Part shown: piece after piece, positions 1-64,000 of the stretch
Layout of the letters: every line of letters starts with the position of its first letter
How positions within the stretch are numbered: position 1 is the first letter of the stretch
NCBI RefSeq assembly: GCF_046119375.1
Contig: NW_027362761.1
Span: 663,958,001 to 664,022,000, forward strand
DNA: 64,000 nucleotides
Direction of reading: 5' to 3'
Origin: Phyllobates terribilis
Lineage: Eukaryota
Notes under the pieces: generated by a model
What the model was told of the DNA's origin: nothing
Seen by the model: only the letters and a program-made list of their open reading frames with translations
Database searches by the model: none
Translations under genes and position numbers: made by a program

Positions 1-2294
1 CAACCACATTCTTACCAATCAAAGGTCTCAGGATGTCACTAATAAGGTTCTGAAAAAATGCAGGTGCATTGGTAAGACCAAAAGGCATCACCAGATTCTC
101 AAAATGACCTACCGGAGTGTTAAAAGCAGTTTTCCATTCATCACCCTCCTTCACTCGTAACAAATTGTATGCCCCCCGGAGATCAATTTTGGAGAACCAC
201 TTGGCTCCCACTAACTGGTTAAACAAGTCAGGAATTAACGGCAATGGGTAGGAATTGTGTACGGTAATTTTATTAATTTCACGAAAATCCAGACATGGAC
301 GTAAACCGCCGTCCTTTTTTTTAACAAAGAAGAATCTAACTGCCACAGGCAACTTAGAAGGTCTAATGTGACCAGCAGCCAGGCTAGTCTCTATGTACTC
401 ATCCAAAGCCTTTCTTTCAGGGATGGTCAGATTAAACAAGCGACTTTTGGGAAGAGTAGCACCCAGAACAAACTCAATGGCGCAATCATAATCCCTATGA
501 GGAGGTAAAACTTGTGACTCCTCCTCCGAAAAAACCCTCCAAAAATCCTGAATAGGTACAGGTAATTCCCCTTTTTCCACAGCCGCAATGCGACCATAGC
601 AACATTTGTCATAGCACTTCGGACTCCAAGACTTAATCACATTAGTAAACCAGTCCAATAAAGGATTGTGCAGTTTTAACCAAGGCAATCCTAGAACAAC
701 TGGAGAGGGCAAATTATCCAAAACAACCAAGTCCAAAATTTCTTGGTGAACTCCATTGATAGGGAAAATGCAGCAGGCTTGTGAGTAATACATTTCAAAG
801 GAGTGTTATCAATTGCAACCACAGAAATAGGTGATGACAAAGGTTTGGATTTCAATTTAAGATTTTCCAAAAACCCTTTATCAATCACATTAAGTATTGA
901 ACCACAATCCACAAATACCTGAAATTCAATCAAATCTCCCTGCAGATTAGTACTCCCAGAAAGAAATACTCCTGCAGAGCGTAAACAAGCTATACGGGCG
1001 TAACTGACCTTTTTTTTTTCTTTACTTAAACGACGCTCACAATACTTAATCAAATGGTCAGCTTTACCACAATAAAGACATAAACCCTCGGCGAATCTCC
1101 GGTCTCTTTCCTGAGAGCGGAGTGATATTACCCCCTCCATTGGTTCTCCGCTGTCGGAGCAGAATTTCTGGGAACTAGGACCTGACGTTACAGGAGTTTT
1201 TACATCATTCACCCTGGACCTCAGTCTCCTGTCCACACGAACAGCTAACTGCATAGCTTCCTGCAGAGTCTCAGGTGCAGGGAATGCAATTAGCAAATCC
1301 TTAACCCTTTAACTCAGACCAGCAAGAAATAAACATCTCAGCGCAGAATCATTCCATTTAACTTCTGAGGCCCATCTCCTGAAGTGTGGGCAATAATTTT
1401 CAACATCATCTGACCCCTGATTCAAACGTCTAAGTTCTGATTCAGCAAATGAGATTCGATCAGGATCGTCATATATTAGCCCCATAGCAGAAAAAAATTC
1501 TTCAACAGAACTTAAACACGGATCATTAGGCTGGAGAGAAAAGGCCCAACCCTGTGGTTCTTTGCGCACAAGTGACATTATAAAACCAATGTGCTGTGAT
1601 TCATTCCCAGAGGATCTTGGTCTCAAATGAAAATATAACAAACAAGCATTTTTAAAGGAAAAAAAATCTTGCTGTTTACCATAAAAAACATCAGGCAGTC
1701 CTACCTTCGGTTTGACAAAATGCGCTCCAGGACAGCTACTCACGTGTTGCTGAAGCTCGGCCACCTCCAGAGACAATCTCTACAGACGTTGAGCCAAATC
1801 CTGGATGGAAACCATACTGATCCCCGAATTTCTTTCCTTTAAGTTTTTTGGGCTGGACTTACTGTTATGATCTGCAACAAGAACTAAGGAAAGATAGGGG
1901 AAAGCTGTTCCTACAGTAAGACTAAGCTGAATCCCTACGATGTAGCGGGCTGCCTGTTCCTAGTGAACAGACCCGCCTTAGTCCTCGGCTAGTCTGAACG
2001 AAGACCTATAGAATTAAGGGAGGGGTCCCTAAAAGAACTAAGGACTGGGACAAAAATGGGACACCTCCTAAACAGAAATTGTTGTAGAACACAAAAGACA
2101 CACTGACACAAAGTACTAGAGGTCCCAGAGGACCAAGCAAACTGACAGAGAAAGGCACCGAAGCACAAGGCTAGCAAAACAGTCAAACAACACTGAAGTC
2201 CAGCAAAGCCAGAAGGGCGGAGCTGGAATATATAGGCAGATGGTCACGTGACCGCAAAACACAAGATAGAAAAAACTAACAGGAGGGTTCTAAC
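1..2294 (-). mobile_element. Chromovirus-type Gypsy LTR retrotransposon, subfamily C (5' LTR, gag, protease, start of RT; runs off the window start; degenerate)
   Basis: Minus-strand ORFs 1309-1776 and 691-1296 encode gag (CLYCGKADHLIKYC zinc knuckle) and protease (VFVDCGS). RT motifs ([22 protein letters not shown]) read on the minus strand at about 130-330. A TAG lies early in gag and there are frameshifts. Homologous to the elements at 49489-64000. Confidence 0.95.
1863..2294 (-). repeat. 5' LTR of Gypsy subfamily C (432 bp)
   Basis: On the minus strand it reads TGTTAGAAC...CATAACA, followed by GTAAGTCCAGCC. The termini match the LTRs at 49489, 50069, 54619, 58987 and 63517. Confidence 0.92.
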
Positions 2295-2739
2295 ATAAAC
2301 AGACATCACACAATGATATCTGCCTGCACACACACACACTCACCATCCCCCGGCTCCCGTCATCCAGCTCCTCTCCGGTGGTAAGTAGCAGTGCAGGGCA
2401 CGCACTGCGTGACATCACACTGGCAGACATGGCCGCGCACAGGGCCATATCTCCTAGCTGTGACGCGGCCGAGCCAGCACACAGGGAAGTTAACAGGTGC
2501 AGTGCTGGCCCGGCTGAAGAAGAAGTAGCGGTCATGCGCCGTTGCTTGGGTCCATGAACAGGCGTGCACCCTTTCATGGACCAGGAACATATGACATCAC
2601 CACGCTCCCTCTTGATGGTCTTGATGAATCGAGGCACAAATGTTTGCATCAGACTGAAGAGAAGGCTATCTAAAAGTTACTTTGTAGTCTGTGAGTAGTG
2701 AGCAGGCTGTCCATCAGACTGCAGGGAAGTGGTTATAAT

Positions 2740-3038
2740 TAGTGTTGAGCGATATGTTCTATTAACCCTTTCGCCGAGTATGCTCAGGCCGAGCTCCGAG
2801 TATTTACAGCTGCTCGGTGATATGGTTGAATCGCTCCCGTGTGCATGATTTTCAACTGTTTTACAGTTTTATTACATGTGAGGAATGTCTATTTCTTACA
2901 CATTTCTCCCATGTAATAAAGCTGTCAAACAGTTGCAAATCATGCACACGGGAGCGATTCAACCATATCACCGAGCAGCTGTAAATACTCGGAGCTCGGC
3001 CCGAACATACTCGGACAGAACATACTCGCTTAACTCTA
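2740..3038. mobile_element. hAT-type palindromic MITE
   Basis: Termini TAGTGTTGAGCGA...TCGCTTAACTCTA, long internal inverted repeat, 8-bp TSD GTTATAAT at 2732-2739 and 3039-3046. Confidence 0.9.
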
Positions 3039-3939
3039 GTTATAATTAGTGTTGAGCGAGCACTAAAATGCTCGGGTGCTCGAAGCTCGGTCCGAGCTCA
3101 CCGTGATACTCGGGTGCTCGACCCGAGCAACGAGCCCAATGTTAGTCTATGGGAGACCCGAGCATTTTTGCGGCGGCACCCCCGACAGTCTGTAGAAAGC
3201 CTAAAAAGTGCCCAAAACTATAGTGACAGTGCTCAAAAGACATGGGGACAGCATGGGCATCGCCCCAGGAAGCATTTCTGACCCCCAGGTCACTGCTGTC
3301 AACAACGTGGTCAGAGGTATTAAGCCACTTTTACGGGCTCACAATAAAACGTTCAAAAACGAAACTGAGATGGTTTTCCTGTGAAATATGTTAAGGAACT
3401 TCCTTTCCAGGGTAAAGACTTGTGTATAAGGTAAAATAAATAACCAAAAACAAAAATACTCCTCCACACCTTGGGCTATGTTCACAAGTAGCATTTTTTA
3501 TGCGTTTTTGTACTTTTGTATTGCTTTCAATCGTGGCAAATGCATTCACCGGGAAATGTAATTTTAACATTTTACAATCTTATCTGGCCATGTGCTGTGT
3601 GACACATGCATACAGTGCTGAAAAGACATGGGAACAACATGGGGAAGACCCCTGGAAGCATCTCTGACACCCAGGTCACTGCCTAAAAGTGTGCCCATCA
3701 GAAGTGATCCTTGCCGCATCAGAAGATGCAGACTTTCAACTATCCCCGTGCAAGTCCTTGTCCCAGGGCAGTGTTCAATTGTACCTCCCCCATTCCTTGC
3801 AATGCAAGCGCAAGTATGCAGCCTGCCACCCACCCACCCCCGGGCTGCAATACCATACTGCTAGCTTGCACTTGAAGTGGGGCCTTTTAGTTTGGAGAAG
3901 GCCGAAGCTGGCCACTACCTCATGGCTGCATCGGCAGCG

Positions 3940-4112
3940 AGGTATCCATACTCAGTCACCAGCCGCCCGGCGGCCGGGTGTCCACGCTCGGTCCCCAGCC
4001 GCCAGGGGGCGGCCGGGTGTCCATACTCGGTCCCCAGCCGTCTCGCGGCCAGGTGTCCACACATGGTCCCCAGCCGCCTGGGGGCGGCCGGGTGTCCATA
4101 AACGGTCCCCAG
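3940..4112. repeat. GC-rich ~30-33-bp tandem repeat inside the hAT element
   Basis: GGCGGCCGGGTGTCCA(C/T)ACTCGGTCCCCAGCCG recurs about 4-5 times. Confidence 0.8.
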
Positions 4113-4894
4113 CCACCCTTATTTCTCCTGGGAACTTCACCCACACTTTTCTTAGCCTGGCCTGCTTTAGAACAGCATTGGATGAGCCCACCAGAGAACC
4201 AGACTCCTCCGGTGGGCCCTGGCTTCTCCATCAGGGGAGATGAGAGTGCCAAGGTGAGGAGCATGATGATGATGATATTAGTTAGCATCTGCTTTGTTTA
4301 CTTGGAATGCAAGCGCATGTATGTAGTAGCGGCTAGGCCTGAGGTCAGCGTTTTGGCGCATATCCTACCTTCTCCGAGGATTGCTGGATGTTTTCCTGCT
4401 ACTATCCCAGTTCTATGACTCCCGTTAAAACAAACCTTCAGGTGATGAATAATGGATGAGGTGGTGGCAAAGGAGAAAGAGCAGGATGAACAGGGACCAT
4501 TCACATCAATATCAGGCCAGTCAACCACACATGTCTTGTAGGATATGCTTCTGTACCAAAAGGAGCGGTTCGGCTACACAGTTATAGGGCATGCAGTGAG
4601 TGCAATGCCTACCAAAAATTTTGAGGCACTCCAATGCCCCTTGGAAGTGACATGGAGGTCAGAGGGCATTAACTAAACCGTTTTTTCCATTTATAGCAAC
4701 TGGGTCTCCTGTGCACTGTTGGCCTAAGCAGTGAATGTAAGGCTTTCCAAAAATTATGAGGAACTGCAATGCCCCTTGAAACAGACGTGGATTACAGCAT
4801 ACTAAAAGCCTTCTACCCATTATTGGGGAGTAGGTCTCCCTCAGTGTTCGCCTATGCATTGAAAAGCAAAAGCTGACTAAAATTAGGAGGAAAT

Positions 4895-5160
4895 GCAATG
4901 CCCGTTGGAGGAATGGTGGAGGTCGCAGTGGAATAAAAAGACAATATCAATGCCCCTTGGGAAAATGGTGGAGGTCGCAGTAGCTTAACAAGACGGTTTT
5001 AATGCCCCTTGGAAGAGACGTGGAGGTCGCAGTAGCTTAACAAGATGGTTTTAATGCCCCTTGGAAGAATGGTGGAGGTCGCAGTGGAATAAAAAGACAA
5101 CATAAATGCCCCTTGGAAAAGTGGTGGAGGTCGCAGTAACTTAACAAGACTGTTTTCATG
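4895..5160. repeat. ~52-bp tandem repeat (about 5 copies) inside the hAT element
   Basis: AATGCCCCTTGGAA...GGTGGAGGTCGCAGT recurs at roughly 52-bp spacing. Confidence 0.8.
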
Positions 5161-5312
5161 CTCCTTACAAGAGCCATGCAGTACAGCATATTAAAAACAT
5201 TAATCCCATTATTGGGGAGTGGGTCTCCCATAGTCTTTGCATATGCCTTCCAAGCAAAAGCTGCCAAAAATTAGGACGGAGGAACTTGCAATGCTGGCAA
5301 CACGGACCACGG

Positions 5313-8300
5313 TCACCCTAGTGGTATAGTGGTGGTGGAGGCTGAGGATAGGGAGAAGAGCAAAAAACAGCCGAAATGAGGAAGCATATACCCATGTGTG
5401 GGTGTGAAGTGGTGCATGGGAATACACCTCCCGAAATAACACAGTGGATTTGACACTGTTACTCTGCTGTCATTTGGTGGTGATGAGAAGTCTGGCCCAA
5501 TCCAGCCCTTGTTCATTTTGATACGGGTCAGCTTGTCAGCATTGTCAGTTGACAGTCGAGTGCGCTTATCAGTTATAATTCCCCCAGCGACTCTAAAAAC
5601 AATCTCCGATAACACACTAGCGTTTGGGCAGGCCAGGACCTCAAAAAGCGTACAAAGCGAGTTCATTCCAAGTGTCCAGCTTGGATACCCAATAATTAAA
5701 AGGCACAGAGGAATCTCGGAGGACGCTGGTACAGTCGACAAGGTACTCCCTCACCATCTTTTGAAACTTTCCACTCCTTGTGAGAGTATCCCGCGCCTCA
5801 GGGCCTGTAAGCTGGTTGGGTCTCAGAAAACTGTCCCAGAATGTTGACAGTGTTCCCCTGCCTCTGCTGGATTGGAGTTGCGTCTCTCTCACCTGTACGC
5901 CTTGGTGGGTCAACGAACTGTGACCTCTGCCGCTAGCGTGTTCAGATGGGAATTTTTTTTAACAATTCTGCAGCAAGGGCCTTCTGGTACTGTCCCATTT
6001 TAGTAGACCTCTCCACCTCAGGAATAAGAGAGTGAAAGTTCTCCTTGTAGCGGGGGTCTAAAAGTGTCACCAACCAGTAATGACTGTCACCCTACATTTT
6101 GACAACGCGAGGGTCACGGTTAAGGCATCGTAACATAAAGTTAGCCATGCGTGCCAGACTGGTAACGGGCAAGAAGACTTCCGTGTCCTCACCAAGATGA
6201 CGACTGACCATGCTCTCCTCCTCCTCCTCCTCCTCCCCCCTGTCCTCAGGCCACCCATGCTGAACCGACTGTATTACAGTTGTACAGGTGCTACCGTCTA
6301 CAGCGCATGATACCAGCTCCTGTTCTTCCTCCTCCTCCTACTCCTCTCCCTCATTGTCCCCCAATGCACGTTGGGATGAGATGAGGCTGGGCTGTGTGTA
6401 ATCGCCGATTACGGCTTCTTGATCCATCTCATCATACTCTGGCTGCAATGCCTTCTCTTTAATTCTCTGCAGAGAGCGTTGCAAAAGACAGACAAGTGGG
6501 ATGCTGACGCTAATGATGGCGTCATCGCCACTCCCCATCTTGGTGGACTCCTCAAAGTTTGTCAGGATGGTACATATGTCAGACATCCAGGTCCACTCCT
6601 GAGGTCTTATGTGTGGAGTCTGACCTGAATATCGACGGCCTTGTTGCAGCTGGTACTCCACAACTGCTCTCTTCTGCTCACAAATCCTTTGCAACATGTG
6701 GAGGGTAGAGTTCCAACGTGTGGGGACATCACACCAGTCGGTGTGCCGGAAGCTGCAAACGCTGCTGCAACACAGCAAGGGCTGCGGAAGCTGTAGCCGA
6801 CTTCCGAAAATGAGCTGACAGGCGGCGTACTTTGACGAGCCGATCTGGCAACTCGGGGTACGATTTAAGAAACCACTGAACTATGAGGTTAAGCACATGA
6901 GCCAGGCATGGTATGTGTGTGATCTCGCCTCGCCTCAGAGCCGCCACCAGGTTACGCCCATTGTCTCACACCACCATGCCTGGATGTAGGTTCAGCGGTC
7001 TCAGCCACAGATCTGCCTGCTCTTTCACAGCTGTCCACAGCTCACAAGCAGTGTGAGGTTTATCACCTAAGCTTATGAGTTTCAGCACCGCCTATTGTCG
7101 CTTGGCTGAGGCAGTACTGCAGTGCTTCCAGCTAGTAACTGATGTGGTGATATCTGAGATGGAGGCTGAACATGAGGAGGAGGATGATGCGCAGGAGCTG
7201 TACACTGTGGGGGCAACTCTGAATGACATAGGGCCCGCAATCCTCAGTTTGGGGAGGATGTGTTCCGTCCCAAGGTCTGACTGGGTCCCGGCTTCCACTA
7301 TGTTTACCCAGTGTGCCGTCAGGGAGATGTACCGTCCCTGGCCACAAGCACTTGTCCACGTGTCCGTTGTCAGGTGGACTCTCCCAGTAACTGCGTTGTT
7401 GAGGGCACGGCAGATGTTTTGGGACACGTGCTTGTGTAGTGTGGGGATGGCACACCGGGCAAAATAGTGTCGGCTGGGGACCGACTACCGAGGGACGGCC
7501 ACCTCCATAAGGTTGCTGAAGGATTCCGTCTCCACCAGCCTGAAAGGCAGCATTTCCAACGCAAGCAGTCGTGAAATGTGTGAATTTAGGACTGTGGCCT
7601 GTGGGGCGTTGGCTGTGAATTTGCGCTTTCATTCAAAGCTCTGGGACGTGGACGTTGATGCTGTTTCTTGAGAAACTGCCATAACAAGTGAAGACTGAGA
7701 GAAGGGGGCATCTTTGCATGCAGTATAGACAGGGGATTGCCTTGCACGCACAACAGCGGGTTCTATTACACACACAACAGCGGAAGAAACAGTGGTGACT
7801 CCCGCAGACACTCGTCGTGGACCCTGGGGTTCGCCCCACAAAGTCGGGTGCTTTGCTGACATGTGCCTGATCATGCTGGTGGTGGTCAGGCTGGTAGTTT
7901 TGTCACCCCTGCTGATACTGGCATGGCAGCTGGTGCAAATGGCCTTTTTGGGGTTATCAGCAGAGTCTTTAAAAAAATTCCAGACTCTGGAAGACCTACT
8001 GGTTGTACTGGCAACGTCCCTCGTGTTGATGTTACGGGGAACTGTTGCCCACCTTCTGTGTGCGGCCACCACACTGCTTCTTCCTGCCTGTTGGGGTACT
8101 CTGCCTCCCTCACCCTGTGTGCTGCTGGCCTCGCACTGCGTGTCCTCCTGCCACGTTGGGTCAGTTACTAGATCATCCACCACCTCCTCCTCTTCCACTT
8201 GTGCACCACGATCCTCCTCCTCACTTCCTGGCAATTGATTTTTCGTCATCATCCACCTCTTGTGACAAATTGCCAGTGTCTACTTCCTGTGGCCGTGACT

Positions 8301-8766
8301 GTTCAAATATTTGGGCATCGCTACATGGGATCTCCTCTTTCACCACTTCAAGCGGAGCAGGAGAGGGGCACAAATATGGAAATGGACCAGTGAACAGCTC
8401 TTCAGAGTGTCCAAGTGTGGGATCAGTTGCTGTCTGACGACACTCGGCATGGTGGGAGGAAGGAGCATCAGGGTGAGGAGGAGTATGCGGTCAAGACTCA
8501 CGGCTACTAAAACTTGACAGTGTGGAAGACAGACTGGAGGCGGTGGTGCCCAGGTAACTTGAAGTATTATCTGCTATCCAATTAATAACCTGTTCACACT
8601 GATCAGTTCGCAATACTGGTGTTGTAGTGTGCTTCCCTAGTAATTCGGTCAAGAAGTGGGAGCGAGAAGATGTGGCTGTTGGTTGTGGCACATTTTCACC
8701 GTGGCCACGGCCCCGTCCTCTACACGCACCATCACCAGAATGTCCCTTGCCATGCGCCTTGCCCAT
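5313..8766 (-). pseudogene. hAT transposase with BED zinc finger, broken by stops and frameshifts
   Basis: ORF fragments carry WNFF...AICTSCHASISRG...MIRHMSAKHP (BED), VHLTTDTWTS, PCLAHVLNLIVQ, DVPTRWNSTLHML and VLACPNASVLSEIVF...RTRLS (dimerisation domain). Confidence 0.93.
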
Positions 8767-10764
8767 TGTAAATGAAGTAAAATAGCTTACACTCGCACGA
8801 TCAATGGAAAAAGGGTAATAAAAAGGAGATTAGAACCATGAAAGAGGAAAACCACAGTTCTGTTTTTCTGGCCTACACCAGACTCTCTCAAACAGATATA
8901 TTGGTGTCTGATCAGTCAGGGAGACACTATTACAGTTTTTTTTTACGGCAAAAAATGGCAAAAGCAGGATAATACAGATATTTGACCCGTGGAACTGCAA
9001 AACCACAGTTCTATTTCTCTGGCCTGCACCAGACTCTTTTAAACAGATATATTTGTGTCTGAAGTCACAGACACACTCAATTTTTTTTTGTGTGTGTGTG
9101 TGTGTGGGGGGGGGGGATACCGAAAGGTTAATAAGACGCGTATTTGCACAGTCTGACTGAGGAAAAAAATAATACAGGATTTAAATGAAAAAAAAAAAGG
9201 ATTTTTCCTGACCCCTGAGACCGGGGAATAAGTCTAGCAATTTGACCAACAGGAGCACACAGGACTGTAATGCAGCATTTGCTGGTATAACCACTGCGTC
9301 TCCTATACAGCCTGCCTGCCTGATATCTGGGATGGATATTAGTCCTGAGGAGGACTGTTTGTTTGATCTGGCAACCTTTACAGACCCTACACTAACTATT
9401 TCGCAGTATATATCTCTCCCTAAATCAGCAGCTCTGTCCCTACACTGTCTGATGCGGAGCAACTGTGTCCAAGATGGCGGCGCCCGATTTTAAATACTCG
9501 AGTTGACGCTGTGCGGCCAGCCAATCACTGTACTGCCCACAAACAGCATGGCTGCGGCATTACAGTGACTGGCTGGCAATCCCTGCATGTTCATTGGCTC
9601 TGTAAAGAGCGCCAAACGTGCAGGGCGGAGACCCGAGCTCCCGCCCGAGTAACCCGGAAATGCTCGGTGCTCGCCGAACATCCCAAGTAGTGAGATGCTC
9701 GGGCGAGTACCGAGCAGTGTCGAGCATGCTCGCTCAACAGTAGTTATAATCACACATTATATAGTGAGCGTTAACTATTACAACCCACGTGCACCATTCC
9801 TATGACTGGAAGTTAGTGGCTGAATGGACAATATAACTTTTTCTTTTAACTTACAAATATGAACAGTCACAGTGAGATTCTTTGAGTGTTTCCACACATA
9901 TAACCTCATTTATGTGAGTAAATATGTTATTTGTAATTGTTTATTTCCATAATCCATATAAATGTGCAGAAATTTGGTTTCTTATGTAAGAAGAACTTTT
10001 GACAAAAAATTGATCACATTCACTTAAAATGGTGTCCTTTAAGGTTATAATTTTGGCATATTCTGCTAGTCTTATTAACAGGAGGATTATTCCCAATAGA
10101 GCCTTTAGTAAGCAGTGGCAACATGGTCTAATTAGGAAATGCCACAGTTCTAATAAAAGATGATGTTTAAATGCTGACTTTATTCCAGTGTAATTAAAAA
10201 TAATGTTTTTCACAGCCGACTAGAGTAGATAGTTGGCTGACATCTACTTTTTTTCTGTGGTAACTTTTGTTTTTTTGCTGTTTTTTAGCACCTTGGGGGC
10301 TCTCTAAATATGACATTGCATCTGCAATTTGTTCTAGCACAAATTGCACTCCAAAAGTCAAATAGTTCTCTTTGCTTCTGATCCCTACTGTGCGCCCAAA
10401 CAGTAGTTTCCCATCACATATGGGTATCCGTGTACTCAGGAGAAACTCAGGGGTTAAATTATGGATTTGTTATTGAGGTGAACACTAAAGAGTAACCTCA
10501 GGCACAAGGTGCTTATACCACCACGAAGGTTAAATTTACACCTGCATTGAATTTTTGGAGAGCCATGATTGCTTCACACCTTCACTTTGCATTTCCTTCA
10601 CTGTGCAAAAGGGACTTTCCTTTTTCTTACTACAAGGGGTCTGTTATTCCATGTGTAATTATTATTAGGTTGGACACAATGCTGAATTTTTACAGGAAGT
10701 TTTGGTAGTATGTATTTGCCATTTTTATTGGCAGTATGTGACCAAAAATATTTTTACTTATTAA

Positions 10765-12995
10765 CCCCTTTATCCCCGTAGGCTGTTTGCGTGTTAATGA
10801 CCAGGCCAATTTTTACAATTCTGACCAATGTCACTTTATGAGGTAATTACTCTGGAACGCTTCAACGGATCACACTGATTATTTTTCGTGACATATTGTA
10901 CTTCATGATAGTGGTAAAATTTATTCAATATGACTTGTGTTACTTTGTGAAAAAATCAGAAATTGGGCGAAAATTTTAAAAATTTTACAATTTTCAAAGT
11001 TTGAATTTCCATGCCCTTAAATCAAAGAGATATGTTTCACAAAATAGTTATAAAGTAGACATGTGGGAAATGTTATTTATTATCAGCACAATTTTGGAAC
11101 CAAACATTTTTTTGGTAGGAAGTTCTAAGGGTTGACCAGCTATTTCTCATTTTTCCAACAAAATTTGTTATACCATTTTTTTTAGGGGCCACATCACATT
11201 TAAAGTGAGTTTGAGGTGTCTATATGACAGAAAATACCCAAAAGTGACACCATTCTAAAAACTGCACCCCTCAAGGTGCTCAAAACCACATTCAAGAAGT
11301 TTATTAACCCTTCAGGTTCTTCATAGGAATTTTTGGAATTACTTTAGACCCAATTTTTTTTATTTTCACAAGGGTAACAGGAAAAGATGGACCACAAAAT
11401 TTTTTGTACAATTTCTCCTGAGCTCGCCAATATCCCATATGTGGGGTAAAACCACTGTTTGGGTGCACGGCAGGGTTCGGAAGGGAAGGAGAGCCATTTG
11501 AAAATTTGCTGAAATAATTAGGGGACGCCATGTCCCGTTTGGGGACCCCCTGATGTGCCTAAACAATTGAAACCTCCAACAAGTGACCCCATTTTGGAAA
11601 CTAGAACCCTCAAGGAAGTTATCTAGATGTGTGGTGAGCACCCTGAAACCCCAGGTGCTTTACAGAAGTTTATAACATTGAGCCGTAAAAATCAAATTTT
11701 CACATTTTTCCTACAAAAATGTTTTTCAGCCCCAAATTTTGCGTTTTCATAAGCGTAACAGGAGAAATTGCACCAAACCATTTGTTGTGCAATTTCTCCT
11801 TACTAAGCCTATACCCTAAATGTGGGGGAAAACCACTGTTTGAGCACACGGCATGGTTCGAAAGGGAAGGAGTGCTGTTTGATTTTTTCGTTTTTTTTTA
11901 TGTAAAATTAGCTTGAATAATTAGTGGACGCCATGTCGCATTTGGGGAGCCCTTGATGTGTCTAAACAGTTGAAACCTCCAACAAGTTGACCCCATTTTG
12001 GAAACTAGAACCCTCAAGGAACTTATTTAGATGTGTGGTGAGCACCTTGAACCCCTAGGTGCTTCACAGAAGTTTATAACGGGAAAATAAAAAAATCTAA
12101 CTTTCTCCACAAAAAAGATCTTTTAGCCCCAATTTTTTTATTTTCACAAGGGTAAGAGGAGAAAAAAGACCCCTGAAATTGTTCTGCAAATTACATATGT
12201 AATTTACTGCTTGAGCGCACAGCAAGGTTCAGAAGGGAAGGAGCACTGTGTGACTTTTTGAACGCAAAATTGGCTGGAATCGAGAGCAGACACCATGTCG
12301 CGTTTGTAGAGCCCTTTAAGCGCCTAAACAGTGGAAACCCCCCCCAATAAGTGACCCCATTTTGGAAACTAGATCCCTCAACGATTTTATCAAGAGGTAT
12401 AGGGAACATTTTGAACCCAGAGGTGTGACACAGAATTTGATAACATTAGGTCATCATATTGAATATGTTGTCCTTAGTCTTGACCGCAAGTGCTCGCTAC
12501 TTGAGTTTGCATCGGGTACTCTGGTATGCGCCAAGTTTCGCGGGAGTTCGAGTGACACGCTTAAGTCCCCGCCCCGCATGTTTCACGGTTGTTAGACCAC
12601 CCCCGCCCCCCCAAAAAAAACATGCGGGGATCGTTCGTGCATGGCAGGCAATCCCCGCAAGGTTTTTTAGGGCTGTATAACAGCCGCAAAATATATGGGG
12701 CATCGGATCAGCATGGAAATGATCGGTCAGCGCGGGGTCTCCGATCCAAGGTAAGAGGGGCTGTCTTAGCTCTTCCTGCTCCTGAAATGCTGCGATCGAC
12801 TTAAATCGCAGCATTTCAGGGGTTAATGTGCCTGGAGTCGTGCGGGACCGCTCCTGGCACAGAGTGCCGAGTCTCGGCTGTCAGACTCAGCCGATACCTG
12901 GTGGCGATCGCGCCCACCGAGGCGTAATAATACGTACCTGGTCCTTAAGGCCCAGGGCACAGAGACGTATTATTATGCCTCACGTCTAAAAGGGG
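10765..12995. mobile_element. Non-autonomous piggyBac-like element with internal ~360-410-bp tandem repeats
   Basis: TTAA|CCCCTTT...AAAAGGGG|TTAA. The right end matches the end of the transposase-bearing copy at 46677. GTGACCCCATTTTGGAAACTAGA recurs at about 11583, 11990 and 12352. Confidence 0.8.
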
Positions 12996-12999
12996 TTAA

Positions 13000-13422
13000 A
13001 GAGAATCTGTTACCAGGTTTTTGCAAACCTATGTGAGAGCAGCGTAATGTAGGGACAAAGACGCTGATTCCAGCAATCTATCACTTACTGGGCTTCTTGC
13101 TATCATTTTCTTAAAATCATTTTATATCTGCTGCAAAATAACCAGTTGTCTGAATGCTGAGCTATGTATAACCCCACCCACAGCTTTGGAAGCTTACACA
13201 GAAAGCTACCAATTAGTGGATGAGGCTGGCTTATACATAGCTTATGAATTTCCTTGACTTTACCTGGCAGCAGGTTTACTAGTCCTGTAATGACAATCTC
13301 CCGGTGATAAAACTGTGATTTTATCAAAACTACACTGAGCAGCTTAGTAAGTGACAAGTCCCTGGAATCGGGGTCTCTGCCCCTACATCATGTTGCTCTG
13401 AGGTTGCAAAAACAGTTTCTCT
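13000..13422. mobile_element. TTAA-target MITE (T2/Kolobok-like)
   Basis: TTAA|AGAGAATCTGT...ACAGTTTCTCT|TTAA, with internal inverted arms. Confidence 0.8.
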
Positions 13423-14077
13423 TTAAAACCTGATGCATTTTTTTTTTTTTTTTGATTTTTTTTTGTTTGCTCTACATGACTATGGATGCAGATGTTTAAT
13501 TTTAGCTATTGCCAAGATCAGGAGTTCTTTCAAATTAATGAGAAATATAAGGAAAGGACTTCTCTTTCCTTCAGGATCACGTCTGGCTTTATTTTGACAA
13601 TTGTAATTAAGAACTGCACCTTAAAGGAGATGACTGGTCTTCTCTTAAAAGTCTGCAGTCTCCAAATGGGTACCTGTCGCCTAAAAAGACGCAGATATGG
13701 GGTTAATCTGCAGGCTAATAGTGTTATGAACCTGCTCGGCAGGTGAGTTTCCTCCCTGTAGTAGGGGGTCTAACTTTATTTCGCCCGGCAGCATTTGGCT
13801 TTCAGTGACCGCTCTGTGTATAGAGCGCAGCTGCTGTAACCGGCTCTGACTTGGGGGGGCCCTTTTCATACATTTCCAGGATGAATAATAAATGAATGTC
13901 AGACTACAGAGTTCTAATGAAAGATGCTTCAGTATTATTTCATTGGAAATGTGTATACTCAGTAAAACAGACATGTTATTAACAAGGACAGGTCCTCTGG
14001 TTGTTTTGGGGGCTTTTCAACTATTGAATGACTTCTGTCCTTTTCTTTGTAAACATTGCGATGTATTTTCATTTTAG

Positions 14078-14223
14078 GATTGACGACAACACAAGGAACA
14101 GTTACATGTTCCTCACAGCATCGACAACCATCGGTAAGCCCGTTGTTATTAAATTCAGATTCGAGGAGGCAGCAGTCCCAGCAGATGTCTCCAACTATAT
14201 CTCCTCTTTCACCTATTACTCAG
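14078..14223 (+). CDS. CRTC1: CRTC1 homologue internal coding exon (phase 1 to 0): (G)[48 protein letters not shown]
   Basis: Acceptor TTTTCATTTTAG, donor CAG|GTATGA, length 146 nt = 2+48x3. The translation resembles human CRTC1 as I recall it ([33 protein letters not shown]) and joins in frame to the exon at 27589. Confidence 0.9.
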
Positions 14224-14399
14224 GTATGAAGATTATTCTAACTATGCCTTAAAGAAGTTCTACAGTTAGTTTCTCTTTTTTTAATAGAATAGGAAAATAT
14301 TAAATTTTCGTATATACATTGTTCAAAAAAATAATAAGGAAACACTTGCACATCATAGTTTAACTTCAATTTAGTTAAACTTCAGTAATGTCAATCTGT

Positions 14400-15260
14400 C
14401 TAGTTAAGAAGGGTGAGCGATTGTGAATCCGTTTCATTTGCTAGTGTGCACATGAAAGTGACAACACTGGAGAGGCAGCACCAGGACAACTTACAAAAAG
14501 GAATGGTTTTGCAGGTGCTGGCTATAGAAAATTACTCTTTTCTTATCCTTCCTGACTGATTCTTCTCAAGCTTTATGTTTTGCCTGTGCCCAGGACAACG
14601 GGCCATTACATGAGGAGAGCTGGGCAGGGCAGTAGAAGGACATCAACCAGCATCAAGTGTAATATCTGTTATATTGTGCGAGTAGGAACATAAGGAGCAT
14701 TTCCAGATTCCTACACTATGACCTTCCATGGGCTGCTGGTTTGCATTTTTCTGACCGTATTGTCAGAAACAGACTCTGAGAGTGGCATTAGGGCCCGATG
14801 TCCTGTAGTGGTACCTGTTCTCGCAGCCTGGTACAGTGCATGTTGATCAGCATTTACCAGAGAAAATCACAATTTCAGTCCACCATTGGCCCACATCTCT
14901 TCATGGAACACTGAGCACATGTGACTGATGTGAAAGAATGTGGAGATGCCGTTGTCAACGTTCTGCTGCCTGATAAATCAGCCAGCATGACCAATTTGTT
15001 GGTGAGTCAATGATGTTCTGGAGTGGCAAGTACTTAATCTGTCTCATAAATCTCCATGTGATTTCCAACTCTAAACTGATTTTTGTTAAGTACTGGAAGG
15101 AAATCTTCAAAGCCATTGTCAAAACTTACACTCTTGCATTTGACTCTGGGTGCCTTCTGGTGTAGGGCAATGCCCGGCCTCATGTTGCAAGAGAGTGTAG
15201 GCAGTTCCTGAATGATATAGGCATTGATGTCATTGACTGGCCTCAAAGCTGAATCCAGAT
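14400..15260. mobile_element. Degenerate, internally rearranged Tc1-like remnant related to 22280-23670
   Basis: Segments resemble that family (TCTTCACAGATGAAAGCAGG-like, CAGGACAATGCC-like) in mixed orientations. Confidence 0.6.
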
Positions 15261-16776
15261 GAGAACTAGTGATGGGTAGTGTTGAGCAAATTTGTTCGGC
15301 ATTTCAAATTCGTGTTCATGTTCGGGGTTCCAGCTTGTTCGCGCCAAAAAATCGGCTCCGCCCATGAACATCCCTGATTTGCCACGCTGTCACGCAGATA
15401 ACAATCTTCTTTTGAGAAGTACGCAAAACTCTGATCGACCATGCTTCTATGCACACTTAAAAAGATGGACACTTGTGGATCATAGGCCAGAAGGAGTCCA
15501 AAGTGACCCCACCTTCCTAATTATAGGGAATCTTCCATCGGGGTTCTGTCAGAATCACTTATTTCAGAGGTTTACACGGAAACCCCAGTGTAAGTGCTAG
15601 GTGTAGAGCGCAGGATAAATGTGAGCTGAGCCTTCCAGCGATCTTTGGGAGGAAGAATAAACAAACAGCAGTTCAAGAATTGCTTTTATTTATTTTTTAG
15701 AAGGAAGAGTTGGCGTGCACTCCGTGTAGGAACTTTGAGGTGCTGGTGAAGTGGGATGGAACCCAGTGATTTGTAAGCAATGAATCACCGCACACTCTTG
15801 AAGAAATTTGCAGATAATTAATTTCACATATAGTGAGTACGACAAAAGGCACTGGTATAGAAAATATTTTTTTAGGCCGTTCACTGTGAGGTATAAGTGA
15901 TAAAGCGTATTAATCTTTGGGTCAGTACGATTACAGCGATTACAGATTAAAGTATTTTTTTTAAGATTTTGCTATTATCACGCACTAAAAACATTTTTTT
16001 TTCTTTTTTTTTTTACATTAAGTTTTTGTATTGCCATATTTTCAGAGCTATTATTTTTCTATATTTCTGCTGACCGGTTTTTGTGAGGGCTTTTTTTTGC
16101 GAGATAAGTTGAAGTATTTATTGGTACCGTTTTCTGGCATATCACTTTTCTCCCTTGACCCATGACAGCACCATAAGAGCGGGTCCACCTGTGAGACTGT
16201 CTGTACCATGAGAGAGGAAACCTGTGGATACAAAAAGGCGGAACCTTCCGCCATTCCCCAGTGGTTTCCTGTCCTAGAAGCAGGATCCTGCGGACGTCCA
16301 GGCACTGCCTGGGATCAGGCGAGGATATTTTTCTTCACCCAGCAAGAGACTGCCTTCTCACTGGGTGGTTGATGAGTGGTAATTTCCTCATTAAGACTGT
16401 GCCCGGGCCCCACAAGAGCCCCCCTATTATCCAGGATCGGCAAGGATATGATCGACCGCAGACATCCGAGTAAATCAGACAGGTCTGTGGTCTGCCATCA
16501 GCAGTTCGTCTTGGTTCCCTGTCCAGACTGGCCGAGCAGTGTCTGTCACAATGGTCACAAGTTCTATTAGTGACCCAGGTTTCTCCGGGCCACATCCCAG
16601 AATGCTCCCTTTCCACAGCCGCACTGCATCCAGTCATGATTTCATGTGAAATCCTCACACATGAAAGATCCTTTACTGATGCCATCGCGCAAGATGCAGG
16701 GAGGTGACGGGCTTCGGCTCGCGTTGATTAGGGACACACTCTAGGGGTGTGCAGTCCTCTTGTCAGCTGCCAAATC

Positions 16777-17153
16777 TGATAACAGAGGTGCATGCACGTA
16801 TACGGAGAAATGATGACACTTGACTGCCAGTCTGGAGTCAAAGCATAAATTCTGTTTACTAATCAAGTTACACAAGTTTATATAGCAAATGTCTTGTGTG
16901 TTTCCAATGATTGCATATTTTTATTCTTGATCATTGCTGAAAGGTGCAATTATTACATTTACTCATGATTATTGCTTACAGCTGCAAAATAAATTAGCGA
17001 AATCAGAGCAAGCAGATCAATGTCCATATGAGCAGAAGCAGATCAATGCCCATATAAGCCTGACACGTCTTATAAGGCCTCTGAAGCTAACACAGGTGTG
17101 GTACAGAGTGTCAACAATTTGTATATCTTCATTAGTTACTAATATCCTTAACA
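16777..17153 (-). mobile_element. ERV 3' LTR (377 bp) preceded by a polypurine tract
   Basis: Minus strand reads AAAGAGGGGAC|TGTTAAG...CTATATAAA...AGTAAA...TTATCA, directly downstream of the env stop and 3' UTR. Confidence 0.75.
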
Positions 17154-17405
17154 GTCCCCTCTTTGGACATATGCAAAACCTAGCCCTATTCTCGTCGAGT
17201 CTATTGATCTGTCCTAGTGCATCGATGGTTGTTTCACCGTTTACGAGACAACCCATCCCTTGTGTATGGACCCCTCCTAACGGACTTGTGCAGAAGGAAG
17301 TCAGATCCTATTCTGTCTCTCATTAGCAAGTTCCAATTAGGCAATTAGGCATACTCCTCAGTGAGGGGAAGTGGAAACCTCCTCAGGGGATCATAGTAGC
17401 CTTCG

Positions 17406-18320
17406 TCATTTGGATCCTCGAAATCTGCATGCATTTGCCACCACAGTGTTTTCCATAGTTTGTCTCATGATTTTCTTCACACATGAAGCTACACAGCACA
17501 GAATTAAGGTCAATATCATCAAAACACATAGGATAACTACCCCTAGTTTGATAAGGGCTCTTTGCCATCCATCTCACCACCCAAACCAGGTATCAAATAG
17601 ATCCTTTACACATGAGTCCTGGGCTATTTCTTATGATAAGTCAGTAAATCGTTTAAGTGCCTTAGTTATGCTCCCATCCGGGGCTGTATTATTGGGTATA
17701 TATGTGCAGCAGTTAATCCCTATCATTTTGCAGACCACCCTTTTTCTGCCAGAATCATGTCTAGTGCTATCCTGTTTTGGAAGGTCATAATGGATGTGGA
17801 ACCTAGCTGCTCAACAATTCCTTTTAGGTCATCCCTAGTATAGCTCACAAACCGTTGTTGATTATAGTATAGATCATTTATCCAAGCTACATTTTTATTT
17901 GCCATTATTATGGGGAAAATGGATTCAAATCCAGCTGCTACTTGGTCTCTAGCTTTGAATTTCTTAGGCACTCCCTGTGGGACTCCCAAGTCATCTATGT
18001 AGACATGAGAATCAAAAGACCCTTTTAATTCCCTTTTCATTTTGTACTTTAACCTAATACATATAACCCTTGATCTCTGAGGGATTTTCGATAGTGAGGT
18101 ACAGGGTTATGCATCTATCCTTAGGACAATACACTGCGGGGATGGGGATTATTGGATCCGAAAAGCGTCTCCTGCCTTGAAAATGGGCTTTTGTTGGGGT
18201 CATGTGGGTTAATAGACTCTTTCCCTATTTATCCTTGCGTTCTGTTTGGGAAACGTCTGAAGTGCCTGTGTATAAAGTAACATACCCAGCACATCACCAG
18301 GGCAAGAGCGAAACCCCTTC
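17406..18320 (-). pseudogene. Endogenous retrovirus env remnant (gamma/epsilon-like fish/amphibian type)
   Basis: KMKR cleavage-like site, GSFDSHVYID...GVP...KARDQVAAGFES, NKNVAWIN..YYNQQRF, immunosuppressive-domain motif QNRIALDMILAEKG. After a frameshift come VCKMIGINCC (CX6CC) and a TM helix (GVVILCVLMILTLILCC). Stop at 17406-17408. Confidence 0.88.
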
Positions 18321-18414
18321 TCACGTGCCACTGAAGTAATGATAATGTATCAATGCATCAGGCAGTGGCTTCCTTGTCTTGTCACTCATTGATGACAGTG
18401 CAGAGCACAGTAGT

Positions 18415-19465
18415 TGTGACTCACCCCCTGGACCTGTGCTGGGGAACCCGGAACCGGGCCTGTTTGTAGTATGCTGGGGGTTGTAGTCTCCGTGTGGCGG
18501 TGACCCGGTCCGTGGCTCAGGGTGGTCAAACCAGTGGCAGCCTATTTGTATTGTAATGGTCCGACTACGCCACCCGTGGATTGCGGTCAGTGGGGACCGC
18601 CGCTGCGCTGCAGACCGCTGAGGCTGATGTTGTATGCGCAGCCAAGAATGGGATAACTCCCCACGGGAGAAGTATTGCCTCAGGGCAGCTGGTGTGGATG
18701 ATGGGAGTGATGGTGTGAGCGTCCCAATACTAATGGTGCTGATGCGGCGATGAAACACAGACGTGTGGTTGCAGTTCAGGGTCTTTACTGGTGTTATAAG
18801 GCAGACCCTCCCAGGAGTACTGGCTAGTATAAGGGGCCTGGTCAGTCTGCGAGCAAGCAGGAGTTCCCCTGGCCAGGTGGAGTTGTAGGCCTCCCCGTTT
18901 ATCTGCACTCTTCCTGGCTACCTTGCTGTCAGCGGTTACAAGTAGCCCACGTCCCTGAGTATACCGTGTGGTGCTCACCCGTATGGCTGGTGACTTGGGG
19001 CCTTCTGTTAGCCTCCGCTCCTGGATGGCGGCGCTGGTCCCTTCTTTGTGACTGAACCTCCGGGCTTCTGTGGCCAGAGGACCTGGAATCCCCTGCCGGC
19101 TGGTTTCTGCTGCTGGGTATATATCAGTCCCCACAGCCTCGGACTCCGGTGTCCGGTTACTAAGTTCCTCTGCCAGGATGAGCTATATCTCTGCTCACAG
19201 CCCCTGGTCTTCTGCTTCTGCTCCTACAGAGCTCCTAGGTCTTCCTTTCCCTGTGTCTGCTGTCCTCCAGACCCGACTGCGTCTCTGTCTGGGACTTCAC
19301 TCCCTAATCCCGCCCCAGACCCAGTTTATAAGGGCAGATTCTATCCCCTCCCAGGTCTGGGCGGACCGTGTTGCATGCTTAGGGCTCCTGACCAGAGAAA
19401 CCTCCCACTTGCTCTCAGACATAATATTTCTATTACTGTGGCAACCAGACCCCTGGGGTGCCACA
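18415..19465. mobile_element. Probable solo LTR (~1.05 kb) inserted in a foldback/MITE-like repeat (~18325-20045)
   Basis: TGTGAC...GCCACA termini and GC-rich LTR-like content. No clean TSD found. Confidence 0.55.
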
Positions 19466-20120
19466 GTTGTGTTCAATTTGTCATCTGACTGCTGCCCTAT
19501 GCTCAGGCAGTGACAGACATGACATAGCAGTGTAATGAAGTGAACTCTGACCTATCGGCTGTGCTATGCAGAACACAGCAGTCATATGACAAAGCCATTA
19601 CAACTGCTGCAATGTGAGTAGTAACTAAGAAAATAAAGTAGCCACTGCCTTCTTAACTGGTTCAACTCCACACATGCCCCTTCCATGTATCTTCCACTGG
19701 CTGTTGCTATCTGTCTTCTTCCTGACTCTCCTCCCACATGTATTCCATTCTTGCTCCCCAGGTACTGATCTCTCCTCCTTGCAGTCAGGAGCAGAGGCAG
19801 TAAAACAGGCAGTGGCTTCTTTCCCTTCTCAATCTGCTGGCAGTGCAAAGCCCAGCAGTTGTAATGAGTTTGTCAACTGACTGCTGTGCTATGCAGAGGC
19901 TGGGATCTCGATTACAGAGCTCATTTCATTACACTGCCTGTGGATAGTGCAGCAGTTACATGACTGATCACAACTGCTGCACTCAGAGTTGTGGAGGTAC
20001 AAACACTCAGTGGCTTCTTTGTCTTCTAACACTGCCTGTCAGTCTTTCTACAGCATCCATTAAAAAATAACTTGCATTATAATAAAGTTTACATTTTTGC
20101 ATACTTTTTCTAACACCACC

Positions 20121-22017
20121 ACAACAGAAGACCAGCAACCATCTAGCTGATTTTCATAAGATGATATCAGATTTTTTTTTTTTTTTTAAATGGAATAATT
20201 TTATTTCATCAATATTAAAATCATAATAAAATTACAGGTACTTTCCGTGACCAACCAACTACCAATTGCATCAGATTTAAATTACACCAGAATTACGTTG
20301 CACCTATTCTAAATTTATTAGGTGCAAATGCCTACCAATTAATTTAAAAATTACAATGGCCTTCTGTGCATGGTAGTGTTGGTTTATGGTTGGGTCATAA
20401 ACCAACGCTACCGTGCACAGAATGCCATTGTAATTTCTGTAAGTAAGCCATTTATTTTATGAATAGACACTAGTTCTGATGCACAAACCTGCATTTAACA
20501 ACCTCTTTGGCCAGCACATGATTGCACTTACACCTCACAATTGGACATATTATTGCTGTTTGCACATTGAATTGCTGTTATTCATGCAGGACTTTGTAAA
20601 GCTCATACACAGAATTGTGGCAAGGCACAGATCTGGCCAAGGTTACAAAAGAATTTCTGCATTACCCAAGGTTCCTAAGAGCACAGTGGCCTCAATAATC
20701 CTTAAATGGAAGAAGTTTGGGACCACCAGAAGTCTTCCTAGACCTGGCCATCCAGCCAAACTGAGCAATCGTGGGAGAAGAGCCTCGGTGAGAGAGATAA
20801 AAAGAACCCCAAGATCACTGTGGCTGAGCTCCAGAGATGCAGTAGGGAGATGGGAGAAAGTTACACAAAGTCAACTATCACTGCAGCCCTCCACCAGTCG
20901 TGCCTTTATGGCATAGTGGCCCGACGGAAGCCTCTCCTCAGTGCAAGACATATGAAAGCCCGCATAGAGTTTGCTCAAAAACACATGAAGGACTACAAAA
21001 CTATGAGAAATAAGATTCTCTGGTCTGATGAGACAAAGATAGAACTTTTTGGTGATGATTCTAAGCGGTATGTGTGGAGAAAACCAGGCACTGCTCATCA
21101 CCTGCCCAATACAATCCCAACAGTGAAATATGGTGGTGGCTGCATCATGCTATGGGGGTGTTTTTCAGCTGCAGGGACAGGACAACTGGTTGCAATTGAA
21201 GGAAACATTGATGCTGCCAAGTACAGAGATATCCTGGAAGAAAACCTCTTCCAGAGTGCTCTGGACCTCAGACTTGGCCGAAGGTTCACCTTCCATCAAG
21301 ATAATGACCCTAAGCACACAGCTAAAATAACAAAGGAGTGGCTTTAGAAAAACTCTGTGACCATTCTTGACTGACCCAGCCAGAGCCCTGACCTAAACCT
21401 AATTGAGCATTTGTGGAGAGACCTGAAAATGGCTGTCCACCAACGTTCACCATCCAACCTGACGGAACTGGAGAGGATCTGCAAGGAAGAATGGCAGAGG
21501 ATCCCCAAATCCAGGTGTGAAAAACTTGGTGCATCATTCCCAAGAAGACTCATGGCTGTACTAGCTCGAAAGGGTAGTTCTACTCAAAACTCAAAAAGTT
21601 TTTCTTTTTTAATGAATTTGCAAAAATGTCTAAGTTTCTGTTTTTTTTCAGTCAAGATGGGGTGCAGAGTGTACTTTAACGAGAAAAAAATGAACTTTTT
21701 AGAATTTACCAAATGAGTGAAAAATGTAAAGGGGTCTGAATACTTTCCGTACCCACTGTATATAGACTAATGTATTGAGATCTATAATAGCTCATAAACT
21801 AATTGGTAGGAATTTGCACCTTATAAATTTAGAATAGGTGCAATGTAATTCTGGAGTAATTTAAATCTGATGCAATTGGTAGTTGGTTGGTCATGGAAAG
21901 TACCTGTAATTTTATTATGATTTTAATATTGATGAAATAGAATAATTTTATTTTAAATAAAAAAAATTTGATATCTTCTTATGAAAATCAGCTAGATGGT
22001 TGCTTGTCTTCTGTTGT
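20121..22017. mobile_element. Foldback element with ~220-bp inverted arms enclosing a central hairpin and a Tc1 fragment
   Basis: About 20121-20340 is the reverse complement of about 21800-22017. Internal palindrome at about 20350-20435. Confidence 0.8.
20560..21758 (+). mobile_element. Tc1-like transposon lacking its left end, transposase disrupted
   Basis: Motifs WSDETKIELFG, HQDNDPKH and SPDLNLIEHLW, with frameshifts and stops. Right TIR ...TACTTTCCGTACCCACTG|TA. Confidence 0.9.
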
Positions 22018-22279
22018 CGTGATAATATAGAAGGGAAGTAGTAATTACAATTGACGTTTGAGTATATTATACTTTTTCTAAACCCCAACTAGGATTCGGG
22101 TTAGGACTAGGATTAGTGGTAGAGAAATAACTGAAGCCCCCATACATAGTGGACGATGGTTGAAAACGGCGAGATTAGCCGATAATCTTATGTATGTTTA
22201 CCCCTGACTAATGATGAAGCTCCGCTAGAGACTGTGAAATTGGCTATATACTTCAGTACTGTTGGAACTGTAGTACATA

Positions 22280-23670
22280 CACTGCTCAAAAAAATAAATG
22301 GAACACTTAAACAACAGAATATAACTCCAAGTAAAACAAACTTCTGGGAAATCCAACTGTCCACTTAGGAAGCAACACTGATTGACAATCAATTTCACAT
22401 GCTGTTGTGCAAATGGAATAGACAATAGATGGAAATTATTCGCAATTATCAAGACACCCTCAAAAAAGGAGTGGTTCTGCAGGTGGGGACCACAGACCAC
22501 ATCTCAGTACCAATGCTTTCTGGCTGATGTTTTGGTCACTTTTGAATGTTGGTTGTGCTTTCACACTCGTGGTAGCATGAGACGGACCCTACAACCCACA
22601 GAAGTTGCTCAGGTAGTGCAGCTCATCCAGGATGGCACATCAATGCGAGCTGTGGCAAAAAGGTTTGCTGTGTCTGTCAGCGTAGTGTCCAGAGGCTGGA
22701 GGCGCTACCAGGAGACAGGCCAGTACACCAGGAGACGTGGAGGGGGCGGTAGGAGGGCAACAACCCAGCAGCAGGGCGCTTGGCATTTGCCACAGAACAC
22801 CAGGATTGGCAAAGTCGCCACTGGCGCCCTGTGCTCTTCACAGATGAAAGCAGGTTCACACTGAGCACATGTGACAGACGTAACAGAGTCTGGAGACGCC
22901 GTGGAGAGCGATCTGCTGCCTGCAACATTCTTTAGCATGATCGGTTTGGCAGTGGGTCAGTAATGGTGTGGGGTAGCATTTCTTTGGAGGGCCGCACAGC
23001 CCTCCATGTGCTCGCCGGAGGTAGCCTGACTGCCATTAGGTACCGAGATGAGATCCTCAGACCCCTTGTGAGACCATATGCTGGTGAGGTTGGCCCTGGG
23101 TTCCTCCTAATGCAGGACAATCCCAGACCTCATGTGGCTGGAGTGTGTCAGCAGTTTCTGCAAGATGAAGGCATTGAAGCTATGGACTGGCCTGCCCCTT
23201 TCCCAGACCTGAATCCGATTGAGCACATCTGGGACATCATGTCTCGCTCCATCCACCGTCACGTTGCACCACAGACTGTACAGGAGTTGGTGGATGCTTT
23301 AGTCCAGGTCTGGGAGGACATCCCACAGGAGACCATCTGCAACCTCATCAGGAGCATGCCCAGGCGTTGTAGGGAGGTCCTACAGGCACGTGGAGGCCAC
23401 ACACAATACTAAGCCTCATTTTGACTTGTTTTAAGGACATTACATCAAAGTTGGATCAGCCTGTAGTGTGTTTTTCCACTTTAATTTTGGGGGTGACTCC
23501 AAATCCAGGCCTCCATTGGTTAATAAATTTGATTTCCATTGATGATTTTTGTGTGATTTTGTTGTCAGCACATTCAACTTTGTACAGAACAAAGTATGCA
23601 ATGAGAATATTTCATTCATTCAGATCTAGGATGTGTTATTTGAGTATTCCCTTTAGTTTTTTGAGCAGTG
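22280..23670 (+). mobile_element. Tc1-like transposon, internally deleted
   Basis: TA|CACTGCTCAAAAAA...TTTTTGAGCAGTG|TA. N-terminal HTH region plus LFTDESRF, MQDNPRPH and PDLNPIEHIW; the middle of the DNA-binding region is missing. Confidence 0.92.
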
Positions 23671-24299
23671 TAGTACAAAAGAACAGACGATTATAGGTTC
23701 TAGTCCTTCAAGGGGACGAAAGTAAGAGAAATTTAAAATATATATATATATATATGAATATCGGTGTAGATAAGATATTTAGGTTTCTTCTTCTTGCATT
23801 TTTGTGGTGTCATAGCAGCCAAAAAGCTGCAATTCTGGCAATTAGATTTTTTTTTCTCTTTACGTCATTTATCTCTCAGGTCAATTTTATATTTTGATAG
23901 AACACACTTTTACTTTTTTTTTATGGAAATGAAAAGGGAGTTTAATCAATTTTTTAGATTTATTTTAAAACTTTTTTTTACCTCTCTTTTTAGTCACCTT
24001 AGGGGACTTGCACCTGCAATTGTCTGATCATTTACAACGGTATTGTGGTATATAGTAAAAATCATACACTCCTCTGAATCCTGAACTCCTACATACAGAT
24101 CATGGGGCCCCCATAGCAGAAGTTTTATTTCCCGCTCACCCCCCCCCCCCCCACTTAACAAAAAAAAAATACTCAGCCTCAGAAGAGCATCTCAGAAGAT
24201 CATATCTCACAACTTTGCAGTCTTTATAAAGTAATTTTCCTCCTATTGAAGCCATAGATTCCCTTGCATTGCACCCATAAAGTACGATGCCAATAAAAG

Positions 24300-25330
24300 T
24301 GCTCCCCAAACACAGTATAATACCCCCACAGTGAATTCCTCCACACGCACAGTATAATGACACTACTGTACCTCAACTTCACAGGTGACCCCAACACAGT
24401 ATGATCCCCCAACTGTGACCCCCACACAGCCCTCCATAAAGTATAAAGTCTCCCACTCATCTCTCCAAATATTATAATGGCCCCCGCATAACCCTCCAAA
24501 TATAATGGCCCCACATAGTCATCCAAATATTCTAATAGCCCCCTGTAGCGCTCAATATAGTAGAATGGGCCCCATAGTCCTCCATATAGTAGAATGCATT
24601 GCCCATAGTCCTCCATACAGTATAATGCACTCCCTATAGTCCTCCATAGTCCATACCGCATAATGCACTTCCATAGTCTTCCAAATAGTATAATGCAGCC
24701 CATAGTCCTCCATGCAGTATTTTGCACTCCCTGTAGTGCTCCATACAGTGTAATGCGCCTCAGTATTCCATATAGTAAAATGCACTCCCCATATTCCTCC
24801 ATACAGTATTATCCAACCCCATAGTTATCTATACAGTATCATGCACTTCCCATCGTCCTCCCGTCAGAATTCCTGTTGTCCTTCTACAGTAGTTTGACCA
24901 CCAGTGGCTGCTATTGTTCACCTTAAAAATTGTGCTACAATCCCACTCCTTACGACTGGAGGCTGCTGATGTGTTCTGCAATTGCCCTTTACTAAGATGG
25001 CAGATTCCGAACCTGTGGGATCCATCTTGTTTCCTGTTTGGACCTACTTACAGTCTCATGAATCTCTCATTCATTGCTTGAGTATTGTGTTTAGCTGTTA
25101 GCCTAGTTTTAGTCTCCAGCTCCTGAATATTTTTTCCCAGACTGCTCTCACCTATCTATGGATTGTTTCCTACAACTCTTTTTCTTAACTCCAAGAACTT
25201 CTACTACCGCTTGCTGTTCCTGCTTGTGCTCCTTTGGCCACTGGTTTCCAGCAGTATTACACCAGTGTCGTAACACCTCCATTCAGTATAATGCACTCTA
25301 TAGTCCTCCATATAGTATTCTGGCCACCAC
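24300..25330. repeat. Degenerate ~30-bp minisatellite (CCCCATAGTCCTCCATACAGTATAATGCA), interrupted by a solo LTR
   Basis: Visible periodic motif from about 24300 to 24860, resuming at 25276. Confidence 0.8.
24862..25275. mobile_element. Solo LTR (414 bp) with 5-bp TSD CCTCC
   Basis: CCTCC|CGTCAG...GTAACA|CCTCC; the left terminus reads CG rather than TG. Confidence 0.7.
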
Positions 25331-25537
25331 AATGTACTTATGTATTCTCCTCCTCAATCCCCCACTGCTCTGGTCCCTGCAGTGAGCTTTCTGAAGCGCC
25401 CACACATCTCTGGACAGCGGTCCATAAGTAGTGATGTCATTACACCCGCTGTCCTCTGAAAAAAAAATTTTGTTCATTGCTGTGTGTGTTTGTATATGTA
25501 TGTGTATATATATTAATATAATGTGTATCTATGTGTG

Positions 25538-26561
25538 CAGTTGAAACTAGAAGTTTACATACACAATATAAAAAGACACATATGCATGTTTTTCTCAATA
25601 TCTGACATGAAATCACAATAAAGAATTCTCATTTTAGGTCAATTAGGATTATCATAATTTTCAATATTTGCCAGATGCCAGAATAATGAAATAGAGAGAC
25701 AAAACTGGTGTAACTGATCCAGGTTTGTAGGTCCCTTGCTTGCACCTGCCTTTTCAGCTTTGCCTATAGATTTTCAATAGGATTGAGATCAGGGCTTTGT
25801 GATGTCCACTCCAAAACACTGACTTTGTTATCCTTAAGCCACTTTGTTACCATTTTGGCAGTATGCTTCGGGTCATTGTCCATTTGGGAGGCCCAAGCTT
25901 TAACTTCCTGGCTGATGTCTTGAGATGTTGCTTCAGTATTGCCACATAATATTCTTTTCTCATGATGCCATCTATTTTATGAAGCGCACCAGTCCCTCCT
26001 GCAGCAAAACAACCCCACAACATGATTCTGCCACCCCTGTGTTTCACAGTTGGAATGGTATTCTTAGGCTTCCAAGCTTCTCCCTTTTTCCTCCAAACGT
26101 AACGATGGTCATTATGCCCAAAAAGTTCAATTTTAGTTTCATCAGACCACAGGACATGTCTGCAACAATTAAGGTCTTTGTTCCTGTGTTCATTTGCAAA
26201 TATTAATCTGGCTTTTTAATGTTTCTTTTGGAGTAATGGCTTCTTCCTAGCAAAGTGGCCCTTCAGCTCATGTTGATACAGTACTCGTTTCACTGTGGTT
26301 ATTGACACAATCTTACCAGCTTCTGCCATCATCTTTTGCTTTTGTCCTTGGGTTACTATGCACATGTCGGACCAAAGCACGTTTATCTCTGGGACACAGA
26401 TCCCGTCTCCTTCCTGAGCGGTATGATGGCTGGACATTCCCATCATGTTTGTACTTGTGTATAATTGTTTGTACAGATGAACGAGGTACGTTCAGGTATC
26501 TTGAAATTGTACCCAAGGATGAGCCAGACTTGTGCAAGTCCACAATTCTCTTCCTGATATC
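25538..26561 (-). mobile_element. Sleeping Beauty-like Tc1 element, truncated and decayed
   Basis: IR CAGTTGAAACTAGAAGTTTACATACAC. Minus-strand [28 protein letters not shown] and VQPSYRSGRRR. Confidence 0.88.
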
Positions 26562-26703
26562 TACAGTATTTAGACTATTTGAACATAGCAGTGGGGAAGG
26601 TGACTAAATTGGCGGTGATGGGGCAGCTGAGCCAATGAATGAGAGGCAGTTGCTGTCTCATGGCTCTTCTTGTTAGCCCTCCCACAATCTCTTCTGTTTA
26701 GTG

Positions 26704-26898
26704 CAGGGATGTCAAACTTAAACACACAGAGGGCCAAAATGAAAAACTTGGGCAGAGTCATGGGCCAACCAATATACAGGATAATGGGCCCCACAAAGTC
26801 CTCCATACAGAATAATGGCCTCACATATGGGTGGTGGTTCTGGTATTTAGGGCCAAATAATACCACCCTGGCACACGGGCCAGAGTTTGACATGTATG
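26704..26898. mobile_element. hAT MITE
   Basis: CAGGGATGTCAAACT...AGTTTGACATGTATG, 8-bp TSD GTTTAGTG on both sides. Confidence 0.85.
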
Positions 26899-27588
26899 GT
26901 TTAGTGTGACATGAAGGGGGTATAAGTGAATCAGAAGACTTATAATAAGGTATTATTTATTCACGTTATCCACGTTTAACATTTTCTGTGATCATTTGTA
27001 CCTGTTTAGGAGCCTTTAACTGCAAAGTGTGTCCTTGCACAACCCCCTTTAAGCAGTTAAACAGCAACAGACAGAGCTTGCACTGTTTGCTACTGTTGAG
27101 ACCTATGCCAACTATACAATGCAGCTGCTAGCTGCTATGTAGATGTGGGCTCAGCTCCTGAGCGTGCACCTGATATCTAATATACGAGATATATGAGGAA
27201 TGTCAAAAAGTAAAGAGAATCTGTTAGGCCCTTCATTCTGTCCTCTCTGACTGACAAATTTCCCCTATTACTGTATATAAGGAAGAATCTTTAAATTAGT
27301 GGCTGCAAGGTGAGCAGAAACCTGAAGCACATGAATATTGCTGAATATTGGGAATAAGTTGTAAGCTCTCCTAAATAACACATACATACCACTGTAACAG
27401 CATGTCTGTGTAAATTATGCTGTCCTAATTGTAGTCAGCTGAAAGGGGCTAACCAGTTTTTTTGAAATGTTGTGTGATAGTCATTTTAGCTTTTGACTTT
27501 TTTGTCTGTATTACACTATGTAAATGTCAGAATATGTTTGTTTGTCTTTTTGACATGTCAAGTGTATTGGTATTTTTTACTTTTATAG

Positions 27589-27831
27589 GCTGTAGCAATG
27601 GATGCTTTGTCTCTGGATCACCAACTGCCCCCGTACACTTTTTTTACGCAATCAGCTTCACCGCAACAATCCCAAGTGCCAAGTGGCCTTTCCCAAACCT
27701 CATTAATGCAGGGCTCTGGTTTACAAAGAGGAACACCACTCCCACCTCTTACTGTTACAATATCAACTACAGTCCCTCAGTCACCACCTGGCATTCAGAC
27801 TCCATCATCATTGGCTATTGATATCAATTCG
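27589..27831 (+). CDS. CRTC1: CRTC1 homologue internal coding exon (phase 0 to 0): [21 protein letters not shown]...PLTVTISTTVPQSPPGIQTPSSLAIDINS
   Basis: Acceptor TTTTTTACTTTTATAG, donor TCG|GTAAGT, length 243 nt = 81 codons. Resembles human CRTC1 as recalled ([20 protein letters not shown]...PPLAVTVPSSLPQSPP...MGIDIAS). Confidence 0.93.
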
Positions 27832-28658
27832 GTAAGTGTGTTAGCACAAACTGTTGATTTTATATATTTTTGTATAGTTAAAGTTCTTTGTTTTGGCTAA
27901 TATGAATGGCACATGGGTGTTTTTTTTACACTTGTGGTCAACATTTGTGGCAGCTTTGATTTTGTTTTATTTGAAAAAGTCTATATCTTCAGAAATAATT
28001 GCATATTTACTATGCATCAGTAGAATATTGTATTAGCTTTTCCAAATACATTCAACAAAGAATTCAACCAGTCTCCATACATGATCTCATGTCATGAAAA
28101 AAATGATGAAATATCGTATATGACATGGATAGGATTAAAGATGATCTTTCACCAATGTCATCATATTAAACTGTCCACATCATGAAATAGTGGCTGATAA
28201 GCTGAATAAAGCATTTTATTTTTTCATTTTTCTACTCCGTTACGCTAGAGCGACACTAGCGTATAAAAAATCGGTCCGATATTGATCCAGAAAAGTAGGA
28301 CGTGTGTCATGTGATTACAATTAACAAACTGTAACGCTAAGTATGCAAACATGAAATATATGAAATGTAAATAGCATTACTGCTGTAGAAAATAGAAATA
28401 AATGAGAAACCTTAGTCCATAAATTGGCCAATTCATGTGTACCTGGCATCCACGGTAAGGCGTCTCTCATCATACCAGGAACGTGCCAGTGTGAACTCCT
28501 CTCTAAGAGACATATGTCTGATTGTGTGTGGGATAATAAGATCCTACTGTAATTAAAATCACCTGTGGCCTAGAGGCGGAGTGCTCAGTCAAAGCTCAAA
28601 CATAGAAACAGAAAAAACTGTCCGGCACTTCCAAAACAAGAAACAGGTATGAACAGGT

Positions 28659-29060
28659 GCAAAGTGGCCCTTTCAGCCCATGTTGATACAGTACTCGTTT
28701 CACTGTGGATATTGACACAATCTTACCAGCTTCCGCCATCATCTTCAAAAGGTCTTTTGCTTTTGTCCTTGGGTTGATATGCACATGTCAGACCAAAGCA
28801 CGTTTATCTCTGGGACACAGAACCCGTCTCCTTCCTGAGCGGTACAATGGCTGGACATTCCCATCTTGTTTGTACTTGCATATAATCGTTTGTACAGATG
28901 AACGAGGCACCTTCAGGTATCTTGAAATTGTACCCAGAGATAAGCCAGATTTGTACAAGTCCACAATTCTATTCCTGATATATTGATTGATTTCTTAAGA
29001 CTTTCCCATGATGCTACACAAAGAAGCAGTGTTTTTCAGGTGTGCATTAAAATACATCCA
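28659..29060 (-). mobile_element. Second Sleeping Beauty-like Tc1 fragment
   Basis: Closely similar to 26250-26560 (HINPRTKAKDLLKMMAEAG). Confidence 0.8.
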
Positions 29061-29379
29061 TCATATGGGCAAAAAACCTGACCAGCACCTCCATATAGTG
29101 TGAACAGGTGCAAGCTGCAATGACTGCATAACATACAAAAAGAGAACACAGCAGCACTCTGTAAGGCGCCCAACATATATGCCAACACTGAAAGCATAAG
29201 ATCTAAACTACATTGTTGCTAAATAAAGTGTACTTACAAAAAATTGCTTCTTACAAAAAATTGCGTCTTACAAAAAATGAAGGTTCTTAGCGCATAAATT
29301 GGCCAATTCATGTATGCCCATCAACCACGGCAAGGTGACCTCCCACTGATGGACTGCCTACTATCCCCTAGCTTGTTTC

Positions 29380-30300
29380 TGAATAATATGATAACATCAA
29401 AAACATGGTTACATAGGCTTTTTCAAGTGTGGACACACTAATTGCACTTGTTGTGGGCACATTACTAATGCAACAAATTTTACTTCTCTAGTTACAAACA
29501 AAGTGTACACTATACACAATTTCATTAATTGCACCTCTTCCAATGTTGTGTATCTAATTGCTTGCAACATATGCAAAATACATTGTCGGCTGCACATCTG
29601 GCCCTTTAAAAACGCTGGTCAGAAGATACCTGCCTGATGCTCATAATAAACTTATCACTAGATGTTCTTCTGCATCCAAACATTTCACGTTGGAACTGCA
29701 TCTTTTTCAGTAATTGGCATTGAAAAAGTTAACAGACCATACAGAGGGGGTGATTCACGCAGAAAACTCCTCAACAGAGAATCTTGGTGGATATATATCC
29801 TTAAAGGGGTATTCCCATCTCCAAGATCCTATCCCAATATGTAGTAGGTGTAATAATAATAATATTAGCAAATATCTTCAATTAGAAATGTAGTATAGTA
29901 TATTTGATTCGCTATGTCTCTTTCCTCATGTACAGGCATTGCAAGACCTTAGGTATCCACGGTTACGACCACTAGCAACTAGCTAACTAACTGTTACTTT
30001 ATCAGTGGACGTAACCGTGGATACCTAAGGTCCTGCGATGCCTGCATATGTGGAAAGAGACATAGCAAATCAAAAATACTATACTACATTTCTAATTGGA
30101 GATATTTGCTAATATTATTATTATTACACCTACTACATATTGGGATACGATCTTGGAGATGGGAATACCCCTTTAATACTAGAATGCTACAGGGCATGAA
30201 TGTCCGACTCAATATTATCTACCATTATCGATGAATTTTAGTGCACATTTCTTGGGTTATTCATATATGTTATTTCTCTATATTACGGCATTTTTCCTAC
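29380..30300 (+). mobile_element. Penelope-like element fragment (GIY-YIG endonuclease region), split by a MITE
   Basis: Reads NFINCTSSNVVYLIACN...IGIEKV..PYRGGDSRRKLLNRESWWIY and resumes after the TTAA MITE. Confidence 0.75.
29805..30172. mobile_element. Near-perfect palindromic TTAA MITE (T2/Kolobok-like)
   Basis: TTAA|AGGGGTATTCCCATCTCCAAGATC...GATCTTGGAGATGGGAATACCCCT|TTAA, with arms of about 170 bp. Confidence 0.92.
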
Positions 30301-30309
30301 AGGTGTTTC

Positions 30310-30573
30310 CAGGCTCGGACTGGCCCATAGGGCAGCAGGGAAATCCTCTGGTGGGCCCCCAACTCCACCATATGGCCAGTACTTGGCATAATTCACTTGG
30401 AACAGAAAAAAAGCAGCATACCATCATTCATTAACCAAAATACCCAGTTTATTATTATATAGAGGTATAGGTAAATTTGTGAACAAGGTAGTATAATATT
30501 TGCATGCAGTTGAAAAGTGGGTCCCCCAAAGTCAATGTTACTGGTGGGCCTTTGGCACCCCAGTCCGACACTG
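30310..30573. mobile_element. hAT MITE
   Basis: CAGGCTCGGACTGG...CCAGTCCGACACTG, 8-bp TSD GGTGTTTC. Confidence 0.88.
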
Positions 30574-30899
30574 GGTGTTTCTCTCATTCCGTGTTTTATA
30601 TCATTGTATATGTTAATTTTATTCATCCTTTCTGATTGGAGAAATTTCAACATGTTGACTGACAGGATATGACCTAAAACGCCTATTCACTTGTTACTCA
30701 GACATGCAATGATTAAAGTCGCACAGTCTGAAACGCATTTTCTACGCTAAATGCCATGCTGGTGATTGTGACCATTAGTCCTGTATTTATTTTAAATTTA
30801 TACCAATAAACTTCAGTTTTAAGAAGATCATTGTACCCTGGAAGTTTTTCCTTTGTTTATTGATAACAATAGTACAATCGTATTATAGCATGCACAATA

Positions 30900-33800
30900 T
30901 TGTTAGGCCATAGGACCAATAATACAATACCGTATAATGCTTAATAAATAAAGGCAAATAAAGGAACACTCTCACCAATTCTTGTAGTTTATGTAGTCAT
31001 GACGATGATTCCATTTGCCAGTATGAAAGAAGTCCTGGTTTCTGCCCCTGTCCGTCCCTGTCAATAGACTGACCCTGACAACGCCAGACTCCTGCCCTTA
31101 CAAGGGCAGTCCACAGCTAACCCTTTGAAGCTAGGCAGCCCTGGACTGTTACTATATGCCTCCTGATGTGTTTCTTCAAAATGATTCATCAGGGGAATGG
31201 CACTAATTATGTCATCAAGAACACACTGCAAACAACCCTCACTAGGGATGTGAGACAGGCAGTGGCACCAAACTAGTGGACCCTCAGGTTTATAAGCATG
31301 CACAATCATGGGTTAAGTCAGCACACCTAAAAACAATAATCAAGGACTTATCCCATCTCTTTTCCATTTGTGTAAGCTATGCATGTCAGAAAAGCGGCTT
31401 CCTGCACCTTGGATCGCTCACTCCCATGGAATGAAACACAGAGAACTAATCATCAGTGTCCCTTGGGACATGCCCCTCTCTACCTTATTCTGTACATCAT
31501 TTCAGTGACCTGGAGCACATATTACGCTACACACTTGGTGACGCCCCACTGATGGCGTCACTTCCGATGGTCCACAACGCAAACTTGTGTTCCAAAGTGT
31601 GTGATGCCTACACTGTGGTGTCACTTCCGGTCTATGCGACATGTGACATCGATGTATGTGCGGAATTCATGCTCCACAGAAGGAAACGCCCACCAATTAC
31701 GTGGTAGAAGATGGTTAAATTAGAACAGTGCTGGTTTCACCGAAATAAGCTTTCCACCATAGCAGATGCCCATTAATTCAAGTGGGAGGCGCCTGCTGGT
31801 ATCGAACTTTATAGACTGAGTTAAGTGTAGCAGTAGTTGCACCTCACATGACCGGTGGTATACTGTGAAATTCATGCAAATGTATTAAAAAAGTGCAGTG
31901 ATATAATGCCTTAAATGGATCTTAACAGAAGGTGGATTGACATGCAAATAGTTGGAGAAAGATGTATAAAAGGTTTTAAATTAGGGGGATATAAATGGAA
32001 TTGGAAATATATTTACTGCATTTGGACTCTGCGTTTGTCTCCAAAATCTATTCCTGACTTAAAGAAGTTCAGGGGTGGCCATAATACCACCACAAATCTA
32101 ATAAATAACTTCCATAAATGCCTTTAAGAGGCAAAAGGAAGTATTTGTCCCAAATCAAAAAATACATTTTAAACATCAATCATAGGATAATATCAATAGG
32201 TGACACCTAATTAGATGCCCAGGAATAGACTGGGTTTTTGCCTAGAACTGTTATATAAAGCAGCCAAATGTTAACTGCTCATTCAAGCCATGTGGTGACA
32301 CAGTATTGAGGCGAAATATTCATCTTGCCTCCATTTGCAGGATCAAACGATCCCAGTCACCACCTCTCAATTGTTTTCCAGCCTTTTCAATGCCCATAAA
32401 TCTCATCATAGTTCGGGCACCTCCATGGACCCCATTAATATGTTTAGAGATTGAAGTATCCCTTTTATGTTCTGTATCTCCAAGATGTTCTCCAATCCTT
32501 CATCTGAGCTCACTTTTCTTTTTCCCTATATATTAGAGTCCGCATTCACATGTTCCTTTATAGATTACACCCTGTGTACGACAGTTAATGAAGTCCATGA
32601 TGGTAAACTCCCTGTTAAGGGTTGCTACCAGTGTGGGAAATACATCGGCTATCTCTTCATTCACAGTGCAAAAACTTTTAGAGGGACAGATGATGCATTT
32701 CCCACACTGGTAGCAACCCTTGGACTTCAACCAGGACTCCTTTTTTGGGGCGGAGAATTGACTGTGTACCAGCTTATCCTGTGTAAGGCGGCGGTGTTCA
32801 CACCGTGCAGTAACTGAAGCAGTGACCCAAGCAAGTCCAACATAAACAGCTTTATTCAGCAACTCACGGGTAAACAGAAAAGTCCTTTGGTTAGCAGCCG
32901 GGTTAACATGAGTCCTTAAACAACGGTTGCCTTGGGCAACGGCTGCGCCGGGCCACTCAGAGCCTGATGGGTGCAGAGCCTTCTCAGGCGTGTGTTCAGC
33001 TGCTCACAGATCCGCCGAGCTTTCCTGCTATGCTCCTAGCTGGTCCCAACACTGACCAACACTAATCCTTAATGCAGGGTTTTTAAAGCACCTGTGGCAA
33101 GAGCCACTGGAAAACCCGGGTTGGAGGGAGGAGGCCGCTCCACTGCCTTCCTGTAGCCTTCTCCAAGAAATGAAGGTCCTGCCGGGTTTAACTTAATCTG
33201 CCTTAGCCTGGTAGTCTGACCAGGTCAATGCTCACCTTCATTCCTGCATTGCAGCCGCAGCTGTGTCCGTGACTGCAATGCACTCCAATGGGTTTAATAG
33301 GTCTCTGTACAGATTCTGGGGGATATATAACGTCCCTCGTATACGATCCCGGTCACTGCTTCACACCTTTAAGAAGCGACCCATTTTGTATGTAAAATGT
33401 GGATAGCCTTCTAAGATTGGGGTGATGTCACTATCCATTTCATGAATAGGCCAGTACTTTTCAAAAACATTTCTCACTTCTTTTGCGCCATTACTGAAGA
33501 TGGTGACAAACCTCACCACATCTTCATTTTTAATCCTGGCATCTTTGGTCAAGAGCTCAGTCCTGTCCCTGGATCTAACACTGTAGGCCTTTTATTTGTA
33601 TCTTCTTGGGGTACCGTCTCTCTAGAAACCTTGTCTCTAGATCATCTGTTTGTTCTTTTTTTCTCATTGGAGCAGTTTCTGCGAATCCACAGATAGTGCC
33701 CCCTGGGAAAGCCCCTTTTCAATAGGACAGCATGATTGCTCTCCCATCTGAACAACGAATTGGTTGCTGTCGGTTTTGCATGTCTATAGGAGTCAGTTAT

Positions 33801-34338
33801 CATTTTTCTTGATAAGTACATATGTGAGGGGGTAGTAGATGAGTCCCACTCCCCTCTAAAGCTGTTTTAGTACATCTGTGTAATATAAAATGTGTTATTT
33901 ATAGTACGGCCATTAGAACCACCCTATCCCCCGTTACACATCCAGAAAGGGCAGACATGTGGGACTGTATTCAAAGGTGAATCTTAAGGCCTATTGGATG
34001 GTTGTTAAGCCTATTCACGAACATTTGAAAACCAGGTGAAGTAATTTCTGGTCAAGCAGAACTCAAGGGCTTTCAGAACCAAGTCATTGTATGCCTTGCA
34101 CTGTGTGCTCCTTATGGACAAATAGTATTTAACCTCTTCCAATCCCATATGATGTGGGATTGACGAGTATAGGGCCTCAACATCAATACTGGCCAGGATG
34201 GGTCTCAGGCCTACCGTTATACCTTCAATTTCAAAAGTAGATCAGTTGTGTCCCTAGTATAAGATTGTAATGACAATACAAAGGGTTGGAGAACCTGGTC
34301 TAGGTAAATACCGAGGTTTTTGGAACAAACCATCTACC
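30900..34338 (-). mobile_element. Decayed Penelope-like retroelement (RT + GIY-YIG), interrupted by a solo LTR; boundaries approximate
   Basis: Minus strand carries SIDVEALYSSIPH (RT), FVTIFS...KYWPI, KGCYQCGKC...FINCRTQGVIY..TCECG and GIEK...RGGDWDR (endonuclease). Confidence 0.8.
32782..33365. mobile_element. Solo LTR (~580 bp) inserted in the Penelope ORF
   Basis: TGTAAG...TTCACA termini. The Penelope reading frame (LK-DKLVHSQF) rejoins across it. Imperfect CCT(G/T) duplication. Confidence 0.7.
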
Positions 34339-34543
34339 CCTGAGACCAGGGTCGGACTGGGGTGTCTGGGGCCCACAGGGAAAATTGACTCTAGAGGCCC
34401 ACCCTACATCTATATGCAAATACCTGTTAGCCATTATTCCCGTTATAGTGGAGCATTGACTGTAAAATACACGCGGCTCCTGCACATCTACTGTGCACAT
34501 ACTATAACGGGGATGTACACAGAATTACGGTAGTCTGCATTAA

Positions 34544-35123
34544 AGGGTTCTTTGATGAAAACTAATCAACACCGATCCACAAGTTAAGTAGGTGATAACT
34601 TATTGATGGGTGGAATCCGAGCACTGGAAACCTCACCGATCGGAAGAATGGGGAATTTTTATCACTATTTTAAAATGAATCTGCAGGTGGGATGTCTGAC
34701 CGCAGCTCCATTCATCCTCTTTGGGGTCTTCCAGAAAAAGCCAAGTGCAGCCCCTTAGATAATGAATAGATCAGTGGTTGAGTCACACGTGCCGCTCCAT
34801 ACTAATGAGGATAAAAGCTCCACATTCTGCAGATCGGTGCAGGTCCCAGCAGTCGCCCCCCACCAATCAATAACTTATCACTTATCCTTTGGCCACGTTC
34901 AGTATTTGATCAGTATTTTACCTCAGTATTTGTAAGCCAAAACCAGGAGTGGAACAATCAGAGGAAAAGTATAATAGAAACATGTCACCACTTCTGTATT
35001 TATCATATTTATCACCCACTCCTGGTTTTAGCTTACAAATACTGATGTAAAATACTGACCAAATACTGAATGTGTGAACGGGCCTTAGGATAGGTGATTA
35101 TTTGTTTTCACCATAGAACACCT
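34544..35123. mobile_element. TTAA MITE with a nested Harbinger-like palindromic MITE (~34890-35085)
   Basis: TTAA|AGGGTTC...GAACACCT ends. Inner inverted arms TCAGTATTTG...CAAATACTGA. Confidence 0.65.
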
Positions 35124-35774
35124 GTAAGTGCATATTTGCTACTGTGTAATTGTCCCAGGACAGAGAGGGGTTAAACATCCAAGTATTTAAACTCTATTGG
35201 AAATCAAGAATCTTCCCATTATTGATATCAGAGAGAACAAATGGCCGCCATACACAACACAATCTGCTATACCAAGAGCAATACCACCACATACAAGGGA
35301 TAAATACCACCACACCATGACCAGACTACATTTTAACACCACACTGTGACCGAATAATAATACATACAGGGAACAAATACCGCCACACTATGACCAGACC
35401 ATATAGTGACCAAATACCACATACAGGCGATTAATACAGTCACACCATGACAAGACCACATATTACCTCCACACAGTGACTGAATAATACCATTACTCCA
35501 TGAACAGACCATTTATTACCACCACAGTGACTGATTAATACAACATACAAGGAACAAATACCTCCACACCATGACCAGATCATATATTACCACTTCATTG
35601 TGACCGAATAATACAATAGTGATCATTAATAAAAAACACAATACTAATAACACTAATATTCTCACTGGTGACATTATACACAGGAGCTCTGTATATAGTA
35701 TACAGTTAATACAGTAATCACCGGTGACATTACAGCATATACAGAGTACCTATATGCTGTAATACAGGTATATA

Positions 35775-37398
35775 CAGTACGGACCAAAAGTTTGGACACA
35801 CCTTCTCATTTAAAGATTTTTCTGTATTTTCATGACTATGAAAATTGTACATTCACACTGAAGGCATCAAAACTATGAATTAACACATGTGGAATTATAT
35901 CGTTAACAAAAAAGTGTGAAACAACTGAAAATATGTCTTATATTCTAGGTTCTTCAAAGTAGCCACCTTTTGCTTTGATGACTGCTTTGTACACTCTTGG
36001 CCTTCTCTTGATGAGCTTCAAGAGGTAGTCACCGGAAATGGTCTTCTAACAATCTTGACGGAGTTCCCAGAGATGCTTAGCACTTGTTGGCTCTTTTGCC
36101 TTCAGTCTGCGGTCCAGCTCACCCCAAACCATCTTGATTGGGTTCAGGTCTGGTGACTGTGGAGGCGAGGTCATCTGGCGTAGCACTCCATCACTCTCCT
36201 TCTTGGTCAAATAGCCCTTACACAGCCTGGAGGTGTGTTTGGGGTCATTGTCCTGTTGAAAAATAAATGATGGTCCAACTAAACGCTACCCGGATGGAAT
36301 AGCATGCCGCTGCAAGATGCTGTGGTAGCCATGCTGGTTCAGTATGCCTTCAATTTTGAATAAATCCCCAACAGTGTCATCAGCATAGCACCCCCACACC
36401 ATCACACCTCCTCCTCTATGCTTCACGGTGGGAACCAGGCATGTAGAGTCCATCCGTTCACCTTTTCTGCGTCGCACAAAGACACGGTGGTTGGAACCAA
36501 AGATCTCAAATTTGGACTCATCAGACCAAAGCACAGATTTCCACTATTCTGATGTCCATTCCTTGTGTTCTTTAGCCCAAACAAGTCTCTTCTGCTTGTT
36601 GCCTGTCCTTAGCAGTGGTTTCCTAGCAGCTATTTTACCATGAAGGGCTGCTGCACAAAGTCTCCTCTTAAGTTGTTGAAGAGATGTGTCTGCTGCTAGA
36701 ACTCTGTGTGGCATTGACCTGGTCTCTAATCTGAGCTGCTGTTAACCTGCGATTTCTGAGACTGGTGACTCGGATAAACTTATCCTCAGAAGCAGAGGTG
36801 ACTCTTGGTCTTCCTTTCCTGGGGCGGTCCTCATGTGAGCCAGTTTCTTTGTAGCGCTTGATGGTTTTTGCAACTGCACTTGGGGACACTTTCAAAGTTT
36901 GCCCAATTTTTCGCATTGACTAAGCTTCATTTCTTAAAGTAATGATGGCCACTCGTTTTTCTTTAGCTGCTTTTTTCTTGCCATAATACAAATTCTAACA
37001 GTCTATTCAGTAGGACTATCAGCTGTGTATCCACCAGACTTCTGCACAACACAACTGATGGTCCCAACCCCATTTATAAGGCAAGAAATCCCACTTATTA
37101 AACCTTATAGGGCACACCTGCGAAGTGAAAACCATTTCCGGTGACTACCTCTTGAAGCTCATCAAGAGAATGCCAAGAGTGTGCAAAGCAGTCATCAAAG
37201 CAAAAGGTGGCTACTTTGAAGAACCTAGAATATAAGACATATTTTCAGTTGTTTCACACTTTTTTGCTAAGTATATAATTCCACATGTGTTAATTCATAG
37301 TTTTGATGCCTTCAGTGTGAATGTACAATTTTCATAGTCATGAAAATAAAGAAAAATCTTTAAATGAGAAGGTGTGTCCAAACTTTTGGTCTGTACTG
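35775..37398 (-). mobile_element. Full-length Tc1-like transposon with long (~265-bp) TIRs; transposase has stops
   Basis: TA|CAGTACGGACCAAAAGTTTGGACAC...GTGTCCAAACTTTTGGTCTGTACTG|TA. Same family as 41753-43252. Confidence 0.95.
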
Positions 37399-37424
37399 TA
37401 CAGGTGATGCAGTGACCATATCCA

Positions 37425-38485
37425 TACAGAATTATGGGCCCCTATGGTGCTGCTCCATACAGTATATGGGCCCCTATGGTGCTGCTCCTTACAGTATATG
37501 GGCCCCTATGGTGCTGCTCCATACAGTATATGGGCCCCTATGGTGCTGCTCCATACAGTATATGGGCCCCTATGGTGCTGCTCCATACAGTATATGGCCC
37601 CTATGGTGCTGCTCCATACAGTATATGGGCCCCCATACTGCTCCATACAGTATATGGGCCCCCATACTGCTCCATACAGTATATAGGCCCCCATTCTGCT
37701 CCATACAGTATATGGGCCCCCATGCTGCTCCATACTGAGTATGGGCCCCCATGCTGCTCCATACAGTATATGGGCCCCCATGCTGCTCCATACAATATAT
37801 GGGCCCCCATGCTGCTCCATACGGTATATGGGCCCCCATGATGCTGCTCCATACAGAATATGGGCCCCCATGATGCTGCTCCGTACAGAATATGGGCCCC
37901 TATGGTGCTGCTCCATAAAGTATATGGGCCCCTATGGTGCTGCTCCATACAGTATATGGGTCCCCATGCTGCTCCATGCAGTATATGGGCCCCCATGCTG
38001 CTCCATACAGTATATGGGCCCCCATGCTGCTCCATACAGTATATGGGCCCCAATGCTGCTCCATACGGTATATGGGCCCCCATGCTGCTCCATATGGTAT
38101 ATGGGCCCCCATGATGCTGCTCCATACAGAATATGGGCCCCCATGATGCTGCTCCGTACAGAATATGGGCCCCCATGGTGCTGCTCCATAAAGTATATGG
38201 GCTCCTATGGTGCTGCTCCATGCAGTATATGGGCCCCCATGCTGCTCCATGCAGTATATGGGCCCCCATGCTGCTCCATACAGTATATGGGCCCCCATGC
38301 TGCTCCATACAGTATATGGGCCCCAATGCTGCTCCATGCAGTATATGGGCCTCAATGCTGCTCCATGCAGTATATGGGCCCCAGTGCTGTCCCATACAGT
38401 ATATGGGCCCCCCATGCTGCTCCATACAGTATATGGGCCCCCATGATGTTGCTCCATACTGTATATTGGCCCCCATGATGCTGTA
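37425..38485. repeat. Minisatellite with 27-31-bp unit (CATACAGTATATGGGCCCC[C]ATG[GT]GCTGCTC), roughly 35 copies
   Basis: Directly visible periodicity; each unit contains the palindrome GGGCCC. Confidence 0.97.
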
Positions 38486-39086
38486 TACATTAAAAAAAAA
38501 AATCAAATCCTCACCTCTCCTGCTCCCTGGCTGCAGGTTCGGTGTAGTCAGCGTCTTCTGACTTCAGTTCTCAGAGCAGAGGGTGGTAGTGACGCCACCT
38601 CGCCCTCTGCCCTGAGACATCAGAAACAGAAGACGGTGACATCACTCGAGCTGCGGGGAGCAAGAAGAGGTGGGTATCTGAGAAGGAGGTGGGGGTGGCT
38701 CTCCCTCCCGGAGGGGGGGCTCTCCCTCCCCCGTCAAAATAGCATTCCTTCCCCCTGGGGCCCCAGCACTTACCTGAGTGCGCCGGGTGGTGAAGTGGCC
38801 GCCGTCCATGGGCATCACGGCGGGTCAGGTTCGCGTGCATGCGCTCCTGACTCCTGCGCTTTTAAAGGGGCATTTCCCTGCTCCACCCAGTCAGTGATTC
38901 CATCCTGGGGGAAAATTAGATGAATCTGCCATGATTTGTTTGCTACAAACCCATGCTGGCTCTGATTAATTTCTATATTGTTATCCAAGTACTTTAATAC
39001 TTGCTTTTTAGGTTCTACAATTACCTCTATCTCTTTCAGTACCTTAGGATGTCATTTGTTTGGACCAGGAGATTTAAATTCATTTA

Positions 39087-39476
39087 AATTAGCTACGGCT
39101 GTGTGCCCACGATGCGTTTTTTAAGCGAAACACTTAAAAAACGCATGGTAGAAGACCTGCCATGTTCATCGGAAGGTAAGTATAGATTTATTTTTTTATG
39201 TTTTGACATTCTTTACTGTCACACTATATAAATCCATGCCGGTTGCATGGATTTATATAGTGTGACCAAGTTGTCAAGCACTTTTCCAAGTCATGCTAAA
39301 ATCGCTTGGAAAGCGCTTGTCAACCCGCATGTGGAAATGCATGTGAAGAACGCTTCACTTACGCTTGTCCCTGGCAGGAAAAACGCATGTACAATCCGCA
39401 TGCTTTTTTTCTGCCAGAGAGATGCAGAAACGCTCAGGAAAAATCCGGAGCATTTCTGCATCGTGGGCACATAGCA
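39087..39476. mobile_element. Harbinger-like MITE
   Basis: Inverted termini GGCTGTGTGCCCACGATGC / GCATCGTGGGCACATAGC. Confidence 0.7.
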
Positions 39477-40089
39477 TAAGTGTTCCCTCACCATCTCTCT
39501 ATTTATACATAGCATGGATTATTTTATTTCTTCGAAAGCACAGTGAAGATCACTTCATGTTACATTTGCTTTGTTAGTGAACACAGATGCAAAATAACAA
39601 TTTAAAAGTTCGTCCTTCTCAGTCCCGGGAATTTTACTGGTACCCCGCCAGGCCAGTCTGACCCTGCCTGAGACTATGTGTGTTGTGTATCTAATTATTT
39701 TATAGGATTTTTGCAATTTTAAATTATGTCAAGTAAAAGTTAAGTTTTAGCTTAGCACTCTATGCTACATAGTTGTTTTCATTGTTTTGCAACGTTTTTT
39801 CCACATGAAAATGCTCACAAAACTGCGTCAGAAGCGCACATAAATTATTCATTCTTTTTCCTGCCAACCCTCTGGTTTTTGCTGCAGAAAAAAATGTTCA
39901 AAAACGCCACTTGTGACCATTCCCTTAGACTGCATGTGATTGGTGCGCTCAGACAGCTCTGTTGGACTTAATTATCTTCAAAGCCAGTATTTATAAGCTA
40001 GTTAGTGTCATCTGAGTGCTGTCAGAGTGGACAGGTGAGTCTAATTAATCAACGGTTAGGCCAGTTTGACACATTAATAATAATTACCG

Positions 40090-40620
40090 TTATACATTTT
40101 TTTAAAAGTATTTTGTCTTGATAAAGCATAGATATGTGTTTTTCTATAATTTTCCTAATAGCTATAAATTGGGGATTGTAATTAGACACAAAGATAATGT
40201 TATCTAAGCTATGGGTTTCTTTGTTTTCTTTCTTTCAAAATATCCTGTATGGTGTATTATATTATTTGGTCTCTTGAGCATCCAATTATGGTATTTTCTA
40301 ATCTGTAATCTTTGATTAACCAACCTAGCTTCCTGTTGGAATCTAATATCTGATGTTGTATTCCTTTTTGTACTTATTAGTTCACCAATATGGATATTTT
40401 TAATAGTTTGTTCAGGGGAACATGAGGTTGCTAGTAAAATAGAATTGGTTGCTGAACTTTTTCTGTTAGGAATGGGAGAGTTCATTAGAGAAATGTCAAA
40501 AAATCTATTTGTGTTTCTTTAATGTTATAAGTGAATTTTAGTTTCAAGTCTTTATTATTGAAATATTCAACGAAATCAACTGCCATTTCTCTGGTGCCAT
40601 CCCTATCAGGTCATCTATAT
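40090..40620 (-). mobile_element. Penelope-like fragment
   Basis: Minus strand reads IIFVSNYNPQFIAIRKIIEKH, the RT-endonuclease linker motif also seen near 33500. Confidence 0.6.
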
Positions 40621-41752
40621 AGCGAAGTTATAATGGTTAAAAGTTGACCAGCGATTACTGCTTTATCCATCAAAATTTGCAAAACCATTTTTTTTAGGGA
40701 CCGCATCATATTTGAAGTCACTTTGAGGGGGTATGAGAGAAAATACAAAATAGTGACACCAGTCTTAAAACTGCACCCCTAAAGGTGCTCAAAACCACAT
40801 TCAAGAAGTTAATTAACCCTTCAGGTGCTTCACAGGAACTGAAGCAATGTGGGAAAAAAAATGAACTTTTAACTTTTTTTTTCACTAAAATTTTACTTTA
40901 GACCTATTTTAAAAGGAGAAATTGGACCCCAAAAGTTTTTGTGCTATTTCTTCGAGTATGCTGATACCCCATATGTGGGGAAAAAACATTGTTTGGGCGC
41001 ATGGCAGGGCTCGGAAGGGAAGGAGCACCGTTTGACTATTTCAAAGCAAAACTCGCTGGAATCAAGAACGGACCCCATATCGCGTTTGGAGAGCCCCTGA
41101 TGTGCCTAAACAGTGGAAACCCCCCACAAGTGACCCCATTTTGGAAACTAGACCCCTTAAGGAACTTATCTAGATGTGTGGTGAGCACTTTGGACCCCCA
41201 AGTGTTTCACAAACGTTTATAATGGAGAGCTGTGGAAAAAAAACACTTTTTTCCACAAAGATTATCTTTAAGCCGCAATTTTTTTATTTTTACAAGGGTA
41301 ACAGAAGAAATTGGACCCCACAAGTTGTTGTGCAGTTTCTCCTGAGTACACTGATATATCATATGTGGGGGAAAACCATTGTTTGGGCGCACGTCAGGGC
41401 TCGGAAAGGAAGGAGTGACGTTTTGGAATGCAGACTTTGATGGAATGGTTGATATTCATCTCCTTTCTTTGAAGAAGCGACGCTCTAGATGACGGAGCGT
41501 GTGGTTTTCCTTTCCTCCAACTCCAGGCTACATAGAGGTTGAATACGACTAACCCATATCCTCTTAAAGGGACCGTTCAGCTACATAAACCCAAGCAGAG
41601 CATGCCAGAGTGCATATAGCCATTTCTAACAAATGTGTGGTGACTTACAGCTCAGGCCTTGTCATTGATCCTTTTTCTTATTTGTATTCTGACACCAGTT
41701 TCCATCATAGAGCATAAATCGGCATTATTTCATTCCCTTTAATACTTATATA

Positions 41753-43252
41753 CAGTACAGACCAAAAGTTTGGACACACCTTCTCATTTAAAGATTTTTC
41801 TGCGTTTTCATGACTTTGAAAATTGTACATTCACACTGAAGGCATCAAAACTATGAATTAACACATGTGGAATTATATCGTTAACAAAAAAGTGTGAAAC
41901 AACTGAAAATATGGTGTGCCCTGTCAGGTTTAATAAGTGGGATTTTTTGCCTTATAAATGGGGTTGGGACCATCAGTTGTGTTGTGCAGAAGTCAGATGG
42001 ATACACAGCTGATAGTCCTACTGAATAGACTGGTAGCTGTTTTTTTCTTGCCATAATACAAATTCTAAGTAAAGAAAAACGAGTGGCCTTCGTTACTTTA
42101 AGAAATTAAGGTCAGTCAGTCCGAAAAAATTGGGCAAACTTTGAATGTGTCCCCAAGTGCAGTTGCAAAAACCATCAAGCGCTACAAAGAAACTGGCTCA
42201 CATGAGGACCGCCCCAGGAAAGGAAGACCAAGAGTCACCTCTGCTTCTGAGGATAAGTTTATCCGAGTCACCAGCCTCAGAAATCGCAGGTTAAAAGCAG
42301 CTCAGATTAGAGACCAGGTCAATGCCACACAGAGTTCTAGCAGCAGACACATCTCTACAACAACTGTTAAGAGGAGACCTTGTGCAGCAGGCCTTCATGG
42401 TAAAATAGCTGCTAGGAAACCACTGCTAAGGACAGGCAACAAGCAGAAGAAACTTGTTTGGGCTAAAGAACACAAGGAATGGATATTAGAACAGTGGAAA
42501 TCTGTGCTTTGGTCTGATGAGTCCAAATTTGAGATCTTTGGTTCCAACCACCGTGTCTTTGTGCGACGCAGAAAAGGTGAACGGATGGACTCTACATGCC
42601 TGGTTCCCACCGTGAAGCATAGAGGAGGAGGTGTGATGGTGTGGGGGTGCTTTGCTGGTGACACTGTTGGGGATTTATTCAAAATTGAAGGCATACTGAA
42701 CCAGCATGGCTACCTCAGTATCTTGCAGCGGCATGCTATTCCATCCGGTTTGCTTTTAGGTAGACCATCATTTATTTTTCAACAGGACAATGACCCCAAA
42801 CACACCTCCAGGCTGTGTAAGGGCTATTTGACCAAGAAGGAGAGTGATGGGGTGCTACGCCAGATGACCTGGCCTCCACAGTCACCAGATCTGAACCCAA
42901 TTGAGATGGTTTGGGGTGATCTGGACCGCAGAGTGAAGGCAAAAGGGCCAACAAGTGCTAAGCGTCTCTGGGAACTCCTTCAAGATTGTTGGAAGACCAT
43001 TTCCGGTGACTACCTCTTGAAGCTCATCAAGAGAAGGCCAAGAGTGTGCAAAGCAGTCATCAAAGCAAAAGGTGGCTACTTTGAAGAACCTAGAATATGA
43101 CATATTTTCAGTTGTTTCACACTTTTTTGTTAAGTATATAATTCCACATGTGTTAATTCATAGTTTTGATGCCTTCAGTGTCAATGTACAATTTTCATAG
43201 TCATGAAAAATCTTTAAATGAGAAGGTGTGTCCAAACTTTTGGTCTGTACTG
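41753..43252 (+). mobile_element. Tc1-like transposon with a long open DD34E transposase frame (42141-43100) but no usable start codon
   Basis: TA-flanked TIRs CAGTACAGACCAAAAGTTTGG. Motifs WSDESKF, QQDNDPKH and [11 protein letters not shown] are intact. Confidence 0.95.
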
Positions 43253-44559
43253 TATATCTATTTCCACTGGCATTATTAGCAGAGTGATGTGGGTATTTAC
43301 ATATACTGTGGAAGCCTGTTGTGTTTACTTATCTATATATATTCTTAGAATTGTGGTTTGGAGGATAAAAGCCAGCCCTAACACGGGCTGCTGAGATGAG
43401 TTACATAGCCATTCTGGGCTTTTTTTAAATGTTTTTAATTGTGTGATTTCCTTCATTGTTCAATAAAATTCTTTCTATTATTATGTTACTAATTTAATGG
43501 TGATCCTGACTATTTATATACATGCTTCTTTTCTTCCGTTACGCATTATGTTGTTTAGTGTGTAATCAGTGATCCCATAAGTATATTGGTACTTAGCTTT
43601 GCTTCTATAAACAGTGGAACCCCCCCCCCAAGTGACCCCATTTTGGAAACTAGACCCCTTAAGGAACTTATCTAGATGTATGGTGAGCACTCTCAACCCC
43701 TAAGTGTTTCACAAAAGTTTATAACGTCGAGCTGTGAAAAAAAAAATCACTTTTTTTCCATAAAAATGAACTTTTAGTCGCATTTTTTTTAATTTTCACA
43801 AGGGTAACAGGAGAAATTGCACCCCAAAAGTTGTTGTGCAGTTTCTCCTGAGTTACTCTGATACCCCATATGTGGGTAAAACCATTGTTTGGGTGCACAT
43901 CAGGGCTCAGAAGGGAAGGAATGATGTTTTGGAATGCAGACTTTGATGGAATGGTCTGTGGGCGTCATGTCGCGTTTGCAGAACCCTTAATGTGCCTAAG
44001 CAGTGGAAATGCCCAACAAGTGTCCCTTTTTGGAAACTAGACCTCCCAATAAATTTATCTAGATGTGTGGTGAGCGCCTGGAACCCCCAGGTGCTTCACA
44101 GAAAATTATAACGTTGACTTGTGCAAATAAAAAAAGTCAATTTTTTCCACAAAAATGTTATTTTAGCCAAACAAAAATTATTTTCACAAGGGTAATTGGA
44201 GAAAGTGGACCTCAAAATGTTGTCCAATTTCTCCTGAGTATGCTGACACCCCATATGTGGGAGAAACTACTGTTTGGGCACATGTCAAGGCTCGGAAGGG
44301 AAGGAGTGATGTTTTGAAATGCAGACTTTGATGGAATGATTTGCAGAACCCCTGATGTGCCTAAACAGTGGAAATGCCCAACAAGTGCCCCCTTTTTGGA
44401 ACTGATCTACTGTTTCCTGTATGGCATAGTGTAGTGGCATACATGAGTTGTGTAGTGTTCGTCAAATTGTCATACGTCAGTTGTGTAGTGTTCGTTAGGT
44501 TGCCATACGTCAGTTGTGTAAGTCAGAACTGAATTAAGTAGTCCATGGATGTGTGGTAC

Positions 44560-46140
44560 AGTCTGAAGCATTCTTTCATACACAGGCCAAGTTTGTCAGG
44601 GCAGGTGTCACATTGATAAATGTTGTCCTTGCATATTCCCCTTTTGTAACACACTCGGCACCTCTATTATGACTTAGTTTTTTTTCTGCTTTGAGGGATC
44701 TCTCCCAGGAAATGTTGGCATGGTACGATTTGAGGATTTTCAGTTCCAGAAATACTGGGGCCCGCTCCTTCCTGACTGCCAAATATCATGGCCTTGATCA
44801 CTACCTCCTGGAACTGAAGGTACGGCGAAGAAGTCTAGCCTGCACATCATGATAGTAGGAAAGAATAGTACATTGCCATCTGTACAATGTGCATGGCCAG
44901 CTTCTTGTACCACACCCTGGCCTTTCTAAATGCACTGTATGGCTGGAGGACTTGATTAGAGAGATCAACTCCCTCCATGTACTTGTTGTACCCATTACAC
45001 AGTCTGGTTTGACGACTTGTGTAGAGGAACCTCTTACAGTGCTGATGGTGCTGCCATCACCATGTATGGTGGTCAAGAGAAGGACATCCTTCTTGTACTT
45101 GACCACCAGTAGGTGGTCGCTACATTGGTCTCTGCTCTCACCCTTACTGAGCATCTGTCAATTAGCGTCTTTGGGAGGCCTCTCTGATTTTTAACAGTGT
45201 TGCAGGCTGCGGTACCTCACGCTGAGAGGGACTTGAAGAGTTGGGTGCTGGTATAAAAGTTATCCATGTAGAGGTGATATCCTTGATCCAGCAGTGGGTG
45301 CACCAAATCCCACACTACTTTCCCACTCACTCCCAGGACAGAGGGACATTCAAGGGGTGCAGTACACGAGTCCTTCCCTTCATAAACCCTAAACTTGTGG
45401 GTGTGCCCTGAGATACTCTCACAAAGTTGTAGAGCTTAATTCATTATCTGGCCCTCTTACTGGGCACATACACGTCAGCAAACTTGTTGTTGAACTGATC
45501 GATGACCGGCCGAACTTTGAAAAGACTATCAAAGTTGGGGTCATCTCATGCATTATCGTTGTAATGCAAGAACTTGTGGATGGCCTCAAAACGTGTCCGG
45601 GTCATGACCATTCAGAGCACCGGAGTGTTATACAAAATGTCAACACTCCAGTATTACCGAACTTCTGGCTTCTTCAGGATCCCTATGTGAAGGACCAGGC
45701 CTGAAAAATTCATAATTTATATTGCATTTACAAGAGTCCAGTTAGAAAGTGATGAGCGGTTTTGTGGCAAAAAATTTTGAGCATACAAATTAGATTGGTC
45801 CACCATGAGGTTTACAAAATCCTCAGAGAAAAAGACTTTGAATAAATCTCTTTCTGTGAGGCCGGTGGTGTCATACTTGATTCCTAATTGTGCCACAAAA
45901 TCAGGAATCAGTGGGTCATAATTTTCAGGGGGACGAGGTCCATACGGGGTCAGTAATGGGGGGCGCTGATTCATCTTCTATCCTAGAGCATCTTCGTGGC
46001 AGTTCAGCATCACCTGAGGAGGATGACAAGGAGTCAGAAAAATAAAGAAAGTTGGGATCCTCTCCCTCACTGTCAGTGTCGGAGGCAAGGAACACGTATG
46101 CCTTCTCCACTGAATAACGTTTTAGGGACTGGCGGGACTA
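44560..46140 (-). pseudogene. piggyBac (PGBD-type) transposase remnant
   Basis: Acidic N-terminus (ASDTDSEGEDP), FKVFFSEDFVNLMVDQSNLYAQ, YMDNFYTS, KYKKDVLLLTTIH, KPDCV and a C-terminal Cys-rich remnant; many frameshifts. Confidence 0.85.
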
Positions 46141-46959
46141 CATATTTTTTTATGTATGTGGTGTTTGTCAGTACTTTATTCAGTTGTGTGTGTAAGAGTG
46201 CTTGGTGTAAACGTCTTTGTTGCTTTTTTACTTAAAAAAAAAAAAAATCGGAGGTAGTGCAAGGAAGGGGGGGGTGAGTCAGTGAAAAAAAAAGTGTAAA
46301 ACAGCGAGCACGAGTGTGGATCAGTGATCTGCGTCACTGATCAATGCTCATCAGCTGCTGGATGTGCACACGGAAGTGGTGCAAAGGGCGGGGGAGAAAA
46401 GTGAACAGGGACAAAAAAAAGTCCTGGAAAACAGTGAGCACGGAGGTTGATCTGTTATTTGCGTCACTGATCAGCGCTTGGCTACTGCACAACACACAAG
46501 GAAAAAAACTGCCAAAAATCAAGCGATCAAGTACTGATCACCACTCAGTGGCAGAAAGGAGGGGTGGAGAGAGGGGGATTGGTCGCGGTGGCGCATTAAA
46601 TGTTAGGCATAATACGTATCTGGTCATTAAGGCTCAGGGCTCAGAGACATATTATTACGCCTCACGTCAAAAAGGGGTTAAACCAAGCACAGGCACCTGT
46701 TTCATTTTTGATGTGTCCAAACCATTCAGTACACCTTTCCATCTGCTTGCGGTTGATCTATCTCTGCACTTCTCTGGTTCCAAGTAAATCCTATCAAGAA
46801 AGGGGTAAGGGGAGAATCCACTGGTTCATAAATAAATATAAATAAAAAAAAACTAAAATGATATAATAGGAGACTTAATATTGTGTATTTTGTTACTAGT
46901 AAAAGTACTAAAGTTTAGCATAGACTACTGCATTAAATAATACATTTTATTTCTTTTGC

Positions 46960-49062
46960 GCCATCATATTCCTCAGCACTTCACATTTTAGAGGGAACTT
47001 GTACAGACAATAAAGACATTACACCTAACTCAACAGATACCAAAAGTTATGAGGGCCCTGCTCACAAGTTTACTATGAGGAAGTAGGCGAGACACGAAAG
47101 GTAAATGGTAAAGAGTGCGTGTATTGTATGGTTCAGCCATCAATAAAATAGCGTATTCCCATAATGCTGCATGAACCGATCACCAGCCAGTATGTCAGTA
47201 TGTGTACTGACACAGACACAGAGGGCTATTAAGTGCATGGAGAGTGTGTGAACAGATGCTACAAGGGTCCTGATTTAGAATAAAATTTTGTATGGGCAAA
47301 ACGTGGATAGTTAGAGAAATGACATGAGGTGAAAGGCCAGTCTTAAGAAATGCATTTTTAGGCCACACTTAAAACTGTTGGTATTGGAAATTTATCGAAT
47401 TGTCCTGGGTAGTGCATTCCGGAGAATTGGCGCAGCACGCTAGAAGTCTTGGAGACAGGAGAGGGTGGTTCGGATTATTGAGGATGTTAATTTTTGGTCA
47501 TTAGCAAAACGGAGGGCATGGGTAGGGTGGTAGACTGAGATCAGGGAGGAGATGTAGGGTGGTGCTGAACTGTGGCGTGCTTTGTGGGTGATGGTGATAA
47601 ATTTATATTGGACTTTGTAGAGGAGGGCCAACCAGTGCAATGACTGGCACAGGGTAGAGCCATTAGTGTAGTTGTTGGAAAGGAATATGATCCTGGCTGC
47701 TGCATTCAGTATTGATTGGAGTGGGGAGAATTTAGTAATAGTTAAGGAGATTTAGTAGAGAGTTGAAATAATCCAGACGAGAGTGAGTAATAGCAACAGT
47801 AAGAGTTTTTGCAGAGTCAAAGGTAAGAAAAGGTCAAATTCTAGAGCTGTTTGTGAGGTGTAGGTGAAATGAGCGAGCGAGTGATCTGAATCATATATGA
47901 CCCCATGACAGCGGGCATGTTACTAGAGAGTAATGGTGGAACCACGCACTGAAATAGCAATATCGAGCATAGGTAGATTAGTGAAGGGAGAAACACAAGG
48001 AGTTCAGTTTTTGACAGATTTAGTTTTAGATAGAGGGAAGACAAAATGTTAAAGACAGCGGAGAGACAATCACTCTTATTTTGTAGTAATTCAGGGGTGA
48101 TGTCAGGAGACTGTGTATAATTGGGCATCATCAACAAAGAGATGATACTGAAAACCGAATCTACTGATGGTTTGTTCAATAGGGGCAATATATAAGGAGA
48201 AAAGGAGGAGGCCTAGGACTGATCCTTGAGGAACCCCTATAGTAAGGGAAGAGGAGCCAGCAAAAGATACAGTGAAGGAGTGGTCAGAGAGGTACGATGA
48301 AAACCAAGAGAGAGCAATATCCTTGAGGCCGATAGAACAGAGCATAGTGAGGAGGAGCTGGTGATACACAGTATCGAATGCTGCAGAGAGATCCATTAGA
48401 ACCAGCAGGTAGTAGTGACCATTAGATTTAGCTGTTAGTAGATCATTACAGACTTTAGTAAGGGCAGTTTCATTAGAGTGTAAGGAGCGGAAACCAGATT
48501 GTAAAAGGTCAGGAAGAGAGTTATCTGACAGATAGCAGATTAGACGGGAGTGGACCAAGCGTTCCAGGAAATAGTGATGAAGGGAAGATTACAGACAGAC
48601 CTTTTAAGTAATGGGTGTATGCTGGCATATTTAAATGAGGAAAAGCTACCAGATGCAAGAAAGATAATATTTTAGTTAGGTGAGTGGGTGGTAATAGCCA
48701 GGAAAAGGGACTGAAGAACATGTGAGTGCATAGGGTCCCTGGTGCATGTAGTAGTGTGAGAGATTGACTTCTTCTTCCGTGCCTGGTTAAAATACCGAAT
48801 GTGAGCTAGATGTAATGTGGGATAGAGGAGAATGCAAGATATTAGGGGATTGGGAGAAAATTTCCTGTCTGATATGGCCAGTTTTTTCCTTTTAAATTGG
48901 GCAGATCGTCAGCGCTGAGCTCGGTGGTGTGGGCCTGCACTTGGATTGAGGAGAGAATGAAAAGTGTCAGTCGTTTAGGATTGTTGGATAAGTTTGTGAT
49001 AAGGGTGTTGAAGTAGATTTGTTTGGAGAGGTGAAGGGTAGAGTTGTATGTTTAAAGCATAA
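46960..49062 (-). mobile_element. L2/CR1-group LINE, 3' part (RT and 3' end), decayed
   Basis: [43 protein letters not shown] and LQDF(S)..RAAPILRNALP. Left boundary approximate. Confidence 0.88.
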
Positions 49063-49488
49063 TGTCACAATGCTGTTGTCTGAAAACCCGAGACCAGGGG
49101 CTCCTTCCCGGTCCCGAACACTAAGAGCGCCCTGTCTATCCCCAGGTTACTTAAGATGGCAATGATGCTGGGGCCATGCACCTTGCTGTTCTCCTGAGTC
49201 AGCCCTTATTTGTTCCCCTTAGTCAGCCCTTATTTGTTCCCTTCCCCACCCAAGGAAGTGGGGAGGAACAGTGTTTGTAAAAACACCAACCAGACAAACA
49301 AGGAAGGACGTACAGGGGTAAAATAAAATACCAAACACAAAATATGCACTCACAGCCAACAGAGGGAGGCACCGAAGGGATGAGAAAGGTAAACCAAAAC
49401 AGAAGAGGATAGGACTATGCACACAACCAAAACACCAAGCAACAGTCACAGATCGACTCGTGCACTCACACTGCAGACAGCGACATAC
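49063..49488. mobile_element. Unrelated LTR-like sequence (TGTCAC start) inserted in the L2 and interrupted by Gypsy B
   Basis: Abrupt break in L2 homology at TGTCACAATG; local 23-bp tandem duplication at about 49197-49241. The other end is outside the window. Confidence 0.55.
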
Positions 49489-50124
49489 TGTTAGAACCCT
49501 CTTGTTAGTTTTTCTATTTTTGCTGGTCACATGACTTTTTGCCTATATAATCCAGCTCCGCCCTCCTGGCCTTGCTGGACTTCAGTGTTACTTTTACTCT
49601 TAAGCTAGCCAGGTGCCTTGTACCTTACTCTGTAGTTTGCTTGGTCTTTTGACCACTAGTACTTCTGTTTGTTTGTCTTTGCTCTGCTACAATTTCTGCT
49701 AGGAGGTGTCCAACTATATCCCAGTCCTTAGTTCTTGTAGGGACCCCTCCCTTATATCTATAGGTCTGCGTTCAGACTAGCCGAGGACTTAGGAGGGTCT
49801 GTTCACAAGGATCAGGTCCCCCGCTGCATCGTAGGGAATCAGCTTAGTCCTATTGTAGGGACAGTTTTCCTTAGTGTTTGTAGCAGTTCATAACAGTAAG
49901 TCCAGCCCAAAAATAAAACACTCTAAGGGAAAAAAAATAGAAATCCTGATTTCAGCATGGTGTCGGTTCAGGAGTTGGCTCAACGCCTGCAGGGACTGTC
50001 TTTGGAGGTGGCCGAGCTCCAGCAACACGTGAGTAGCTGTCCTGGAGCGCATTTTGTCGAACCGAAGGTGTTAGAACCTTGCTCTTAGGTTTTTTCCTTT
50101 GCTGGTCACATGACCTTGTTGGCC

Positions 50125-50163
50125 TATTTAATCCTGCTCCGCCCTTCTGGCTTTGCTGGACTT
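50125..50163 (+). promoter_or_regulatory. LTR TATA box and predicted transcription start (GCTGGACTT); equivalent sites at 49544/49574 and 2234/2204 (minus strand)
   Basis: TATTTAA or TATATA lies 30 nt upstream of the PBS-complementary 9-mer in all three LTR subfamilies. The start site itself is inferred. Confidence 0.7.
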
Positions 50164-50536
50164 CATTGTATATCTACTTTCTAGCTAGCCTGTGCTCTGT
50201 GTCTTGCTCTGTTAGTTTGCTTGGTCTACGGACCTCTATGTTCTATATATTTTGTTTGTTCGTCTGTCTGCTACTATTTCTGTTAGGAGGTGTCCCATAT
50301 TCCTCCCAGTCCTTAGTACTTGTAGGGATTCCTTCCCCACATCTATAGGTCTCCGTACAGACTAGCTTAGGACTTTAGCAGGTCTGATCGCAGGATCAGG
50401 TCCCCTGTTACATCGTAGGGATTAAGCTGAGTTCTATCGCAGGGACAGATCTCCTCTCTTTCCTTAGCTCTGGTAGCAGAACATAACAGTAAGTCCAGCC
50501 TGCAAATTCTCTAAGGAAAGATTTTTCTGTTCCATC

Positions 50537-53500
50537 ATGGTGTCGGTTCAGGATTTGGCTCATCGCCTGCAGGGACTCTCTCTGGAGGTGGCCGAGCTCC
50601 GTCAGCACGTGAGTAACTGTCCTGGAGCACATTTCTTGGAGCCTAAGGTATGTTTGCCGGATTTATTTTTTGGTGAACACCGAGAATTTTTTTCATTTAA
50701 AAATGCTTGCTTATTGTATTTTCGTTTGAGACCCAAGTCCTCTGGGGATGAATCCCAGAGCGTAGGGTTCATAATGTCACTTTTGCGCAAAGAGCCTCAG
50801 GAGTGGGCCTTTTCTTTGCAACCTAGTGATACATGCTTCAGATCAGTGGATAGTTTTTTTTCTGCTTTGGGCCTATTATATGATGATCCTGACCGTGTCG
50901 CATCAGCTGAGACTGAGTTGAGACGTTTAAAACAAGGATCAGGTAATGTGGAAAAATATTGTACTCATTTCCGTCGGTGGTCTACTCAAACAGGGTGGAA
51001 CGATTCTGCTCTGAAAAGTCTATTTCTTGCTGGGCTCAGTGAAAGGGTTAAAGACCTGCTAATTGCTTATCCTACACCTGAAGATTTGCAACAGGCTATG
51101 CAATTAGCTATACGGGTGGATAGAAGACTGCGTGCAAGGGTTAATGAGAGCAAATCCTCTGCTATGTCAGTTTCTGGTTATGAGAATGTGTGTACTAACA
51201 GTGGTGAACCGATGGAGATTGGATCGGTGGCACCTCGCTCTCAAGAAAAAGACCGTCGATTTTTTGAAGGCTTGTGTTTCTATTGCGGAAAATCTGGTCA
51301 TTTGATAAAAGCCTGTGAGCTTCGTATGAAGAAAGAAAAAAAAATGGTCAGTCACGCCCGTATTGCCTGTTTAAATTCCAAGGGTATATTTTTAGCTGCT
51401 TCCACGATTGCTCAGGAAAAAGTAATGGAATTTCGGGTGTTTGTTGATTGCGGGTCTACTCTGAATGTAATTGATGGGGGATTCTTGGAAAGACTCAATT
51501 TAAAACCCGAACCTTTGTCATCCCCCATTGCTGTGGTTTCTGTGGATGGTTCCCCTTTGAAGAATATTACTCTCAAGGTCAGTGAATTTCCTCTCACTAT
51601 TAATGGTGTTCACCATGAGAAATTGGATTTGGTAGTGTTGAATAACTTGCCTTCTCCAGTAATATTGGGATTGCCCTGGTTAAAATTTCACAATCCTGTA
51701 CTGGATTGGTCTACCAGTGAAATTAAATCCTGGAGCCATAAATGTTATGACAAGTGTTGTAACGGGCGTATTGCAGCTTTGGATAGGGGAGAATTGCCTG
51801 TTCCTATTCAGGATTTTTGGAGAGTTTTTTCTGAGAAGGAATCGCAGGTTTTGCCTCCCCATAGAGACTATGATTGCTCTATTGAATTTGTCCCTGGAGC
51901 GACTCTTCCTAAAAGTCGTTTATTTAACCTTACTATTCCTGAGAGGAAGGCTTTGGAGGAATACATACAGACAAGTTTGGCCGCCGGTCACATTAGGCCC
52001 TCTAAGTCTCCTGTGGCGGTTGGATTTTTTTTTGTAAAAAAAAAAGGACGGCGGTTTACGTCCTTGTCTGGATTTTCGTGAGATTAACAAAATTACTGTG
52101 CGCAATCCTTACCCACTGCCATTGATTCCTGATCTGTTTAACCAGTTAATGGGGGCCAAGTGGTTCTCTAAAATTGACCTTAAGGGGGCATACAATCTGT
52201 TGCGCATGAAGGAGGGTGACGAATGGAAGACTGCTTTTAACACTCCTGTGGGTCATTTTGAGAATCTGGTTATGCCTTTTGGTCTTACCAATGCTCCTGC
52301 ATTTTTTCAGAATCTTATTAATGACATCCTTGGGCCTTTGATCGGCAAAAATGTGGTTGTGTATTTGGATGACATTTTGATTTATTCGCCGGATCTGGAG
52401 TCTCATTGGCGGAGCGTACGTGAGGTATTACAGTTATTAATGGACAATTCGCTTTTTGCTAAGCTGGAGAAATGTGAATTCGCTGTACAGAGAATTAGTT
52501 TTTTGGGTTACATTATCTACAGCGAAGGTTTTGAGATGGACCCGGTTAAAGTTCAAGCTATACAGGAATGGCCTAGGCCTATTGGTTTGAAATCGATACA
52601 GAGGTTTTTAGGTTTCGCCAATTATTACAGAAAATTCATAAAAAATTTTTCTAGTATTGTCAAACCTCTGACCGATCTCACCAGGAAAGGTGCTGATGCG
52701 GTTCAGTGGTCTGCTGAGGCCATTGAAGCTTTTGTGTATCTCAAGGAGAGGTTCACCTCTGCTCCCATCCTTATGCAGCCTGATGTGACTAAGCCGTTTT
52801 TGGTTGAGGTTGATGCTTCCTCTGTGGGGGTTGGAGCAGTATTGTCTCAGGATAATGGGGATGGATTACATCCCTGTGCCTTTTTTTCAAAAAATTTTTC
52901 GGAGACTGAACTGAATTACGATATTGGTAATCGGGAATTATTGGCTATTAAGCTCGCGTTTGAACACTGGCGCCACTTCTTGGAAGGTGCGGAATTTCCC
53001 GTTCAGGTTCTTACGGATCATAAAAATCTGATATATCTTGATGCTGCCAAGCGCCTGAATGCCCGTCAGGCTAGGTGGGCACTGTTTTTCTCGCTGTTTA
53101 ATTTCTCCGTTACTTACATCCCTGGTACTAAGAATGTTAAGGCGGATGCCTTGTCTCGCAGTTTTTCTCCCATAGTCGGTGCTGAGAAAGAGGAGAACAT
53201 TTTACAAGAAGGTGTTGTGATAGCTGCTTTAGACTCCGTTTTGGAAGATGAGATTCTTAAAGCACAGGAGAATGCCCCTTCTAACACTCCTCATGGGAGG
53301 TTGTTTGTGCCTGGGACCTTTAGGAGAGATTTGTTTGTTGAGTGTCACGAATCTCGGTTGGCAGGTCATCCCGGAATCTCTGAGACCAAGAGACTGGTGG
53401 GTCGCAGTTTTTGGTGGCCTGGATGGCAGAAGGAAGTCATTAAGTGGGTGCGCCAATGTACTATATGTGCTAGATCTAAGTCCTCACATACTCCTGCTGC

Positions 53501-54605
53501 GGGGTTGCTTTGTCCTTTGGAGGTCCCCAGTGCTCCTTGGACACATTTGGCTATGGACTTTATAACTGACCTTCCCCCCTCTGAGGGTTTTACTGTCATC
53601 TGGGTGGTCGTGGACCGTTTTAGCAAGATGTGTCACTTGGTTCCCTTCGTCAAACTGCCCTGCGCTAAAACTCTCGCTAAGGCCTTTGTCAAGGAAATTG
53701 TCAGACTTCATGGCGTTCCTACTGACATTGTTTCTGATAGGGGTCCTCAGTTCGTGGCTCTTTTTTGGCGTGCCTTTTGTGACAGGTTGGGAATTCATTT
53801 GTCGTTTTCGTCCGGATATCATCCTGAATCTAATGGCCAGACAGAAAGGAAAAACCAGGATGTTGAGCAGTTCTTGCGTTGTTTTGTGGCAGACAATCAA
53901 GAGGGGTGGTCTGAGTTTCTGCCACTTGCTGAATTTGCTCTGAACAATCATACATCTTCTTCTGCTGGTTGTTCGCCTTTTTTTTGTTGTTCTGGGAGAC
54001 ATCCGTCGTTTGGGTCGTTCTCCAAGTTGGGATCTGCCGTGCCTGAGGAGGAGAATTTTTCCGGTGATTTGGAGAGAGTTTGGACGGATGTGCGTGGTAA
54101 TCTTCAGGAGGCCAACAGAAAATCTAAAGACTACTTTGATAGGAAACGACAGGAGGTTTTGTTCGCTGTTGGTGACATGGTTTGGTTGTCCTCTAGGAAT
54201 CTGCGGTTGAGGATTCCTTCTAAGAAATTGGGTCCCAAGTTTGTAGGGCCCTTTAAGGTGCTTCAAGTTGTCAACCAATCTGCTGTTAGGTTGGAGGTTC
54301 CTACCTCCTGGAGAATTAATCCTGTATTTCATGTCTCTCTGTTAAAAAAAGCTGTTGTGTCGGATGGTGACGCCTCTGCCTCTGTTCCTCCGGTGGTGGA
54401 GGACGGGGAATATGAAATTTCTCGCATCCTTGACTCTAGACGGTATAGAGGTAGTTTACAGTATCTTGTGGCCTGGAAAGGTTTCGGACCCGAGGATAAC
54501 TCTTGGGTGAGGTCAGATGATGTTTCCGCGTCCAGACTTATCAGAGCGTTTCACAGGAGATTTCCTGATAAGCCTGGTCCTAGGGGATCCGGAGGATCCT
54601 CTTAG
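50537..54605 (+). CDS. Gag-Pol polyprotein of element A (gag, CCHC, protease, RT, RNase H, integrase, chromodomain) with a single +1 frameshift at about 52036-52045
   Basis: ORFs 50537-52081 and 52098-54605. Motifs [65 protein letters not shown] and [33 protein letters not shown]. Confidence 0.93.
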
Positions 54606-55042
54606 AAGGGGGGGTACTGTTAGAACCTTGCTCTTAGGTTTTTTCCTTTGCTGGTCACATGAGCTTGTTGGCCTATTTAATCCTGCTCCGCCCTTCTGGC
54701 TTTGCTGGACTTCATTGTATATCTACTTTCTAGCTAGCCTGTGCTCTGTGTCTTGCTCTGTTAGTTTGCTTGGTCTACGGACCTCTATGTTCTATATATT
54801 TTGTTTGTTCGTCTGTCTGCTACTATTTCTGTTAGGAGGTGTCCCATATTCCTCCCAGTCCTTAGTACTTGTAGGGATTCCTTCCCCACATCTATAGGTC
54901 TCCGTACAGACTAGCTTAGGACTTTAGCAGGTCTGATCGCAGGATCAGGTCCCCTGTTACATCGTAGGGATTAAGCTGAGTTCTATCGCAGGGACAGATC
55001 TCCTCTCTTTCCTTAGCTCTGGTAGCAGAACATAACAGAAGG

Positions 55043-58000
55043 TAGGACTTCCAGATTTTTTTTGTATGGTAAACGGCAAGATTTTTTTTCCTTTAGAAAC
55101 GCTTGTTTATTATATTTTCGTTTAAGACCCAGATCCTCGGGAGTGAATCACAGCGCATTGGGTTTATAATGTCACTTTTGCGCAAAGAACCACAGGGATG
55201 GGCCTTTTCTCTACAACCTAATGATCCGTGTTTTAGATCTGTGGAAGATTTTTTTTCTGCTATGGGGTTGTTGTATGATGATCCTGATCGATTCTCATCT
55301 GCTGAAACTGAATTAAGATGTTTGAAGCAGGGATCAGGTGATGTGGAAAATTATTGTACATACTTCAGAAGATGGTCAGCTGAAGTGGAATGGAATGACT
55401 CAGCATTAAAATGTTTGTTTCTTGATGGTCTAGGTGAAAGGGTTAAGTATCTGTTGATTGCCTTCCCAAAACCTGGAACCTTGCAGGAGGCAATGCAATT
55501 AGCCATACGTGTGGACAGGAGACTGCGTGCTAGGAGTAATGAAGAGAGATTTACTGCTATGGCAGCTCCTAGTTTTTAGAGGGTCTGTTCGGAGGGTGGA
55601 GAACCGATGGAGATTGGGGCGATGTCACCCCACTCTCAGGAAAAAGACCGCAGGTTTGCTAAAGGATTGTGTTTTTATTGCGGTAAATCTGACCACTTTA
55701 TTAAGAACTGTGTGCTTCGTTTGAACAAAGAAAAAAAAAAAAGAGGTCAGTTATGCCCGCATAGCGTGTTTAAACTCAAAAGGAGTATTTCTTTCTGGAA
55801 GCACCTCATTCCAGGAGGAGTTGATTGAATTTCGGGTATTTGTGGATTGTGGTTCCACACTCAATGTGATTGATGAGGATTTTTTGGAAAAATTTAAATT
55901 AGAATCCAAACTTTTGTCATCTCCTATTTCTGTGGTTGCTGTTGATGGCTCTCCCTTGAAAGGTATTACTCACAAGGTTTTTGAATTTCCCCTCACCATT
56001 AATGGTATCCACCAAGAGAATTTGGATTTGGCGGTATTAAATAATTTGCCTGCTCCAGTGGTTTTGGGGTTACCTTGGTTAAAATTGCACAATCCTGTAC
56101 TGGACTGGTCTACCAATGAAATTAAGTCTTGGAGTCCTAAGTGTTATGATAGATGTTGTAACGGTCGCATTGCTGCTGTGGAAAGAGGGGAATTACCTGT
56201 ACCTATTCAGGATTTTTGGAGGGTTTTTTCTGAGGAGGAGTCGCAAGTTTTGCCTCCTCATAGGGACTATGATTGTACTATTGAGTTTGTCCCTAGAGCA
56301 ACTCTTCCCAAGAGTCGCTTATTTAATCTTACTATCCCTGAGAGAAAGGCCTTGGAGGAATACATACAGACAAGCTTGGCCGCCGGTCACATTAGACCTT
56401 CTAAGTCACCTGTGGCTGTTGGATTTTTTTTTGTAAAAAAAAAGGACGGCGGTTTACGTCCATGTCTGGACTTTCGCGAAATTAATAAAATTACAGTACG
56501 CAATTCCTACCCACTGCCATTAATTCCTGACTTGTTCAACCAGTTAGTGGGGGCCAAGTGGTTCTCTAAGATTGATCTCCGGGGGGCATACAATTTGTTA
56601 CGTATGAAGGAAGGTGATGAGTGGAAAACTGCTTTTAACACTCCAGTGGGTCATTTTGAGAATCTGGTGATGCCCTTTGGTCTTACCAACGCACCAGCGT
56701 TTTTTCAGAACCTTATTAATGACATCCTAAGACCGTTGATCGGTAAGAATGTGGTGGTGTATTTGGATAACATTTTGATTTTTGCGCCGGATCTGGAGTC
56801 TTATTGGCAGAGCGTACGTGAGGTGTTGCAGTTGTTAAGCGACAATTCGCTTTTTGCTAAGTTGGAGAAATGTGAGTTTGCTGTGCAGAGAATTAGTTTT
56901 TTGGGCTACATTATCTCCAGCGAGGGCTTTGAGATCGACCCAGTGAAGGTTCAGGCGGTGCAGGAATGGCCAAGGCCTATTGGTTTGAAACCAATACAGA
57001 GATTTTTGGGTTTCGCCAATTATTACCGAAAATTCATTAAGAATTTTTCTATAATTGTTAAGCCGCTGACCGATCTCACCAGGAAAGGTGCGAATACGGT
57101 TCAGTGGACTACTGAGGCCATTGAAGCTTTTGTGTATCTCAAGGAGAGGTTCAGTTCTGCCCCCATCCTTATGCAGCCTGATGAGACCAAGCCTTTTTTG
57201 GTCGAGGTTGATGCGTCTTCGGTGGGGGTCGGTGCTGTTTTGTCTCAGGAAAACAAGGATGGAGTACATCCCTGTGCTTTTATTTCAAAAAAATTTTCTG
57301 AGACCGAACTTAATTACGATGTCGGTAATCGGGAATTGCTGGCGATTAAACTCGCATTTGAACATTGGCGTCATCTCTTGGAAGGTGCTAAATTTCCCAT
57401 TCAGGTTTTTACTGATCATAAGAATCTGATCTATCTTGATGCTGCCAAGCGCTTGAATGCCTGTCAAGCTAGGTGGGCACTTTTTTTTCCGCGGTTTAAT
57501 TTTTCTGTTACTTACATCCCGGGTACCAAGAATGTAAAAGCTGATGCTATATCTCGCAGTTTTTCTCCCATGGTTGGTACCGAGGAGGAGGAGAGCATTT
57601 TACAGGAAGGTGTTGTGATAGCAGCATTGGATCCGTTTTGGAAGATGGGATTCTGAAAGCCCAGGAGGATGCCCCATCTAACACTCCCCATAGGAGGTTG
57701 TTTGTGCCTAGGAACTTTAGGAGAGAGTTGTTTGTGGAGTGTCATGAGTCTCGGTTGGCAGGTCATCCAGGAATTTCGGAGACTAAGAGACTTGTAGGTC
57801 GCAGTTTTTGGTGGCCTGGGTGGCAGAAGGAAGTCATTAAGTGGGTGCTTCAATGTACTGTGTGTGCTAGATCTAAGTCTTCACATGCTCCTGCTGCGGG
57901 GTTGCTTTGCCCTCTGGAGGTTCCTAGTGCTCCTTGGACGCATCTTGCTATGGATTTTATTACTGACCTTCCTGCCTCTGAGGGTTTCACTGTTATCTGG

Positions 58001-58986
58001 GTGGTCGTGGACCGTTTTAGCAAGATGTGTCACTTGGTTCCCTTCATCAAACTACCCTGCGGCAGGACACTCGCTAAGGCTTTTGTTAAAGAAATTGTCA
58101 GGCTCCATGGCGTTCCTACCGACATTGTTTCCGATAGGGGACCTCAGTTCGTGGCTCGTTTTTGGCGTGCCTTTTGTGACAGGTTGGGAGTCCATTTGTC
58201 ATTTTCGTCTGGTTATCATCTTGAGTCTAATGGATAGACAGAAAGAAAGAACCAGGATGTTGACAATCAAGAGGGGTGGTCTGAGTTTCTGCCACTGGCT
58301 GAATTTGCTCTTAACAACCATACATCCTCTTTTGCTGGGTGTTCTCCTTTTTTTTGTTGTACTGGGAGACATCCGTCGTTTGGGTCATTCTCCAAATTGG
58401 TATTGGCTGTGCCGGAGGAGGAGAATTTTTCCGGTGATTTGGAGAGAGTTTGGACTGATGTACGTAGTAACCTCCAAGAGGCTAACAAAAAATCGAAGAG
58501 GTACTTTGACAGGAAACGTCAAGAGGTTTTGTTTACTGTTGGTGACATGGTTTGGTTGTCCTCTAGGAATCTGCAGTTGAGGATTCCTTCTAAGATATTG
58601 GGCCCGAAGTTTGTAGGTCCTTTTAAGGTGCTTCAGGTAGTTAACCAATCTGCTGTTAGGTTGGAGGTGCCTACTCCTGGAAGATTAATCCGGTGTTTCA
58701 TGTTTCCTTATTGAAAAAAGCTGATGTTTCTGATAGGGACGCCACTGTCTCTGTTCCTCCGGTGGAGGAAGACGGTGAATATGAAATTTCTCGCATTCTT
58801 AATTCTAGATGGCATAGAGGGAGATTGCAGTATCTCGTCGCTTGGAAAGGTTTCGGTCCCGAGGATAACTCCTAGGTAAGGGCGGATGATGTCTCTGCTC
58901 CTAGACTTGTCGGAGTGTTTCACAGGAGGTTTCCTGATAGACCTGGGCCTGGATGATCCGGGGGATCCTCATAGAAGAGGGAGTAC
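55043..58986 (+). pseudogene. gag-pol of B unit 1 (portion after element A), multiply disrupted
   Basis: TAG at 55577-55579, A12 frameshift near 55740, YLDN instead of YLDD, frameshift near 57635, stop at 58235, 27-bp deletion near 58262. Confidence 0.93.
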
Positions 58987-59459
58987 TGTTAGAACTCTCC
59001 TGTTAGTTTTTTCTATTTTTGCTGGTCACATGACTTTTTGCCTATATAATCCAGCTCTGCCCTCCTGGCCTTGCTGGACTTCAGTGTTACTTTTACTCTT
59101 AAGCTAGCCAGGTGTCTTGTACCTTACTCTGTAGTTTGCTTGGTCTTTTGACCACTAGTACTTCTGTTTGTTTGTTTGTCTTTGCTCTGCTACAATTTCT
59201 GCTAGGAGGTGTCCAACTATATCCCAGTCCTTAGTTCTTGTAGGGACCCCTCCCTTATATCTATAGGTCTGCGTTCAGACTAGCCGAGGACTTAGGAGGG
59301 TCTGTTCACAAGGATCAGGTCCCCCGCTGCATCGTAGGGAATCAGCTTAGTCCTATTGTAGGGACAGTTTTCCTTAGTGTTTGTAGCAGTTCATAACAGT
59401 AAGTCCAGCCCAAAAATAAAACACTCTAAGGGAAAAAAAATAGAAATCCTGATTTCAGC

Positions 59460-62400
59460 ATGGTGTCAGTTCAGGAGTTGGCTCAACGCCTGCAGGGACT
59501 GTCTTTGGAGGTGGCCGAGCTCCAGCAACACGTGAGTAGCTGTCCTGGAGCGCATTTTGTCGAACCGAAGGTAGGACTTCCAGATTTTTTTTGTATGGTA
59601 AACGGCAAGATTTTTTTTCCTTTAGAAACGCTTGTTTATTATATTTTCGTTTAAGACCCAGATCCTCGGGAATGAATCACAGCGCATTGGGTTTATAATG
59701 TCACTTTTGCGCAAAGAACCACAGGGATGGGCCTTTTCTCTACAACCTAATGATCCGTGTTTTAGATCTGTGGAAGATTTTTTTTCTGCTATGGGGTTGT
59801 TGTATGATGATCCTGATCGATTCTCATCTGCTGAAACTGAATTAAGATGTTTGAAGCAGGGATCAGGTGATGTGGAAAATTATTGTACATACTTCAGAAG
59901 ATGGTTGGCTGAAGTGGAATGGAATGACTCAGCATTAAAATGTTTGTTTCTTGATGGTCTAGGTGAAAGGGTTAAGTATCTGTTGATTGCCTTCCCAAAA
60001 CCTGGAACCTTGCAGGAGGCAATGCAATTAGCCATACGTGTGGACAGGAGACTGCGTGCTAGGAGTAATGAAGAGAGATTTACTGCTATGGCAGCTCCTA
60101 GTTTTTAGAGGGTCTGTTCGGAGGGTGGAGAACCGATGGAGATTGAGGCGATGTCACCCCACTCTCAGGAAAAAGACCGCAGGTTTGCTAAAGGATTGTG
60201 TTTTTATTGCGGTAAATCTGACCACTTTATTAAGAACTGTGTGCTTCGTTTGAACAAAGAAAAAAAAAAAAGAGGTCAGTTATGCCCGCATAGCGTGTTT
60301 AAACTCAAAAGGAGTATTTCTTTCTGGAAGCACCTCATTCCAGGAGGAGTTGATTGAATTTCGGGTATTTGTGGATTGTGGTTCCACACTCATTGTGATT
60401 GATGAGGGTTTTTTGGAAAAATTTAAATTAGAATCCAAACTTTTGTCATCTCCTATTTCTGTGGTTGCTGTTGATGGCTCTCCCTTGAAAGGTATTACTC
60501 ACAAGGTTTTTGAATTTCCCCTCACCATTAATGGTATCCACCAAGAGAATTTGGATTTGACGGTATTAAATAATTTGCCTGCTCCAGTGGTTTTGGGGTT
60601 ACCTTGGTTAAAATTGCACAATCCTGTACTGGACTGGTCTACCAATGAAATTAAGTCTTGGAGTCCTAAGTGTTATGATAGATGTTGTAACGGTCGCATT
60701 GCTGCTGTGGAAAGAGGGGAATTACCTGTACCTATTCAGGATTTTTGGAGGGTTTTTTCTGAGGAGGAGTCGCAAGTTTTGCCTCCTCATAGGGACTATG
60801 ATTGTACTATTGAGTTTGTCCCTAGAGCAACTCTTCCCAAGAGTCGCTTATTTAATCTTACTATCCCTGAGAGAAAGGCCTTGGAGGAATACATACAGAC
60901 AAGCTTGGCCGCCGGTCACATTAGACCTTCTAAGTCACCTGTGGCTGTTGGATTTTTTTTTGTAAAAAAAAAGGACGGCGGTTTACGTCCATGTCTGGAC
61001 TTTCGCGAAATTAATAAAATTACAGTACGCAATTCCTACCCACTGCCATTAATTCCTGACTTGTTCAACCAGTTAGTGGGGGCCAAGTGGTTCTCTAAGA
61101 TTGATCTCCGGGGGGCATACAATTTGTTACATATGAAGGAAGGTGATGAGTGGAAAACTGCTTTTAACACTCCAGTGGGTCATTTTGAGAATCTGGTGAT
61201 GCCCTTTGGTCTTACCAACGCACCAGCGTTTTTTCAGAACCTTATTAATGACATCCTAAGACCGTTGATCGGTAAGAATGTGGTGGTGTATTTGGATAAC
61301 ATTTTGATTTTTGCGCCGGATCTGGAGTCTTATTGGCAGAGCGTACGTGAGGTGTTGCAGTTGTTAAGCGACAATTCGCTTTTTGCTAAGTTGGAGAAAT
61401 GTGAGTTTGCTGTGCAGAGAATTAGTTTTTTGGGCTACATTATCTCCAGCGAGGGCTTTGAGATCGACCCGGTGAAGGTTCAGGCGGTGCAGGAATGGCC
61501 AAGGCCTATTGGTTTGAAACCAATACAGAGATTTTTGGGTTTCGCCAATTATTACCGAAAATTCATTAAGAATTTTTCTATAATTGTTAAGCCGCTGACC
61601 GATCTCACCAGGAAAGGTGCGAATACGGTTCAGTGGACTACTGAGGCCATTGAAGCTTTTGTGTATCTCAAGGAGAGGTTCAGTTCTGCCCCCATCCTTA
61701 TGCAGCCTGATGAGACCAAGCCTTTTTTGGTCGAGGTTGATGCGTCTTCGGTGGGGGTCGGTGCTGTTTTGTCTCAGGAAAACAAGGATAGAGTACATCC
61801 CTGTGCTTTTTTTTCAAAAAAATTTTCTGAGACCGAACTTAATTACGATGTCGGTAATCGGGAATTGCTGGCGATTAAACTCGCATTTGAACATTGGCCG
61901 TCATCTCTTGGAAGGTGCTAAATTTCCCATTCAGGTTTTTACTGATCATAAGAATCTGATCTATCTTGATGCTGCCAAGCGCTTGAATGCCTGTCAAGCT
62001 AGGTGGGCACTTTTTTTTCCGCGGTTTAATTTTTCTGTTACTTACATCCCGGGTACCAAGAATGTAAAAGCTGATGCTATATCTCGCAGTTTTTCTCCCA
62101 TGGTTGGTACCGAGGAGGAGGAGAGCATTTTACAGGAAGGTGTTGTGATAGCAGCATTGGATCCGTTTTGGAAGATGGGATTCTGAAAGCCCAGGAGGAT
62201 GCCCCATCTAACACTCCCCATAGGAGGTTGTTTGTGCCTAGGAACTTTAGGAGAGAGTTGTTTGTGGAGTGTCATGAGTCTCGGTTGGCAGGTCATCCAG
62301 GAATTTCGGAGACTAAGAGACTTGTAGGTCGCAGTTTTTGGTGGCCTGGGTGGCAGAAGGAAGTCATTAAGTGGGTGCTTCAATGTACTGTGTGTGCTAG

Positions 62401-63486
62401 ATCTAAGTCTTCACATGCTCCTGCTGCGGGGTTGCTTTGCCCTCTGGAGGTTCCTAGTGCTCCTTGGACGCATCTTGCTATGGATTTTATTACTGACCTT
62501 CCTGCCTCTGAGGGTTTCAGTGTTATCTGGGTGGTCGTGGACCGTTTTAGCAAGATGTGTCACTTGGTTCCCTTCATCAAACTACCCTGCGGCAGGACAC
62601 TCGCTAAGGCTTTTGTTAAAGAAATTGTCAGGCTCCATGGCGTTCCTACCAACATTGTTTCCGATAGGGGACCTCAGTTCGTGGCTCGTTTTTGGCGTGC
62701 CTTTTGTGACAGGTTGGGAGTCCATTTGTCATTTTCGTCTGGTTATCATCTTGAGTCTAATGGATAGACAGAAAGAAAGAACCAGGATGTTGACAATCAA
62801 GAGGGGTGGTCTGAGTTTCTGCCACTGGCTGAATTTGCTCTTAACAACCATACATCCTCTTTTGCTGGGTGTTCTCCTTTTTTTTGTTGTACTGGGAGAC
62901 ATCCGTCGTTTGGGTCATTCTCCAAATTGGTATTGGCTGTGCCGGAGGAGGAGAATTTTTCCGGTGATTTGGAGAGAGTTTGGACTGATGTACGTAGTAA
63001 CCTCCAAGAGGCTAACAAAAAATCGAAGAGGTACTTTGACAGGAAACGTCAAGAGGTTTTGTTTACTGTTGGTGACATGGTTTGGTTGTCCTCTAGGAAT
63101 CTGCGGTTGAGGATTCCTTCTAAGATATTGGGCCCGAAGTTTGTAGGTCCTTTTAAGGTGCTTCAGGTAGTTAACCAATCTGCTGTTAGGTTGGAGGTGC
63201 CTACTCCTGGAAGATTAATCCGGTGTTTCATGTTTCCTTATTGAAAAAAGCTGATGTTTCTGATAGGGACGCCACTGTGTCTGTTCCTCTGGCGGAGGAA
63301 GACGGTGAATATGAAATTTCTCGCATTCTTAATTGTAGATGGCATAGAGGGAGATTGCAGTATCTCGTCGCTTGGAAAGGTTTCGGTCCCGAGGATAACT
63401 CCTGGGTAAGGGCGGATGATGTCTCTGCTCCTAGACTTGTCGGAGTGTTTCACAGGAGGTTTCCTGATAGACCTGGGCCTGGATGA
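59460..63486 (+). pseudogene. gag-pol of B unit 2, with the same lesions as unit 1 plus a 1-bp insertion near 61898
   Basis: Near-identical to unit 1 at an offset of about 4530 bp. Confidence 0.93.
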
Positions 63487-64000
63487 TCCGGGGGATCCTC
63501 ATAGAAGAGGGAGTACTGTTAGAACTCTCCTGTTAGTTTTTTCTATTTTTGCTGGTCACATGACTTTTTGCCTATATAATCCAGCTCTGCCCTCCTGGCC
63601 TTGCTGGACTTCAGTGTTACTTTTACTCTTAAGCTAGCCAGGTGCCTTGTACCTTACTCTGTAGTTTGCTTGGTCTTTTGACCACTAGTACTTCTGTTTG
63701 TTTGTTTGTCTTTGCTCTGCTACAATTTCTGCTAGGAGGTGTCCAACTATATCCCAGTCCTTAGTTCTTGTAGGGACCCCTCCCTTATATCTATAGGTCT
63801 GCGTTCAGACTAGCCGAGGACTTAGGAGGGTCTGTTCACAAGGATCAGGTCCCCCGCTGCATCGTAGGGAATCAGCTTAGTCCTATTGTAGGGACAGTTT
63901 TCCTTAGTGTTTGTAGCAGTTCATAACAGTAAGTCCAGCCCAAAAATAAAACACTCTAAGGGAAAAAAAATAGAAATCCTGATTTCAGCATGGTGTCGGT

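What the first reader, a model, noticed from the sequence alone, without database searches (positions are those of the whole stretch)
50069..50500. Self-priming Gypsy family: the PBS is complementary to the LTR's own predicted transcript 5' end
Seen: after each 5' LTR the sequence is GT-AAGTCCAGC (50491-50499, 49898-49906, and 1852-1860 on the minus strand), not a TGG tRNA-type PBS. Its exact reverse complement GCTGGACTT lies inside the LTR (50155-50163, 49574-49582, 2196-2204), exactly 30 nt after the TATA box start in all three subfamilies, although their LTR bodies differ substantially. In B the pairing can extend past a small loop (TGTTA/TAACA). Known: S. pombe Tf1 primes reverse transcription by folding its mRNA 5' end onto the PBS, and this has been proposed for vertebrate Tf1/sushi-group elements. 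Inference: this is a young, tRNA-independent self-priming lineage in an amphibian.
Basis: partly seen in the sequence, partly recalled or inferred. Interest (0 to 1): 0.7.

Follow-up and report, generated by a model that had tools for sequence, protein, structure and literature searches.

The report
Self-priming frog Gypsy retrotransposon family
This very abundant frog jumping gene has no ordinary tRNA docking site; the nine bases where DNA copying starts pair with the predicted first nine bases of its own RNA, and related families keep the pairing with different letters, so it likely primes itself, a trick already known from yeast and already proposed for this group.

Summary
Observation confirmed. 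Three subfamilies of a Gypsy chromovirus carry GT-AAGTCCAGC after the 5' LTR. Its exact complement lies in the LTR, 30 nt after a TATA-like box. The family has 26,229 exact LTR/PBS junctions in this genome. In 30 of 36 elements from four integrase clades, 9-11 nt from PBS base 3 match their own LTR exactly (control 9 of 648), in ten different sequences. The motif ranks 3rd of 395 LTR windows for conservation. Best reading: Tf1-type self-priming (0.85).

Against or open: the transcription start is unmapped. No compensatory change was found inside this family (0 of 81 PBS-variant copies). The flanking 'pretzel' helices, including TGTTA/TAACA, are mostly not beyond chance. Host tRNA-Gln(TTG) nt 27-34 matches 8 PBS bases in the same register.

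Self-priming is described in print as the common feature of the Tf1/sushi group, so this is a new member of a known kind. The scan has noted the same signature before, in this genome and in others.

The parts
50069..50488 (+). 5' LTR of element A (420 nt, TG...CA)
   Evidence: 1 mismatch to the 3' LTR
50125..50131 (+). TATA-like box (TATTTAA), 30 nt before the predicted +1
   Evidence: same spacing in 28 of 30 family copies chosen by PBS alone
50155..50163 (+). predicted self-primer GCTGGACTT (predicted RNA nt 1-9)
   Evidence: conservation rank 3 of 395 windows; pair probability with the PBS 0.99
50489..50490 (+). 2-nt spacer GT between LTR end and PBS; mirrors the AC before the 3' LTR
50491..50499 (+). 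primer-binding site AAGTCCAGC (no TGG)
50457..50467 (+). U5 arm of a possible third helix (11 bp with 50511-50521)
   Evidence: z -4.5 in A; not significant in B (p 0.165) or C (p 0.075)
50511..50521 (+). leader arm of the possible third helix
50537..52081 (+). gag (with a CCHC knuckle) and aspartic protease; the frame is broken by a frameshift near 52040-52080 in this copy
52038..54605 (+). RT, RNase H, integrase (H2C2, rve, SH3_Tf2-1) and chromodomain
   Evidence: all over Pfam cut-offs
54604..54617 (+). polypurine tract, T, then 2-nt spacer AC
54618..55037 (+). 3' LTR of element A
50064..50068 (+). target-site duplication GAAGG (second copy 55038-55042); A is inserted in the gag of the first B unit
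49489..49906 (+). first B LTR (49489-49895), primer motif 49574-49582, PBS 49898-49906
58987..59409 (+). second, shared B LTR with primer motif 59073-59081 and PBS 59401-59409
63517..63939 (+). third, shared B LTR with primer motif 63603-63611 and PBS 63931-63939; the array goes on to a fourth LTR beyond the window
1852..2295 (-). 5' LTR of element C (2295-1863), primer motif 2204-2196, PBS 1860-1852

Best explanation
These elements are Gypsy chromoviruses whose 9-nt primer-binding site is the exact complement of a motif in their own LTR, and they likely start reverse transcription with their own RNA: transcription is predicted to begin at that motif, which would fold onto the PBS and be cut free to serve as the primer. 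Shown here: the domains, the complement, its fixed register (from the third base after the LTR), its fixed place 30 nt after a TATA-like box, its conservation, and matched changes across sister lineages. Inferred from Tf1: start at the G, cleavage by the element's RNase H after nt 9 (nt 10 in sister lineages), and extension as minus-strand strong-stop DNA. Inferred from the 2-nt spacers at both ends: the linear cDNA would carry two extra bases at each end (AC-TG...CA-GT), to be trimmed by integrase.
For: (1) None of 36 elements has TGG in the first five bases after the LTR, so a mature tRNA 3' CCA end cannot pair there. (2) 30 of 36 have an exact LTR complement of 9-11 nt anchored at PBS base 3; control windows reach 9 nt in 9 of 648. 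Two of the six misses differ only by one G-U pair. (3) The 30 matches fall into ten sequences that differ at up to 7 of 10 positions. They lie in four clades with 100% support and 40-53% integrase identity to A (one long-branch row 31%), with fish elements between them. Single-base matched changes separate close subfamilies: GCGCTCAGAT/GCGCTCTGAT; GCCTGAGTAT/GCTTGAGTAT/GCTAGAGTAT/GCTTGTGTAT. In a 12x12 cross matrix only a lineage's own LTR gives 9-10 nt. (4) A TATA-like hexamer starts exactly 30 nt upstream in 26 of the 30. (5) In 60 family copies the motif is 99.4% identical against a mean of 84%; the flanking 9-mers are 77% and 68%. (6) RNA folded from the predicted +1 pairs motif and PBS with probability 0.99, 0.96 and 0.99 in A, B and C. 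(7) Self-priming is given as the common feature of the Tf1/sushi group, and in Tf1 RNase H cuts between bases 11 and 12.
Against: No transcription start was mapped. Inside the A/B/C family, 0 of 81 alignable copies with a variant PBS had the matching change in the LTR motif (27+27+27 of 90 loci). They look like private post-insertion changes, so all covariation comes from sister lineages. The flanking helices that Tf1 needs are not robust: third helix p<=0.05 in 6 of 36, second in 4 of 36. In the global fold of 8 sister elements the primer:PBS pair had probability 0.0 in two and 0.32 in one. A host tRNA-Gln 5' half matches 8 bases in the same register. The LTR 3' ends were set by hand at the nearest ACA followed by G within a few bases of the LTR-pair boundary, so the first spacer base G is partly built in.
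Confidence: 0.85

Rival explanations
1. The A/B/C family is primed, wholly or partly, by a 5' half of host tRNA-Gln(TTG) cut in the anticodon loop; the LTR motif is then a relic or a backup.
For: Host tRNA-Gln(TTG) genes carry CTGGACTT at nt 27-34, ending at the first anticodon base. This pairs with 8 PBS bases from base 3, the same register as the self-primer (168 genomic pattern matches). No within-family compensatory change was found that would exclude it.
Against: The match is 8 bp against 9; the ninth PBS base pairs with the LTR motif but not with the tRNA. The LTR motif itself is strongly conserved, which tRNA priming does not require. Nine sister primer types match their own LTRs and reached at most 7 nt against the intron-free tRNAs found (only about 7 isoacceptors sampled). 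Their ends (GAT, TAT, CAA, CAT) do not fit an anticodon loop with U33 (recalled rule).
Confidence: 0.06
2. The 5' end of one genomic RNA primes on the PBS of the second, co-packaged RNA (in trans), or the pairing mainly serves dimerisation or packaging.
For: Sequence alone cannot tell cis from trans. The fold-back helices flanking the central duplex are weak in most elements.
Against: The cis fold is strongly favoured in A, B and C. The fixed register 2 nt from the LTR end marks the site as the start of DNA synthesis. Tf1 is described as folding back on itself.
Confidence: 0.07
3. Chance complementarity, or a conserved initiator that happens to match.
For: Nine bases is short. The motif sits where an initiator would be conserved anyway.
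Against: 30 of 36 against 9 of 648, ten different sequences each matching its own LTR, fixed register and spacing.
Confidence: 0.02

Closest known systems
Tf1/Tf2 of Schizosaccharomyces pombe (with Tj1, Tosmo1-3, Tcry1)
   Same: Gypsy chromovirus; no tRNA PBS; PBS complementary to the RNA 5' end; single gag-pol ORF as in Tf1/Tf2 (1375-aa open frames in many of the 150 A copies listed). Sources: 10.1101/2022.12.06.519325 section 28 read whole; PMC7175516 and PMC4600332 passages.
   Different: The primer is 9 nt (10 in sisters) against 11 in Tf1. Gag has a CCHC knuckle, which the fission-yeast elements lack. The PBS is set 2 nt off the LTR, with a matching 2-nt spacer after the PPT; that Tf1 lacks such trimmed overhangs is recalled, not checked. 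The three-helix structure is only partly supported here. Tf1 priming is shown by experiment; this is not.
[quoted passage not shown]
   Same: Vertebrate chromodomain-bearing Gypsy elements (PMC2774666 passages). Amn-san is the most abundant LTR type in a frog genome, about 5 kb, mostly with a chromodomain (PMC4131045 passages). Nearest named proteins are from frogs (Xenopus 58%) and fish (about 50%). Self-priming was proposed for vertebrate members by Butler et al. 2001 (seen only as cited; the paper is not held).
   Different: Non-yeast members mostly use a -1 frameshift between gag and pol; this family has one ORF. Copy number is at least 26,229 junctions against about 780 Amn-san elements in X. 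tropicalis. No labelled sushi or Amn sequence was available for a tree.
Plant Tcn1-clade chromoviruses
   Same: Predicted self-priming, Tf1/sushi related (PMC6317226 passages).
   Different: Moss and club-moss hosts; not compared in sequence here.

Membership tests
Ty3/Gypsy chromovirus | LTRs TG...CA, 5-bp TSD, order gag-PR-RT-RH-IN | tested here: met
   best solved relative Ty3 Gag-Pol, E 2.6e-122
Ty3/Gypsy chromovirus | chromodomain at the integrase C-terminus | tested here: met
   PF00385 at aa 792-841, 43 bits against cut-off 25.1
Tf1/sushi group | no tRNA-type (TGG) PBS | tested here: met
   0 of 36 elements
Tf1/sushi group | PBS complementary to a motif in the element's own LTR at the predicted RNA 5' end | tested here: met
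   30 of 36 exact, ten sequences, 26 of 30 at TATA+30
Tf1/sushi group | the motif is the real 5' end of the RNA | tested here: inconclusive
   the raw RNA runs offered do not hold the element; contigs cannot show a start
Tf1/sushi group | three-duplex 'pretzel' structure | tested here: inconclusive
   central duplex strong; third helix significant in A and 5 others of 36, second helix in 4 of 36
Tf1/sushi group | RNase H cleavage releases the primer | not testable with these tools
   RNase H domain present; activity needs an experiment
V-clade (Amn/sushi) | monophyly with Sushi-ichi/Amn elements on an RT-IN tree | tested here: inconclusive
   integrase tree interleaves frog and fish chromodomain elements but holds no labelled sushi, Amn or Tf1 reference; assignment rests on domains, host and neighbours

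The most novel reading that the evidence does not exclude
The A/B/C family, the only lineage found here with a 9-nt primer and present in over 26,000 copies, has a dual-use PBS: besides its own RNA end it accepts the 5' half of host tRNA-Gln(TTG) in the same register, so stress-induced tRNA cleavage would switch its replication on or block it.
Probability: 0.06. Interest if true: 0.65.

Novelty: new member of a known kind. Interest (0 to 1): 0.27.

Why it matters
In the papers read, self-priming is shown by experiment for yeast Tf1 and only inferred for vertebrate relatives. Ten matched primer/PBS pairs in one frog genome are good comparative support for that inference. They predict the RNA start and cut site to the base, in a family of at least 26,229 copies, so a plain 5'-end or small-RNA library could test it. 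If each junction heads a full 4.5-kb unit, that is roughly 0.1 Gb or 1% of this assembly (my estimate). The mechanism itself is not new.

Tried and rejected
RNA evidence: no RNA holder was listed. Raw RNA runs X10-X12 gave 1, 1 and 6 partial reads, so no start could be mapped. Contig run X1 holds the family but cannot show starts.

Within-family coupled changes: three pattern searches found 241, 141 and 69 variant junctions. Of 90 loci fetched, 81 had an alignable LTR site and 0 were coupled. The idea that the primer is copied back into the PBS therefore gets no support from this family.

Second and third helices: mostly not significant.

Pfam PF03732 search: the 30 loci fetched were a different gag type and were dropped.

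Panel: 60 ten-kb regions were fetched. 33 were used; 27 were dropped because no usable LTR pair defined the 5' LTR end or the element was of another kind (L152 has a TGG PBS and no pol match). In four kept rows (L122, L129, L150, L239) one boundary was approximate. L221, L235 and L236 were left out of the tree.

Host tRNA set: only about 7 isoacceptors were recovered, so a full tRNA-fragment comparison was not made.

Primary Tf1 papers and Butler 2001 are not held. Searches for self-priming in vertebrate or amphibian elements listed no paper with an experimental test or a covariation analysis in frogs. Subscription journals and supplements were not covered, so this does not show absence from print.

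Full report
Observation. The motif and its complement lie exactly where stated in the three subfamilies, here called A, B and C. Each 5' LTR ends ...TAACA, followed by GT and AAGTCCAGC. The complement GCTGGACTT starts 30 nt after a TATA-like hexamer. The LTRs are 76-81% alike. A 9-mer match in one LTR has an expectation of about 0.002.

What the elements are. A spans 50069-55037 with LTRs differing at 1 of 420 nt and a GAAGG target duplication. It sits inside the first unit of a B tandem array of four LTRs and three internal regions. C lies on the minus strand at the window start. Pfam finds gag, protease, RT, RNase H, integrase, SH3_Tf2-1 and a chromodomain. A's frame is broken near 52040-52080, while many of the 150 A copies listed have one 1375-aa frame. 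The nearest named proteins come from frogs, then fish at about 50%. The exact 19-nt LTR/PBS junction occurs 26,229 times in G000, with 0 for the reversed control.

Covariation. I fetched 60 ten-kb regions around Pfam hits. I kept the 33 in which an LTR pair defined the 5' LTR end and added A, B and C. In 30 of these 36, an exact complement of 9-11 nt starting at the third base after the LTR lies in the element's own LTR. The same test on downstream windows reaches 9 nt in 9 of 648. Of the six misses, two differ by one G-U pair, two by one mismatch, and two are more decayed. The matches fall into ten sequences, all starting GC and differing at up to 7 of 10 positions; 26 of 30 lie exactly 30 nt after a TATA-like hexamer. 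A lineage's PBS matches only its own LTR. On an integrase tree the types occupy four clades with 100% support, with fish elements between them, and single-base matched changes separate close subfamilies (three rows left out). Copies within a clade are not independent, so the evidence is ten types in four clades, not 30 events. LTR ends were fixed by hand at the nearest ACA before a G, which builds in the first spacer base.

Inside the A/B/C family. In 30 copies chosen by PBS alone, 28 have the intact motif. Over 60 copies the motif window ranks 3rd of 395 for conservation (0.994 against a mean of 0.84; flanks 0.77 and 0.68). Copies with a changed PBS are rare (241, 141 and 69 against 26,229). 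None of the 81 alignable ones, of 90 fetched, has the matching change in the LTR. So there is no direct compensatory evidence in this family. An earlier scan note (e1-8631615) proposes for another family that the primer is written back into the PBS; that gets no support here.

Structure. Folded from the predicted +1, motif and PBS pair with probability 0.96-0.99 in A, B and C. In eight sister elements the values are 0.0, 0.0, 0.32, 0.61, 0.68, 0.86, 0.97 and 0.98. A U5-leader helix, which would cross the central one as in the Tf1 'pretzel', is strong in A (11 bp, z -4.5), drawable in B and C, and significant in 6 of 36. The pretzel is therefore unproven.

Ends. Both ends carry two extra bases: AC between the polypurine tract and the 3' LTR, and GT between the 5' LTR and the PBS. 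All 34 elements with both ends have a 2-nt spacer after the tract (AA 17, AC 16, AG 1). This fits a primer whose 3' end sits at PBS base 3 and a cDNA with 2-nt extensions trimmed by integrase (inference).

tRNA rival. No element has TGG after the LTR (0 of 36), which excludes a mature tRNA 3' end. Host tRNA-Gln(TTG), however, has CTGGACTT at nt 27-34, ending in the anticodon. A 5' half would pair with 8 PBS bases in the same register. It fails at the ninth base, does not explain the conserved LTR motif, and has no counterpart for the sister types among the roughly 7 isoacceptors recovered. It remains possible as a helper or competitor for this one family.

Expression. No RNA holder was listed, and the raw RNA runs do not hold the element. 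The start site is predicted only.

Comparison with what is known. In Tf1 the first 11 RNA bases pair with the PBS and RNase H cuts between bases 11 and 12 (PMC7175516, passages). Self-priming is described as the common feature of the monophyletic Tf1/sushi group, with a three-duplex structure (10.1101/2022.12.06.519325, section 28 read whole). It is 'implicated' from fungi to vertebrates (PMC4600332, passages; PMC6317226, passages). V-clade is the vertebrate branch (PMC2774666, passages), and Amn-san is the most abundant LTR type in a frog (PMC4131045, passages). PMC3601003, PMC5006619, PMC11117352 and PMC10680173 were seen as passages and added nothing decisive. Butler 2001 and the primary Tf1 papers were not held. 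No supplements were read. The family works like Tf1. Its membership of V-clade rests on domains, host and neighbours, not on a labelled tree.

Verdict. A real, well-supported self-priming signature (0.85) in a very abundant, young frog chromovirus family. It is a new member of a known kind. The scan noted the same signature earlier in this genome and elsewhere. Interest 0.27.

Noticed in passing
window 49489 to beyond 64000 (to window-equivalent 68462, L172): B is a head-to-tail array of three units sharing four LTRs (97-99.8% alike), with one TSD CATAC at the outer ends, so it likely inserted or expanded as a unit. A polypurine tract directly precedes the 5' LTR in 6 of 108 family loci. A copies also lie 4.53 kb apart four times at G000:C1:20.00-20.02 Mb.
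   Followed up: partly
L031-L060 (small unplaced contigs, e.g. G000:C5587, C4373): The best PF03732 hits all lie on small contigs. Their gag looks like plant Athila-type gag (resemblance recalled, not tested), which suggests plant DNA among the unplaced contigs. The top PF24626 hits also lie on such contigs.
   Followed up: no
L121-L139, L221-L240: Two sister clades have AAACATGGCGGC or AAAATGGAGGT directly before the predicted +1, resembling a YY1 site (recalled).
   Followed up: no
G000:C13:48.28-48.95 Mb: Long tandem array of tRNA-Gln(TTG) genes with a period of about 1.78 kb. A tRNA array with a period of about 1.05 kb lies at C1:817.2-817.9 Mb.
   Followed up: no
window 35773-43209: Nested inverted repeats: 742-nt arms 96% complementary, 5.7 kb apart, enclosing 29- and 32-nt tandem repeats at 37352-38514; possibly a DNA transposon or foldback element.
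   Followed up: no
window-equivalent -2232 to -2535 (L171): The 3' LTR of element C is cut after about 305 of 433 nt; the part kept is 99% identical to the 5' LTR.
   Followed up: partly
window 55097-63244: The B internal regions are broken into several short frames, largely at the same places in successive units.
   Followed up: no

What the first reader, a model, noticed from the sequence alone, without database searches (positions are those of the whole stretch)
49489..64000. Retrotransposon concatemer: LTR-int-LTR-int-LTR-int with shared LTRs, period 4530 bp
Seen: the LTRs at 58987 and 63517 are each preceded by a PPT and followed by the PBS and gag, so each serves as both 3' and 5' LTR. 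Units 1 and 2 differ at only about 20 sites I could spot, yet share every inactivating lesion (gag frameshift, TAG, A12 run, YLDN, integrase stop, 27-bp deletion). The outermost LTR (49489) differs from the two internal ones by a few substitutions and 2 indels. Inference: a dead copy was amplified at the DNA level, by unequal LTR-LTR crossover or from a circular intermediate, giving an incipient LTR-element satellite inside a gene intron.
Basis: partly seen in the sequence, partly recalled or inferred. Interest (0 to 1): 0.7.

Follow-up and report, generated by a model that had tools for sequence, protein, structure and literature searches.

The report
Triple retrotransposon tandem from unequal crossover
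Three broken copies of a jumping gene sit head-to-tail at one insertion site and share their end repeats, likely made after insertion by unequal recombination; about 1.5% of this family's right-hand end repeats in the genome are shared the same way, so this is an ordinary example of a known structure.

Summary
The tandem is real in the assembly and closes just past the window: 4 LTRs and 3 internal units inside one CATAC target-site duplication, 19.0 kb. The element is a chromodomain-bearing Ty3/gypsy retrotransposon with a Tf1/sushi-type self-priming signature. Unit 1 also holds a nested, related 4,969-bp element that the finding does not mention.

Copying came after insertion. The 27-bp deletion occurs 3 times in 10.57 Gb, all here. 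The two inner LTRs are mosaics: derived alleles of the last LTR on the left, of the first LTR on the right, as unequal LTR crossover predicts.

It is not rare: 330 of 22,650 PPT-preceded LTRs of this group are shared. In 33 other closed arrays, units are younger than their insertions (0.29% vs 0.99%) and inner LTRs show the same polarity, with switch points spread along the LTR. The largest sampled array has 4 units, so 'incipient satellite' is unsupported; no host gene was found. Read data were uninformative, so a misassembled third unit remains possible. Known kind; the genome-wide mosaic test is the useful part.

The parts
49484..49488 (+). 5' target-site duplication CATAC; its partner lies beyond the window, right after LTR4 (L001:5463-5467, window-equivalent 68463-68467)
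   Evidence: the same 5-mer follows LTR4
49489..49895 (+). LTR1, the original 5' LTR (407 bp, TG...CA)
49896..58986 (+). Internal unit 1 (gag-pro-RT-RNaseH-integrase-chromodomain, broken), interrupted by nested element B
50064..50068 (+). TSD GAAGG of nested element B (partner at 55038-55042)
50069..55037 (+). Nested related Ty3/gypsy element B, 4969 bp; LTRs 50069-50488 and 54618-55037 differ at 1 of 420 sites; two long reading frames with gag, protease, RT, RNase H, integrase, SH3_Tf2-1 and chromodomain
58973..58983 (+). Polypurine tract before LTR2 (repeated at 63503-63513 before LTR3)
   Evidence: sequence
58987..59398 (+). LTR2, shared inner LTR; mosaic (LTR4-type left, LTR1-type right); TATA at LTR position 57; 9-nt complement of the PBS at positions 87-95
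59399..63516 (+). Internal unit 2, starting with the non-tRNA-like PBS; 11 private substitutions and a private 1-bp insertion near 61898
62779..62804 (+). Junction of the 27-bp integrase deletion, found only in the 3 units of this array (also 58249-58274 and window-equivalent 67305-67330)
   Evidence: 3 exact matches in 10.57 Gb, control 0
63517..63928 (+). LTR3, shared inner LTR, same mosaic as LTR2 (1 substitution apart)
63929..64000 (+). Start of internal unit 3. It continues past the window to window-equivalent 68042 (L001:929-5042) and is followed by LTR4, the original 3' LTR (420 bp, 68043-68462, L001:5043-5462), and the 3' CATAC

Best explanation
Three damaged copies of one Ty3/gypsy retrotransposon lie head-to-tail between a single target-site duplication, and they likely arose after insertion by two rounds of unequal homologous recombination at this locus. 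Shown: one insertion (one TSD pair), lesions private to the locus and present in all units, inner LTRs that carry last-LTR alleles on the left and first-LTR alleles on the right. Inferred step 1: after the single element had aged, its 3' LTR misaligned with the 5' LTR on the sister chromatid or homologue; a crossover between LTR positions 72 and 329 gave a dimer with a hybrid inner LTR (reciprocal product: a solo LTR). Inferred step 2, soon after: the dimer misaligned by one unit and crossed over inside the internal region, probably between 61790 and 62765, which copied the same hybrid LTR and gave the trimer. Inferred step 3: element B integrated into unit 1's gag after step 1. The array has no evident function; it is a passive recombination product.
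For: One TSD pair, none between units. The 27-bp deletion junction occurs 3 times in the genome, all here. Against 9 outgroup LTRs, derived alleles at columns 10 and 72 are shared by LTR2-4, and those at column 329 and the 9-bp deletion by LTR1-3. Outer LTRs differ by 4 substitutions and 4 indels in 406 bp (0.99%); units differ by 0.46-0.51%. Unit 2 shares a derived site with unit 3 at 61790 and with unit 1 at 62765 and 63199. Genome-wide, in 33 other TSD-closed arrays: outer-LTR divergence 137/13,904 versus inter-unit 370/125,960; outer larger in 23 of 33, smaller in 9, tie 1 (Wilcoxon p=1.3e-4). 20 sites derived and shared with the 3' LTR lie at 21-284 (mean 147), 20 shared with the 5' LTR at 77-420 (mean 302), Mann-Whitney p=2e-5; both fit a uniformly placed switch (KS p=0.55, 0.28). 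Trimer L148+ has a middle unit matching unit 3 at all 9 left sites and unit 1 at all 7 right sites.
Against: No spanning reads or usable depth. Step 2 rests on 3 of 4 shared-derived sites; 63293 is discordant and needs a CpG back-mutation in unit 1. Column 10 was not polarised by the second outgroup set. The 40 genome-wide sites come from only 14 arrays and are not independent; only 2 of these arrays have both kinds of site (both in the expected order). 9 of 33 arrays have units more divergent than their outer LTRs. Of 8 multi-unit arrays examined, L142+ and L154+ show interleaved patterns, not a clean single crossover, and three have too few sites. A re-integrated circle predicts the same sequence.
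Confidence: 0.75

Rival explanations
1. A one-LTR DNA circle excised from this element by intrachromatid LTR recombination, possibly copied by rolling circle, recombined back into the sister copy at the same locus.
For: The circle's LTR is the same 3'-left/5'-right hybrid (established knowledge of LTR recombination). LTR2 and LTR3 share one switch interval and the three units are nearly star-like (7, 11, 7 private substitutions, only 4 shared-derived), as one burst would give.
Against: Shared-derived sites between unit pairs and the clean middle-unit mosaic in L148+ and the aabb pattern in L139+ favour stepwise exchange. A free circle has thousands of near-identical targets (2312 candidates), yet all units carry this locus's own lesion.
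Confidence: 0.1
2. cDNA route: the element's own transcript was reverse-transcribed in trans and the cDNA recombined with the resident copy, as for Tf1/Tf2 or Ty5. Such cDNA has U3 from the 3' LTR and U5 from the 5' LTR.
For: In this array both 3'-LTR alleles (10, 72) lie upstream of the predicted transcript start at 87. Integrase-independent tandem formation is shown for Tf1, the same self-priming group (PMC11042837, passages).
Against: The units carry this dead copy's private deletion, so the cDNA would have to come from and return to the same copy among thousands. Genome-wide 13 of 20 3'-shared sites lie downstream of the predicted start, and L088 has a 5'-shared allele at 77, upstream of its start at 92. 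Within-array divergence (0.29% pooled) is below the median nearest other-locus divergence of 1.04% among 29 sampled arrays. The 3' end of R is unknown, so a switch anywhere inside a long R is not excluded.
Confidence: 0.05
3. A real dimer, inflated to a trimer by an assembler jumping between two haplotypes; or, less likely, the whole tandem is an artefact.
For: A haplotype jump inside a dimer would also give a middle unit that is unit-3-like on the left and unit-1-like on the right. Reads could not test it. One sampled array has units identical at 4128 of 4128 sites (L076).
Against: Three distinct sequences with 7, 11 and 7 private substitutions, 24 of 30 variable sites being transitions, cannot come from two haplotypes of a single unit or from sequencing error. 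Element B sits in unit 1 only. LTR2 has its own private substitution.
Confidence: 0.08
4. The tandem was inserted as such, from a read-through tandem transcript or concatenated cDNA.
For: A single TSD pair fits; proposed as an open alternative in PMC11899658.
Against: It predicts identical LTRs at insertion, so inner LTRs could not share derived alleles with one outer LTR on the left and the other on the right, and units would be as old as the outer LTRs, not about half as divergent.
Confidence: 0.02

Closest known systems
Tandem LTR-retrotransposon structures with shared internal LTRs in plants (Morales-Diaz et al. 2025, PMC11899658)
   Same: Alternating LTR and internal regions, one 5-bp TSD pair, gypsy elements, frequent (266 candidates in a rice pangenome).
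   Different: Animal genome; that paper left open whether tandems are inserted as such or made later by recombination, whereas the polarised inner LTRs here point to post-insertion recombination.
HERV-K(HML-2) tandem proviral arrays, 7p22.1 and 12 other loci (bioRxiv 10.64898/2026.09.22.753638)
   Same: Vertebrate germ line, shared LTRs, 2-6 copies, explained by unequal recombination between misaligned LTRs, members differ in lesions.
   Different: A retrovirus with env and few loci; here an env-less chromodomain retrotransposon with about 330 junctions in one assembly, and no population data.
Tf1/Tf2 tandems from integrase-independent cDNA insertion in S. pombe (PMC11042837)
   Same: Same self-priming group; tandem elements separated by one LTR.
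   Different: There a cDNA from another copy joins a resident element and often gives hybrids; here all units descend from the resident copy.
TE dimers as substrates for satellite DNA in Drosophila (McGurk and Barbash, 10.1101/158386)
   Same: Ectopic LTR recombination gives tandems with shared LTRs that can expand by unequal exchange.
   Different: No large expansion seen here; the largest sampled array has 4 units.
Vertebrate Tf1/sushi (V-clade) chromoviruses such as sushi-ichi
   Same: gag-PR-RT-RH-IN-chromodomain order, SH3_Tf2-1 domain, 5-bp TSD, PBS complementary to the LTR.
   Different: No tree with named members was built, so the clade is assigned from features only.

Membership tests
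Tandem LTR retrotransposon with shared internal LTR | Alternating LTR and internal regions, starting and ending with an LTR | tested here: met
   4 LTRs, 3 internal regions
Tandem LTR retrotransposon with shared internal LTR | One TSD pair around the array, none between units | tested here: met
   CATAC at both ends; inner LTRs abut PPT and PBS
Tandem LTR retrotransposon with shared internal LTR | High identity between units | tested here: met
   0.46-0.51% divergence
Tandem LTR retrotransposon with shared internal LTR | Confirmed by spanning long reads | tested here: inconclusive
   Only short assembled contigs were available and the family swamped them
Tandem LTR retrotransposon with shared internal LTR | Copy-number polymorphism among individuals | not testable with these tools
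   One assembly only
Ty3/gypsy chromovirus | Domain order gag, protease, RT, RNase H, integrase | tested here: met
   Pfam on element B and on unit 1 (protease, RT, RNase H); units are 83% identical to B throughout
Ty3/gypsy chromovirus | Chromodomain at the integrase C-terminus | tested here: met
   PF00385 E=4.4e-11 in element B; the array units align over the same region but were not scanned there
Tf1/sushi group | Self-priming: PBS complementary to the 5' end of the transcript | tested here: met
   9-nt complement at LTR position 87, 30 nt after TATA at 57, in both subfamilies and in 8 of 9 other arrays checked; transcript start itself not mapped; feature described in PMC6317226
Tf1/sushi group | RT phylogeny groups with sushi-ichi and Tf1 | not tested
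   No tree with named references was built
Retrotransposon-derived satellite DNA | Long array of many units | tested here: not met
   3 units here; at most 4 in the 34 closed arrays examined; 230 of 330 junctions were not listed
Double insertion or nested insertion at one site | TSD copy or two full LTRs at the junction | tested here: not met
   Junctions have one LTR and no TSD; only element B is a true nested insertion

The most novel reading that the evidence does not exclude
This 10.6-Gb genome holds some 300 datable fossil records of germ-line unequal crossover between LTRs, and their hybrid inner LTRs settle the question left open in 2025: shared-LTR tandems are mostly made after insertion by local recombination with switch points spread across the LTR, and a dimer expands further several times more readily than a single element first duplicates (9 of 89 arrays versus about 1.3% of elements).
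Probability: 0.6. Interest if true: 0.5.

Novelty: new member of a known kind. Interest (0 to 1): 0.3.

Why it matters
The locus itself is ordinary. The useful result is a test: polarising the differences between the outer LTRs shows which one each part of the inner LTR came from, and so separates 'inserted as a tandem' from 'duplicated later', which PMC11899658 left open. With about 330 junctions in one assembly the test can be run at scale, giving crossover positions, the delay between insertion and duplication, and the ratio of duplications to solo-LTR deletions in a very large animal genome. It also warns that LTR finders which pair neighbouring LTRs will misdate such arrays, because the inner LTR is a hybrid.

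Tried and rejected
Reads for an assembly check: no RNA holder on record and only assembled short contigs; laying 4 DNA runs on unit 2 was swamped by the family and showed nothing locus-specific. Laying 4 possible RNA runs on 30000-49488 listed no GT..AG joint among the 15 of 19 joints shown; this is no evidence against a gene.

Host gene: 245 unmasked stop-free frames of 38 aa or more gave only Tc1-type DDE and RT hits; 18 longer ORFs gave only mobile-element domains. Exons that are short, masked (28,466 of 49,488 bases), lack a Pfam match or lie outside the window would be missed.

The first junction count (560) was rejected: 13 of 30 sampled hits had no integrase end upstream. The tighter pattern (330) was used; 16 of the 17 sampled hits with that motif had it.

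Of 60 single-junction places fetched (of 80 listed), 31 lacked an outer LTR within 10 kb, 2 had no TSD and 3 were segmental duplicates; all 36 were dropped, leaving 24, plus 9 of 9 multi-junction arrays.

Rejected: independent neighbouring insertions (no internal TSD); a non-autonomous subfamily carrying the lesions (deletion private); a fixed switch at the U3/R boundary (13 of 20 sites beyond it).

Earlier scan findings: none near, none for the first words, 8 shown and none relevant. Paper searches listed no paper that I saw applying the polarised inner-LTR test or reporting amphibian tandems; subscription journals and the bioRxiv supplements are not covered.
Full report
1. Observation. Self-comparison of the window shows a 4,438-bp repeat at 99.5% identity (55034-59470 vs 59563-64000) and an 83%-identical related element at 50069-55037. 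LTRs start at 49489, 58987 and 63517; the last two follow a polypurine tract and precede the PBS. A search of the window's own genome (10.57 Gb; likely an amphibian from size and repeat content, an untested guess) found a fourth LTR at window-equivalent 68043. It ends at 68462 and is followed by CATAC, the 5-mer that precedes LTR1. The array is TSD-LTR1-unit1-LTR2-unit2-LTR3-unit3-LTR4-TSD, 18,974 bp. Spacings are 9498, 4530 and 4526 bp; the first includes nested element B, which has its own GAAGG duplication and LTRs 1 site apart in 420.

2. What the element is. Element B gives Pfam hits for gag, aspartyl protease, RT, RNase H, integrase, SH3_Tf2-1 and chromodomain in Ty3/gypsy order; unit 1's longest frame gives protease, RT and RNase H. 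The PBS is complementary over 9 nt to LTR position 87, 30 nt after the TATA box, the self-priming arrangement described for the Tf1/sushi group (PMC6317226, passages). The group is abundant: 56,825 LTR-like matches (control 107), 22,576 followed by the PBS and 24,069 preceded by the PPT end.

3. Copying followed insertion. The 27-bp integrase deletion junction matches 3 times in the genome, once per unit; among the 40 best-scored family matches all others are at most 94% identical over the full stretch. Units differ by 0.46-0.51%, outer LTRs by 0.99% plus 4 indels. Units 1, 2 and 3 carry 7, 11 and 7 private substitutions; 24 of 30 variable sites are transitions.

4. The inner LTRs are hybrids. 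Sites where LTR1 stands apart lie in columns 10-182, sites where LTR4 stands apart in 269-391. Against 9 outgroup LTRs, columns 10 and 72 are derived and shared by LTR2-4, while column 329 and a 9-bp deletion are derived and shared by LTR1-3. A second outgroup set left column 10 unpolarised and agreed on the other three. Star-like ageing of four once-identical LTRs cannot give this; a crossover between the 3' LTR and the 5' LTR does. The switch lies between columns 72 and 329.

5. Second step. Unit 2 shares a derived site with unit 3 at 61790 and with unit 1 at 62765 and 63199, the order expected if a dimer misaligned by one unit and crossed over between 61790 and 62765. Site 63293 disagrees unless unit 1 back-mutated at a CpG. 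This step is weakly supported here; it is clear in trimer L148+ (9 left sites with unit 3, 7 right sites with unit 1, none private), partly visible in L144+, and not clean in L142+ or L154+. Element B is in unit 1 only, so it came after the first duplication (inference).

6. How common. A loose junction pattern gave 560 hits, but 13 of 30 sampled had no integrase end upstream. The tight pattern gives 330 shared LTRs among 22,650 PPT-preceded LTRs, 1.5%; it misses this array, whose PPT differs. The first 100 listed fall at 89 places, 9 with two or three junctions, so about 1.3% of elements are tandems and about 10% of tandems have three or more units (rough: some places are segmental duplicates or not tandems). 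I fetched 60 of the 80 single places and all 9 multiple ones; 24 and 9 were closed by one TSD pair after dropping 36. In these 33, outer LTRs differ by 137/13,904 (0.99%) and first unit pairs by 370/125,960 (0.29%); outer exceeds inner in 23, is lower in 9, ties in 1. A higher mutation rate in LTRs could contribute. Derived sites shared with the 3' LTR (20) lie left of those shared with the 5' LTR (20), p=2e-5, and both fit a uniformly placed switch; they come from 14 arrays and are not independent. The largest array has 4 units.

7. Rivals. A circle excised and re-integrated at the same locus leaves the same sequence (0.10). The cDNA route fits this array's two U3 alleles but not the private deletion, nor the genome-wide spread of switch points, though the end of R is unknown (0.05). 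A dimer inflated by a haplotype jump cannot be excluded without reads (0.08); one search was uninformative. Insertion as a ready-made tandem is contradicted (0.02).

8. Surroundings. The right flank is the pol region of an older minus-strand gypsy element (64% identity to B), and an RT fragment lies at 48106-48588. No host exon was found, so the intron claim is unverified.

9. Literature. PMC11899658 (parts 1-4 of 6 read: whole main text and start of references; supplements not opened) reports such tandems as common in plants and leaves the mechanism open. bioRxiv 10.64898/2026.09.22.753638 (passages and one results section) reports HERV-K arrays of up to six copies and invokes unequal recombination; its supplements are closed and may hold an inner-LTR analysis. 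10.1101/158386 (passages) and PMC11042837 (passages) give the Drosophila and Tf1 cases. Searches listed nothing I saw applying this polarised test; one search was seen as a listing only.

10. Verdict. Real in the assembly, mechanistically well explained, one of hundreds in this genome and of a known kind. No absolute dates are given because no rate was calibrated; in relative terms the copying happened at about half the insertion's age. Interest 0.3, mostly for the genome-wide test.

Noticed in passing
G000 genome-wide: LTRs with neither PBS nor PPT end number about 10,600 (56,718 - 22,576 - 24,069 + 560), an upper bound on solo LTRs: under 0.5 per full element, and about 30 per shared-LTR junction, far from the 1:1 of purely reciprocal exchange.
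   Followed up: partly
L148+ (G000:C2:653271910-653291909): Textbook trimer whose middle unit matches unit 3 at all 9 left sites and unit 1 at all 7 right sites, switch between internal positions 1364 and 1624.
   Followed up: yes
L088, L120, L125: Old insertions duplicated very recently: outer LTRs 3.0%, 2.4% and 1.2% apart, units 0.19%, 0.07% and 0.05% apart.
   Followed up: partly
L119, L146+, L152+: Tandems of internally deleted copies (internal regions 573, 2377 and 2966 bp), the first resembling a TRIM-like short tandem.
   Followed up: no
L007, L008, L010, L011 (C2321) and L012 (C14): The same insertion with the same 3' flank recurs at least four times on a 141-kb contig and once on C14: a large segmental or tandem repeat carrying the element.
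   Followed up: no
L100/L101; L129/L130/L131; L134/L135: Tandem arrays that were themselves copied with their flanks, 0.4-4 Mb apart: segmental duplication or uncollapsed haplotypes.
   Followed up: no
window 1-2295, minus strand, continuing into L003: A further related element (about 83-86% identity to the array units) spans the window's left edge.
   Followed up: no
G000 genome-wide: About 1% of 5' LTRs are preceded by GTAC without a polypurine tract, roughly 2.5-3 times the 1/256 expected at equal base frequencies; possibly a target-site preference.
   Followed up: no
window 35757-43257: Tc1-type transposon pieces (DDE_3, HTH_Tnp_Tc3_2 at 42102-43097) in inverted arrangement around a 29-bp minisatellite of 35 copies at 37421-38489.
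   Followed up: no
window 7632-8279, minus strand: BED zinc finger frame, probably a hAT-type transposon.
   Followed up: no
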